Assembly (NCBI RefSeq): GCF_018350175.1
Contig: NC_058368.1
Location: 69,690,001 to 69,754,000 of the forward strand
Origin: Felis catus
Lineage: Eukaryota
Length of the DNA stretch: 64,000 nucleotides
Reading direction: 5' to 3'
The notes under the pieces were generated by a model. That model saw only the letters and a list, made by a program, of their open reading frames with translations. It was not told the DNA's origin and searched no databases. Positions 1 to 64,000 of this stretch are shown here, piece by piece. The position numbers were made by a program, and so were the translations under genes. Numbering within the stretch: the first letter of the stretch is position 1; each line of letters begins with the position of its first letter.

Positions 1-7
1 TTCATGA

Positions 8-178
8 GGCACCTGGGTGGCTCAGTCGGTTAAGCGTCTAAGGCTCAGGTCATGATCTCACTGTTTATGGGTTCAAGTCCCGCATCAGGCTCCATTCTGA
101 CAGCTTGGAGCCTGGAGCCTGCTTCAGATTCTGTGTCTCTTTCTCTCTCTTCCCCTCCCCTGCTCGTGCTCGCTCAAT

Positions 179-221
<43 letters not shown>

Positions 222-230
222 CCTCCCTCC
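8..230 (+). mobile_element. Can-SINE (SINEC) with (TC)n tract
   Basis: ggcacctgggtggctcagtcggttaag head; ggctcaggtcatgatctc; ggagcctgcttcagattctg. Confidence 0.9.
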
Positions 231-239
231 TTTGGACCT

Positions 240-1180
240 CATTTAATCTAGCAGAGTCCCTCCCTATTTTTTCTTCATGATACCATCTTGTTGAAGAAAC
301 AGGACCAGTTATACTCTAAAATATCCTACCTTCTAAATTTGTCAGATTTCTTCCTTGTGGTGCCACTTAGTTTCTTCCTCTATCCTCTGCATTTCCAGAA
401 AACTGGAAGTTAGTTCTATAGGCCTGATGGATCAAGTTGAATATTTTTGGCCAGAATCTACCAGAAGTGATGTGAACTTCCTATTTCATGAATGGTACTA
501 AGATTCATCATTGAATTAGGGTGGTGATGTTCTGATCTTGCCATTGTGAGGCAAAGTCATGTTACTTTGTCTTTATGCAAATGTCCAATCTCCTGAATGG
601 TTTTTACAGCGATTCACAGTGCTTGCCAGAGTCCATAATTTCTTTAGATGTCATGGAATGAGGATTCTTGCTGTTATTATGAGTTGGCATACTTCTGTAA
701 AGAACTTTGCCTCATTTTCCTGTATATCCTGAAATACCCCTTCTATTGAGAGAGGCAGATTCCAGACTCAAGTTTTTGGTTAGGTTACCAAGTTTTGAAT
801 AAAGAATTGCTTCAGTAGTCTCCAATGGTGATACATTTTCTGGCTTTCTCATTGAATACTGAAATGAACTCAACAATTTTCATCAATTCCATGTGTTTTG
901 AGTCACTTTAATTATTCTTGTTGCTACTCACGTTGCCACAGCCTTGGCGAGTGGACATCCCTTCAAGATGTTTCTTTTGCTTTTTTAATACAGCCCATGT
1001 ATATTTCAAAGCTGCCTTGCTTTCTGCCATCACTCGATATTTCAGGCCCACTTTGTACCTCTCCTTACCAGATACCTGAAATCCACCATTTCTCTATGGA
1101 GAAAATTTAGGAGTTCATATTGATTTTTTTCAAATCAGTTTTTACGTTGCACTATTTTTTATTTAATTTCTTTTATTTAT
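240..1180 (-). mobile_element. Probable degraded old L1 (L1M-type) fragment
   Basis: AT-rich sequence resembling antisense old L1 3' regions; family uncertain. Confidence 0.4.
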
Positions 1181-1199
1181 AAATACCTTATCTCTTGCC

Positions 1200-1442
1200 A
1201 CACCTGGGCTCAGTTGGTTGTGTGTCTGACTCTTAATTTCGGCTCAGGTCATGATCCCAGGGTTGTGGGAATGAGCCTTGCACAGGGTTCTGTGCTGAGC
1301 CGGGAGCCTACTTGGGACTCTCTCTCTCTCTCTCTCTCACTCTCTCACTCTCTCCTCCTCCTCCTCCTCCTCCTCCTCCTCCTCCCCTGCTTGTGCATGC
1401 TCTCTCTCTCTCTCTCTCTCTTTTTCTCTCTCTCAAAATAAG
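1200..1442 (+). mobile_element. Can-SINE with (TC)n/(CTC)n expansions
   Basis: ggctcaggtcatgatcccagggttgtggga...tctcaaaataa. Confidence 0.88.
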
Positions 1443-1741
1443 TACCCCTTCTCTTTTACCAAAAAATGTTTACTTGCTTTATTCCGCAATATAAAGAAAA
1501 TATAACTTTAAACTAAATTCAGTTTTACAGATCTGGTAACTGAGGCTTTTGGAAGAACCTAAGTGAATATTACACCACACAAAAAAACACACTCTTGTCT
1601 TTCCAATTCCATTGGCAAAAAAAGTTGTTCCTAACCATAATAAGCTATTGTTATTATCTGAGCCTTATGTTTTAGTATATTTGATCTGTGGAAAAAAAAT
1701 TATACCCTGAAAAAATTATAGAGTGGCAAGATACAGCCTTG

Positions 1742-1966
1742 GGTTTTTGTTTTTGTTTTGTTTTTTTTTTTAAGTTTATTTGGAGAGAGAGAGAAAAAGA
1801 GTGAGTGGGGGAGGGGCAGTGAGCGAGGGAGAGAGAGAATCCCAAGCAGGCTCCACGCTATCAGTGCAGAGCCGGACTCAAGGCTCAAACTTGCAAACTA
1901 TGAGATCATGATCTGAGCCAAAACTAAGAAGTGGAAGCTTAACTGACTGAGCCATTCAGGTGCTCC
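1742..1966 (-). mobile_element. Can-SINE
   Basis: T-rich tail, (GA)n, then ttaactgactgagccattcaggtgctcc. Confidence 0.88.
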
Positions 1967-2274
1967 GTCTTAGGTCTTTGTATGGAGAGGCACAGCCATA
2001 GAACAAAATGTGTTACTCATCATGTGAAAAGATTACCACGTGTTTCCTGGTCCTTTGAATGAGGTATGACTGTTTACACCGCCGTCAGTGGTACTGGGAA
2101 CTCATTCCAGCCGGCACAGACTTTCTTTTCCTTGGTTTGTATACCTTTCTCTAGTCCCTCACAGTGTGGACGAGCTGTCAGAAGTGAGCCTGACTTTGAC
2201 ACCAAACCTCCCACCCTCTTTGCATGGCGCCAGCCTCTAGGTGTGTGACGAATCATTTTTATTTGCGTCCGCAG

Positions 2275-2372
2275 GTACCTGTTTGCTCTGCAGGTGAAGC
2301 AGGATCTGGCTCAAGGCAGGCTGACGTGCAATGATACCAGCGCGGCTCTCTTGATCTCACACATTGTACAAT
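2275..2372 (+). CDS. FARP1: FARP1 exon A (FERM domain; [32 protein letters not shown])
   Basis: gcag|G acceptor, T|gtaagt donor, 98 bp; translation matches the FARP1 FERM sequence as I recall it. Confidence 0.96.
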
Positions 2373-4295
2373 GTAAGTCCTGTTGGTTTCTCGATGAAGT
2401 CGCGTTGGCAGTAACGGTGATCCGGTCAATGGGGGAAAATAATCACATCCACGAAAAACAATAATTATGTCTTTTTGTTATTTTGTTACATGAGTGCCCA
2501 TGGATTGAAAACAATACCCCTAAAGCATCATTTAACAGGTGTGGCCCCCCAAACACTGGCCTGTGAATTCTGTGTCCTTTTCAAGGACTGGTGTGCTCTT
2601 GTTGATATCTCCGTTGATGCAGAGAAGAGGCTTGGACAGATGGTGGTCAAGTAAACTAAACTTGTTTGGTCCTGTTCTTGGATTGAATATTCATGATTGA
2701 ATATGGTACATTAGCCTTAAGACATAAACCTGTCAAAGATGATGCTTCTTGTATTCTGCTGTCCCAAGTTTAGTAAACCTCAAGACACAGGAAGCTGGAC
2801 TGAATCCTAGTGATGCTTGAGACTAGATATTTTGCTTCCTTAATCTAGGCAAAGGATAAATTAGATTGTACTCATTCTAAGGCATATTGACAACCCAGCT
2901 GGGCATTGTTTTTTCTTCTTGGCCAAGGCAGAAGTAACTTGTTGAAGTTACTTGAAATCGAATATGCACATAATGTTTCAAGAAGATGATTATGTCACAC
3001 GCATTAGCACTAGTATAAAAAAATTGTGCTGTCGTATCATTTTACAATTTCCGTTGTATCCAAAGCAGTCCCATATAATCAGCCCATTTGGATAACCGTC
3101 CAGTTAACATGATTTCCAAAGGTTTGTAGGAAGTGTCACTCCTAGTGGTCAATAAATTACTTAGCCCAATAGGATTAGGTGTTTCCAGAGACCATGCTTA
3201 TCTTCTTATTTTTTGTATATGGGTCTTACTGAAGATCTACCGGACTTAGGAAGTAATGTTATTGATTCGCCACGGCAGCAAGAAGCTAGAGCCATCGATT
3301 CTTCCACTGGCCCAGCTGGAACCAGATGAGTTGGCGCTCTTCAGTGCAGAGCAAATATTCTCGGTGCTTGCGATTTATAGCAACATGTAGGCCATATCCT
3401 GCATGATGAGTGGAGGTGTATTGCCCAAAGTGTGACAGGCTGCTTCACATGACAAAACGAAGGGGAGATGTCATAGCAACCATTCACTCACTTTTACTCA
3501 AAACAGCTGGGCTCTCTGGTTGTTACACAGACCATAGGATTCAAAGAAAATGACATGCTGTCCCAGAGGTATTAAATTGATATAAACGGAGCTGGAGCTA
3601 GTGTTGTTAAGGTATAATTATTACTTTATAGGTCTTTTCTTTAGATTTCCAGATCATAGCAATTTAGGGACTATGCAGAGGTTACATGAGAAAAATGGGC
3701 CTCCTGTTCCTTGTAGGTGAGACATTTGTAAGAGGCTGCCATCTGACCAGCCATTTCTGGCACTAGGACTGCAAGATACTTCATAAACTTTAATTATTTT
3801 ATTTTACCAAATTATGTATGTTTATACCTATTTACCATTGGCTTTTCTCTACCTGGTAAAGCATTTGGTAAACTCTTATTATCTACAAGAGTTTCAAAGT
3901 TGATTTTTTAAAGTCGAAAAATGCTGTGCTTATTTAGAAGTCATAAGGTCATGGTCCACATGTCTAGAATTGACTGCCTAGAGCAGAAGTGGTCCCAGTG
4001 GGGTGGGGAGGAAGAAACAAATCAGGAACATGGATGGGTGAAATTGGTTGATGCCAAAGTTTTCTTTGCAACTGGTAGAGACGAGAGTGGAGACCGTCCT
4101 GTTACGTCGGCACGATTGTTAAATCCATCCTCACAGGGTACCTTCTGACATCCAGCCCTTGTGATACCCACAGGCTGGGATCGCCTTGTCCGCTGCCTTC
4201 TGGTTTGCTGGCCAGAGAATGTTGCCCGAGGAACGTAACAGACTGTGAAGTATTAATTGTATGTGGCTGGGTTTTCTTTCTCTGTTTCCTGGTAG

Positions 4296-4410
4296 CCGAG
4301 ATTGGGGATTTCGATGAAGCATCAGACAGAGAGCATTTAGCAAAAAACAAGTACATACCTCAGCAAGATGCGCTAGAAGACAAAATCGTGGAGTATCACC
4401 ATAACCACAT
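4296..4410 (+). CDS. FARP1: FARP1 exon B (FERM; EIGDFDEASDREHLAKNKYIPQQDALEDKIVEYHHNH)
   Basis: Polypyrimidine tract + tag acceptor, AT|gtaagt donor, 115 bp, phase fits exons A and C. Confidence 0.96.
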
Positions 4411-4478
4411 GTAAGTCCCACTGGTCCCTTCATGTTTCCCTTGAGCTTCTCTCTGTCCTTCCAGCATAGGTGGGTGTA

Positions 4479-4539
<61 letters not shown>
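4479..4539. repeat. (CA)n microsatellite, about 30 units
   Basis: Perfect dinucleotide run about 70 nt after exon B. Confidence 0.97.
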
Positions 4540-4541
<2 letters not shown>

Positions 4542-5316
4542 TAACTGTTGGGAAGAAACACGCAAGGTGTGAGGGAGAAGAGCACAGACGTTCATGGGGG
4601 CCATTGTTCCTCACCTAGGACTCTCAATGCAGGTTCCCCGCTCAACACCAAAGTTCTAGGATCCTTGCTTGATTTCCTGTGATACTGGGGTATGTCTGGA
4701 ATTGAGGATACCCATGCTGTGGAATTAAAGGGAGAGTGTAAGACCAGTTAATAGGAAATCAGAAAAGGGACACGGTAAACTAGGGGCAAAGTAGGAATGT
4801 CATGAAAATCTAGCACCTTTGTATCCTCTCCATTTTTTTGTTTTGATCAGTAAAATATTTTCAAAAGATGCTCCGTGCCTATTGATTTTGTTGCTGTTTT
4901 CAAGGAGGGCACTTGAGCCCTGGTGATAGTATGCCAGAGTGTTGCCTTGAACTTCCCTTACAAGTTTAGGCCCATTGTCAGCGACTAAAAACGTGTTTGA
5001 ACACGATGGCGTTTTGCTTTTATATGACCTTAAAGGAAACTCTTTGAGATTCCAAAAAAAAAAAAAAAAAAAAAACAACTGGGCAAATGTGAGACAGACT
5101 TTTGGGGTGTTGTGTTACACAGGCAATAGGGCTTTTGTCCTAGCTGCTCGACTTTGGGTTGCAATGAATGGGAGGCTGGGTGTCATCTGATCAGGTAGCT
5201 CCATTGTTTGTGATGAAATGCCTTTTTATTTCCCAAGAGGAGTTGCCTAATCTCAAATTAATAGACACAGGCAATTCAAATCACCTGGACTTTCTCTTTA
5301 ATTTTTGTTTTGTCAG

Positions 5317-5464
5317 CGGACAAACACCAGCAGAATCAGATTTCCAACTTCTGGAGATTGCCCGTAGGCTGGAGATGTATGGGGTCCGGTTGCACCCGGC
5401 TAAGGACAGGGAAGGTACGAAGATCAACCTGGCTGTTGCCAACACGGGAATTCTAGTGTTTCAG
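5317..5464 (+). CDS. FARP1: FARP1 exon C ([53 protein letters not shown])
   Basis: tcag acceptor, CAG|gtaaga donor, 148 bp; LEMYG FERM motif. Confidence 0.97.
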
Positions 5465-6089
5465 GTAAGAGCACTTAGAACACAGCTCAGTTCCCCTGGT
5501 GATGGAAAGATAAGAGTTGGCCCTTCAACTCTGATTGCGCGTTGGGTGGGCCAAGTTAAGACCTCTGATGGTTAATTTTAGGTGAACAGGGAGAAACTAA
5601 CCTCACCTTAGGGTTTCTATTTCTTTCCAGGCCCTCCACTTCCAGATTCTACTTCATTTGCCCTTGCTCTGGTTGGGAAATGCACAAAGATTTGCTTGTG
5701 TTTATTGACTTGGTAATCTCTGTCAGTGGACCTGTGCTCAAAACACAGTATAATAGAATCAGGATTTCAGACCCCCCAAAATAAACACTTTCTTCACACT
5801 GGCACATGATAGTCATGTGGTTCCCCCCTCTCTTTTTTAACCTGTTGAGTTTTTTTTTTAACCAAATTTAGGGATTCTTAAGCCTAATTTAGGTTTTACC
5901 TACGTCAGCTTATTTGTGACTTCAGATATACATACTTGAAAAGGGTAATGTGTACTTTTAAAGATACAGCAGTTTTATAAATTTCTACAAAGCCACGTAT
6001 AGTAACTTTGTAGTAAAACACTGCACTTGAATTCGTACCTGTGTTTTACTTAAGGACATAATTTTCTGTACTCTGAAATGTGTACTGTC

Positions 6090-6326
6090 TTTTTTTAAAG
6101 TTTGAAAATATTTTTTTAATGTTTATGAGAGAGAGAGTGAGAGAGCGCACGCTCACATGCATGAGTCGGGGAGGGGCAGAGGGGCTGGGGACACAAAATC
6201 CGAAGCAGGCTCCAGGCTCCAAGCTGTCAGCACAGAGCCTGGCGCGGGGCTCAAACTCATGAACCGTGAGATCGTGACCTGAGCCAGAGTCCAACGCTTA
6301 ACCAACTGAGACACCCAGGCTCCCCA
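6090..6326 (-). mobile_element. Can-SINE
   Basis: aagcaggctccaggctc...gagatcgtgacctgagcc...acccaggctcccc. Confidence 0.9.
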
Positions 6327-6384
6327 TGAAATGTACGCTCTCTTGGTTGCACTGTTAGATTCTTCTACTGACAGTGCTTCTTTT

Positions 6385-6550
6385 TGTTTCTTAACAGCTT
6401 CTTTGAGGTGTTATTGACATAGAATAAAATGCACATATTTAAAGTGTGCAGTTTCATAAGTTCTTGTATATGTATATCCTGAAGCAATCAATGAAATCAA
6501 GACAATGAACATATTCATCACCCCCAAAAGTGTCCTCAATGCTTTTCTTT
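6385..6550 (-). mobile_element. Old L1 (L1M) 3' end fragment
   Basis: aaaatgcacatatttaaagtgtgcagtt...aacatattcatcacccccaaaag. Confidence 0.65.
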
Positions 6551-8009
6551 TAAACAAAATCGAGAGTAATCCATGCTTTGGTTTCATAGGGGTATGGAGA
6601 AAGTGTCTGCCTTTAAGTAGGGTAATCTTCACCAGTTTTGAAGGCATAGATATGTACACAATCTAAAACATTTTGGTTTATATTTGGTTTTGGTTATATT
6701 GTCCCTTCGTATTTTACCAAATTGGTCTCAGTGCTTCTCTGCTCCTGTATCAGATGTTTATGGTGGACACGGATTATCATAGGATCCTGTCCCAGGCGGA
6801 GTCGAGGTTGGGTTTCATATGGGAGAGTAAGAAGGGAAGGTTTGAAAGCAGTGTACGATACTTGAGGTAGCTTAACAATTGGTCTGAACAATTTCTGAAC
6901 TGCCAAAATAACATAGGAGTACTTGATGAGCAAAATGACAATAAGCCAAATGTAAAGCTTTCAGTCCTACCGTTAAATTTTGAAATCAGAACCCTTAAGC
7001 ATTTTTAAAAATCATGGGGGGGGGGGGGGGAAGAAGTGCCTCACAATTGAATTAACGTGCTTTGATTATATTTGATACAATCTAAATATTGAGAATTACG
7101 CAGTAGTTTAATCGTGTACCAAGGCTGTATCTTGGAATTAATCTTGCCAGTGCCTAATTGCTTCATTCTTACCAATTTCAATACATGGTCCTGGTGTTTC
7201 AGCAGCTCTGGAGGAATTCTAATTTAGGCGGAGATGACAGGACAGATGGGAGCTGGTGTCTGGTCGCTTCCCCTTACTTCTCCATCACCCTGTTCCTCAC
7301 AGGAACAGGGACACAGGAACACCCTGTTCCATCACACCTGACTTTCAGAACGAGGATGTGTGAGTCCTTCCCAGAGACTGTTCTCTGGTCTAGAAGACAA
7401 ACCACAGGCCGGGACTCCCTTCCCCATCCTGCTTGTGCTGCTGGGAGCCAGACCAGTGTGCACCTTGGAGGTTGACCACCAGCCTGGTGTGTTGCTTTTA
7501 TGGAAATTAACAGTCGCTGCTGGTGAAGGCACATGGTGGGGCACCTCATTCTGCCACGTGAGCTGTGTGATTTTGGACAAATTAAAATAAATTCATGCAG
7601 CAGTTTCCACATCTGTGAAAGAGAGATAACAAACCCATCTCACTGGGTTTTGTATAAGGTTTGGTAAGATAAGGTCTGTAAAGTCCTTTCCCTGGCACTG
7701 GAAAGTGATGGTCACTAATTGTTGTGGTTGCCATGGTTTTTATTGTTATTTATCTTTCTTAGCATCCTTCCTTTGGCCAGCCGCTTCCCTCCCTGGAGGC
7801 AACCTTAGTTTGAATACCAAAGCATATAATTAGTGAAAGATAATGTTCCAGGAACAGGCATCACCCACAGCTGCAAATCCTAGCAAATTCTCTAGCAAAA
7901 GGCATTCTTCCCAAGCAGTCAAAAGCAGGTCCCTATATGCAAGGCAAACCACCTCCCATGTTGCTTCTTCTGCGTTTCCTGGCTCACTGGCTGATCCCTT
8001 CCTTTGCAG

Positions 8010-8105
8010 GGTTTCACCAAGATCAACGCCTTCAACTGGGCGAAAGTGCGCAAGCTGAGCTTCAAGAGGAAGCGCTTTCTCATCAAGCTCCGCCCAGACG
8101 CAAAC
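8010..8105 (+). CDS. FARP1: FARP1 exon D (FERM C-lobe; [32 protein letters not shown])
   Basis: gcag acceptor, AAC|gtaagt donor, 96 bp. Confidence 0.97.
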
Positions 8106-9147
8106 GTAAGTGGGCGGGGCGGGATGACGCCAGGCAGGTGTCTGAGGGTCTGTGCCGAGTGTCCTGCCCAGAGGCTCAATCACCGTGCTGTCACCTGGGT
8201 AGACACAGCCAGGGTAGAGAATGTTCAGCCCCTCCCGACAAACCCATGCCTTTGCTGGGCTCCAGCCTCCAGGCCATCCCCTCGAGACCCCGTTCAGCAT
8301 CCGCAGTATTCGGGGCGCACCCCTGGCCGCACAAGCCTCCAGCTCTCCCCAGCCCTCGCGTCCCTACTCTTGTCCCCTGACCTCTGACAGCACATTCTCG
8401 CAAGCTAAGCAGGTCCACCCCATTTTCTGGAGAACCCCTGAGGATATCGCTCACCCCAGGACCGGATCAGAGAAGGAGCGTCTCCTTCCCCCCGCGGGAA
8501 ATGGCAATGGCGGAGATGGCTGATTGATCCTGGTGTCCCCAACCAGAACTTGGGAGAGTTTTGTTCCCGTGGAAAAAAAAGATGATAAATGGCAGTCTAA
8601 CCTTACCGTTCAGCTACCGAATGGATTAAATGAGCTTTTATGGCCTGACCTAGGAAGCAACCGCCCATTATAAGTTGTTTTCTATGGGAAAATTCTTTTG
8701 GAGTTCTAAAAGGCCACTTGCAAATGCAGAATTGCCTCAGCTTGTTTGTAAGTTGGGTCTGCCCAGAACTGTGAGATTCCCCCCAAAAGAGTTGGAAGTT
8801 CTGGGAACCGTTAAGGCTGTAGTAATTCCTGTTTATATAATAGGGCCACTTACATTGAGAGCATTCAGCCTGGGAATACAAAATGACACTCTCCCCTTTC
8901 CAGAATCAAAGGACATGACTTTTTCAGCCTTGAGTGATACTTTTGTGTTCCAGAAAAAAAAAATGATCATTTCCTGTGGGGTCCCCTGGAGGTTTGAGCC
9001 ATATGCTACTTGACAGAGAAGAGACTTACGACCAGTATGCAAAGTCGGCATGAGCCATGAGGGAGAAAACAGAAGAGTGTGTTTCAGTTATTGTAAGGAG
9101 GCAGAACAGGAATTTCAGTAGTTGGATTTTTTTTAAGAAGGAAATAT

Positions 9148-9365
9148 GGGGGTGCCTGGGTGGCTCAGTCAGTTGAACATCGACTCTTCGTTTCAGCTCA
9201 GGTCATGATCTCATGGTTCATGGGATGAAGCCCCACATTGGGCTCTGCACTGACAGTGTGGAGTGTGCTTTGGGTTCTCTCTCCCTCTCCCTCTCTCTCT
9301 CTGTCCCTTCCCAGCTTGTGCTCACTATCCATCTCTCTCAAAGTAAATAAACTAAAAAAAAAAAG
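9148..9365 (+). mobile_element. Can-SINE
   Basis: ggggtgcctgggtggctcagtc head, aaataaa/A tail, flanking ggaaatat duplication. Confidence 0.9.
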
Positions 9366-9439
9366 AAGAAGGAGGAGGAGGAAATATAAGCCACGTAAAC
9401 AAAATTTGTTCATGAATTCTGTCACAAGAAATGTTAGGA

Positions 9440-9662
9440 GGGGCCCCTGGGTGGCTCAGTCGGTTGAGCGACCGACTTCGGCTCAGGTCATGATCTCACA
9501 GTTCATGAGTTGAGTCCCGCGTCGGGCTCTGTGCTGACAGCTCAGAGCCTGGAGCCCGCTTCGGATTCTGTGTCTCACTCTCTGTCTGCCCCATCCCCAC
9601 TCATGCTCTGTCTCTCTCTGTCTTAAAAATAAATAAAACATTAAAAAATTAAAAAAAAAAAG
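9440..9662 (+). mobile_element. Can-SINE (felid type)
   Basis: Full length, A tail, flanking aaatgttagga duplication. Confidence 0.92.
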
Positions 9663-9924
9663 AAAAATGTTAGGAGTTCTGTGAATTACCCCTGTTTTCT
9701 GTTAGCTCCTCTAAGGAATTTTGTGAGGGGAAAATGGTTGAATGATGACTAGATTTTGTCATTAGGAACAACTCTATTTTACTAACTATGTGAATTTGTG
9801 GTCGTGCTATAATAAAATGCACCAGTGAAATTTTATTGGACATACTTCTTTTCTGGCCCTTTTCTCATGTTTCAACCTGATGTCTGTGGGTCAAGGGGGA
9901 GAAAATGGTCTTTTCTCTTTTTAG

Positions 9925-10088
9925 AGCTCGTACCAGGATACCTTGGAATTTCTAATGGCCAGTCGGGATTTTTGCAAGTCGTTCTGGAAAATCTGTGTTG
10001 AACATCATGCCTTTTTTAGACTTTTTGAAGAGCCCAAACCAAAGCCAAAGCCTGTTCTCTTTAGTCGAGGCTCATCATTCCGGTTCAG
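9925..10088 (+). CDS. FARP1: FARP1 exon E (FERM end/FERM-adjacent; [54 protein letters not shown])
   Basis: tttag acceptor, CAG|gtaagg donor, 164 bp; WKxCVEHHxFFRL and GSxFRF motifs. Confidence 0.97.
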
Positions 10089-10808
10089 GTAAGGATTCCA
10101 TAGCACACCTCTCGTGTCCGCCACGGGAGCATTTGTCCCGAGACGTCCTTCTCCTACCCTCTGGTGCTGCTGCTACACAGTACAGTGGGGAGCTAAGTGG
10201 AAAGTTGGCCTCTGGGAGCTATGGCTGGTGGGGTGATTGCTCGGTCATTCCAGCGGCGTCCTGGAATGACCAGGAGGTCATGTTCTGCTCGAACATTGGC
10301 CAAGAGGCCCTTCACCCCGCCACAGTAAACTCCAAACAGGACCCTCTAATTCAGGAGGATTCCCTTTCTCTGGAGAAGCAAGTGTCTTGTTAACATTTGG
10401 TGTAGCCTTCGGGAATGTTGTGTGCACTTGCCCAGCACTGCTTCACTTTCTCCCTCTTTCAACAAACATTTGAGTGTTTGCTGCGTATCAAATCCTGTTC
10501 TAAGCACTGGGGATATACAGTGAACAAAATTAGCCCTGTGTCCTCGAAGCATGTAGACTCTTGCTCAGGATGGTGGCTTCGTAATCAAACAGAATTATTT
10601 AGAAGGAAAATGCCAAGAAATGCAATGGACATACATTTTTCTCAGAGAAACACAAGTTCCTCCCAGAACTGCTTTTATCCCCAGCTAGCTGAGAAAGCCC
10701 ACCTATCTCCCAGTTGTGGAAGGAGGGGAGGTAGAGACGGGGTGTTGTGTGTTTCAGTGAGAATCCCTTGCCGTCTCCTTTCCTTCCCTCTCGTTGTCTT
10801 CCCTTTAG

Positions 10809-10877
10809 CGGTCGGACTCAGAAGCAGGTTCTCGACTTTGTTAAAGAAGGAGGACATAAGAAAGTGCAGTTTGAAAG
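10809..10877 (+). CDS. FARP1: FARP1 exon F (FERM-adjacent; GRTQKQVLDFVKEGGHKKVQFE)
   Basis: tttag acceptor, AG|gtaaga donor, 69 bp; completes the SGRT motif with exon E. Confidence 0.95.
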
Positions 10878-11377
10878 GTAAGAGAAACTTCGATGCTACT
10901 TCGACTTGACAAGAGTCATCGTCTGCAGGTGACAGTGCTTTGCTCCTGACTGTCTCTTCACCCAGGCCTGGTGAATTACCATATCAGGGCCTCACAGTCA
11001 ACCTGGGCCAGTTTAGTGTTAGGAACATTCGAGGGCTGGGGCACACCTCAAGGATAAGATGAGATGTAAACAGACCTGGAGGGCCAAGTGAGGAAGAGGA
11101 GGAAACCAGCAGGGGATGGAATGGAAGAGGAACAGGAAGGAGATTGCAGTGGGGCTAAAGCACAGTAAAAACTTCCTCCTCTCTTTGTCCTTGAGTGTCT
11201 TGGGATTTGAATCAAAAGTATTTCTATAAACTTTTAAATTAAATACAGCTTGGATGAGAAGCAGGATTTATTGCTGTTGTTAGCAAATGCTTACAGCTCT
11301 TGCTGCGTTCCACGCACTTTGCATACATTAACTCAGTCTTCATACCAGCTGTGTGAGGTCAGTGCTCTCCTAGTCCC

Positions 11378-11586
11378 TTTTTTAAATACTTACTTATTTA
11401 TTTTTGAGAGAAAGAGGTTGTGAGCAGGGGAGGAACAGAGAGAGAGGGAGACCGAGAATCCAAAGCAGGCTCCGTATTGTCAGTGCACAGCCCGACGCGC
11501 GGCACGAACTCCTGAACCGTGAGATCATGACCTGAGCAGAAACCGAGACTCAGATGTTTAACTGACTGAGCCACCCAGGTGCCCCT
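11378..11586 (-). mobile_element. Can-SINE, probably inserted in a MIR
   Basis: Near-perfect flanking duplication ctctcct(a/g)gtcccttt. Confidence 0.9.
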
Positions 11587-11755
11587 CTCCTGGTCCCTTT
11601 ATAAAGATGGAGACACTGAAGCTCAAAGAACTCAGGTCTCAGAACTGACAAGTGGCCCCTGGTCAACCAGCATCAAAGCCCCATGCCCTGAGCAAGGCTC
11701 TGTCGCCAGAGAGGGGAGAAGGTGAGAATCCAGAGATTAAAAGAAAAGGGTAATT

Positions 11756-11960
11756 GGGACACCTGGGTGGCTTAATCGGTTAAGCCTCTGACTTCAGCTC
11801 AGGTCATGATCTGATGGTTTGTGAGTTCGAGCCCCGTGTCGGGTTCTGTGCTGACAGCTCAGCGCCTGGAACCTGCTTCGGATTCTGTTTGTCCCTCTCT
11901 GTGCCTCCCCTGCTCACACACTGTCTCTTACTGTCTCTCAAAAATAAATAAACATCAAAA
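11756..11960 (+). mobile_element. Can-SINE
   Basis: gggacacctgggtggc head; aaaataaataaacat tail. Confidence 0.9.
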
Positions 11961-12386
11961 CAATTTGTTTTTAATAGAAGGGTAAAAGGGTGGAGCTGTG
12001 GTGCACTGAGGGCTGTTTGGTGCATGTGCATTTTTTAAAAACATTTTTATTTTTTATATTTTAACATATCTTAAAATAACTGCGAAGTACAGAGATCACA
12101 GCAAACGTCCATATTTCTTTCCATTTCTGTTTTTTTTTTTGTTTTTGTCTTTGTTTTTACCTTTTTGTGTGTAATTACTGTTACGACAGATATGGCTAAA
12201 ACCCCCTTAACGAACAGCCACCTTTGTTACTTCCCTTCTCTCCTTCCCAGAGGCAACAACTGCCAACTTCACATTATTTCTTTTACACATATTTATGCAT
12301 TAAAAAAAAAATATGCAGCATTTCTCTCGGGTGTACTTTTTCATTGATTTAACTAGTATCGCACTGTACATAATTCTGCATCTTGC

Positions 12387-12592
12387 TTTTTTTTTTTAAT
12401 GTTTGTTTATTTTTGAAGAGAGACAGAGCATGAGTGGGAGAGGGGCAGAGAGAGAGGGAGACATAGAATTCGAAGCAGGCTCCAGGCTCTGAGCTGTCAG
12501 CACAGAGTCCAACGTTGGACTCAAACTCATGAACCGTGAGGTTATGACCTGAGCCAAAGTCAGACGCTTAACTGACTGAGACACCCAGCATC
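12387..12592 (-). mobile_element. Can-SINE
   Basis: Poly-T then gagacagagcatgagtgggagaggggcagagagagaggg. Confidence 0.9.
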
Positions 12593-13415
12593 CTGCTTTT
12601 TAAACCCTGACCTGATTTGGAGATCTGTGTTGATGTCCTTCGGTATTGTGAAAGTATTTCATTTTATTTATCTGATTTTCTGTTGATAAACAAACCTGAA
12701 TGTTGGTATTTTGTTTCACTCTGGCTGAAACAAACCTGCTGCTGTGACCATCCTTGTGTTTTTGGAGTCTTTTGAAGAAAAGCTGAATGTACATTAGCAT
12801 TTAATCCCTCTGTGTTTATAGTTTCATCATTTGAGTACCTGAAAATTTCTAAGGCCTGTTCACGGAGGAAAAGGAGGGCACTCAGAGACTAAGGGAGGGA
12901 ACAGATAAAGGAGAGTGTTAGTGGCATGAAAGCCAGTTCCTGGTCCCGTTGAATCTGTAAATTCATTCATGGGGCAGGCCTTCTGTGAACTCAACACTGG
13001 GAAAGAGTTAGCTGATGAGTAGTAGTCACCTCTGTTATAGAACTAATCTAGAAAATCATTGCCCAGAATACATGAATTGCTTTCATATTGTCAGGCCAGA
13101 ATTTGCAATTCAGAGCATACTCAGCCCAGCCAACTCTCCCTCCCAGTGACTCTCCTACAACTAGAAAGGTAATGCTCAATGGCTAGTGTTCCTGACCAGC
13201 TGTACCACTCGAACAGGAGCAGGGGATTGCTGAGAGTGTTTTCAGGGTTTAAGTATACCCTGAACCCTGTAAGTGCTATGAAAAGGACGACTGTTTCCAG
13301 GGAGCATCCATATACACTACTTCACTCATCTTCATATTGAGGAAGGCATAAGACTTATTTTTCATTTAAGAAAACAGCTTTTCTCACTATGGCTCTCTTA
13401 CGTGATTTCTCCCAG

Positions 13416-13491
13416 GAAACATAGCAAGATCCAGTCCATCAGAAGCCTTGCTACACAGCCCACGGAACCGAATTCAGAAGTGCCAAAACAA
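13416..13491 (+). CDS. FARP1: FARP1 exon G (KHSKIQSIRSLATQPTEPNSEVPKQ)
   Basis: cccag acceptor, CAA|gtcagt donor, 76 bp, phase 2 in and phase 0 out. Confidence 0.92.
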
Positions 13492-14499
13492 GTCAGTAAT
13501 GCTGATCAACTATTATAACTGTGTTTTTGTTTTGTTTTGTTTTGTTTTACCAAACTTTCTCTGCTAAGTCCTGTGTTTCATAGTATGCTTCTGAGTTATT
13601 TGCCCCTCACCTTTGGGGCTTCTTTTAGTAGAGGAGAGTATAGTTGTATGCCCTGGCTTTGAGCAAACACAGGCTGTGCTCTGTGCACCCCAGGCTGGGC
13701 TCCGCAGGCCCTAGACTGGGTCCTCTTTCAGCTGAGTTCCTGTCCTCCATCCCATGCCTTTGCCCAGAGAAGTTTGCTCTGTTGGCCCTATCTCAGCTTA
13801 GGAGTGGAACCATCCATGGGAGTCTACAGAGAGGAGCTCACCTGCCAGCAAAATGCGTGTGGAGAGATTGGGACCTCCCTAGCACCTGATGGGTGTCGCT
13901 CCCATTTTCAGGGCCAACCTCAGATCTCTTTATTGGCACAAGACTGGGTGGTGAGTTCCCAGGGCTTCTGTTATGGGGCAGTGACCACAGTCGGCAACAA
14001 GAGACATTATCACTCTTGCCCTGAGGGTGGTGAGAGCTCATTTTCTCTCGAATTGGCCTGTGCTTGTGCTTTCAGGGTTTTCTCTACAAGAGAATAAGAA
14101 CTTTGTTGGGGAAGAACATGAAGATTTCCTTTGTGCACCTAAAAATAGAGTGCTTAACCTGCCTGTTCCTCCCTTGGAAGTATAAACAAAGACGTTTTTT
14201 GTCATTTGTCTGAAATCCATGTCAACTTGCCTTTCGGGGATCTGCGATGTGTTTTCTTCCTCACCCCGCCCAACCCTCCCTGTGGGTTGCTCCACGGAAA
14301 CTTTGGAAAGCCAGTATGAGCCCGTGGGTCCTAGAGAGCAGAGGCTGTGGCCCACTTGGCCTGCTGGGGACCGTGCATGGTCAGAGAACGGTCTGGATGC
14401 TGACCAAACACACTGGGGAGCTCCTGCTCATTGGCGGTGTTCTGTTCGAGCCCTGTGGAGGGCAGCCTCTCGGCCCGCTTGTTGCTAAATTGGGCTCTG

Positions 14500-14800
14500 G
14501 CAGCCCCGCCCCTCCACCACCGTGTAACCTTCCCCCTTTCTCGCCCCGCCCCGCGCAGGCGCAGCAGAGTGCCAGCCTTCCGCCCGGAGAAGGTGCGGAG
14601 CCCGCAGGTGGCGCGGGCGGTCAGCAGGCAGCGGAGCCGAGCGCTGCGGCCGAAGAGCGCCAGAGCCCCGCGCCGCCCAGGAGCCCCGCGGGCGGCGGGA
14701 AGGCGGACGGAGCCCCGCGGGCGCCGGCCGACGAAGAGGAGGAGGTCGTTAAGGATAGGACCCAGCAGAGTAAAGCTCAGCCCCCGCAGCCGAGCACAGG
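14500..14800. promoter_or_regulatory. Intragenic CpG-rich patch over exon H
   Basis: Very GC-rich with many CpGs, e.g. gagccccgcgggcggcggg. Confidence 0.55.
14559..14799 (+). CDS. FARP1: FARP1 exon H, canonical form (linker; AQQSASLPPGEGAE...EEEEVVKDRTQQSKAQPPQPST)
   Basis: cgcag acceptor after a pyrimidine tract; weak donor CAG|gtccag; 241 bp; phase 1 joins exon I to give STGSLTGSP as in FARP1. Confidence 0.9.
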
Positions 14801-15773
14801 TCCAGCATCCAGGGCTGCCAGAGGCAGCAGCTCTTCCATTCCTTTCATTGACTGCAGTGACGTAGATAGTGAATCCGACCTGCTCAGGGAGCAAGCGTCC
14901 CAGTCCCAAACAAATGACAATTATGAGGGTGATTTGACCAGTGGGGTGTATCTGCTCTCCGGGGATGAGAGGCGGACAGAGGCTAGGCGCAGGGCTTCCC
15001 CTCCCTCCGTGAAGTCCTCCCGGCCTCCTTCCAGAGAGTTCGTCGATGATGATTCAGCAGACCTAACCTTTGATATGAGTGGGAGCCCCAGACTCCCAAG
15101 ACATAGCTCCCTGATAGATGAGCTGTTCAGGAGCTCCGGCGGTCGCAGTCCCCCGGCCACCCCATTGTCTCCCAGTAGCAGACGGTCGAGTCCAAGTAGG
15201 AGTTGGGACAGGACTGGGTCTCAAGGCTATGTTTCTGAAAATGGGCATGACCCAAGAGAGGAGAGTACAGGAGAAGGTCCTCTCCCAAGCCAGGGTCCTC
15301 CTTACGAAAACTCTTCCCCCGTCCTGCAAAGGCCATACTTGGGGAATCTTCCCAGTCGCTACAATAAGTCAGAGACAGATCCCCTCATCCTTAGCCAGGT
15401 AGCATCAACCCCAGAGGCAATGGGTGGGCTTGATGGCCGTGAAAAGGGAGGACTGGCCAGCCTGGCTGCTTCAGAAGGTAGAATGCTGGCTAATGGTGCA
15501 CCTCAGGTGGGCCCCACCTCAAAGATCCCTGTCGTGCGGTCAGTGTGTGCCAGAGGCATGGCAGACCAGCGAGCGCCCCTGCAGGTGACTGAGGGCTCCA
15601 CCAGCAGCGGGACTGAATCCAGCGATTCAGACTCTGAAATGGTGGCCCATTTGAGCCAGCCACTCACATTTGGCAACCCAGCAGCAGTGCTGAGCTCCCC
15701 TTCCATGCTTAGAAGTAAGAAGCCCCTGGGTGGCCTACATGTGAGTGAGGAGGAAGAAGAGGAGGATGAGTAG
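14800..15773 (+). CDS. Putative in-frame extension of exon H (alternative terminal or giant exon; 323 extra residues ending VSEEEEEEDE*)
   Basis: Part of the 14247-15773 ORF, in frame with exon H, no stop until 15771; protein-like low-complexity composition; no recognisable repeats. Confidence 0.7.
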
Positions 15774-16844
15774 AGGGCCAGACTTCCAAGTGTTGGGAAC
15801 GTGGAATCTTGAGTCCAGGTTTCCAGTGGAGATTATCTGTTCTAGTGGCTCATTAATCTTTAATCAACATTTGTTAGAGGAGGTTTTGGACAGAAACCTT
15901 TGGATAGGGTATGCCCGACTCTCAAATCTTGAAGAAAAATGAAACTTCACACAGTGGCTTGCTCTCCAAAAAAGGTGGACAAGAGAAATAGTTAAGAAGG
16001 ACAGGTTACCAGGACCTTGTTTATCTTTCTGATTGAAGGCTAGGAAGAGATACTTGATTATGGATCTGATCATGTGTATAGTGTGTCGTTATTTATGTGG
16101 AAATTTTCTGTGTGTGTTGAGTTTGTTTGCAGATCATGCTGCTGTTGATTGAATGTTTGGACTGAGGTATTGAGATCCCAGGAAAGGTGTTGGTTTTACT
16201 TTGTTCCCCTTCTTTAAAAGGAGGTGCTGCTTTTCTGAGCCTTAGAAAATGAGGGATTGACAAAATTCAAGACCAAATGTAAGTTGATTGCTGGTTGAGA
16301 TTAAGTGTTGGTGAAATCTTAGTCAAGAATAATGGATATTTTAATAGGAAGAATTTGGAGTTATTTCTTCTTTCCAGATTTTATGTGAAACAATGTAAAA
16401 GATGTCAATTATAGTGGAACTGTAATTTACAAGGGATTGCTGGTCTGGTTTGGGTTTGCATCCTGGGTCAAATCGTTAGCTGTGTTTTAAGAAGCTATAA
16501 CTCTGGCTGTCAGAACTTCTAATTGAAACACAGAAATGCTATTGAGTGGGGATTCGGGGCAAAGTAAGACCTCACAAAAGGCACTGTTGTCACCAGGCTG
16601 GCAAACTAAAGGCCCTCTTTTGAATCATGAGCAGCATAGAGAAGAACCATTTTCCAGAATTGCTGCCCCTTGGTTATTGTGTACATTCTTAACGTTCACA
16701 CTTGTGTGAACAGGGTCTTCTCTTGGAAGCAGTGACTTCTAGATGTTTCTGTGTGCAGGAAAAAAGTGTAAGGAGTGAGAGGTTTGATTTCTTTTTAAAT
16801 CTTGCCCACCTCTGCCCGTGCCTTTCACTCAGCACTCCTGCATT

Positions 16845-16995
16845 GTAGATCAAAGGGTCTCAGCTGCACATGGGAATCACCTGGGACATTTTAAAAATCA
16901 GTGATGCCTGGGCCCTGACCTTAGAAATTTTTTATCTCATTGGTCTGGGGTGCCACCTGGGGTCCCCAGATGGTTCTGCTGGACAGTCAGGGTCA
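16845..16995. mobile_element. MER5-like hAT DNA transposon fragment
   Basis: gaatcacctggga...ttaaaaat...gatgcctgggccc...ttggtctggggtg. Confidence 0.6.
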
Positions 16996-17574
16996 CCCCT
17001 CAGCCTGACACAGTTGCCTTCTAGAATCTAGTGGAATAAATTTCTGGCTGGCTTGCAGAGTAAGGAAAGCATCACACATGAAATACTTTGATTAATTAGT
17101 GCCTGTTCTTTGGTACTTTTCAGTCTTTGGTACTTTTTTTAAGAAGATGACTTGTAGAATCAAATTTTTAGATCCTAAGTAACTACCAAATTATTGGAAA
17201 GAGTTCTAACAATGACACATCCCTGGCGTGCCGCCATGCCTACGGCCTTACTAAGCTCATCGTGTGATGTTGTCACAAGGGAAGAGCTACTACGCATGCT
17301 TAGGAAGTGGGGTAGAATTTGGCAGCCATATGCAACAAATACAAGTATTGACTGACCTTGTGGCTCACAAATGATTATCGGTCCACAGGAATGTCGACAA
17401 ATTGAATTTTAAAGACTGAAAACTTAATCCTTTCTAGACAAACTTTTTTTTTTTTTTGGTGTTCTTTTCCTGATCGTTTGATTCAGTGCATGATTGATGA
17501 ATCAAACTGAGTACTGGATAGTTTGAAAGATGTTCATTGAAGTAGTCTATTGATGTCTTACCTTAGATATACAT

Positions 17575-17740
17575 TTAACAGAGTCACAGAATTTTAAAAC
17601 TAGAAGGGACCTTTGAGATCATTTAGGGTGAACCTTCATTTTTATGGATGACAAACCTTGTTCTGTTGAAATCAGAGACTTCACTTACTCCTACAGCTGC
17701 TGCCTGACAAAGCTAAAACTAGAACTTTGACCTCTAGTCT
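17575..17740. mobile_element. MIR-like fragment
   Basis: ctagaagggacctttgagatcat...ttcatttttatggatgacaaac. Confidence 0.55.
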
Positions 17741-20700
17741 TCAGCTTTAGTCTATGTGACATCTTGGTGCAGTAGGACCCTTTTGATTCAGTACTTTAAT
17801 TTTGGAGAATCTTGTACAGATTAATAATTAAAATCGGATGTAGAGACCAGGGATCATGTAGACTTAGACACTTACAGTCCATACATAAAACGTAGGAAGA
17901 ATCGCTTTTTCTATTGTGGGGTTTTTGCACTTAGGACATGTTTTTGCGTATTCTGTTTTGGACTTAGGAAAAGATGTTGATTTGCTATATAAATATTTAG
18001 TCAAGTGTGAGTTCAGCAGAGTCACATTTGGAATCCTGTGGTTTATTTGTGAAGGTGATTTGTTCAAATGAGTTTTCTTTTTACCTCTAACTGCACAGCA
18101 GTCTGATGATGAAGTATGAATGAGCAATGGGGTGTTAACTTACCCAGCATATAATGTGAATCATCAAAACACAAACCTCTAGAGCAAAACATGCTCCAGG
18201 AATTACTTTGTTTTGCTTTTTGCTAAAGGAGTGGTGATTTTTTTTTTTTTAATCTGAAGTGTTTTAAAAACAGCTGATCAATGATAGTGTACTCAGTTCT
18301 GTATTGATAAACTTTCCCCTTTTAGGGTTGCTCATAAAGTTTTTCTCTGGTTGGTTTTGTGCCAGCCAAGCAACTCCATTTCTGCTGGTTGGCCACTATT
18401 TATGAAAGCAGCAATCCTGATGTGATTAATGGTGCTTAAAAGGGAAGGGGTGTGATTTGTTCAAAGGCCACGGTAGCCTAAAGTGCTGAGAATATTCACC
18501 AGTTGCCTCTGGGGGAGTTTGCCCTGCCCTATTAAAGATTCTCTAAGTATCGGTGAGGGAGTAAATATTTAAGCATTCTTTGAGCCTGGTGGAGTCAGTT
18601 CCGCAGAGGTGATGTGGTCTCTCACTGCGCAGAGGTCAGGGAAAGCCCGCAGCCTCCCACCTTCCGTGCCCTCTGCCTGTTGTCAGACTCTAGTTCGCTG
18701 TGTCTTTACCTGGCGTCCGGAGTCTCCCTCTGTGGCAGAGAAGGACACGCACGTGCACAAAGTTGAACTGAGAGTGGAGCAAAACCAGCAGTGGAGTTGG
18801 GTGTAAAGAATAGGTGACCTGTGAATTCATTGCGGGTTCCAAAGGGTTTCCCAAGACCTGTCCGCCTGTTTCTCTAAGGTAGTGTAGAGGTCTCCTGAAT
18901 CACTAAGGAGGGCCAGGTCTTTAGGCAGGCGATAGCTGCTCCATGAAATGATACCGGAAGGCCTGGGAGAGAAGACCAACCATCTATTGAAACAAATCTC
19001 CAAGCCACCAGGCCTGCCCAGGGCCTCCGCGCATTAATATCTTTCCTTAGATGGTATTTCAAAGTATGTAAAGTGTAGCCCCTTTTGTGGTTGATTTTTG
19101 TTGCTGCTGGTTCAGGGCAAAATAAAATGCAAGAAATTCTTTTAGCATGAAGAAATACATTTAATGAGTTCCGGAACTTAAAGTGAACTGCGCCAGCTCC
19201 TTTGACAGGCATCTGTATGCTATTGACGATATTTTATTAGGCATTTAATTAAAGGAAGTCTGTGGGCCAGATTCTTCCCCACATATGTGACTCATATTTG
19301 GGAATTTCTCACAGATTTATCTCCAGTGTGCCACGTGGCCTGCACTTACAATGTGAATAATTCTGATTTTAATCTCAAGAGCTTCTTTGAAGATTCAAAC
19401 CAAGCAATGCTAAAAAAAAAGCCAGGCCACAAAACTAAAATACAGCCTGAGCCTCTTGAAATTTGCACTAAGTGTACAAAATCTGTTCTGTCCTCAGTTG
19501 AATCAGAAACTCAACTTGCACATTAACCTTGGAATCTTTTTGATTGTATTGTGAAGCAGTGTCCAAAAGAAGGAAAAATTAGTAAGATTAAATTCCTTTC
19601 AAATGTTGTTAAAACTTGTGGATGTGCATACAGCTTCCTTTTTGTGTCTATAATCAGTGTTCACATGCTTTCAGTCCACTTTCTCTGCTTAAAATGTTAT
19701 CCCATATTCGGCACAGAATGGGTTTGGTACAGTTGTCATTAGTCAATAATTGACCCAGCCTTAAACTAAGAAATTTGGGGGCTCCCTACATCATTGGGTT
19801 TATTTTGAGTTTATTCTATTTTAATTACTCTTTTTTTTAGGCCCTTATTCTTATTAGCAAGAATTTAGAGATCTCAGAGTTGCATTCCCAAGAAAGACTC
19901 TCTTTTCTGGATCTTCCCTCTTGTAGCCTGGAAACCTTCCTTCTCTGATAGTTAGGAGCTTAATTACCCCAAGACTGGCTGGCCTTCCTCTGGTTTCATG
20001 GGATGAGTCCACTTCATTGCTGCAAATTTTACAAATCAAACTGCAAAAGAATCTTTCTCTGCAATCCCTGGAATGTAGAGTAAGTTTCTTTTGAACCCGA
20101 AAGACGTGATCGTTTCAAAATAATCCACTGCCGGTAGCCCTCTGATGAGTTTTACGTTCAGCCATGTTAGCCAAAACCATAAGCGCATATGGAAGTTCTG
20201 GTCATAAACCTCTGGAGCAGAAAGTGATTAACAAACTTGACTGTGGCGACATTAGGGAATTTACTGGCGCTCCTTTTTCCTTGTTAGTTTAATTCTGTTT
20301 CTGTTGAGCTAAGCGAAATTCAATACAGGGAAACGGGGTCTGTCGTGCAGACTTGTGCATACCTTGAAAGACACCAGTTGCTGGTTTTTAAAATGAAGCC
20401 AAGACTTTTAGATCGAAACAAGCATGCCACTTAATGTTGCAGTTCTGTTTTTATTAATAATAATAATGAAAAGCAAAAAAGAAATGGCACTTTGATTTGG
20501 CCTTGTGTTGTAGGTATCCAAGATTAAAAGTGGTCTGTTTGCCATTTGTTTAGAGCCATCCTTGAAGAGGGCTACTTGTTGATTCCCTTGAATCACCTAG
20601 AGATTTCCAAGTAATTCCCTTTTGAACAAAAGTCACAAATGCTGATTTGTATGTCATGCATATGTTTGGGAGCTGGTGGGTGGAGTCTTGTTTTCACCAA

Positions 20701-23700
20701 AAAAAAAAAAAAAAAAAAAGTACACCATCCCAAAAAACATAATTGACACTTCTAGCACAAGGAATTTTTTCTTCTTTTCCAGTGAAAGCAATTAAATATA
20801 CCCCAGTGGAAGCTGGGAAAGAAGTAGGAAATCATTTCCTGAAAGCTTTCAAAATGGAACAGACTGATTTGTTCAGGGTCATTTTCAGTGTGGATTACAG
20901 ACACCGCAGCTGAGCCTGGAAACAGCCTTGGGCATCTCATTGGCCTCTGGTGTCTGATTGTAGCTTCCCGGGGAAGGCAGCTCGTTTGTGTCTGTATACA
21001 GGCTCTAGATCAGGTTACTCTGGAATGTCTTGGGTGGCTTTATCTTTGCAAGTAGGGAAGGATTAAAAATCAGCTGTTGACATGAGACATCGGATCTATA
21101 TGTGGAGCGGAGAGCCGGTGGGAAAGGTTAACTGCCAGGCTGGTGCCGTTAATGCCATTGTGGAAATGGCGCTGAAAGATCCTTGTGCTTGCTGCTGCTG
21201 GGCCAGGCACGACGGTCTCAGAATATTGAAGAGTAATCACAAATCGCTGCAACGTGCAACACAAACCAGGGGCACTGAGGACGGAGTGAGGACTGTGTGT
21301 GTGTTCGTGCACATGTGTACGTGTTTAGTAAAAAGCATCAAAGAGGGATTCGTTCTACTTTTGAGAGTTGGAGGTAGTAAGTGGTATGCGGAGTCTGCAG
21401 GCAGAGTTCCGCTTTATTATGAATTTGGGTTGTTAACTGGCTCTCAAATAGGAAACAGGAGGAGGTCCGTTTTGGAACCTGCAGTGGTGTGCCTCGTGTG
21501 TCATTAACCACAAGGACAAGCTTTTTGGCTCACGAAACTAGGCTAACAACTCCTTTTTCCCCGGGCCTCAGATTCCCTTTGTAAAGAAAGCAAGCATTTG
21601 CCACTCAGCCTGCACTGATGTGTAGACAGCCCGAAGACAGGCCTTCCTCGGTGAAGACCACACACCTGCTGCTCTCCCCATGTCCGCACCCAGACCCAGT
21701 CCCTCACGCTTACCCCCTTTCTGCCTGGAAAGTTGCCGTGAAAACCTAACTAACCAGATTTCACAAGCTTGGCCTATATTATTAATCCAGTTCCCTTCTG
21801 TTCTTTCTGTGTGTATATTTAATCCTATAGACAAAATACTTCATTAAAAATTTCTAATACACCAAATTTTAAAACAGAAAAGGCTGGGGATTTCATTCTC
21901 ATTTTTGTCATTTGTTTAATAAATCTGAGAAAACATTTTTCTGTTGTTCCATTGTATGCACTGTTTTGTCAGCATGTACCTATCTAGGAGAGAGCTTCCC
22001 CCCACCCCCCCCCCCCCAATGTTCTGTCTTTATCCTCAGAGCATGGTGCATTCTGTTCCCTGCATTGTTGGAGCGCTGTCTGATGTCTTTTTTTTTTTTT
22101 TTTTTTTTTTTTACACTGCTGAATACCAGTTTGTACCTGAAATCCTGGTCTCCTCTAGAACACAGTGATCCTGTTCACTCAACAGCAGGCTTTAACACGG
22201 AGGCATGTGGGGTGCTACCCTAGTTCACTGAGGGTGGGGAATAGAAGGTGAAGGGAAGACTTGACCTCTCTCATTTCACCTGCTAACCAGCCTGTACTTT
22301 GCACCATGGGTGCCTGGGGGTAGGGAGGTTTTTGGAAGCCAGCAGGATCACTGTCGTTGGGGGAGAGGTCTCATGGAAACAGAGAGCATCTGTGGTGGAG
22401 CTTACATAGGGGAGCTCAGACACCTAACCACGGGATTGGCTTCATGTTTTGATTGGAAACATCAACTGACACGGGAATAGAACACCTTCCATAGTTGGCA
22501 TCTGTAAGAGAATTTAGATGTGCACTTGTTTTGGCGGGTGTGGGGGTCAGTGGGCATGTGGAGAAAACCCCATCCCGCTCAGCCCCAGTTGGCTGGTCGT
22601 TGCCAGGAAGCTGTTTTTAGTTTTGACGTGTCCCCAAAACGTAAGCTCTCACAGATACTGTCTGGTTTCATCTTCTCTCCACGGCCTAAGAGCACAGCAT
22701 CTCAATAAAGCATGGATGTATACCCCAGGAAGGGTGCTGGCTTCTCCAATAACCATGAGCTTGGTGGGTCTTTCAGCACGGAAGGCCAGACTCCTGTAAC
22801 GATGTATGCACGATATTAATATCTCTTGTTAATCTAAACTGAAGAGGCTTTTACTTGTCCTAACAGGTATCTTGCTGTAAAAACTGTCAATTGTAACTGT
22901 TCTTTCCCACTGATGGCTGAAGCTTTGTCCTGAGTACAAGATGGTATTTTTCATTGGTATGAAGCACCATGTTCCCCAACCCAAACCCTGCCACCGCCAC
23001 CATGTTTGAACAAAGGGAAATTCTCCTTTTTCTTTTCCCCATAAGGAAGAGCACGCTAGAACATTCTCTTGTCATTCCTCCATTGGTAGCATTTCCATCT
23101 CTATTTGCACGTTGCATTTCTGTTGCTTTTCTGAGTTGCTGGATGATGAACGTTGAGGTTGGTGCTTAGCTGCTTGCAAAACTTTGTTTAAAGGACCTTG
23201 GTCTGAGAATAAGAAGCACATATACACATTGCCCTCAACACCCTCCGTGATCAAGAAAAGGACAGCACCGTTGTGGTTGGTAATCCTATAAACTAGCTTT
23301 TCCTGTGGAACCTTGTCATTTTAATAAAGCATCGTCAGCTGCTTTCACCTACTCCACTGGGGTGGGACCCAGCTGAATTATCATTGAGTGAATCCTGTCC
23401 ACGCAGGAGACGATCCATTGTCCAGCTGAGTACTGACCTTTTTTGATAACTGGCTTTCACATGCAGACAACCTCAAGAGAGAGTTCATTGTATTCTTTTT
23501 TAGAGGGAGATGATGGATTTAAAAAGAGCCTTTTTAAAGATCCATGAAAACCTACATCTATAATGTATTTTCTACGTGTGCCTTTGGAACATATTCTGGG
23601 TATGCAGAGATAAAATCTATATTTTAGAACCAAATACCAGCAGACAAATCATGATAGGTGAGTGACATATAGAAGCTCGCCAGGTAACTTTCTTTGGGGG

Positions 23701-26404
23701 TAATGTGGAAGAATCAGCATAGATACTTTCGAAGTTGTACTTCTTAAGATTTTGAAAAGAGGAACTGAGAAAGCAATCAGTATTCTCAAATATTTGACAA
23801 TCCTGCCATGGATTACTGTTTTTAAAATGATTATCAGGTTTTCTAAACACCGTATAGGACAAATAACTTCTTTAAAAGAGGAAATTACCAATGGATGGAC
23901 CAGCTTAAAAAACAGGACAGGTACAGCCACGTGTTTGAAATGCTATTGTATATTACTTGAAAGATAGACTAGAAAATTGTTTTCCCAGACTTTTGTGAGT
24001 TTGTCCTTAAACCTTGAATGCGATCAGAGGAGGTGTGGCTATGCCCAATCCCAAAAAGGGGGGGGGGGTGTCAGGCGTCGAGTTTGCCCGGTTGATCATA
24101 GACCACGTTCCCGCAGGTTATGTACCTGTGACAAGGGGCTGGTCAGGAGACGCCACAGTCTGGGCGATGCTGCAGAGGAGGGAAGAATTAATGTATTTTA
24201 CATTAAAAGGAGAAGGTAAGCAAATTTCTCAGCGGGGTGATAAATTGAATCCGCAAATACAGCTATGCTGATTTGAAGTTCCATAATTGTTTGTGCCATG
24301 AGAATGTGTATACGTAAAAGGATTTTTAAAAGCAATTACCAGAAATGCCTCCCTTGAGAGCAGTATTCATGATGGCATCTCCAATCCACGGGGGGGGACA
24401 TAAACTCAGCCCTCCTGATACAGATTAATGGTGGCGGGTGGGGGGTGGGACACAGCAGGGGCAGGAAATCCTTTGGAAGAGGTGAAGGATTTGAGAGTTA
24501 TTAAATGGAAATATAAGTGCATACCTTTAAAAATGCGGGGCAATTTCTAGAAATAGACAAAATAATTTTTTAAAAAATCCAAAGCTTCCAGACTTTTGGA
24601 GTATAACTGATCTTTTTCTAATCTCTTTAACCTTCTTTCCACGTTATTGCCTTAATATCCAGGTGCTTTCTCAAAAGATCCCCCCAAATTATTTACCTAG
24701 AGCCTGTTGCTGAAAGAAATTACTTCTTGTCAATTTGTCACAGATTAAAAAAAAAAACATGATAAAACTACCTAGGCATTAATGAGTTCACTGAGTAGCA
24801 GTGTAGGTGGGTCACAATTTCCTCTCCATGTCTCCTGGGGCTGTGCCTTCAAAGCCAGTAACCAGCTGCATGATTTGGACAGGCTTGCTAAGGCTAGAGT
24901 GATGAGCGGGCTCGTTTTATCTTACATAGGAAACACATTTGTTTTTGTAAAATGGACTACTTCGCTGAAAATTGGTTACATGTAGTTCTAATAACTGTAA
25001 CCTTAAACACTGACTTAAAGGCCCAGCTCTTCACGCTTGCCAGAGGGTGGACTTACAGGGACACCACTTTGTACAGATAGTTGTCACGGCACTCTGGCTC
25101 AGAGTCAAAAGAGAATTTTAATTCCTCACCAAGCTGCCAAATTCTACTGATTACCCTTATCAGCATATTTCATTGATTGCCGAATGGTAAATGAGCTACG
25201 TACTTTTATTTGGACCATGTCTCCTATAAATTTTCAAGAGTTGTTTCTCTTGCAAGGGGAGAAAGGGGCACAACTCAAATGAGCAAACTTGAACTTCAGA
25301 GTTTGGACCTTTCCCTTCCAGAGAATTGCTGACAGATTTCTAGACCAGGCTGCTTGGTATTTATTGATTTATTGGTCCTACTGTTAAATACACCCATCAG
25401 CCTTCCTCTCTTAGGTCCTAAGAGTAGACACAAAGCCTGCTGAAGTAGCCTCTCTGGAAACAGAAATCGGCGACCCTAACCTTGATCATTCCCTGAGTCT
25501 GTGTGTTGCACATGTAATGTTGCTGGTCACCACATCTTTGGGCTACATGAGTGAATCCAGCAGGTTGTCACCCAGCAACCTGTAGCTGACCCAGGGCTGT
25601 CCCTTCCTCTACCTGCAAAGAACATGGGTTGTCCTGAAGTTCGCTCCCAGTGCCCCACTTTCTCAATCCCGTCTGTGATGTGGTTCAGTGTGGATTCTTC
25701 TAGATGGCTGTATTCTTTGAAACGTGCCCTGCGTTCGTGGCAGGACAGACCTCTTCTGGAGCCCTGGTCTGTGTTCTCCTATAGAAATGTCCCCAGGAGG
25801 AATTCACCAGGGCAATAGCTTTTGACTTTCGGAGGGTGGAAGTGGTTGTACCTGAGGGTGTACACGCACGTTTTCTCCCCCACAGTGGGGTGGTTGGTTT
25901 TTCTTCTGCTCCTGGATGCTGTCCAGGGCCTAACTGGTACTGTTCCCCCACTCCCCACGCCTCCTGCAAGCCAGCCTTCTAACTGCTTTTTTATTCTTGA
26001 CTCCAACTCTCACTGATGAAGTGAGTGCTTTTTCTGTTCCACGTCACTGCAAAATCGAGGCCCCGCATGTGCTCACTTAATAACCACCTCACCTGACCTC
26101 ATGCACAGCGTGAGAGCTGAAGGTAAGCCCCAAATTTTGCCAGATTACGGTGGACAAATAAAAAGTGATTCTGATACAGTGACTCACAATGCATGAAATG
26201 TTTTGATCTCTAGACAGACTGCCAGAATTTCTCTTTTCTAATTTCCTATTTGTAGTGATGACATTTGCCTTTTTGTGATTTCTTTTTTAAAGAAGAGAAT
26301 AGTGTAGTACCTTGAAACATTTGCAGTTCTAATTGTTGTCACTATTTCTATTTGACAAGTTCCGATTCTTTCCAAGTTATTGTATTCGGTTGTGCACTAG
26401 TGTC

Positions 26405-26480
26405 AATAAAATTGACATTTGTGAAGCAATTTCTGGCCTTTTTCTCCGGGTTTCGCTGGGTCTGGTGGTGTGTGGGGTGA
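26405..26480 (+). terminator. Candidate poly(A) site for the extended exon H
   Basis: AATAAA 26405-26410, CA at 26427-26428, then T-rich and GT-rich downstream sequence; TGTA motifs within the 160 nt upstream. Confidence 0.5.
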
Positions 26481-27930
26481 ATGGGTCTTTGTCGAACACC
26501 AGGACTTCGTTTCAATGATGTGTGTTTAAAATGCAAGGATTTCAATGGAGGGATTTTGAAAACACAAACTTCTTGAATCTGTCTCTTCCTCATGTTTTCT
26601 AATCTCATTCTTCAAGGATCATTGTCCTGACCAATAATCAGTAGCAGGATGTCTGCTTTTTGCTGTTATTTCCGGGTGTGGTGGCTTTTCACGCACGTGT
26701 TAGTGACTCAGCTAGCTGGTCCAGCAGGGCCGGGGTGGGGGCTGGTGGTGTTTCATGGCTGGTTCATTCATACTGTGATCAAGTTCACTACCCTCCATTC
26801 AAGGCCATCCCATCTTGTAATTTCAAAGTGGATTATGAACGAATTCAGAGGGAGAGGATAGATGTCAAGAAAACGGGGTGTGGCCCCAGAAAATCGCACT
26901 TCACCTTCCCTCTCCAAGATGCTTGTCGAGTTTGCGGAATAGCCATGAGCTGAAACCGCCTATCGGAAAATGAGAAAGCATTTCCATCGTCTTTCCTCAT
27001 GCTGGTAACAGACGAGCCTGCAGGCTACTTTAAGTTTGTTTACCGCAGTGCCAGTCCTAGCAAACCTGCATTCGAATTACAAATGTGTTAGGTGCAAACG
27101 CTTAAGTAGAAGTATATTTTGAAACATCCCACTTAGTTCCACGGGTTGAGGCTTGGATATTTGCAAAATTCTCTTGGCAAAGAGTTTCATGCACACATCA
27201 TGTCCTTTGGCTGACTCATAATGGGTAATTCTACATTTTTGTATGATTTAATATCTCCTTTTCAGAGGAGTCATTAATTGCCTGTCACTTTTTGACTCTT
27301 AAAGGGGAACTGTGATAATGTAATGACCTCCAGCTTTGCATTTGTAAATGATCACCTTTGCATGTAAATGTGATGCTAGTGTTTCTGTCCCAAACAGTGA
27401 GAGAGACATGGAAGGCCCGCCACCAGGTATAATAAGCTTGCTTCTGTTCTTTGTAGAATGGGGAGTTAGCTGCTTGTGTCCTTTACTTAGCCGTGGTTGT
27501 TATAAGGTGTAGTCTGTCCTGGGTGCATCAGCCATTTAGTTTCCTTTTAGTATAGTTCTGTTTTCTAGTCCTTTCTCACGTCTCCTGGTGGTATAGACAC
27601 TGTCTTTCTCGAGCAATTCTTAGAAGCTAAGGCAGAAGTTAGGAGATGAAGATCGTATTTGGGGGGATACACTGTGCTCCTCAACTACTATTACTACCCC
27701 CTAAACGGAGTTCTCTGTCTTACCATTAATTGCGTGACTCTGGCTCCATTGAATCATTCATACTATGGTATCTTTAGTATTAAGGCAGCTGCAACTCACA
27801 GGAAATCTAGAAAATAGTCAAGCACGTTAGGTTCTAAAGATTTGATATGGGGGGGAATTGTAAGTAGAAATCCGGTCCCAGAAGGAATTACTTTTTTTTT
27901 TTTTCTTTAATACTTCTCATCCCCAAATAG

Positions 27931-28118
27931 GCTCCCTGACTGGTAGCCCTCACCTTTCAGAGCTGTCCATCAACTCGCAGGGAGGAGCCGCGCCCACCAA
28001 CGTGATCCTGTCTCCCAACCTGAGCCCCGACACCAAGCAGGCCTCTCCCTTGGTCAGCCCGCTGCTGAACGACCAGGTGTGCCCACGCACCGACGACGAG
28101 GAGGAAGGCCGGAGAAAG
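27931..28118 (+). CDS. FARP1: FARP1 exon I (linker; SLTGSPHLSELSINSQGG...PLLNDQVCPRTDDEEEGRRK)
   Basis: aatag acceptor, AAG|gtgtgg donor, 188 bp. Confidence 0.95.
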
Positions 28119-28149
28119 GTGTGGGGACCTGCGTGCATGTGCGCGTTAC

Positions 28150-28660
28150 TGTTTTCTTTTTTAACTGCAGGAGTAAATATAACATTTGCCATTTTAACCA
28201 TTTTTAAGCATGCTGCTCAGTGACGCTAAGTACATTCACAGTGTTTTCTAACCGTCATCATCGTCCATTTCCAGAACTTTTTCGTTGTTCCAGACTGAAA
28301 CCGCCCCCATTAAACACTAAATCTCCCTCCCCCTTCCCCAGCCCCTGGCAACCTCCTTTCTACTTTCTGCATCTATGGATTTGACCGCTTAGGTACCTCA
28401 TACGGGAGGAACCATACAATATTTGTCCTTTTGTGTCCGGCTTCTTTCACTTGGCGAAATGTCGTCAGGATCCATCCATGTTGTAGCGCGTGTCCGTTTC
28501 CTTTTTAAGGTAGAACGAAACCCCACCGTATGGGTCGAGGACATTGTGTTCACGTACCTCTGGTGATGGATGGTTGGGTTGTTTACCCAAATCCCGTTGC
28601 TGGAAACATGGGCGCACAAGGGTCCGTTCGAGTCTCCACGTTCAGTCTTGTCATGTGTGT
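28150..28660 (-). mobile_element. Old L1 (L1MA/L1MB-like) 3' fragment
   Basis: cccagcccctggcaacc...tttgtccttttgtgtccggcttctttcacttggc. Confidence 0.8.
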
Positions 28661-29231
28661 CCCCAAAGGTGGCGTCAGGTGGACTCTTGTGGAAGCAAGC
28701 GAGATCGCTAGCGACAAGGGATTGCCTCTCACTTACTGTTGAAAGAGAAAGCAAAACCCCTAACTGGCCCACTGTCGAGAGGTGCCTGCTCACCTAAGTG
28801 ACAGACTCCGGAGAACCGAGTCCCAATGGTGTCTGTCACCAGCTGCTTTCACTTTGTCCCCTCAGATTGGCCACCCTACATATTCCCACAAACACTGTAG
28901 CTTCTGTTTCCTGAACACCCAACACCACCAGCTCCCGGCACCCAGGACAGAGGCCACTGTGGTTTCTGTTGCTTTTAGTTCCTGGAAGACTGCATTGCTC
29001 TGATATTTTACTAGTTGATTAGATTTTCCGATGCCCAATTTTGAATGAATTGTTCTCCGCGGTGGCTACATGCTCACTGGAGGCCTTCTACTGAGGGTAA
29101 TGTTTATGTGGAAGGAAACCTCCATTTTCTTCTGCTAGTTCCTCACACAAAAAGGGGGACAAATAAGAGTTGATTTAGTCTGTAGCCCAGTTAATAAAAC
29201 ATCATGAATTAGTAATGTATCGCTTTTGCAG

Positions 29232-29321
29232 AGATTCCCGACTGACAAGGCATACTTCATCGCTAAGGAAGTCTCCACCACCGAGAGAACTTATCTGAAG
29301 GATCTTGAGGTCATCACTTCG
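29232..29321 (+). CDS. FARP1: FARP1 exon J (DH start; RFPTDKAYFIAKEVSTTERTYLKDLEVITS)
   Basis: ttgcag acceptor, TCG|gtatgt donor, 90 bp; TERTYLKDL DH motif. Confidence 0.97.
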
Positions 29322-30360
29322 GTATGTGTAGCGTTTCCCCTAAAGCATCCAATTACATAATTTACCTCCACTCATATGCAGCTTTCAGAGAGAAGCTGGG
29401 TCTAATTAAAATGTTGGGTTCTCTGACTCCAATTAAAAGGATTTGGTTTTCTGGGTGATAGAAATTAGACGGCAAGAGAATATTTAATTTGGAACATGCT
29501 CTCTAAAAATTTGTATAATTGTGATTTTTAAGTGCAAAAGAAGGAAGTTTCTGAAGTGGAGAAAATGAAAGTTGAGCATTTTGCTGTGTGCGTGCACCAG
29601 GGCAGAGCAGTTTGTGTTTGGCCCGTCATCCAAGGTAGCTGCTTTTGCTTGAGGAAGACCCCAGAGGTGAATGGAAGCCTCGTTTCATCCTTGATAATAA
29701 ATCGAGCCCTGTCAGCAAACCTGACAGGAGACCACCTTTAATTATTTTAATAAGTCCTGTTCAGTCTGAGAAACAAATTCAAAGCATTGTAGATGTCTTT
29801 ATGGCACCAGGATTCTGAGAAAGAACTAGACATTGGAGGTCAGTAGGAATCACTGGGCTTCTGCACCTCCGGGGCATGAATGGTGCCTGCCCGCCCCCCA
29901 GCAGGTGCTCAGTAAACATTGTGGGATAGCCCTGCCTCGCGAGCGACTGCATGTACAGGCCAAGGCTCTCCCTCTCTCTGGTGCGGCCTCGTGGGTGCTC
30001 AGCGTTTTCACAAGGGAACAGAGATAGATGTTCCAGAAGGACTGAACCAGAGCGGGTGCAGTGGTCTAAATCAGTGGTTACCAGGGAGTTGGCCAAAGTG
30101 GAAGTTTTGATTCGAAGTAGCTGCCCACTTCGGAGATTCCTCCTGGCCTCCACGGCCAATTGGTAACAGACGGGTGCCTCTCACCCCGTGTAATTGAAGA
30201 CTGCACAAGCAGTAAGGCCCAGAAGCCCCCGCTGGTGCTGAGCACTGCCTACCGAGCAGTAAAGACCTGGGGGCTCCAGGCACACTGGGCCGCAGCATCA
30301 CCTCTGAAGGATCACCTCATTCAACTTTACACCTCTAAGTGTGTCTTCTTTTTATTCCAG

Positions 30361-30494
30361 TGGTTTCAGAGCACAGTCAGCAAAGAGGATGTCATGCCCG
30401 AAGCCTTGAAAAGTCTCATATTCCCGAATTTTGAACCTTTGCACAAATTTCATACAAGTTTTCTCAAGGAGACTGAACAACGACTAGCCCTGTG
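30361..30494 (+). CDS. FARP1: FARP1 exon K (DH; WFQSTVSKEDVMPEALKSLIFPNFEPLHKFHTSFLKETEQRLAL)
   Basis: ttccag acceptor, TG|gtgagt donor, 134 bp. Confidence 0.96.
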
Positions 30495-30544
30495 GTGAGT
30501 ACAGCAGTAACATTTAGCAGGTATATTTGGGGGGGGGGGGGGGG

Positions 30545-30760
30545 CGGCGCCTGGGTGGCTCAGTCAGTTACGTGTCCAACTCTTGGTTTTGGCTCAGGTC
30601 ATGATCTCACAGTTCGTGGGATCAAGCCCCGTGTCGGGCTCTGGGCGGAGACCTCAGAGCCTGGAGCCTGTTCCAGATTCTGTGTCTCTATCTCTCTCTG
30701 CCCCTCCTTGGCTCATGCTCTGTCTCTCTCGTTCTGTCTCCAAAATAAATAAGGATTAAA
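30545..30760 (+). mobile_element. Can-SINE preceded by a poly-G run
   Basis: ggcgcctgggtggctcagtc head; aaaataaataa tail. Confidence 0.9.
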
Positions 30761-30932
30761 ACAATTTTTATTCAGATAAATAGAAAATACTACATTTTGT
30801 CCCTACACCGTCCTCTTTCTCTGACTCCCTAATGTTATTTTTGTGTCATGCCTTCTAAACAGCTGTCACAGCCAAAGATAAAGGCAAGAAACTGGCTTGA
30901 GATAAGCCAACCTTAAGATGATTTCCCGGTTA

Positions 30933-31098
30933 GGAGCACCTGGGTGGCTAAGCATCTGACTTCGGCTCAGGTCATGATCTCACCGTTTGTGAGTTCAAGC
31001 CTGCTTCAGATTCTGTGTCTCCCTCTCTCTCTGCCCCTCCCCTGCTTGTGTGCGTGCACGCTCGCTCTCTCTCTCTCTCAAATAAATAAAAAAAAAAA
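30933..31098 (+). mobile_element. Internally deleted Can-SINE
   Basis: Head and A tail present, middle missing; flanking atttccc(g/a)gtta duplication. Confidence 0.85.
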
Positions 31099-33069
31099 TT
31101 TCCCAGTTAAATTCTATGTATATTTAGATCTCATCCTGGATTTTCCCCCCCTTTGGTTTATAATTCTTCAAAATGCATGTTTTCTTATAATTCAGTGAAT
31201 ATCACAAAATAAAGATAGTAGGTACTTCTGGAAAGCCGACGAGGGTTCTAAAGAACAGGCGTACTGAGGGATTCCCAGGGGGAGTTGACGGTAGTCACTG
31301 GCTCTTGCTTTATAGTCGTCTGTGAAGTATCTGTATCTCTCATGCAGTTTTCAGTATTCTGTTGCACTATGTTGAGGAAGTGGTTGGAAAAATGTAGAAC
31401 CCTACATACCACGCACACACTTGTCCTTGAATCCCGCATCTAGGAATGTACCTTAAGGATACATTTATAATGTGAAATGATGTACAACAGAGATAGCCAT
31501 GTTAGAATTGAAAGATTGTAAATGATCTAAACGTCCATGAACAGATTGGTTCAAAATAATATTAAGTCCGTTTAATACTGAATAAAACATTAACCTGGTG
31601 CAAGAAATCAGGAAACACCTCATGTGTCATAGGATGCAAAATCCAGTGTACCCTTCTGTAAAATTAGAACCTTTCCAGAAAATTATTAGGGTTGTTGTTG
31701 TTGTTGTTTTAAGACCATTCTATGCAGACTCTTAGGGAGTTGACCTTCTACTAAACATACATTTGGAAAACTCCAGGAGAAAATAGCAAAAACTTTCTGT
31801 GTTTTAGGCAGAGGCGGGAGCCATTGTATACTGTATCCTCACGGGAGGTGAGAATTTACTTTAAAGCGGTCTCGGGGCATTTAACGGCTCAGGGGCCTAA
31901 AGGAGCTGCCGATGAGCTGGTCTTGCCCCAGGTGATCCAGACAGTGGGTTGCAAGTGTCCGTTGAACAGGTTCATGGGGCTGCTCTCCTGCCTAGTGACA
32001 TGAACGTGCTCTGGTGTCCGACTTCATGTGTGTGCTTTAGGATGATTCACATGCCGTTCTCACCCTGCATTAGAAGGAGGTGGGAGGCATTGCCAAGATG
32101 CCCCAGGGAGGAGAGCAGAGCCAGGGTTGAGAAACCGCCTCATTGAAAATGGAGAAAGGTTGGAAACCCCACTTTAGGGCCACACTGTAGGTTGGGGCTG
32201 TGAATGTAAGAGAAATGCCACTTTTCAAAATTAAAAAAGATTCCACAGGATCTAACTTCTTATTTTACCTCCCAAAGTCTACCTGGAAACATTCGGTTGC
32301 ATTCTGCCATGTTCTGTTGCCTCATCATTCCTACAAAGTGAGACGATGCTTTCGTAATGGAGTCAGAGAACTTACAACTCTGGAGAAATCCACTCACAGT
32401 TTGTTTGGCCAGTGAGATGTGTGCGAATGCAGTCTTAAATCTTCCGTAGGCTGGGGCGTCTTGAGCAGGTGTCACTGTGGCAGCTCTGGTCCATGTGGCA
32501 GGTGACCTAAATAATGGGGAGGCCACACACAGGAAATGTCATCAGCTGTACCCTGGCAGCTCAGCATGGTGGCTTCAGCTGGCCCCTGCCACCAGAGAGA
32601 GCTTCAGGGAGCTGTAGGGAACATTTCATACTAGGAATAAACGCCACACTCTTTATTATCTGTGACCATAAATCTTTTGCATCTAGTCCTTCACTGTGAA
32701 AGAATATCCAGTTGCCTAAAAAGCAGCTGCTGTCATTTATTTCCCAGAGGATTTTCAGTAGATCTTTCAAAGATCTATAATTTTATCCATGTTTTACATG
32801 ACAATACCAGAAGCATGTAAAAGACTCAAAGCTAGAAAGAGAGCAGACAGTCAGTATGAAGCTCAAGGACGTGACTTGACCTTGCAACAATGGACCCAAA
32901 CCAAATTGATGACATTTATCAGGAATAAATGTAAAAGTCTGCTGCTAAGTTCAACTAGTCACTTCCTCAAGTGCATGATGAGGAATTGGCAGGGATTCAA
33001 GGCAAAAAGGCTGAGTGAATGAGTGTGTGAGTCAACAGAATAACACAGAGAGGACCCCGTGTGTGTATC

Positions 33070-33230
33070 TGTAGCTCTCAACATCAGCTGCGCAGCAGAA
33101 TCACCTGGAACCTTTACAAAATCTTGATAGCCAGGCAGAACCCCAGACCAGTCATAGCAGAATTTCTGAGAGGTTGGACCTAAAGCTTCCCCGATGATTC
33201 CCGTGTGTAGCCAGGGTCGAGAAGGCTTGT
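33070..33230. mobile_element. MER5-like fragment
   Basis: cagcagaatcacctggaa...ccccagacc...gcagaatttctg...gatgattcc. Confidence 0.6.
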
Positions 33231-33649
33231 CCTAGACTGCCTCACGAAAGCGGCCAGAGCACAAAAAAATGCTCAGGGCTCCTTCAGAACACTAGGCGCA
33301 GTTCTGAGTTTCACTTTTGAAATGGAATAGAGAATGCATTCCATTTAAAAAAAAAAAAGTTGTTGAAACTATGGGCATTTGTCCTAGAAGAGAGAAGATT
33401 CTAGAAAATCTGATGGCTCTGTTTAGTCTGGTCATGTGAAAAGGGAGTGTCTTCTTAGTTGTATCAGAGAACAGAATCTAAACAGTGAATTTCCAAAGAG
33501 GCACATCGTGTCTAAATATAGAGAAGGATTCCCTAGCACTAACACTTGGCGATGAGAGGCTGCCTTAGGAGGTAATGAGTTCCTCCACCTTGGGGTTTCT
33601 TGAGCAGAGGTGGACTATTTCTAGAAGGCATTTATCTGTTGGAAACCCC

Positions 33650-33830
33650 AAACCTGGCACTGCAACACGGTCACCTGGGATTGGGATGGGGGAGTTTTGA
33701 AAAAATAGAGATTGCTAGGCCCCATCCAGCCCTCCTGAATCAGAACACTGGGAGGAGTCCCAGACGTGTGTATTTCTAAAGTGCTTCTTGAGATGACTGT
33801 GATGAATACCTTTTCTGGAACAACTGATAC
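33650..33830. mobile_element. MER5-like fragment
   Basis: aaaaatagagattgctaggccccatcc...tgaatcagaa. Confidence 0.55.
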
Positions 33831-34812
33831 GGAGCTCCTGTGACAAACCTAAGATTCTATGATTCTCTGAGTTGCATTTTGGTTATAACTCTTGTTTCTT
33901 CTACAAGCAGTGAATGCATACACAGGTGGGTGGGGGAGCGAGCGAGCTAGCTCAAGTATAAGGCTTTGCCCGCTGGGGGCTTGTGGTCTCCGGAGCAGAA
34001 AGGCATGGAAAAGAAGGAGGGCCGGGCCCTGTCATGGATGAGTGAACCATGTCCAGTGTGGGCATGGGGCATCACTGGCCAGTTCTGCCTTGACGTCTGG
34101 GCCATTGATGCCTGCACAGCATAGGCAGCCTGTGTGAATGAATATATTTAAGGAAAAGAATGGAATGCAGGGAGATTCGTTAAGAAAGGAGTTCACACCG
34201 AGTTCTGGACCGCCAGGCCAGATGGAAGTAGATGTGTATGCATGTATGTGTCTATTCAGTCTGGGGTATGGGAAACCCGGCTGGCCCGTGCCGAGGGGGA
34301 TGGCTGCGTTCTGGCTGTGTCCACGCTCCCGGCCACACCACCACCGGACATCTCTGGCTGCCTCTGGCCCTTGTGGAGCTACACTGTGTCATCTGTAGTA
34401 TGTGCACCTCATAGGCCTGTTACATGGACAAAATGAGACAGTATTTGTGAAGGGCTTAGCCTTCTGTCCCATTTGCAGAAGGTGGGAGAGGAGCTGATCT
34501 TTCTTTATATTGTTTATTTTGAAATAACTTTAGATTTAGAAAAAAGTTGCCACGACAGTAGGGTTTCTGCCCTCACGTCAGCTTCTTCCATTGCTGGGCA
34601 CGTCGGTCAGTTAGGAAACTAATGTGGCTAAGTTACCATCAGCTAAACTCCCGCCTTTATTCGGTGATACTCTTTAAATTACTACTGTTAATGGAAAGAA
34701 ATCTAAAGTTTACTATGCATCTAAAATTCCCCCAAATTTGGTACTTAAATGACACGGCCACCATGGTTTTACATGAGGCAGTGCTATGCTTCGATCAGCA
34801 GTGGGAAGTCTT

Positions 34813-35042
34813 TTTTTTTTTTTTTTAATTTTTTTTTTCCAACGTTTTTATTTATTTTTGGGACAGAGAGACAGAGCATGAATGGGGGAGGGGCAGAGAG
34901 AGAGGGAGACACAGAATCGGAAACAGACTCCAGGCTCTGAGCCATCAGCCCAGAGCCTGACGCGGGGCTCGAACTCATGGACCACGAGATCGTGACCTGG
35001 CTGAAATCGGACCCTTAACCGACTGCGCCACCCAGGCGCCCC
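34813..35042 (-). mobile_element. Young felid Can-SINE with perfect target-site duplication
   Basis: TSD agcagtgggaagtctt at 34797-34812 and 35043-35058; CpG-intact body. Confidence 0.95.
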
Positions 35043-36474
35043 AGCAGTGGGAAGTCTTAAGGCAGAAAAGTTACCAGGAATTTCCCTGAATGAGGAGGCT
35101 TGAACCCCTGCTCAGTAAACACACCTGCCCGCATCCAAATGTTGCGTCCTCCTGAGTAAACCCACCTGATGAGGGGATGGGCTGTTTCAGCCTGGCCAAA
35201 GCCCAGGTGACCCTGTTTCTTCAACAACCAGGAAACAGGTTTGGTGACTTCTGAAAACAGGAAGAATGCCTTTCTTTTTGAAAGCCAGGATATTTTGCCC
35301 AGCTGTTCAAATGCACTCAGAGAAAGCCTCTTACAACCTTTGGCTTTCAGAGCTGTGTCCCAAATTCCAGCCCCGAAAGGCCTGGCAGGCAGAGTGAACA
35401 CCAGCCGACTTGTTCCCCAGACCTGGATTCTCTAGCACAATGCGCCTCGGTAGACTGTGCCCCGTGCAACATCAGCCTGCAGGGAGCTGGGGTCTGGGCA
35501 AGAGGCCTGCAGAGAGTCATGTGGGATCTGCTGTGGGCACACACAGTTCTCAAGAAGGGTCTGCTGCATTTATTAGAAGCTTGGCAGCAGATTCACTTGG
35601 AAGGGGTGCAGAAGTCTAGCCGGGAGGGGTGGGGAGACCGGAGGTTGAGATGTCGCCGAGCAGACAAGTTGGGCCCACGGGACCAAGGAAAAGGCCAGGG
35701 GGAGGCCCCGAGAACTTTGATCCTGGTTACCTGGGAGGATGCTCACAAAATTAGGAAGCCGAAAGAAGAAAGGAAGAAGCAAATATAACGGAGGGAAGCT
35801 GAGTTTGCTCTGGGTCACATCAGCTTTGAGGGGTCAGTAATGAAGTCCTTCCGGCAGTTGGAAACACAGGTCTCAGGCTTGGGAAAGAAATCTGGTGCAG
35901 TGATGTAGATATGGGAGTTACCCACAAGAAGAATCCTGTCCTGTAAGGAACAACAGTGAGACAGAGGAGAACCAGGGACAGAATCGTGCCGAATACACCT
36001 TATTGTCAACTTTCCATAAACGTGTAGCTCATGGCAGAGCAAGAGCCAGCAGAGGAAATGGAAAAAGCCACGAGGGGTGAGCAGGGGTGGAGCGTCCCTG
36101 AGGAGAGCACGTCTGAAGAGTGGCGGGACGACGTGCAGAGAAGATTGAGGCAGGGTCCCTGGGGTGTGGGGGCAGGAGCAGGCTCGGACCCTAGGGGGTT
36201 GAGAGACAGGAGGGTGTCCGTCCGGAGCAGAAAGGAAGCTCCTCTCTCAGGAGGACTGTGATCAGGGATTTCACCCGTGGAGCCGTGTTGTCCTGCCAGG
36301 ATGCTCCAGGGGCTGAAGAGGAGTGGGGGGTGACCGTGTGGGTGAGACCGTGATTTGCAGCCCTCCCCCAGAGTGCACATCTTCATAGTAGCTTCACAGT
36401 GAGCAATCCTAAAACAAAAAAATGAGTTATAAATCTTTTCATCCTACCCACTCTTTGAAGCTGGTCATCCTTAA

Positions 36475-37140
36475 AATCATAGGAATTCCTCAAAAAATTA
36501 AATCTAGATTTCCCATGGCACCCAACAGTGTCCAATCCTAGCTGTATGTTCAGAAGAATTGAGAGAAACGGACCCAGACAGATACTTCTACACCCACGCT
36601 CATAGCATCGTTATTCACGGGAGCCAAAAGGTTTGGTTTGGAAGGAACCCTGTGCCCTCTGATGCGTGAACCATTAATGGATAAACAAAATGTGGTACAT
36701 CATACAACGGAATAATATCCTTAAAAAGGAAGGGCATGCTAGGGGCGCCTGAGTGGTTTAGTCAGGTCAGCATCTGACTCTTTGTTTCGGCTCGGGTCAT
36801 GATCTTGAGGTTTGTGAGTTCAAGCCCCGTGCCGGGCTCCAAACTGACAGCACGGAGCCTGCTTGGGATCTTCTCACTCCCCCGCACTTTCTCTCTCTCT
36901 CTCTCCCTCACACTAAATAAACTTTAAAAAGGAAGGATATGCTGATACATGCTACAACACAGATGCACCTTAAAGACATGCTAAATGAAATAAAAACCAG
37001 AACAGTGTACAATTCCACTCATGAGCTACTTAGGGCAATCAGATTCAGAGAGACAGAAAATAAAATGGAGGTTGCCAACGCCTGGGGTTGAGGAAACAGC
37101 TAGTGTTCGGCTGTCCAGAGTTGGGCAAGATGAAAGGTGG
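36475..37140 (+). mobile_element. Old L1 3' fragment interrupted by a SINE
   Basis: atggataaacaaaatgtggtacat...gacatgctaaatgaaataa...cagagagacagaaa. Confidence 0.75.
36742..36925 (+). mobile_element. Can-SINE nested in L1
   Basis: Flanking aaaaggaagg..atgct duplication. Confidence 0.88.
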
Positions 37141-37145
37141 GGATG

Positions 37146-37360
37146 GGGGCGCCTGGGTGGCTCAAGTCGGTTGAGCAGCCGACTTCAGCCCATCTTGATC
37201 TCATGGCTTGTGAGTTCGAGCCCCACATCAGGCTCTGTGCTGACAGCTCAGAGCCTGGAGCCTGCTTCGGATTCTGTGGGTGTCTCTCTCTCCACGCCTC
37301 CCTAGCTCACGCTCGCGCTCTCTCTCGCTCTCTCTCTCAAAAATAAATAAACATTAAAAA
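37146..37360 (+). mobile_element. Can-SINE
   Basis: Full length with aaaataaataaacattaaaaa tail. Confidence 0.9.
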
Positions 37361-37381
37361 ACATTTAAAGACTAAAGCCCA

Positions 37382-37550
37382 GGGGCGCCTGGATGCCTCA
37401 GTTGGTTAAGTGTCCGACTTTGGCTCAGATCATGATCTCGTGGTTTGTGGATGTGAGCCCTGCATCAGGCTCTGTGCTGACAGCTCAGAGCCTGGAGCTG
37501 CTTCGGATTCTGTGTCTCCCTCTCTCTCTGCTCCTCCCCCACTCATGCTC
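37382..37550 (+). mobile_element. 3'-truncated Can-SINE
   Basis: Head intact; stops at ccccactcatgctc with no tail. Confidence 0.85.
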
Positions 37551-38824
37551 GAGCGGTGCCTTTTCGAGGTGCCTTTTCCTGGGAATGCAGACCGCACGGT
37601 GCACACATTCCACTTTCTACCATGTTCCTCATTCTTGGAGCCTCTTTCATTTCCCATTATTGTTTCCCCATATCGCCCAGCTGCTCCGTGAGGTCGATGG
37701 GGCTCCCGACTGAAGCCATGGGAGGTGAAAACAGACTCGTTACCTTTTTAAGTGACCCAGGAGGGGATGCGGTTGGCCATCATGCCAATCAGCCGGATGC
37801 CGTGGTTTTCCCCTGACGTGGAGGCCTGCGGTGGTTAAGCTCCTTGCTTCTCTGGCCTGGTTTGAATTTGGGACCGTGTTGGGAAATGCTAGAGAGGAGC
37901 CCTGAGGTTGGGCAGCCTGTGTCCTGAGCTCATCACACACCTGAGTGCGTCCTGTACGCAGGGCGGGCGGGGACACCGCACCTCCCTCCACTCCCCAGAA
38001 ACGTACCTCAACGACAGGCAGTTTCTCCCAGCGTCCTCTCCCCTTGTGGTGGATGCAGGCCTTCGAACCTGGCATGAGCACACGTTCCACGTGGGTGTGC
38101 ACACACACATCCACGTCTGCCCTCCTGTCCTCTGTGCGCGTCGGCCCCTCCACACCTCCCCCCACCCGAAGTAGACATCTGTAGGCTGTTTCCCACGTTG
38201 TACATAAGGAAGGGATCTGATTTCTATGTTATTTCCCAAGATAAGGCTGACTGCAGACCACGCCTGCAGTTATCTTATGGAGTAATAATGACTGTCCCCC
38301 AGGCGTTGTTCACAATTGCCTAATCCTTACCAGACCAGTCCCGTGGGGAGGTCTCCTGTCTTCACCGTAGGACATTTACTAGAGTCCGTGAAAACTGTTT
38401 TCCTTCTTCTAGAGCAAAATCAGCTGCCGTGCCTTTTCTTGTGGAACATTCTTGTGTGATGTATCCCGCTGCCTCCCAGGGTCCCTGCAGCGCTGAGTTT
38501 GGTTGTGAGCAGGAAGTCTGGGTTACAACCCTGTGTCAGGAATCCTGAGAGGCTTTACTCCAGCACAGTCCACCTGGCATCTCAGTTCCTCACGCACCTG
38601 CCTTAGTGCTTGGCCAGTCGTTTCTGTGCCTCTTAGTCTAGACTGGAGCTCAGGAATGGTGTTGGCTTGGTTGAATGCCTGATTGTTTGCTTGTCAACTG
38701 CTTCATAACTGGTTAAGGCTCATTTTTATTGTGGTTTCAAATCCTTTTGTGCCTCATCTTCCACAATGACTTTGAGATGGTTTACAAATGGAAAACAATG
38801 TAAGAAAAGGATAAAGACCTATAA

Positions 38825-39055
38825 AGCCACACTGTCCAATATGGCAGCTACTAGCCACTTAAAGCAATCTCAATTTAAAATAATCAAGGGGTTCCTGAGT
38901 GGGTCAGTTGGTTAAGTGTTCCTCCGACTCTTGATTTTGGCTCAGGTGGTGGTCTCACAGTGAGTTTGAGCCCCGCATTGGGCTCTGTGCTGACAGCATG
39001 GAGCCTGCTTGGGAGTCTCTCCCTCTCTCACTGCCCCCTGCCCTGCTCGCGCGCG

Positions 39056-39090
<35 letters not shown>

Positions 39091-39280
39091 TCTCTCTCTC
39101 TCTCAAAATAAATAAACAGATTTGAATAATCTAATAAATTAAAGATTCATTTTCTCAGTAACACTGGCCACATTTCAAGGCTCATTAGCCACATGTGGCT
39201 AGTGGCTATCATATTGGATGGCAGATATAAAACACGTCTTCGTCATCACAGAGAAAGATCTTTTGGACAATATTGGTCTA
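38825..39280. mobile_element. MER3/MER33-like DNA transposon split by a SINE
   Basis: ctgtccaata...ctagccac / tagccacatgtggctagtggcta...ttggaca. Confidence 0.65.
38887..39118 (+). mobile_element. Can-SINE containing (CG)n(CA)n
   Basis: gggctctgtgctgacagcatggagcctgcttggga; aaaataaataaa tail. Confidence 0.88.
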
Positions 39281-39664
39281 AAAATGAAGAAGAAATAGTA
39301 CACATTACTATAAGAAACACAGGCCCTTGGACACAAGTTGCTGAAAATATCTATAAAACAAATGCGTGAAAATGCCTTGGTTTGGTTCACGGTAAATCTC
39401 GAGTAATAAGTTCATTTAGGTCATGTCTCCAAGGGTCAAGGATTGATCTTTTGTAAAGCAGAAGAGGGTCTGGCAAATGTGGATGGACAGTGCTTTTACA
39501 AAGTCTGATTCACGTGCGGAGTCGTGGCATTAATATTAATAATCAAGTACCATTAATGCGCATTTACTGTGCGTAGACTCTTGAGACACCTGGTACTGTT
39601 GTAAAGTTGGTGTTATTGATAAAAATTAAAATGACCACCAGGATTTTCCCATTCGATCTTCAAA

Positions 39665-39885
39665 ACCAAGTTGACCAACCCTTGGCCAGATCTGGCCTGC
39701 TACCTGTTCCTGCTAATAAAGTTTTTTTGGAACATAGCCACACGCGTTTTTGTTTTTTTGTTTTTTTTTTTACCCATTGTCTATGGCTGCCTTTCACAGG
39801 TGAATACTCATGACACAGACTGTGTGGCCTGAAAAGCCTATGGTATTTACTGTCTGGCCCTTTATTAAAATTTGTTGATCCTTGT
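39665..39885. mobile_element. MER58-like hAT fragment
   Basis: ggccagatctggcctgc...aataaagtttttttggaacatagccac...tatttactgtctggccctt. Confidence 0.7.
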
Positions 39886-40109
39886 TGAAAAACACTTCCC
39901 TAGGTGTAGGTGTTATTCCCATTGTATGATTGGGAACATAAGGCCCAGAGAGGTGAGACCCCCGACATACAACCCATAAGTGACAGAGGTACAACTTGAA
40001 CTTGGGTCTGATCTGATCCTCAGCTTGTGGCTTTGCAGCTGTGTTGTTGAGGCACAAGGCTTTACACCTGGAAAGTGGCTGAGAGTGCATCTGCTGTGGA
40101 TTCCTCATT

Positions 40110-40323
40110 CTCTCTCTCTTTCTTTAATGTTTATTTATTTATTTAGAGAGTGCCTGAGCAGGGGGGCAGGGCAGAGAGAGAGAGAGGGAGAGAGAATCCT
40201 AAGCAGGCTCTGCACCGTCCGCACAGAGCCTGACATGGGACTTGATCTCACAAACCATGAGATTACCACCTGAGCTGAAATTGAGAGTCAGTCACTTACC
40301 CAGCTGAGCCACCCAGGTGCCCC
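40110..40323 (-). mobile_element. Can-SINE
   Basis: Flanking gattcctcattc duplication. Confidence 0.9.
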
Positions 40324-41599
40324 AGATTCCTCATTCGTCACAGGAGAAAAGGAGAGTGTGGCTTGCTCTGGGCCACACAGCAGGAACCCGGCAGAGCCCC
40401 AGCCAGCACCTGTGCCCCCAACCCTTGCATCCTTTCTTTCTGCTCCTGGCTTTGGGATGTCAGCTGTGCTCACCAAGAGGTCCTTCTGCTCCGGACACCC
40501 TCCTGTGCTGTTCTCTCAAAAGGGGCAGGAAGTACATGGCATCTGGCCAACACTGGCCCTGTGATGGCTTTGTCTACAGGAATATCACCTGTAGGGCTCA
40601 AATCTGAGAAAATGGATTCAGATTTTTTTCTAATCCACCAAGAGACTATTTAATGGTGAAGTGGCCACCACTGAGATGGTAATATCCGAGGTGACTCCTG
40701 TGGAATTTAGCTGTGTCGCAGCATATCCTCGGAGCCTCTCTGTCTGCTCCCAAGGGGTTGCAACAGAAACAACAGCAAGGCTCCTTCCAAGCCCTTATAC
40801 ACTTTGTTCCGTCCGCACGGTGCAAAGAGGCAGGTTCGGATGAGGGGACTCAGCCTCGGTCAATAGGGTGGATGGACAGCCTGCCCAGGTGGGAGAGTTA
40901 ACGCTGGACTTGAACCCAGGCAGCATGGCCTCCAGGTCCTGCCCTCCATATCTTACTCAACCGCCTCTTAACCTTGTCCTTGGATTTGCTGACAGGGCCT
41001 TCTGCCCCCTCCCTGTGGAATTTCGCAGAGGCCTCAGTTTCGCACCAACTGTGCTGACTATTTACTGAGGGAACAAGAGGAGGAAGGAGAGTAGACCTTC
41101 CTCCACAGGCTACCTTTTCTCAAACCACATGGGCTGTCGGGCATGGTTCTCTTCAACAAGCGTAAACTGCTAACTGCCTCCTTTTTCCTCTTTGGGTCTC
41201 AGGGAAGCTTTTCTATTTGCTTGCTCATTAACACATATATGTGACGTGCTAGGAACTTTTGAGGACCCGTATTTCACTACTCCCCGTGGTGTCTGGGAAA
41301 TCTTGAGCGGTGGTGTTTTTGGCTCTGGCTGAATCGGACACAAGGTGGGTACACGGCTATGGGACCCTAGAGCAGAGAGCATCATCCGTGGCATCTCCTT
41401 CGCTCTGGTTTAGGCCAATAGAGATGCTAAGACCATTACTATCTGAGACGAGGCTCCTTCTGTATGTTACCGTCAGGAGGACTTTATTTTATCTCTTTGA
41501 TTGAAAAAAAAAAAGAATAGAGGTCGCTTGCCGATTTTGTTGGTGAGAGTTTTGGCTAACGTGAACTGAACATTCCCTGTGTTCCAGACACTGTTAAAT

Positions 41600-41775
41600 G
41601 CTGCTCGTGTATCATGTCTTTTAATATTTACAAGCACATCATTAGGTAGATACTGTTGTTATCGCCTTACCTCACAGGTGAGGAAATGAGGCACAGAGAG
41701 GGTGAGTTGCTTGGCAGATGTCACACAGCTGGTTAAGGGCACGACTGGATTTTGAAACCAGCTGGTCTGCTGTCA
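41600..41775. mobile_element. MIR fragment
   Basis: acaggtgaggaaatgaggcacagagagggtgagttgcttggc...gtcacacagctgg. Confidence 0.7.
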
Positions 41776-41981
41776 CTATGCCGTTAGCACCAGAGGCTTG
41801 AGGCGTAACGTTTAGAGGGGAAGAACTCCAAAGAAGCTGGTTCGTTGCTGTTCACTTGTAACTAACCTGAGAACAACTTCTGGCCCCCGGGAAACCCCAG
41901 CCCCAGGCATGATCTGAAATAGCCCCTGCCTGCCCCCCTGTGCTGCTCATGCTGTTCAGGCTGTTCCTGGCCACACACATG

Positions 41982-42022
<41 letters not shown>

Positions 42023-42500
42023 ACACGTGATGGGGTAAAGATGTGACCCACTCTTTTCCTTCCCAGTCACACATTTGGGGCTCTGGTGGCAGGGCCATCT
42101 CTCCACTTCAGAACCTTGAGCTGTGTGTGTGTGAATCCCCGTGTCCACAGACTTGGACAAATATTTATTGCGTCCCTATTATAAATCAGTCATTCTCCTC
42201 AATGTTCAGTGAACAAAACACGACACAGTTATCACTCTCCTAGAGCTTGTATTCTGGTTTCATCCTTCGCTCTGTTCTGTGTCAAGGAGGCAGCCAGACC
42301 AGCCGGATAAGATTTGAAAGGGGTATCCTTGTGGGGGGGTGGGTACTTAAGAGCGCTTGCTCTCTTTCCTACTTAGGCCAAGCCAAGAGATCAGGGGGCC
42401 TCTGACCCTTTTCTCAGAACAGAAATCCCTGTCCATATTCTAGAGGTGTTAAAAATGATAGCTTTAAGACTGGCCACATTGCTATGAGAAGGCACCTTGT

Positions 42501-42740
42501 GGGGCACCTGGGTGGCTCAGTTGGTTGAGCGACCGACTTCGGCTCAGGTCATGATCTCACGGTTTGTGAGTTCAAGCCCTGCATCGGGCTCTCCACTGAC
42601 AGCTCGTGGCCTGGAGCCCTGCTTCGGGTTCTGTGTCTCCCTCTCTCTCTGCCCCTCCCCCTCTCATGCTCTGTGTCTCTCTGTCTCAGAAATAAATAAA
42701 CATTAAAAAAAATTTTTTTAATTAAATAATAAAAAAAAAG
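42501..42740 (+). mobile_element. Can-SINE
   Basis: Full length; flanking gcaccttg duplication. Confidence 0.92.
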
Positions 42741-42974
42741 CACCTTGCATTTCTACAACATCTTACAAAACACTGTCTATTAAGTTGTCTCATTTGACAA
42801 AACAACCTTGTTGCCTTATGCCCATCTTCCACCCACCTCCCACGGAAAATGAGCTCTGAAAGTTGGTTGGTATAAAACCAGGTAGGACTACACCCCATTT
42901 CTTGCTTTCCCTGGAGCCCATGAACCTGGGGGCAGGGAGGTAGCTGTAAACGTGTTCTCTTTCTATCTAGAACG

Positions 42975-43170
42975 ATGCTGTCAAGTAGCACTTTCGGCAG
43001 TGATGGAAATACTCTGTGTCTGCGTTGTTCAGTAATAGCCACTGGCCGCATGTGGCTGGTGAGCACTTCACATAGGGCTCGTATGGGTGAGGAATTGAAT
43101 TTTAAAAGTTCATTTTAAGCGGAGTTAAGATGTAAGCAGCCATATGTGGATACTATACTGGGTGGCACAG
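42975..43170. mobile_element. MER3-like DNA transposon fragment
   Basis: gtgatggaaatactctg...tagccactggccgcatgtggct. Confidence 0.6.
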
Positions 43171-46100
43171 TTTTAGAGGCTCTAAAGGGGAAAGGACTCT
43201 GGAGTGGAAGATAGGAGAATGCAGCCTTCCTTTCCAGTCATGCGTGAGTGTCACAGCACCTGACGTTCCTCTCCATCCACTTCCCTGGAATTCAGAATCT
43301 TCGAGATCGTTGTCAAAAGGCAAGACTCGGGGTGGTTCTCTGAGCGCCGCCCCCCGACCCTTCAGCAAAATCAGGCTACTTCTTGTGTGTCACAGCTTTA
43401 GTTTGACGATTTTCATTGGTTTAAAAAAATAAGACCATGCAAAAAGTGTTTAAAACCATTGCTGTCAAGGTAAACAGCAGTGAAACTCATTGGAGACAAG
43501 GCAGTGTGGTCTACCTAGAAAACAGCCTGGAAGCATAGGCAATGGAGGAAAGTTTTGAAAAATTAGCATAAACAATGGAACAGAATTTATGGGGTATACC
43601 TGTATACCATGGGGGGGGGGGTCACTTACACACTTATTTATATAAATTTAAGTTTAAAATTTTATGTTTGACTCAAAGCCAAGAAAGACACTACAAGGAC
43701 ACTGAATTCATTATATTCTGCCCCAGCTGGCTTTCCACTGTCCACCCAGGGTTCCAGGGACAATGATGTTGGTGACTGTTTCCTGTTAACCCATGAGTAG
43801 CATGACATGTTCTCAGTCACATGTGGGAGCTAGTTTTCCCTGAATTATCTGCCTTGTTCCTGACTGGACAGCCCCTTGTGCTTTGAGACCAAGCTGCTCT
43901 CCTAGAAAAAGGAAAACAGGTTTTCCAATCACCTGAACCGCAGGCGGGTTTCTGCTGGAAAGCACTTGAGAGCGAACATTCTCCAGGCCGCTGATGAGTT
44001 TTAAATGGCTTTTCTGTTCCCCTGCATTTTCATGTGTGGCTCATGAACAGGACTGAACCCAGGTGACCACTTCAGGTCTCATCTGGGTGCTATCAAGCCT
44101 GCCCGTGAGTGGGGCTGTGACTTGTGCTCCTCTTATTAAACGGGACCTGGCCTTAAACCCAGAAGAAAAGCTGATGTAAGCATCCTAGCATTGTAACTGA
44201 CGGGCATGATGTCGCCAAGAACGGGAGGCATCTGCCAGCTGAAGGTACCGCTCAGAGAGTGAATCCCTTATCTGTAGCTACCAAAGGGAAACACTCAAGC
44301 GCCACGTGCCTAGTGAGGATGCCTCCGGCCCGAACGTCTTTCTGGGGATGTGAATTAAAATTCAAATGAATTGGATTTTCTTCTCCAGGGATCTCAAAGG
44401 ATATTGGAGTCCATCAAAGAATATTGAAATCAACATAGATTACCTGTGGCTAATATATATGTTAGATGTGTGTAGTATATATAATATATAAACATAATGA
44501 ATAGATAAAAAGATAAATATCTAAATATTAGGTATATGATATAAATATAAATACAATGTATTACCCTGGCTAAATTGTTTGCGTTGAACCCAGCCACCCT
44601 CCCTCACCCACACGTTCATGGAAGACGTGTCTTTATTCTTTTGCTTATTTATACATTATCTTTCTACTTACACGTATACACAAATACATGTGATCACAGA
44701 CCGTTTTCATTTAAGATCCTAGAAACCACAGGGACTAGTAAGAGCAAAGATGTGATGTCTGATTTGCAAATGAGGCCTGAGAATGAGGCTCACAAAAGTT
44801 CAGTCCATCCTGCGGGGTCAGGGAGCGCCCAGACACAGAGTGAGGTGGGAGAGCCGCCCCCTTCCCCCCCAGCTCCAATCGGCAGTTGGCTTTATGTTTC
44901 AGTCTAATGAGATGATGCTCCATTTGTCGGGAGGAGAAGGGAAGGGCTGTTTGGTGAACATGTTTGCGTTTATACTAGGCTACTCGAAATGCCCAGTGGG
45001 TCAGTCACTACCTGCTTTCCATGGTAAAGAATCTCAGACACTCGACTGAAGCCAGGCCTGATGTCCCGCTCCCCAGAAAACACTCACAGTTGGGAGATGG
45101 CATCCTGGGGTGCATAGTACCATGTGGGATAGCTGGGGGTTGTATCACCAATGCATGAGACCGTGGACACGCTGTAGACTGTCCTAGGGTTCCATGAAGA
45201 TTTCATGTTGACCCGGGATTGGGGGTGGGAAGGAGGGGAGCAGAGTGGTGATCTCTCCCATTGGCCTTGCCCACCTGCACCTACTGCCAGTGTTGTATTT
45301 CCTGACAGAGTCAAAGCCCTCAGGTGCAAGGGCTCCTCGTGCCCCTTGGAGACAGCCTCGTTATTGGTCTCTCCCACAGAGAACTGGCCCTTCTAGCCTT
45401 TTCCTCCTCTTCATGGTCTGTCTGCTTTGGAGTTAGTGACCAGCTCACATAGTCGTGAGTGAAGTGTCTACCGAGGGGCAGGAAGACTTGGGAGATTCAT
45501 GGTGGGGGGTGTGGGGGTGTGTTGGGCGCAGCGCTGAGCTAACGTGTCGTTGCTCCAGGGAGTGTATTAATCATGGTGCGCAGGGCAGAATTTAGCTTCT
45601 GGGAAGCTTCTGAGTACATGGGTTTCCAAAGTGAAATTGTCAAAAGAATTTTCAGCTTTGTTGCCGCGCGGTAATTACACGGACAACAACTATGTGGCCC
45701 TGTCTTCTAAACAAGGACCCTTTTCTTGTGAGGTTAACATCCAGAGGATGTTCTGGAAGAATTATAATTACTTTTTTCATGTTCTTAATAATAAAATGAC
45801 CTTTTAGTTCTGAATAACAAAGCAAATGCTTTGAACTTGTGGATTTGGTGGCATTAACATGCAAAGGAAGTAAAAACATGACAGTATTTCTATAGGAAGC
45901 GGCAGTTTTGGTTTGCCCTATTCCCATGGACTGGCGCCATGTTCTGGAACCACACAGGGGTTGGGACTGGCCATGTGTGCTACTGGGGGGGAGGTCTCGG
46001 GAGGTGGGCAGTGCTGCCTGGACTGGATGCATTGACTTCTGGGGTCCCAGCCTGCTGTCCCCACACCACCTAGAGCTGGCCCTGTTTGAATTTATCCACA

Positions 46101-47927
46101 TCACTGTCTTCCCCGGGGCACAGGGCACTGATAAGGGGAACCCAGGGCTATTTCTAAAATGAAAGTAAAGATGCCAAAGACAGAGAAACAGGACTCTGCC
46201 AGCCAGCTGATGCGGGAAAATGTCCCCTTGAGTTTGGGGCTTTAACGTCAGTACATTTTCTTTTAACAGTAGGCAAAAGAAGGACGTGCAGCCAATAAAA
46301 TCTGACTTACACCACATGCTCCACCCCACCCCCCATGTCGCTTCCCAGCACTTCATTTTCCCTTGGGCGTTATCTGCGAGAAAGAGGAAATTGCTTGTTA
46401 TTAATAAAGCCCCCCAGTTCTCCCCTTGCCCATCCAATCCGGAGGACTCTGGCTAAAATATCTAAATTATGTCCTTTGAACTAACTAAAGACCTTCCTTA
46501 GCTGCATTTGTCCAATGGTATGCCCATTTGAAAGTTTTGGGGTCACTTACATAAGTTTCAGGTCATATCTACATACCCACAAATCGAGTTTCAATTGTGC
46601 CTTGCCTTCTCTTATTAATGTGTGGCATTTAGTCAAAATCAGGACATTCTGGCTCAGTAGCTTTTTTTGTTCAGGTGTTGGAGAGGGGTGGGGGGGGAGC
46701 AGCGGGGAAAGGGAAGGGGAGCTTTCCAGCTCCTTCCAGGGCATCACGTGATGGTGAAGGTGCAGGCTTGAAGGAGGGGTTCTATAGAGCAGAAAGCTTC
46801 CGTTTGAGGCCAGAGCTCCCTTCTCCAAGTGTATAAGGAAGAGAGCTAAAAGTAGGCACACATCAGGATCAACAGAATGGCCAAACAATAAACTTCTCAA
46901 TAGAGATTGGATTAATAACCATTTGCTAAAATTCCGGAGATGCCTCCACCCTGCGGTTGACAGGGCAGAATAATATGCGGTGATTAGCAATAGACTGAGC
47001 ACCGTCTCTAAAGCAGAGCCTGGGTTTAAGTCTGTCACTTAAACATTCTCCGGTGACCCCATTTTGGGAGGAATTTGATCCACTGGGTGGGGGGGGATAG
47101 GAGAGACAGACAAGGGAGGATACCTGAGGTTCCCGGCTTGAGCAGGGGGCGGGGAGGGGGGGGCAGAACAGTTACATCATCAAGGGGGTTAACATAGGAA
47201 GGGGATTGAGTTTGGGCAGTAAGATAATTAACTCTGGAACCTCTTCAGTTTGAGATACTTGCAGGGTCATTCATGTAGAACCCTCTGGTGGGTGTAAGAA
47301 ATACAGTCCCTGGGTCATTTGGACAAGGGGCATTTGGGTACAGATCTGGCATCATGCACAGAACCCGTGGGGAATCCAGGGATTATACAGGAAGAAGTAG
47401 GAAGTGAAGAGAGCACATAAGCACAGATGCGTTCCCAAAGAACACAGACCTCTCAGGAGTAGCCTGAAGAGGGGGAGGTGGCCACGAGGACTGAGAACTG
47501 ACCTCCAGAGGCCTCCCAAAGCTGGAGAGCCAAGTGCCTGGAGTTTGGGGCCCCCAGGCCCAGAGAAGCTGCCTAGGGGCAGGGTTTAGGCAATTAGGAG
47601 GTCGGTGGTATTCCTTCACAGAAGCACTTCAGGGAGTGGAGGACAGAATCCAGACTCAATTGGAAGAGGAGCAGTGATTAAGGCAATCTGCCAACACCCT
47701 TTGTTTGGGCAGCTGAGAGGAAGCAGAAGGATTGGGGAATTCTGTGCGGGGGGGGGGGAGGGGAAAGGAATACGATAAAGAAAGCGCCCAGAAGCCGAGG
47801 CCGACCCAGGCTGGGAGCATAAGTATGTTGTCTGTCCCTTTATTCCGGAACAGCTTTAACTACCCTGTGGGTCTGGGTGCTCTGTCTCCCTGGTGATCTA
47901 ATCTACGTGTCTGCTGAGTTAGAACCC

Positions 47928-47967
47928 GGGGAATGTATCATTTCACTGGGGAATGTATCATTTCACT
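47928..47967. repeat. Exact 20-bp tandem duplication
   Basis: (ggggaatgtatcatttcact) x2. Confidence 0.95.
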
Positions 47968-48174
47968 GCCTCCTGCGGGAAGCCCCGAACTGGGGCTCTC
48001 TCTTCTGACTGGAAGCCCGATGCCCGGATTTTTACTTTTTTTCTTTTTCATGCATCCCTCTCATTTAAGTTAGCTTCTAGCTCTCCTGAACAGTTCGTTT
48101 GAAGATATTAGCCATCAGTGGGTAAATTCACAGATACACACCAGTGCCATGGTTGGAGGGGTGTGGGCTGGACC

Positions 48175-48355
48175 CCCTGGACTCAAGTTCAGGCCCACGG
48201 TCTCACGATAGCTGACATTAGGCAAGCCGCGTGGTTTCTTTGTGCCTCGGTTTCTTCAGCTGTTTAATGGTGCTGATGATGGTACCTGCCTCATAAGGCC
48301 GTCATGAGGGGTAAATGAACTAGTGTTTATAATGTGCTCAGCACAGTGGACCGTG
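48175..48355. mobile_element. MIR fragment
   Basis: gtgcctcggtttcttcagctgt...ggtacctgcctcataagg. Confidence 0.65.
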
Positions 48356-49057
48356 CTTAATAACCACCTACCGTTACTGATATTCCTTTCCTCTCTGCTG
48401 CTTAAGCTCTTAGCTTATCAACATTGGCTACAGCCCAGAGCCATAAGAAATAAGAATACAGTATACCCAAAACTCTGCTGAAAGTGCCCACATCTTTGTC
48501 ATCTTTCACCCAGCATCTCTGGCTGGGGGGGAGTCTGGAACCTCCCTTCCCTGCCCCTCTCTGTACCTGGGACACCCATCCTGCCCACTTCTGCCCCTGT
48601 TCCCACCTCCACACGTGGGGCTCCTGTACCTCCTCAGTTATGTTTTTCTTTTCCCCAGGGCTGTCCACACAGCTCTTTGTCTGCTTTAAGCTAAGGGCTC
48701 TTGGGACCAGAAACCTTGTCTGTTAGTGATTTCCAAGCTCTTGTAATGACGCCCAAATCACCCAAGCGTGAATGGGGAAAAAACTTGAAATGAGACCAAA
48801 TTAACATGATAGCACAATGGTTCTTCCCTGTCTCTTTCGAAGTACAAGGGGAATTCTTTGCAGAAGAATGGGGTGATTTCATAGTCTCCTTCCGGCGCTA
48901 ACATTGTGTGACGCCCGGAGAAGGGAGAGGTACAAATAATAGGGGATTGGAAAGGAAGGCATAAAGCTTGCTGTTTTGTGATCTGAGGCCAGATGTTTTC
49001 CGGTTATGTTTCCACTGTTCATGCTTTTGTTTCCAACCCCTTTGCCTTTGCTTTCAG

Positions 49058-49139
49058 GGAAGGCCGCTCAAATGCCCACATCAGAGGGGATTACCAAAGA
49101 ATCGGAGATGTCCTACTGAAGAACATTCAGGGTATGAAG
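49058..49139 (+). CDS. FARP1: FARP1 exon L (DH; EGRSNAHIRGDYQRIGDVLLKNIQGMK)
   Basis: tttcag acceptor, AAG|gtgagc donor, 82 bp, follows an 18.6 kb intron. Confidence 0.95.
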
Positions 49140-50399
49140 GTGAGCTGCTTTGGGATTCCGGTGGAACGAGTTCCCTAGGGAAAACCAGGCTGGGCCTCCC
49201 GGAGGCCTGGGCTTCAATCCCAGTGCATAACCACACATGACCTGATTTGACTAAATACAGGTAAACGCAGGGTGAATTCCTCTGTCCTTGCAGACAATCG
49301 CGTTTGGAAGGAAAATGCAGCCCCTTTGGGAGAAGTACTTGTAGTACTTTTCCTCCTTAAAAGCTCTGTGCTGTAATCAAAACAATAGGTGTTATCTGAA
49401 TAAATCATTCAGCACTCATTTTAAAAAATGATGTAGACAAAACGTAGTTTGGTCGACTGAACATTGCACTTTTCATCAGTCGTTTTGGCTTCTTGTAAGT
49501 GTGACGAAAACATTGGGTTTAGAGCCAGGTAGGAATTCTAATCAATCGTATGACTTGAAGTCACTGTACCAGGCAAAGACATTTCTAACCAGCCAGCAAT
49601 ATCTGCAATGATACAAGAGTATACCACCAGACATATTGAACCAATATTCTACCTCATTTTTGAAATCTGCCCCATCTCTTAGCAGTGAAATTTTCATTTT
49701 TACATTTTCATCTTAATGCCTTTAATATAGAATATTTTAATTCACAGTTTACCTTTTGAAGACAAATACCTCTCTATTTACATTTTAAAGTGATCTTCCT
49801 ACATTTCAACTGGCCCAACAAAGCCTAATACCTTTACTAATAACTCAGAGCAACCCCTAAAGAAGGAAGGTTGCTCCTGCTACCATTTCCCCCCATCCAA
49901 CCAACCATCCACCCACCCCCCCATCCCTCCCTCCAGGATTAGCTGAGCACCCACAATGTGTAAGACGCTTGTACAATAAAAGTTACTGTTGGAGTTTGAA
50001 TTCCCAAGAATCTTACTAAGTTGTTTAAGGCTTTATTTTTCCCCCTTAGAATGATCTATCTCATGAGGCAGGACAAGGGGATGGTGGGGTGGGGGGTGGT
50101 ACACAGAAAAGACAAGATCTAAAGCCACTCCAGAGCTTTCCTGTTTCTCTTAACAAAGATCAAGATACTATTTAACAGGCCTTGAGCACACTTTTTTACA
50201 GTCTTCAAAAAGCAACACTGCCCTCTGGGCAAGACAAGAGAGAGGCCATGAAAGCTATCCGGATTGCAGAATCCCATGCAATAAATGCAAAGAATTATCT
50301 AAGATGTTCTACAGCCACGGTGTTTTTAATGCTTTAAGTAAGGCTGATCCACAAAACTCAGATGTAACAGTAACAGACCTCCTTGTGCTTTCCATAGTA

Positions 50400-50503
50400 T
50401 TTTTATTAGTGTATTTTCTTTTCTAAAGCAGTTTTAGGTTTACAGAAAAACTGAGCAGAAAGCCCACAGAGACGTCCTATGTGCATACTTGAGTGAGCGC
50501 GCG

Positions 50504-50553
<50 letters not shown>

Positions 50554-50870
50554 GCCCTGGTACTAACATCTTGCATGGGTGTGGGATCTTTGCTACAACT
50601 GATGAGCATTACTATTATCTAAATCCATAGTTCCCGTTAGGGGTCACTCTTGGAGTGGTACATTCTGTGGGGTTCTGCCAAATGCAGAATGTCATGTACC
50701 TGCCATGACAGGATGACACAGGACAGGGTCACTGGCCTAAAATTCCTCCAGGCTCTGCCTCTTCATCCCTCCCCTCCCCCACCCCCTGGCAACCCCCCAA
50801 CCCTTTCCTGTCTGCATAGTTTTGTCTTTTCCAGAATGTCCTATAGTTGGAATCACACAGCGGGCAGCCT
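50400..50870 (-). mobile_element. Old L1 3' fragment with embedded (CG)n(CA)n
   Basis: gcagttttaggtttacagaaaaactgagcagaa...ccagaatgtcctatagttggaatca. Confidence 0.75.
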
Positions 50871-51032
50871 TATCAGACTCTTTAACGCTTGTTAAAGATA
50901 CTCTTTTTTTTCTCTCTTTTGTAACATGTTTTTGTTACTGTTGGACTTTCCAGTTATTTTCCTATGTCTGCCTGTTTTTTGGCCCAGTTGGGTTTTCCCT
51001 CTTTTCTCTCAGTATTCCCTTCATCTGAGATG

Positions 51033-51532
51033 GCAGCTGACTCTGGAATGACATGGGTTTGAACTGCGTGGGTCCACTTACATGTAGAACGTTTCCCATA
51101 AATACAGGATACCATGAATGTATTTTGTCTTCCCTGTGATATTACATATACCACTATATGTTAATCAATGTTAACCACAAGGTTTCTAGTCAACATTAGG
51201 CTATTATTAATAGTTCAGCTTTGGGAGAGTTAAAAGTTACATGCCGATTCTTTAAAAAAATTTTTTTTTTCACATTTATATTTATTTTTGAGACAGAGCA
51301 CGAGTGGGGGAAGGGCAGAGAGAGACATACACAGAATCCAAAGCAGGCTCTGGGCTCTGAGCTGTCAGCATAGAGCCCGACGCGGGGCTCGAACCCACAA
51401 ACCGTGAGACCATGACCTGAGCCAAAGTTAGACGTTCAACCGACTGAGCCACCTAGGCGCCCCTAAATGCTGATTTTTAATTGCGTGGGGGAGTCAGTGC
51501 CCCTCACCCCAGGGTTGTTCAAGGGACAGCTG
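51033..51532. mobile_element. Tigger2a-like DNA transposon split by a SINE
   Basis: gggtttgaactgcgtgggtccactta start; gttgttcaagggacagctg followed by TA at the end. Confidence 0.7.
51251..51463 (-). mobile_element. Can-SINE nested in Tigger
   Basis: gagcccgacgcggggctcgaaccc...gagccacctaggcgcccc. Confidence 0.9.
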
Positions 51533-52789
51533 TATAATCCTGCCCAGGGAGGGCTTCTGCCTTCACAGACTCCCTTCAAGGAGGCTTGGACTCCACCATG
51601 GGCCTCCAGAGACGGCAGTTGGAGACCTGCCAGCCCATTCCTTGCCCCCTTGGGGACAGTCCCCAGCATCACCAGCTGTCCTTTGTGCCTCGTCCACGGA
51701 GAGCTGACAGGCAGTGGTACCCACCCTCCTCTCTGTTCACCTAGCGCCTGAGACCTCCTAGAACATACCTGATTTTCGCTCAGAGAAGCTCTTTCTTCTC
51801 AGTCTGGTGAGTTGGCATTTTTGTGGTTAGTCAGCTTCGTCGGCTGTGCTGGCATTTGAGTTCCTGTGCGGATGCCATGAGCATATTTATAGCATGGAGC
51901 TCCGTGCAAGCAAAATAAAAATAGGTGGAGAGGCTCAGAGAGCCACTGGCTGCCGTTTTTAGCATTTGTTTGGGTTGCTTTTTCTTGTGGTGGTTATAGC
52001 TGGTTTTAAAGAATTTTTATGAAGTATGAAGGAGAGCCAGCAGAAGGTTCGAGAGATGTAGAAGCCCAGGATAGCACTCTTGTCCAAAATGCTTACAGTG
52101 ATCTACAGCTTGCAGTGTCCTTCCTGTCCCCCACCCCCACAGACCCCTGTGTTTTTACCTGCATTGGCAGGGGCTCAGCCAGACTGGGGCGGTTCCCAGA
52201 CCCTCCACTCATGACCATGACCGAGGGAGCTGGGCCAGGGGCTCCAATCCCTGCCTGAAAGTCAGATACCCAAATTAGGATCTCTTGCTTATGCCGCAAA
52301 CTTCCAACTGGAGACATCTGCTCAGATGCACAAAGGCACTTCAAAACCCTCCCAAAGATCCATCTTTCATCCAGGCTGGGACCTTCACTCGACCCGTCTG
52401 TCTCCTCAGGTGCCCACCTCCTTCCTGCCCCCTCTCCTCCTTCAACTTCTCCCACCTTACTCCTTCTGGCTCTCAGCTGGCTGTCTGCTGGAGGACCCGA
52501 CCAGCTTCCTGGTGTTGCCCTGCCTCCCGGCGAGCCGTCCTCCCAGTCAGCACGGATGGTACCGCCAGACTGCCGAGGCTCACGACCCTCCTGTGTCTCT
52601 CTGGCTGGGAGAATACAGTCCAAACCCAAACCTGACAAAGGCCTTCGTGTTCTAGCCCTGGATGATCTTTCCAGGCCCTTCCCCGTGTCCTTCGCATGCT
52701 TCTCTGTGCTCCAGTGACCATGAACTCACCTCTCCAGGCACTCAAGGTTCTTGCAAGACTCCTGCCTTGGCTGGGTGCATGCATGGTTG

Positions 52790-52814
52790 TTTTTTCTTGT
52801 TTTGTTTTGTTTTG

Positions 52815-52845
<31 letters not shown>

Positions 52846-52948
52846 GTTTTGTTTTGTTTGAAGTGACCTCTACTCCCAACGCGGGGCTCCAGCTCACAAC
52901 CCCAAGATCAAGGGTTACATGCTGCCAATTGAGCCAACCAGGCACCCT
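52790..52948 (-). mobile_element. Short Can-SINE subtype with (TTTTG)n tail
   Basis: cccaacgcggggctccagctcacaaccccaagatcaag...gagccaaccaggcaccc. Confidence 0.8.
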
Positions 52949-53149
52949 TCATTTGCTCATTAAGGCACGCAGGCAGCAGGCATTTACTGAGTGCCTACGT
53001 GTGTATCAGGCCCCGAGGATGCAGGAGCATGACCGATGTGCACTCTTAAGGCAACTCGGGAACAGCGCATGTGGTAACACGGCCTGGAGCTGCACGTGTA
53101 CACACACGCACGGGGGCACATTTAACTGGTAGAGTCCGAGTAAACTCCG

Positions 53150-53290
53150 GATCATACCAGTGTCAATTTTTCCTGGTGTTGATGTTGTGCTATAGTTACA
53201 CGAGATGTTAGCCCTGGAGGAGGCTGGGTGCAGGACCTCCCTGTACATTCCTGTGTAAGCTCCTATGAATCTGTATTTCAAAATAAAAGT
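53150..53290 (+). mobile_element. Old L1 3' terminal fragment
   Basis: gtgtcaattttcctgg...ggacctccctgtac...tttcaaaataaaagt. Confidence 0.6.
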
Positions 53291-54179
53291 AGTCACTAAA
53301 CCCAGCAGGGGACACCACGTGACAAGGGCTGAGATGGAAGTACAGAAGATAGAGGAGTCCCTAACTGGTGGAGGCGGGTGGGTGTTGAGGGGGTTGCTGA
53401 GGCCGGGCAGGGCTCCTAAGGGGCGTGTCACGTGCAGAGGCTCTGGGCATGAGCCGGGCAGTCAAGTGTAGGTTGTTCAGGTTGCTCACCTGGGGTGAGG
53501 TGGCAAGAAGCACAGTGGAGGGGGGGAGGGCTATATCCTAAGGGCCCCATGTGCCCTGCTGAGGACTCTGGAGGCGTGGAGGGGTGAGGCGTGGAGGCAG
53601 AGGTCCCGATGGAGACACCACCACAGTAGGTTGGGGTTGTGGGGGGGGGGGGGACACAAAGCCAGAACCAGGGCAGTGACTGTGCAGAGAAAGATGGTAA
53701 CAGCCTTGACGTTTTTAGGAGGTAGAATCAGAAGGACTTGGTGAAGGATTCAAAAAAAAAATGGAATCCGGAATGTTTTCCTGGTTTTTCCGTCCTGGAT
53801 AACCGGCTGGTGGCGGCATCCATCCTGAGGTTACAGAATCATGGGGCGGCCCCACTTGAGGCAGGCGGTGTTGGGTTTCCACCTGGACTCACCGCGTTTC
53901 AGTCTCTTTGTGGAGCCTTTGGGGAGCGTGGAAATGTAGATGTGGGGTGGGCTGCACATGGTCGGCAAGCCCACTCCCGGGAAGGAAGTCTTGAGGACAA
54001 CTGCTGTTCTCTTGTCCTGGATGTTCTTGTGCCATCTTGTTACCCTTACCTGTAAGGTAAGGGAATCTATCCTTACCTTGCGATTCCCCACCTCCCGTAA
54101 GGACTTAATTCCTCCTTTAATGCTCTATTCTCAAACCCTCTATCCTCTTACCCTCGTCAGTCTCTACCACCAGCTATTA

Positions 54180-54630
54180 CAGGAAGGGAATATTCAACAG
54201 CATGTGTTAAATATAGTAAAGCAGACTTTATTCAGGACCATTGGGACTGGGTAGGGTCCACTGCTGTGGGGGAGAGAGACTGGGCTCAACTCTGAATACA
54301 GTGTGGGCAAGCGGGGACTTCTAGCCAAGGGGCGGGGTGGGGGTCAGAGGATGGGAAGGTACAAAGAGGAAACATCGGGGATAAATCGGGTTCTGGCCGA
54401 ACCAACCAGACAGGATTCTTTGCTGAAGGCAAGGTGATCGCACATCACCTGGGGATGGTAAGAGATGAGGAACCCAATGTCAAGGGTGGCCAGACGTCAA
54501 GGGCCGGGGGTTCCAGTTAGGCTTAGTAGGATTTTTGCTAAAACTGGCTTTTCATAAGGAAGCTCCCAGACCAGTCAAGGAGAAGCCTCAGGAGCCTGCA
54601 GAAAAGATGGTCAAGTAAAGTATCTTTGTC
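54180..54630. mobile_element. LTR fragment (MER21-like)
   Basis: agactttattcaggacc...gagagagactgggctcaactctgaatacag...ggattctttgctgaa. Confidence 0.55.
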
Positions 54631-55093
54631 AGACCCCCATAGAGTAGGCTCTGTCTAATTCTCACCCAGCGCTCTGGAATGGAGCAGGGCAGGTGGCTCA
54701 TGGCAGATGCTTCCTTACCGAGAAGCAGAGGGGAGGAGTTTAACAGAAATGTGTAGCTGTAACTATATGACACCTATTGAATTGGCCCTGGGCTCTTCTG
54801 ACATTTAGAAGGAAAGCACAGCCCCCTGAAGGAGCTCCTGTCTATTAACTCCCCGCAGTTTTGCCAGCCTCACCTCTAATATGGCATATACGTCTCCTAT
54901 GCCAATTAAAACGCATAATGCTTCCCTAGAGGTTTTTTCTTCATCCCGAGAGCCTAACGGAAATAATGAAATCAATAGCGAATGGGAAAGCTCGAAGTAG
55001 AATGAAAGGAAGCCACGAAAGGCCAGGGTGATGTTCACTTCTGAGAGTCGGGCCCGGTGGAACGCGTGTGCGCTCGTGTCTCGCCCCCACCAG

Positions 55094-55331
55094 CAACTGG
55101 CGGCTCACCTGTGGAAGCACAGTGAAGCTTTGGAGGCGCTGGAGACGGGCATCAGGAGCTCGCGGCGGCTGGAGAGCCTGTGCAGAGACTTCGAGCTGCA
55201 GAAGGTGTGCTACCTGCCGCTCAACACCTTCCTCCTGCGCCCGCTGCACCGGCTCATGCACTACAAGCAGGTCCTGGAGCGCCTGTGCAAGCACCACCCG
55301 CCCAGCCACGCCGACTTCAGGGACTGCCGCG
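55094..55331 (+). CDS. FARP1: FARP1 exon M (DH; QLAAHLWKHSEALEALE...LPLNTFLLRPLHRLMHYKQVLERLCKHHPPSHADFRDCR)
   Basis: accag acceptor, G|gtgagc donor, 238 bp; DH conserved region 3. Confidence 0.97.
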
Positions 55332-57178
55332 GTGAGCGAGGGGCGGGGCCTGCTGCTGGGAGCCAGAGGCGGGGCCTTGCGATCACGTGGGGGGGGGGCG
55401 CGCGTGCTGCTTTTTAGCACAGGGCCCAGCGCTTTCTGTTACCTCTTGGTCTTTCCCTAACGGAAGTGATAACGGTCATTAGGACCTCTCTCCTCCTTTG
55501 GTCCTGGGTAGTTTAGCGCAAAGAACCCTGGGGAAGGTCCATTTAGAGTCGGCTCCCCCACCCCCACTAGGAAGCATCCCTCTCCCTAGGTGGTTGAAAC
55601 CTTTGACCCTCCTGGGATCAGCTACGGAAAACAGCCTGTAATAAGTGCTTCAGCTAATTGGCGCTGGACGTCTGTCATGTGCCAGTCACCTTAAGAAGCA
55701 CCTCACCTGATTCATTCTGTCTCTCTCTGTCTCCCCCTGCTCACTTGCTCGCTCTCTCTCAAAAACAAAAAGAAGCGCCTCACCTGTATTGACTCATAAT
55801 TTTCATGACCAGCCTACAAAAGGCAGGGGTGAGCTCATTTTACATATAGAGGCTACTGAGACCAGAGAGAACGTGCCCAGAGTCACACAGCTAGAAAGCA
55901 AATGACTTGGAACCTAAACCCAGAGCCCACATGCTTGACCATCCTATCCTTCTGTCATGATGATATTACCCACTGTCGCTCGCTCAGCCCTGGGCCAGGT
56001 ATCTTACCAATATTAACACCTTGACTCCTTTAATAACCAACAACTCCAGCCACGATAAATATTGTTTCCCCACTTTACAGATAAGATACCTGGGCCACCG
56101 CTATCTCTCTCTTATTATAAACGCCTCCCATCTGCGTTCTCTTTTTCTATATGCACCTTTTACTGTTTTGTTTAAAACCTGGGTAACACCAGATTCCCTC
56201 AGGCTACCGTCAAAACTTCCTGACCTGACCCCGGAACAACATCGAGCACCTGCTGTGTATTGGGCATATGAAAGTGAATGACGCAGCTGTGGCCCCCACG
56301 CATGGGACCCGCTGGTGGGCACAGAGGGGAAGACACCTGGACAGTGACTGCCCTGTGATCTGACCTGGCCTTCAGGGCTTAGGGGGAGCTCTCTGAGGGA
56401 AAGGATAGCTTATCTTTACAGCTAAGGTATAAATAGGAGTTTTCCCAGTTGGGGGGAGGGTGTGCAGTATGAAGCTGGGAACGGCACGTACAGAGGTCCA
56501 CGGGGAACAGAGACTGTGGGAACACCCCAGAAAGTAGAAGTTCTGTATGGAACTCAGAGGGATCGCAGCAGAACTGAGACTGCCCAAGTAAGCAGACTCC
56601 GATCCCGTGGGGTCTCATAAACCCCAGAAGACTGCGGTCATGAGCAAAGGGAAGATAGGAAGGGCTTTAAGGAAGGAAATGGAGACGTGGGCTTGTTGCA
56701 GAAAGTCAATCCTTTGGTATGTAGGATATGTAGAGGAATCGTACAGGTTCAGTTCTTAAAAGATAACCCCAGAGAAGTTTTGGTGAAATGACGAAGACGT
56801 TGGCAGTTCACGGAAGGGGACAGAAATGGCTGGTGACGTGGTTTTGGTTTGTCACACATAGGTCGTTAGTCTTTAAGACCATGGTGCTTCGTGCCTCTGC
56901 ACCTCGGTATAGTCTGTTCCTTCTGCTTGGAGTCGTTGCTGCCACTACTCACCCTCTCCTGGCACAGGGTTCCTCCTCCTAGGAGCCTGGAGGTTGCGCC
57001 TGACCCTCTCCACCCGCCTACCTTGTCTTATATAGCAGTTGCCAGTTGGCCACACCCGGGTGGGAGGACTTAGAATTGTATGGCTAGATCAGCCAGAAAG
57101 GTGAAGGACATCTTTCATTCCACATGTACTGTCCTTGGCTGGCTTGCCCAGCTGGCATTTTACGGAACAATCCCCGGT

Positions 57179-57210
<32 letters not shown>

Positions 57211-58332
57211 TGGTTGACAACTAAATGGAAAAAGCATCGGTTACCTAGCTTAAGACCTAAGGTAGCATGGTTGTGAAAAGGCTGGGGGTATATGTTTACT
57301 ACTCGTGAGGGATGTAGTGTGCCAAGAGCCATTCTCGAGATGCCTCCCCATGAGCGCTCAGGGACCAGGGTGCCATCTTTTTCCTCTTAGAGCCTCCTCA
57401 GTCCCCCCCACCCCCACCCCCACTAAGCATTCAGTGCCCCGTGACTGTTTATTGGACTAAGCCGGCCAGTAAATGTCTGAAGATTGAGCAAGTCCTGGGT
57501 TTTGTCACTAAGGCTGGGACAAGGCATTCTGTGATAAGCCGGGAAGAATTTAATTTGCATCCCCAGGGAGAAAGCAAGGATCACTTCCCTTCCAATGTTG
57601 AAGTGCTGGGGGCGAGGAGGTGTTTAGTGTTCTGAAGACTGGCGTTCAGTTGACAAGTACTGCTTGACAAGAATACCTAAATAGCTACTGTGGGTTTACA
57701 TGTCACCCAAATGTGTCCTAAGGGGACAGGAGCTCCTTTTCCAGATCAGATGCCTCCCAGTGTAGGGAAGACCCTCTCATGAGTGCAAACTCCAGCTTCC
57801 TTTTGCCGTCATTCTTCGCAACCATCTTGGCAAAATGTGATTTCTGCAGAAGGAAGGACTGGGGTTTGCTGGAATGTTAGTTGCCCAGAAGCATCACACT
57901 ATCAAGGAGACTCTCTCACAGAAAGATCCCCTGTCTGCCCCAGATTTTTCTGTGGCCTCTCTATCCTCTCTGTCCTTCCCAGGTAACAGGAGGTGGACAG
58001 AAACTTGTGCCCTGAGGACAAAATTCTAGTTCGTATTCCACTGCGATCCCCTCTGTGCCAAGTGATTCCAGTGCAAAGACAGCCATCCACCACATAGCCA
58101 CAAAGGGGCCATTTTCATTTCCAAGATGCTTTGGGGAAACTCAAGCAAATAAATTCATATTGCAAATTTTTATTTGTTAGAGATTTTTATTAGAAATAGC
58201 AGTGTTTTCCCCTAGAAGGACAGCCTCTATATTAGGGCGGCTACTGGAGGATATCCCCCCGGAAGTCCGATGGGAAAACAGACCCTCGTCTGCCATTAAT
58301 GCTGCCATTTCCGGTTCTGTTCCCTTGGTCAG

Positions 58333-58463
58333 CTGCTCTGGCAGAGGTTACTGAAATGGTGGCACAGCTTCACGGTACGATGATCAAGATGGAGAATTTC
58401 CAGAAGCTGCATGAACTCAAGAAAGACTTGATTGGCATCGACAATCTTGTGATTCCGGGAAGG
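58333..58463 (+). CDS. FARP1: FARP1 exon N (DH end; ALAEVTEMVAQLHGTMIKMENFQKLHELKKDLIGIDNLVIPGR)
   Basis: gtcag acceptor, AGG|gtaagt donor, 131 bp. Confidence 0.96.
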
Positions 58464-58517
58464 GTAAGTAAGCAAGCTGTTAGAGGTGAAGCCAGAAAGG
58501 CAATGTTTAAGTGACTT

Positions 58518-58756
58518 TTTTTTTTTATTTAAAAAAAAAAATTTTTTTTCAACGTTTATTTATTTTTGGGACAGAGAGAGACAGAGCATGAACGGGGGGC
58601 GGGGGGGCAAAGAGAGAGGGAGACACAGAATCGGAAACAGGCTCCAGGCTCCGAGCCATCAGCCCAGAGCCTGACGCGGGGCTCGAACTCACGGACCGCG
58701 AGATCGTGACCTGGCTGAAGTCGGACGCTTAACCGACTGTGCCACCCAGGCGCCCC
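58518..58756 (-). mobile_element. Young felid Can-SINE with perfect target-site duplication
   Basis: TSD gcaatgtttaagtgactt at 58500-58517 and 58758-58775; CpG-intact body. Confidence 0.95.
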
Positions 58757-59062
58757 AGCAATGTTTAAGTGACTTAAATTTGAACCTTTTGAATACGGGC
58801 TCTCCAGTTTAAGATCTCCCCCTTCTGAGTGAAGTGGCTTCCTTCCAGCTGTGAGACAGTTGGGACAACGCCTTGAACATGACAGTGTCACTATCATTCC
58901 CCAATTTTGGGTCAGAAGGAAATAAAGCAAGGCTAAGATCTCCTTTTTCTCCTTCCTGGTTGATTTGCTAATTTACTTTTTTCCTACCGTATTCTGACAG
59001 GATTGGAGACATTTTACTTTTTTAAAGTTAGGTAAATGAAAACGGAAGCCAAGGAGCAATAC

Positions 59063-59255
59063 TTGTTTAATTTTTTTTTTTACATTTATTTATTTTTGAG
59101 AGACAGAGCACGAGTGGGGGAGGGGCAGAGAGAAAGGGAGACACAGAATCCAAAGCAGGCTCCAGGCTCTGAGCAGGTGTTCAACACAGAGCTCAACGTG
59201 GGGCTCAAACCCACAAACCGTGCGATCGTGACCTGAGCCGAAGTCAGACACTAAA
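59063..59255 (-). mobile_element. Can-SINE, head eroded
   Basis: gagacagagcacgagtgggggaggggcagagag...gtgacctgagccgaagtcag. Confidence 0.88.
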
Positions 59256-60139
59256 CCCCGAAAAATACTTTTTTAAAACAATCGGGTAGAATGGTGATAC
59301 AAAGGCAGAGGAAAATTCGTGCACAAAAGCACATAAGTTCCGTATGTATGAAAAGAATTTTTAAAAGATGCAATTTTCTGTGCATAATATGATTTTAATT
59401 CAGAATTAAAATAACATTTTAGCCAAAACGTGATCCTAGGAGAGATGCACGTTCATTTAGGCCATTAACGTTCACCTACCCAGCACCCTACATGAAACGT
59501 AGGCCACCCACAGTGAAGTGGGGCCTCATGGGGCACACACGCACCTTCCAGGCCGAGGGGAATGTGAAAACACATAGCAGCCTGCTTTCAGTTCTTTTCC
59601 CAGGAAACAATCATTGCCCAGGGATCAAAGATATTAGGGGGTACAACTCATCAACTCTCTCCATGGGATCTTTCTCTCTAGGGCTCCCCCATTTCAAAGT
59701 TCACATCACCCAGGTTCCAGAGAAAATTTTAGCGTCTTTGATCTGCCAAGTATCTGCCTTAGTCTTCAGACAGGTGCCGTGTCCGGTTTGCCGGGGGCTT
59801 TCAGTCTTGTCCGACAGGCAGCTGCCCCGGAGACTTGAAGTCTGTAAGGCAGGGAAGATGAGGGAACCCCGTGTGTGTCTGGGTGTTTCTGCCAGGGAGC
59901 CTAATGACAAGACCGGAAAACTGTTTGTGAAAGATTGTCAGAACAGGTGTATGTGGTAAATGCTGGGGGAGGAGGGGGCGGTGAAAGTGGGGATTTACTT
60001 CGGCTCTGCTGGTGAGAACATTCTCCCAGGCCTCAGCACACAATGAGCACGTTTACCCATCCACACAGAAGCCTTAGTAAAGGCCACTGGACTCGGTATG
60101 ATTTTTTTCTTAACTGTGGATGTTCTAAAATACATAGCT

Positions 60140-60312
60140 GGGGCACCCGGGTGGCTCAGTCGGTTGAGCATCTGACTAAGGCTCAGGTCATGATCTCACG
60201 GTTCGTGGGTTCGAGCCCCACATCAGGCTCTGACCTGTCAGTACAGAGCTTGCTTTGGATTCCCTGTCTCCCTCTCTCTCTGCCCCTCCCCTGCTCTCTT
60301 TCAAAAGTAAAC
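60140..60312 (+). mobile_element. Can-SINE
   Basis: ggggcacccgggtggctcagtcggttgagc head. Confidence 0.88.
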
Positions 60313-61524
60313 AATTATTTTTAAAAGTCTTTTTAATAAATAAATAGAGGTCATTATTGCTTATAAAGGCAACGGCCTTATTTCCATATTCTTGTGTTCA
60401 TCAACCAGCCTCAAGTCAACTCTGAATGAAATGGGAAGGAGGAAGTCACAGGCCTTCAGGGGAACAAGTTCTAAAATGGGGTATCATTCCATGTACCAAA
60501 ACTAATTGATTATCATTAATTTAAATTACCAAAGAACCTAAGGGGTGGGGGGGAAGGCTCTGGTTTGTCTATAGGTAGAATTTTAAAAATTGAGATTTGA
60601 ACGTGAGCACATAATTTTGGAGACACCCCCTGGGCTACACGCAGTGGCAGTGTGATTCCTAGCTTGGCGTTCAGCGTAATCCTGCTCACCCTCCTACAGG
60701 GGTCAGCCTGAGATTGCACCACGTCCAGGAGGGCAGACGTTTTCCCTGAGACAGAAATGCCACAGCACTTTGGGCCTGAGTCAGCCGCCCCCCCCCCCCC
60801 CATAGAACAATGTGCTGTGGGCCGCCTTCCCGGTAGAGCAGCAGGGACTGGAGGGGTGGGGGGTGGGGGGGCTTCGTTTGGTTAAAACTCACAGATGTGG
60901 ACTGGATTTCCCTCCAGAAGGAAGCAGCTCGCTCTTAAGGACATTAGGGGCCTTTTCCCCCACCCTCTTCTGTGGTTTAAAAAAAATTCTAGGCGCGAGA
61001 CCTTTTCCGTCTCCAGCCCCAGACACTGACGTCTGAGTCCACAACCCTTCTGCTCCGTGCTGCTGAGGCCTGCCAGACATGCAGACGTGCTCCCTTGTCT
61101 TTTTTGCAGTGAGCGTCCCAGGCCACCCTGTGTCCCACACAGGCAACAGCTGAGCTCCCTCAAGATTTGTTGGGAGACGCATGTGTTCCAAATGTGCGGC
61201 AGGAGAGCAGGTTAGGGTCCCCATCCCGCTCTCACCGCCTTTCGGTGATGAAAACGGCCCCCCAGACATCATCTCCTCGTATCGCCTTGTTGATGTCCGA
61301 CAGCATCCATCCCGGGGTCCTGAAGGGATTTATTATGTGTTCCTTTGTTGGTCCCCAAAACACATCCGTTAAATTGTGGGCAGACACGGTCTTTGATCCA
61401 CATTTCATAAAAAACAGGGCATTGAATCAGGCTGTGCAAAAGTCTATAGGATCAAAATGAGTTAGCCGAGTCCTTGGCTCAGAAGCTGCCGTGAGCACAG
61501 AGAAAGCTGCTGGCAGGTGCTCTA

Positions 61525-62010
61525 GAAATCTGTTGCTAAGTAACAAACTACTCCAGTACTCCGTGGCTGGAAACAACTTTTCAGTATATGTCATGGTTTT
61601 ATGAGTCAGCAGTTGGACAGGGTTCAGCCAGGTGATTCTTCTGCTCCCTGTGACATTGACGGGGGTCCCAGAGGGGTTAGTCTGGAGGGTTCAAGGCGGA
61701 CACCTGGCAGGGACCTCTGGAGGCTCAGCTGGGACCGTGCACCACAGAGCCCATCCATGAGAGGCCTTGCTGGCTGACCCTGCGTTCAGCGTGCTCCTTC
61801 TTCTGTGTGCAGCTCAGGGCTCCGTGAGCAAGTGTTCCCAGGGACAAAGTGTAGGCCACTTGTGGTTTTATGACCTAGTCTTGGAAGTCACATAGTGTCT
61901 GTTCCACACTCTGTTGGTCAGATCAGTCCCCAGCCCACCCATATCCAAGGGAAGGGGACAGAGACCCCGCCGGAAAAATGTTAACGGACCTGCAGCCACA
62001 TTTTAGAAGC
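61525..62010 (-). mobile_element. MLT1-like (MaLR) LTR
   Basis: taacaaactactcc...gggttcagccaggtgattcttctg...tatgacctagtcttggaagtcaca. Confidence 0.65.
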
Positions 62011-62019
62011 AACACTATG

Positions 62020-62525
62020 GAGAAGTTAGGCGGTTCCTTAATAAGTTAGCCATAGAATTTCCCCATGACCCAGACATTCCGGTCCTCCATGTAGACCCAG
62101 AACTGACACGGGTGTGAAACACTTGAACGTGAATGTCCATCATCCCTCTGGTGAGCATATAAACACAATGTGATATGTCCATATGATAAAATAGCCCCAG
62201 GAAGGAGGGAAGTTCTGGTACATACTACAGTGTGGATGGAACTTGAAGACAGGAGAAGTGAGTGAAGCCAGACACACAAAAGGTCACATATGACAAGATT
62301 CAGTTTACATGAAATATCCAAATAGGCAAATCCATAAAGAAAGAAGACAGATTGGTGGGAGCCAGGCGCTGGGGAAAGGGGAGAGGGACAGTGACCACTG
62401 ATCGGGCGCAGAGTTTCCTCTTGGGTGATGAAAATTTCCCCACCTAGAGGAGTAGTGGGTATGCTGAGTGCATAAAGGTCACAAATGGTACATTTTATGT
62501 GTATTTTATCACAATTTAAAAAATA
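62020..62525 (+). mobile_element. Old L1 (L1MB-like) 3' fragment
   Basis: gaagccagacacacaaaaggtcacata...aataggcaaatccataaaga. Confidence 0.75.
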
Positions 62526-63032
62526 GTTTTGTGGGGTTTTAAGTGCCCCAAATGACGCATGGCCTCCGGGGCTTATTAGTCTTGGGGGGAGGAGTTCCTG
62601 ACACCCATTTGCCACTTCTTGTTTGATCCCAGAACACAGTTCACTTGTTTCTAAGAACCAGAGCTGAGTCATGGAGCAGGTTCTCTGTCCCTTACTCTCC
62701 TGTGGCTCATCTGTCTCCCCAGCCCCCTGCTGCCACTCTGTGGCCCCTGTCCCCTCCCCTCACAGCTGGAAACCCGGGGCCTGGGGATTAAGGGCAGAGT
62801 CCCAGGCTCACAAGGGGGCCTCTGAGCACTGCTTTCTCTGCGTGTGGAACTGACCGTCGTCCCTGCCTCGTGGGCTCCTGGGAAGGACAGGAGCTCAGCA
62901 AGGCATTCAGTAAACTGTAACCACGACCGCTATAGTTTGCGCCGGGACGGGGACCCTGGCACGAGGCAGCCACGGGTGTGGACGCAGGTGTGCGTGCTCC
63001 CAGCCGAGCCTCGGGGTCTGTTTCGCCCGCAG

Positions 63033-63101
63033 GAATTCATCCGCCTGGGCAGCCTCAGCAAGCTCTCCGGCAAGGGGCTCCAGCAACGCATGTTTTTCCT
63101 G
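63033..63101 (+). CDS. FARP1: FARP1 exon O (PH1; EFIRLGSLSKLSGKGLQQRMFFL)
   Basis: cgcag acceptor, CTG|gtgagt donor, 69 bp. Confidence 0.96.
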
Positions 63102-63297
63102 GTGAGTGCTGATGGCCGTTGGTCGGGTCCCGGGCCGGCCCTGGGCCACCTGGGAGGAGGGAGGAGCAGCCTGCGCTGCTCAGACTGGAGCTGCCGAGAC
63201 CAGTGAGTTGCCGGGGAGGTTCCGAAAACCTGCTCTGGGCACCTGCTGTTTCAGTGCGGCCCGCCCGTCTCATCCGCACTTGTCCTTGCTCCTCCAG

Positions 63298-63387
63298 TTC
63301 AACGACGTCTTGCTGTACACGAGCAGGGGGCTGACGGCCTCGAATCAGTTTAAAGTGCACGGGCAGCTCCCGCTCTACGGCATGACT
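63298..63387 (+). CDS. FARP1: FARP1 exon P (PH1; FNDVLLYTSRGLTASNQFKVHGQLPLYGMT)
   Basis: tccag acceptor, ACT|gtgagt donor, 90 bp. Confidence 0.96.
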
Positions 63388-64000
63388 GTGAGTATGCGCC
63401 GTGGGCATGAGATCGGGGGCCCCGCCCTGCGGGCTGCAGGCAGTTCTCAGGCCCGATAACGGGAGCAGGAGCCCATAACGTGAGGAAGGCACCTTGGGCC
63501 TTGTTCGGGTTCCCCAAGAGGGGCTCAGGACATGGCTCGTCCCGCATGCAGGATGCCTGCGTACATTTCTTCTAGAATCAAGTGAGGAAGCGAGCTGACG
63601 TGGCCATGAGGTCTGAATCTGCCTTTTACTTCTTGCCTGGCGCTGGGGGCCCTGAAAGACCATCCTCTCCATCCACATGGAAAGGCGGAGCCCCCGCCCA
63701 ATCGAGCAGCCACCTGTCTTTCCCCAGACATGCGCCAGGGGACAGGTCTCCATGATCTGTGACCCTTGTTTGGCAGATGCAGACAGAATGCCAGTCTGCC
63801 CAGGATTATTTCCCTGGCTTAAACTGTCACTCCCCTCAGTGGTTGGATGAAAGGAAGTTTATGGGCTCAACCAAAAAAACAAAAAAAACAAAAACACTTT
63901 TGGTGTTCTGAATGTGATTTTTCGGACATGGTTCCTCTGAGCTGTAGCCAGTTTAGCAAACGTTTGGAAATGCACCGCGTGTCCCCCTGCCTCTGGCAGT

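Follow-up and report, generated by a model that had tools for sequence, protein, structure and literature searches.

The window analysed here is a 64,000-nucleotide stretch of the cat (Felis catus) genome, and it carries exons of the gene FARP1 on the + strand. Seven upstream FARP1 exons, whose products are FERM lobes and the adjoining FERM-adjacent region (about residues 133-388 in orthologue numbering), were located at 2273..13491 (+) by tblastn of the orthologues P0004 and P0018; the window opens at about FARP1 residue 133, and the first FERM exons lie outside it. The constitutive linker exon, called exon H hereafter, was placed at 14559..14799 (+) from the sequence, the reading frame and the orthologue alignment: it follows an acceptor AG at 14557-14558, comprises 80 codons plus one base and ends in phase 1. 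Its canonical donor, GTCCAG (14800..14805, +), is a weak match to the donor consensus. The next constitutive exon (GSLTGSPHLSEL...) was found by tblastn at 27931..28118 (+); it begins with GC after a phase 1 acceptor AG at 27929-27930, and the canonical junction, also in phase 1, reads ...PSTG/SLTGSPH. Seven further FARP1 exon matches (tblastn, 29229..63393, +) cover the DH and PH region, which is absent from the short isoform described below.

The reading frame of exon H does not close at its donor. The stop-to-stop frame that contains the exon runs from 14214 to 15773 (+) and holds 519 codons; no other stop-free run in any of the six frames of the window is longer than 267 codons. The in-frame extension, referred to as the tail, occupies 14800..15770 (+): the codon at 14799-14801 is Gly, followed by 323 conserved codons (14802-15770), and a TAG stop at 15771..15773 (+) comes directly after an acidic run, at the same end as in mammalian orthologues. 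Exon H and the tail were matched together at 14658-15746 (tblastn, two orthologues). The tail is thus read in frame straight from the linker exon and stops before any DH or PH exon, and the upstream FERM and FERM-adjacent exons lie on the same strand, as in a FARP1 short isoform.

With a per-codon stop probability of 0.038, calculated from base composition, 323 codons would stay open with a probability of 4e-6; in first-order Markov simulations, 1 of 20,000 sequences was open throughout the 323-codon stretch. The other five frames of the same stretch contain 6-31 stops each. For the remaining 15 FARP1 exon matches, the frame stays open for only 0-93 codons past the end of the match. The 93-codon value, the second-longest read-through, belongs to the FERM exon matched at 7998-8105 (region 7998-8384) and is within chance. 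Tandem Repeats Finder detected no array inside 14800-15773. A 29-base array of 2.2 copies (74% matches) was detected at 14679-14741, inside the G+C-rich exon H, where it codes for repeats resembling 'SPAGGG / APRAPA' in the linker, which is poorly conserved. The tail is composed of 18% Ser, 10% Pro, 15% Asp+Glu and 20% FWYILVM, and a Pfam scan of exon H plus the tail returned 0 families. A first-pass annotation, made from the sequence, had described a frame open for 323 codons past the donor, free of repeats, very unlikely to have opened by chance and unmatched by the read-through of any other exon; all four statements hold, and the ends of the translation that it quoted match ours.

For the analysis of conservation, the 323 tail residues were searched against a set of 5.8 billion proteins, limited to proteins of 567-2,000 aa, and 8,000 candidates were scored. 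Among these scored candidates, 70 proteins matched at E<=1e-3, and every match with a gene name was FARP1. The tail was covered over 96-100% of its length in bat, pig, hamster, a marsupial, birds, lizards, frogs, sturgeon, teleosts and elephant shark, and matches were also obtained from a lemur. Identity to the cat tail was 81% in bat, 75% in human and 68% in hamster (98-100% coverage), values that mark these sequences as orthologues, and 60% in the marsupial, 54-55% in birds and 45% in elephant shark (99% coverage for the last). No stops interrupt the tail from mammals to elephant shark.

Conservation was also compared along the frame. In 10 species, identity to the window was 41-84% for tail residues 1-226, 31-73% for residues 227-323 and 20-59% for exon H. 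Against fish and shark, residues 227-323 are 43-48% identical, and so are as conserved as residues 1-226. In frog, fish and shark, exon H (14559-14799) is 20-22% identical and the tail extension (14802-15770) 41-51%. The alternative extension is better conserved than the constitutive exon that it extends, and the segment 14800-15773 is coding sequence: an ancient alternative coding exon. An alignment of 11 tail sequences contains 43 invariant columns, gathered in short islands between variable, indel-rich spacers, as is typical of linear motifs within disordered protein. The islands are rich in Ser with acidic or basic neighbours and may be docking sites regulated by phosphorylation.

The proteins that contain this extension have two builds. 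End positions within 24 residues of the tail end were found in 39 of the 70 relatives, which carry FERM and FA Pfam domains only, without RhoGEF or PH; the other 31 run on beyond the tail, most of them into RhoGEF and PH domains. In mammals, including the marsupial, the short forms end immediately behind the acidic run, and the window does the same. The ending VF[SGNR]C occurs in 22 of the 39 short forms, all from non-mammalian species. In birds, lizards, frogs, sturgeon and teleosts, the short isoform continues past the acidic run for another 16-24 residues (compared with window positions 15771-15815) to the conserved end ...SDEDG..VF[SGNR]C, a piece that mammals lack. Several short forms are encoded on small contigs (793 aa on 3,695 nt; 786 aa on 2,974 nt; 813 aa on 2,720 nt). 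In the window, the corresponding coding parts are spread over more than 13 kb; such contigs leave no room for introns and were taken as assembled spliced messages.

In the longer build, the extension serves as an insert ahead of the exchange-factor half. Many predicted GEF-bearing isoforms of teleosts contain the whole tail. Mouse FARP1 isoform 2 (P0018, 1,278 aa) leaves the tail at the equivalent of window-tail residue 226, and elephant isoform X1 (P0033) at residue 132. Because the acceptor at 27929-27930 is phase 1, only phase 1 donors inside the tail keep the frame, and four such donors are present in the window (+ strand). The donor aag|GTAGAA (15478..15483; exon end 15477, +226 residues) lies at the exit of mouse isoform 2, and caa|GTAGGA (15196..15201; exon end 15195, +132 residues) at that of the elephant isoform. 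Two more, gaa|GTAAGA (exon end 15714, +305) and tga|GTGAGG (exon end 15744, +315), both within 15715..15750, are candidates found in the sequence. The exits of predicted long mammalian isoforms differ by species (residues 132, 226, 235 and 291), and for the exits at residues 235 and 291 no GT stands at the matching place in the window; some of these models may be prediction artefacts. In the armadillo FARP1 isoform X1 (P0069, 1,093 aa), only tail residues 234-292 are present, set as a cassette inside the protein with the linker before them and SLTGSPH after them. This cassette implies an acceptor inside the tail in armadillo, or else a prediction artefact.

The 31 continuing relatives, with mouse isoform 2 and many teleosts among them, and the four phase-compatible donors are what would be expected if the extension were coding only as an insert of long GEF-bearing isoforms and the stop-terminated short protein were a functionless by-product of incomplete splicing. 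This is unlikely. Past the donor used in mouse isoform 2, residues 227-323 are still as well conserved in fish and shark as residues 1-226; the ending in VF[SGNR]C of the 22 non-mammalian short forms, ...VFSC among its variants, means that the stop position too is conserved; and full short messages exist as intron-free contigs. A mouse peptide published by Li et al. (2021; PMC8248162), LSEEEGVHG, points the same way: in rodent tails it falls at the extreme end, past the internal donor, and its non-tryptic end would fit a protein C-terminus.

This peptide comes from a study of mouse brain, and the isoform is already known to annotation and to the literature. In Li et al. 2021 (Alzheimers Dement; PMC8248162), an 800-residue "novel" Farp1 isoform is attributed to a retained intron, nine peptides are given as specific to that intron, peptides from it are recorded in 132 samples, and the stretch is identified as an annotated exon of a human Ensembl transcript. 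This mouse isoform has the same gene, exon and frame as the window and differs only in species. Among the published peptides (PMC8248162), one ending in ...QPSTGPASR crosses the exon H joint and HSSLIDDMFR is the mouse counterpart of HSSLIDELFR, which the first-pass annotation had put forward as a tail peptide to look for; SQTNDNYEGDLTSGVYLLSGDER is identical to the translation of the window. A 2025 review (PMC12294458) repeats the Farp1 isoform finding. Databases also hold short forms of the same build as that of the window, such as P0002 (bat, 795 aa), P0004 (human, 'partial', 797 aa) and P0011 (orangutan, 'FARP1 isoform 12', 786 aa), whose tails are 68-81% identical to the window in mammals. 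Mouse isoform 2 and other long forms share the same extension, and the exit of the mouse form corresponds to the window donor at 15477; unlike the short isoform, isoform 2 keeps DH-PH-PH and lacks the last 97 tail residues. In the open-access literature, a full-text search with three tail peptides returned no match, and no functional study of the FARP1 short isoform was found.

The first-pass annotation had called the isoform hidden, a description that annotation in many species, human included, and the peptides in print overturn. Its central proposal, a second FARP1 protein with FERM-FA and the tail in place of DH-PH, stands on the 39 relatives so built, on the mouse peptides and on a tail kept to cartilaginous fish. 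What it had not foreseen is the use of the same extension, through downstream donors, as an insert of GEF-bearing forms (mouse isoform 2 and many fish).

The description by Li et al. 2021 (PMC8248162) as a retained intron raises a further explanation, namely ordinary intron retention, in which the transcript would be degraded or nuclear and the open frame tolerated rather than selected in this lineage. The weakness of the canonical donor GTCCAG would favour retention. A neutral intron, however, would not keep 323 codons open (4e-6), nor would it reach 41-48% protein identity to fish and shark, above that of the flanking constitutive exon, and Farp1 tail peptides are recorded in 132 samples in the same source. 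Conservation largely refutes this reading, which we regard as very improbable. A chance open frame in a non-coding intron, for which there speaks only the raised G+C of the region (0.565 at 14001-16000) with its lower stop frequency, can be dismissed in view of the openness of the frame (4e-6), the 70 relatives, the 43 invariant alignment columns and the cross-species identity.

We therefore consider it highly probable that 14800-15773 is a conserved alternative coding extension of FARP1 exon H, which gives rise to a short GEF-less form and is also used as an insert. When the weak donor at 14799/14800 is left unused, translation would continue for 323 codons to the TAG at 15771, and the message would presumably end at an intronic poly(A) site; the first AATAAA after the stop, a bare motif match at 17035..17040 (+), is a candidate signal for such a composite terminal exon. 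The predicted product of about 790 residues would consist of the FERM and FERM-adjacent domains and a disordered Ser/Pro/acidic tail, without DH-PH-PH. Splicing of the internal donors (exon ends 15477, 15195, 15714 and 15744) to 27931 would instead place part of the tail in the FERM-DH linker of a GEF-bearing isoform. In read-through transcripts that retained the exons further downstream, the TAG would act as a premature stop and expose the message to decay.

We infer that the cat expresses the short isoform. The tail stretch is contained in 19 of the 24 sequencing runs listed, of which one is on record as RNA, and its presence there as contigs could equally reflect pre-mRNA or DNA. An AlphaFold2 model of the bat short isoform, built with 16 sequences, had a mean pLDDT of 34.5; the FERM domain was also modelled with low confidence, so the lack of secondary structure in the tail is uninformative. 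The short form would keep the binding of the FERM domain to membrane and partners and would be unable to activate Rho-family GTPases. By analogy with FRMD7 and with worm FRM-3A, which work with CASK/LIN-2 (FRMD7 binds CASK), it would act as a membrane-bound scaffold, and the short and GEF-bearing forms may compete for the partners of the FERM domain.

The likeness to FRMD7 extends from the build to the sequence. FRMD7, the X-linked nystagmus gene, has the same FERM-FA head as the FARP1 short form, a large last coding exon at the same place and no DH-PH; it differs in being a separate gene without any GEF exons, and alignment with the FARP1 tail leaves most of its C-terminal domain unmatched. 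When a tail-only profile was searched against the 5.8-billion-protein set, 96 hits were obtained, every named one FARP1, and no FRMD7 or FARP2 was returned from the 8,000 scored candidates of 698-2,000 aa; because only 8,000 candidates were scored, this blank weighs little. A profile of 13 full-length short isoforms was then run over all 1.84 billion representatives and returned proteins named FRMD7 (frog, horn shark, bird and cod) as well as FARP2. Within the 251 proteins collected, a tail-only HMM matched FRMD7 proteins (E 2e-11 to 5e-4), an unnamed deer protein (E 3e-7) that was matched to the FRMD7 locus of the cat genome, and one fish FARP2 (E 1e-4); the remaining newly returned proteins that it matched were only FARP1 fragments.

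The block shared with FRMD7 occupies the last ~60 residues of both proteins and consists of a serine/acidic run (S-S-D-S-[DE]-S-E), about 20 variable residues and the motif R-x-[KR]-x-S-x-G-S-L-Q-L-D-E-E. Alignment of the tail with FRMD7 by hhalign gave a probability of 96.8% (E 2e-10, 58 columns, 45% identity); the match spans only 58-91 columns and is partly Ser/acidic low-complexity sequence. The FRMD7-like build of the FARP1 short form, FERM-FA followed by a terminal exon without DH-PH, thus includes a homologous end block over these last 58-91 columns. In the cat genome itself, the last FRMD7 exon (L014, C47:108483009-108483554, - strand) lies in a 390-codon open frame, and roughly the last 50 residues of this frame match the FARP1 tail profile with 23.7 bits. 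That the feature in the window might itself be the FRMD7 gene was considered and rejected: the cat FRMD7 is elsewhere, on contig C47, and the window carries FARP1.

Judged by these profile comparisons, the C-terminal block of the FARP1 tail is homologous to the C-terminal domain of FRMD7, and the likeness suggested in the first-pass annotation goes beyond analogy. In two FRMD7 papers, the C-terminal domain is said to have no homologues, and the homology with the FARP1 tail is not stated in the open-access papers searched.

The paralogue FARP2, whose intron the same annotation had named for comparison, has a similar large open exon. In the cat genome this exon (L002, C17:221224294-221225502, +) is open for 425 codons after the FERM-adjacent exons, and its translation, without stops, shares 71% identity with the tail found in a short FARP2 form from a lemur (P0108). 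The lemur FARP2 isoform X1 (P0270, 1,294 aa) carries most of the FARP2 tail as an internal insert ahead of the DH-PH half. With a short form and an insert form both present, FARP2 has the same dual use as FARP1. The arrangement of the FARP2 proteins (P0108, 788 aa; P0110, 781 aa; P0270) is that of FARP1, and the tails have the block EEFIDDDP..SF.AGG in common; except for this block and a weak acidic-serine block, they have diverged beyond recognition. By hhalign, the FARP1 tail matched FARP2 with 94.6% probability (E 7e-8) over 74 columns centred on EEFIDDDP..SF.AGG. No match to the cat FARP2 exon was obtained by hmmsearch with the FARP1 tail profile, so the link to FARP2 rests on hhalign and the one fish FARP2; the window tail alone, searched against the cat genome, found only itself.

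A comparable gene layout has been described in C. elegans. According to Zhou et al. (2020; PMC7260190), FRM-3A consists of FERM-FA and a C-terminal part without recognisable domain. An alternative splice within the final exon of frm-3a yields frm-3b, which has a GEF and two PH domains, and FERM-FA by itself rescued the clustering of GABA-A receptors, together with LIN-2/CASK. FARP1 has the same two-isoform layout: donors with exon ends at 14799 and 15477 stand at the start of and inside the terminal exon of the short isoform, and both are in phase with the acceptor before 27931. The likeness to frm-3 noted here concerns the gene layout.

These observations can be joined in one reading, which we put forward tentatively, as plausible rather than favoured. 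An ancestral FARP gene with two isoforms, laid out as worm frm-3 still is, would have had a single terminal exon from which the FARP1 tail, the large FARP2 open exon and the FRMD7 C-terminal domain all descend; FRMD7 would be the paralogue that keeps only the GEF-less form, and the short forms of FARP1 and FARP2 would be FRMD7-like, CASK-binding membrane scaffolds.

The isoform itself is not new, as it is annotated and its peptides are published. What is added here, and may interest specialists, is the conservation of the tail above that of the linker exon, the dual use of the extension, the tail homology with FRMD7 and FARP2 and the likeness in layout to frm-3. Work on FARP1 describes it as an exchange factor for Rac/Cdc42 whose linker is "non-conserved" (PMC6041286). 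A second, ancient product of the gene has no GEF module, and its tail shows higher conservation than the linker exon. Any knock-down, knock-out or antibody directed against the FERM half hits both products, and phenotypes assigned to exchange activity may for this reason partly be those of the scaffold form. For FRMD7, the link to the FARP1 tail gives the C-terminal domain its first homologous partners for study at the level of motifs. If the joint reading is true, the short forms of FARP1 and FARP2 could share functions with FRMD7, and such an overlap would go some way to explaining the narrow phenotype of FRMD7 loss.
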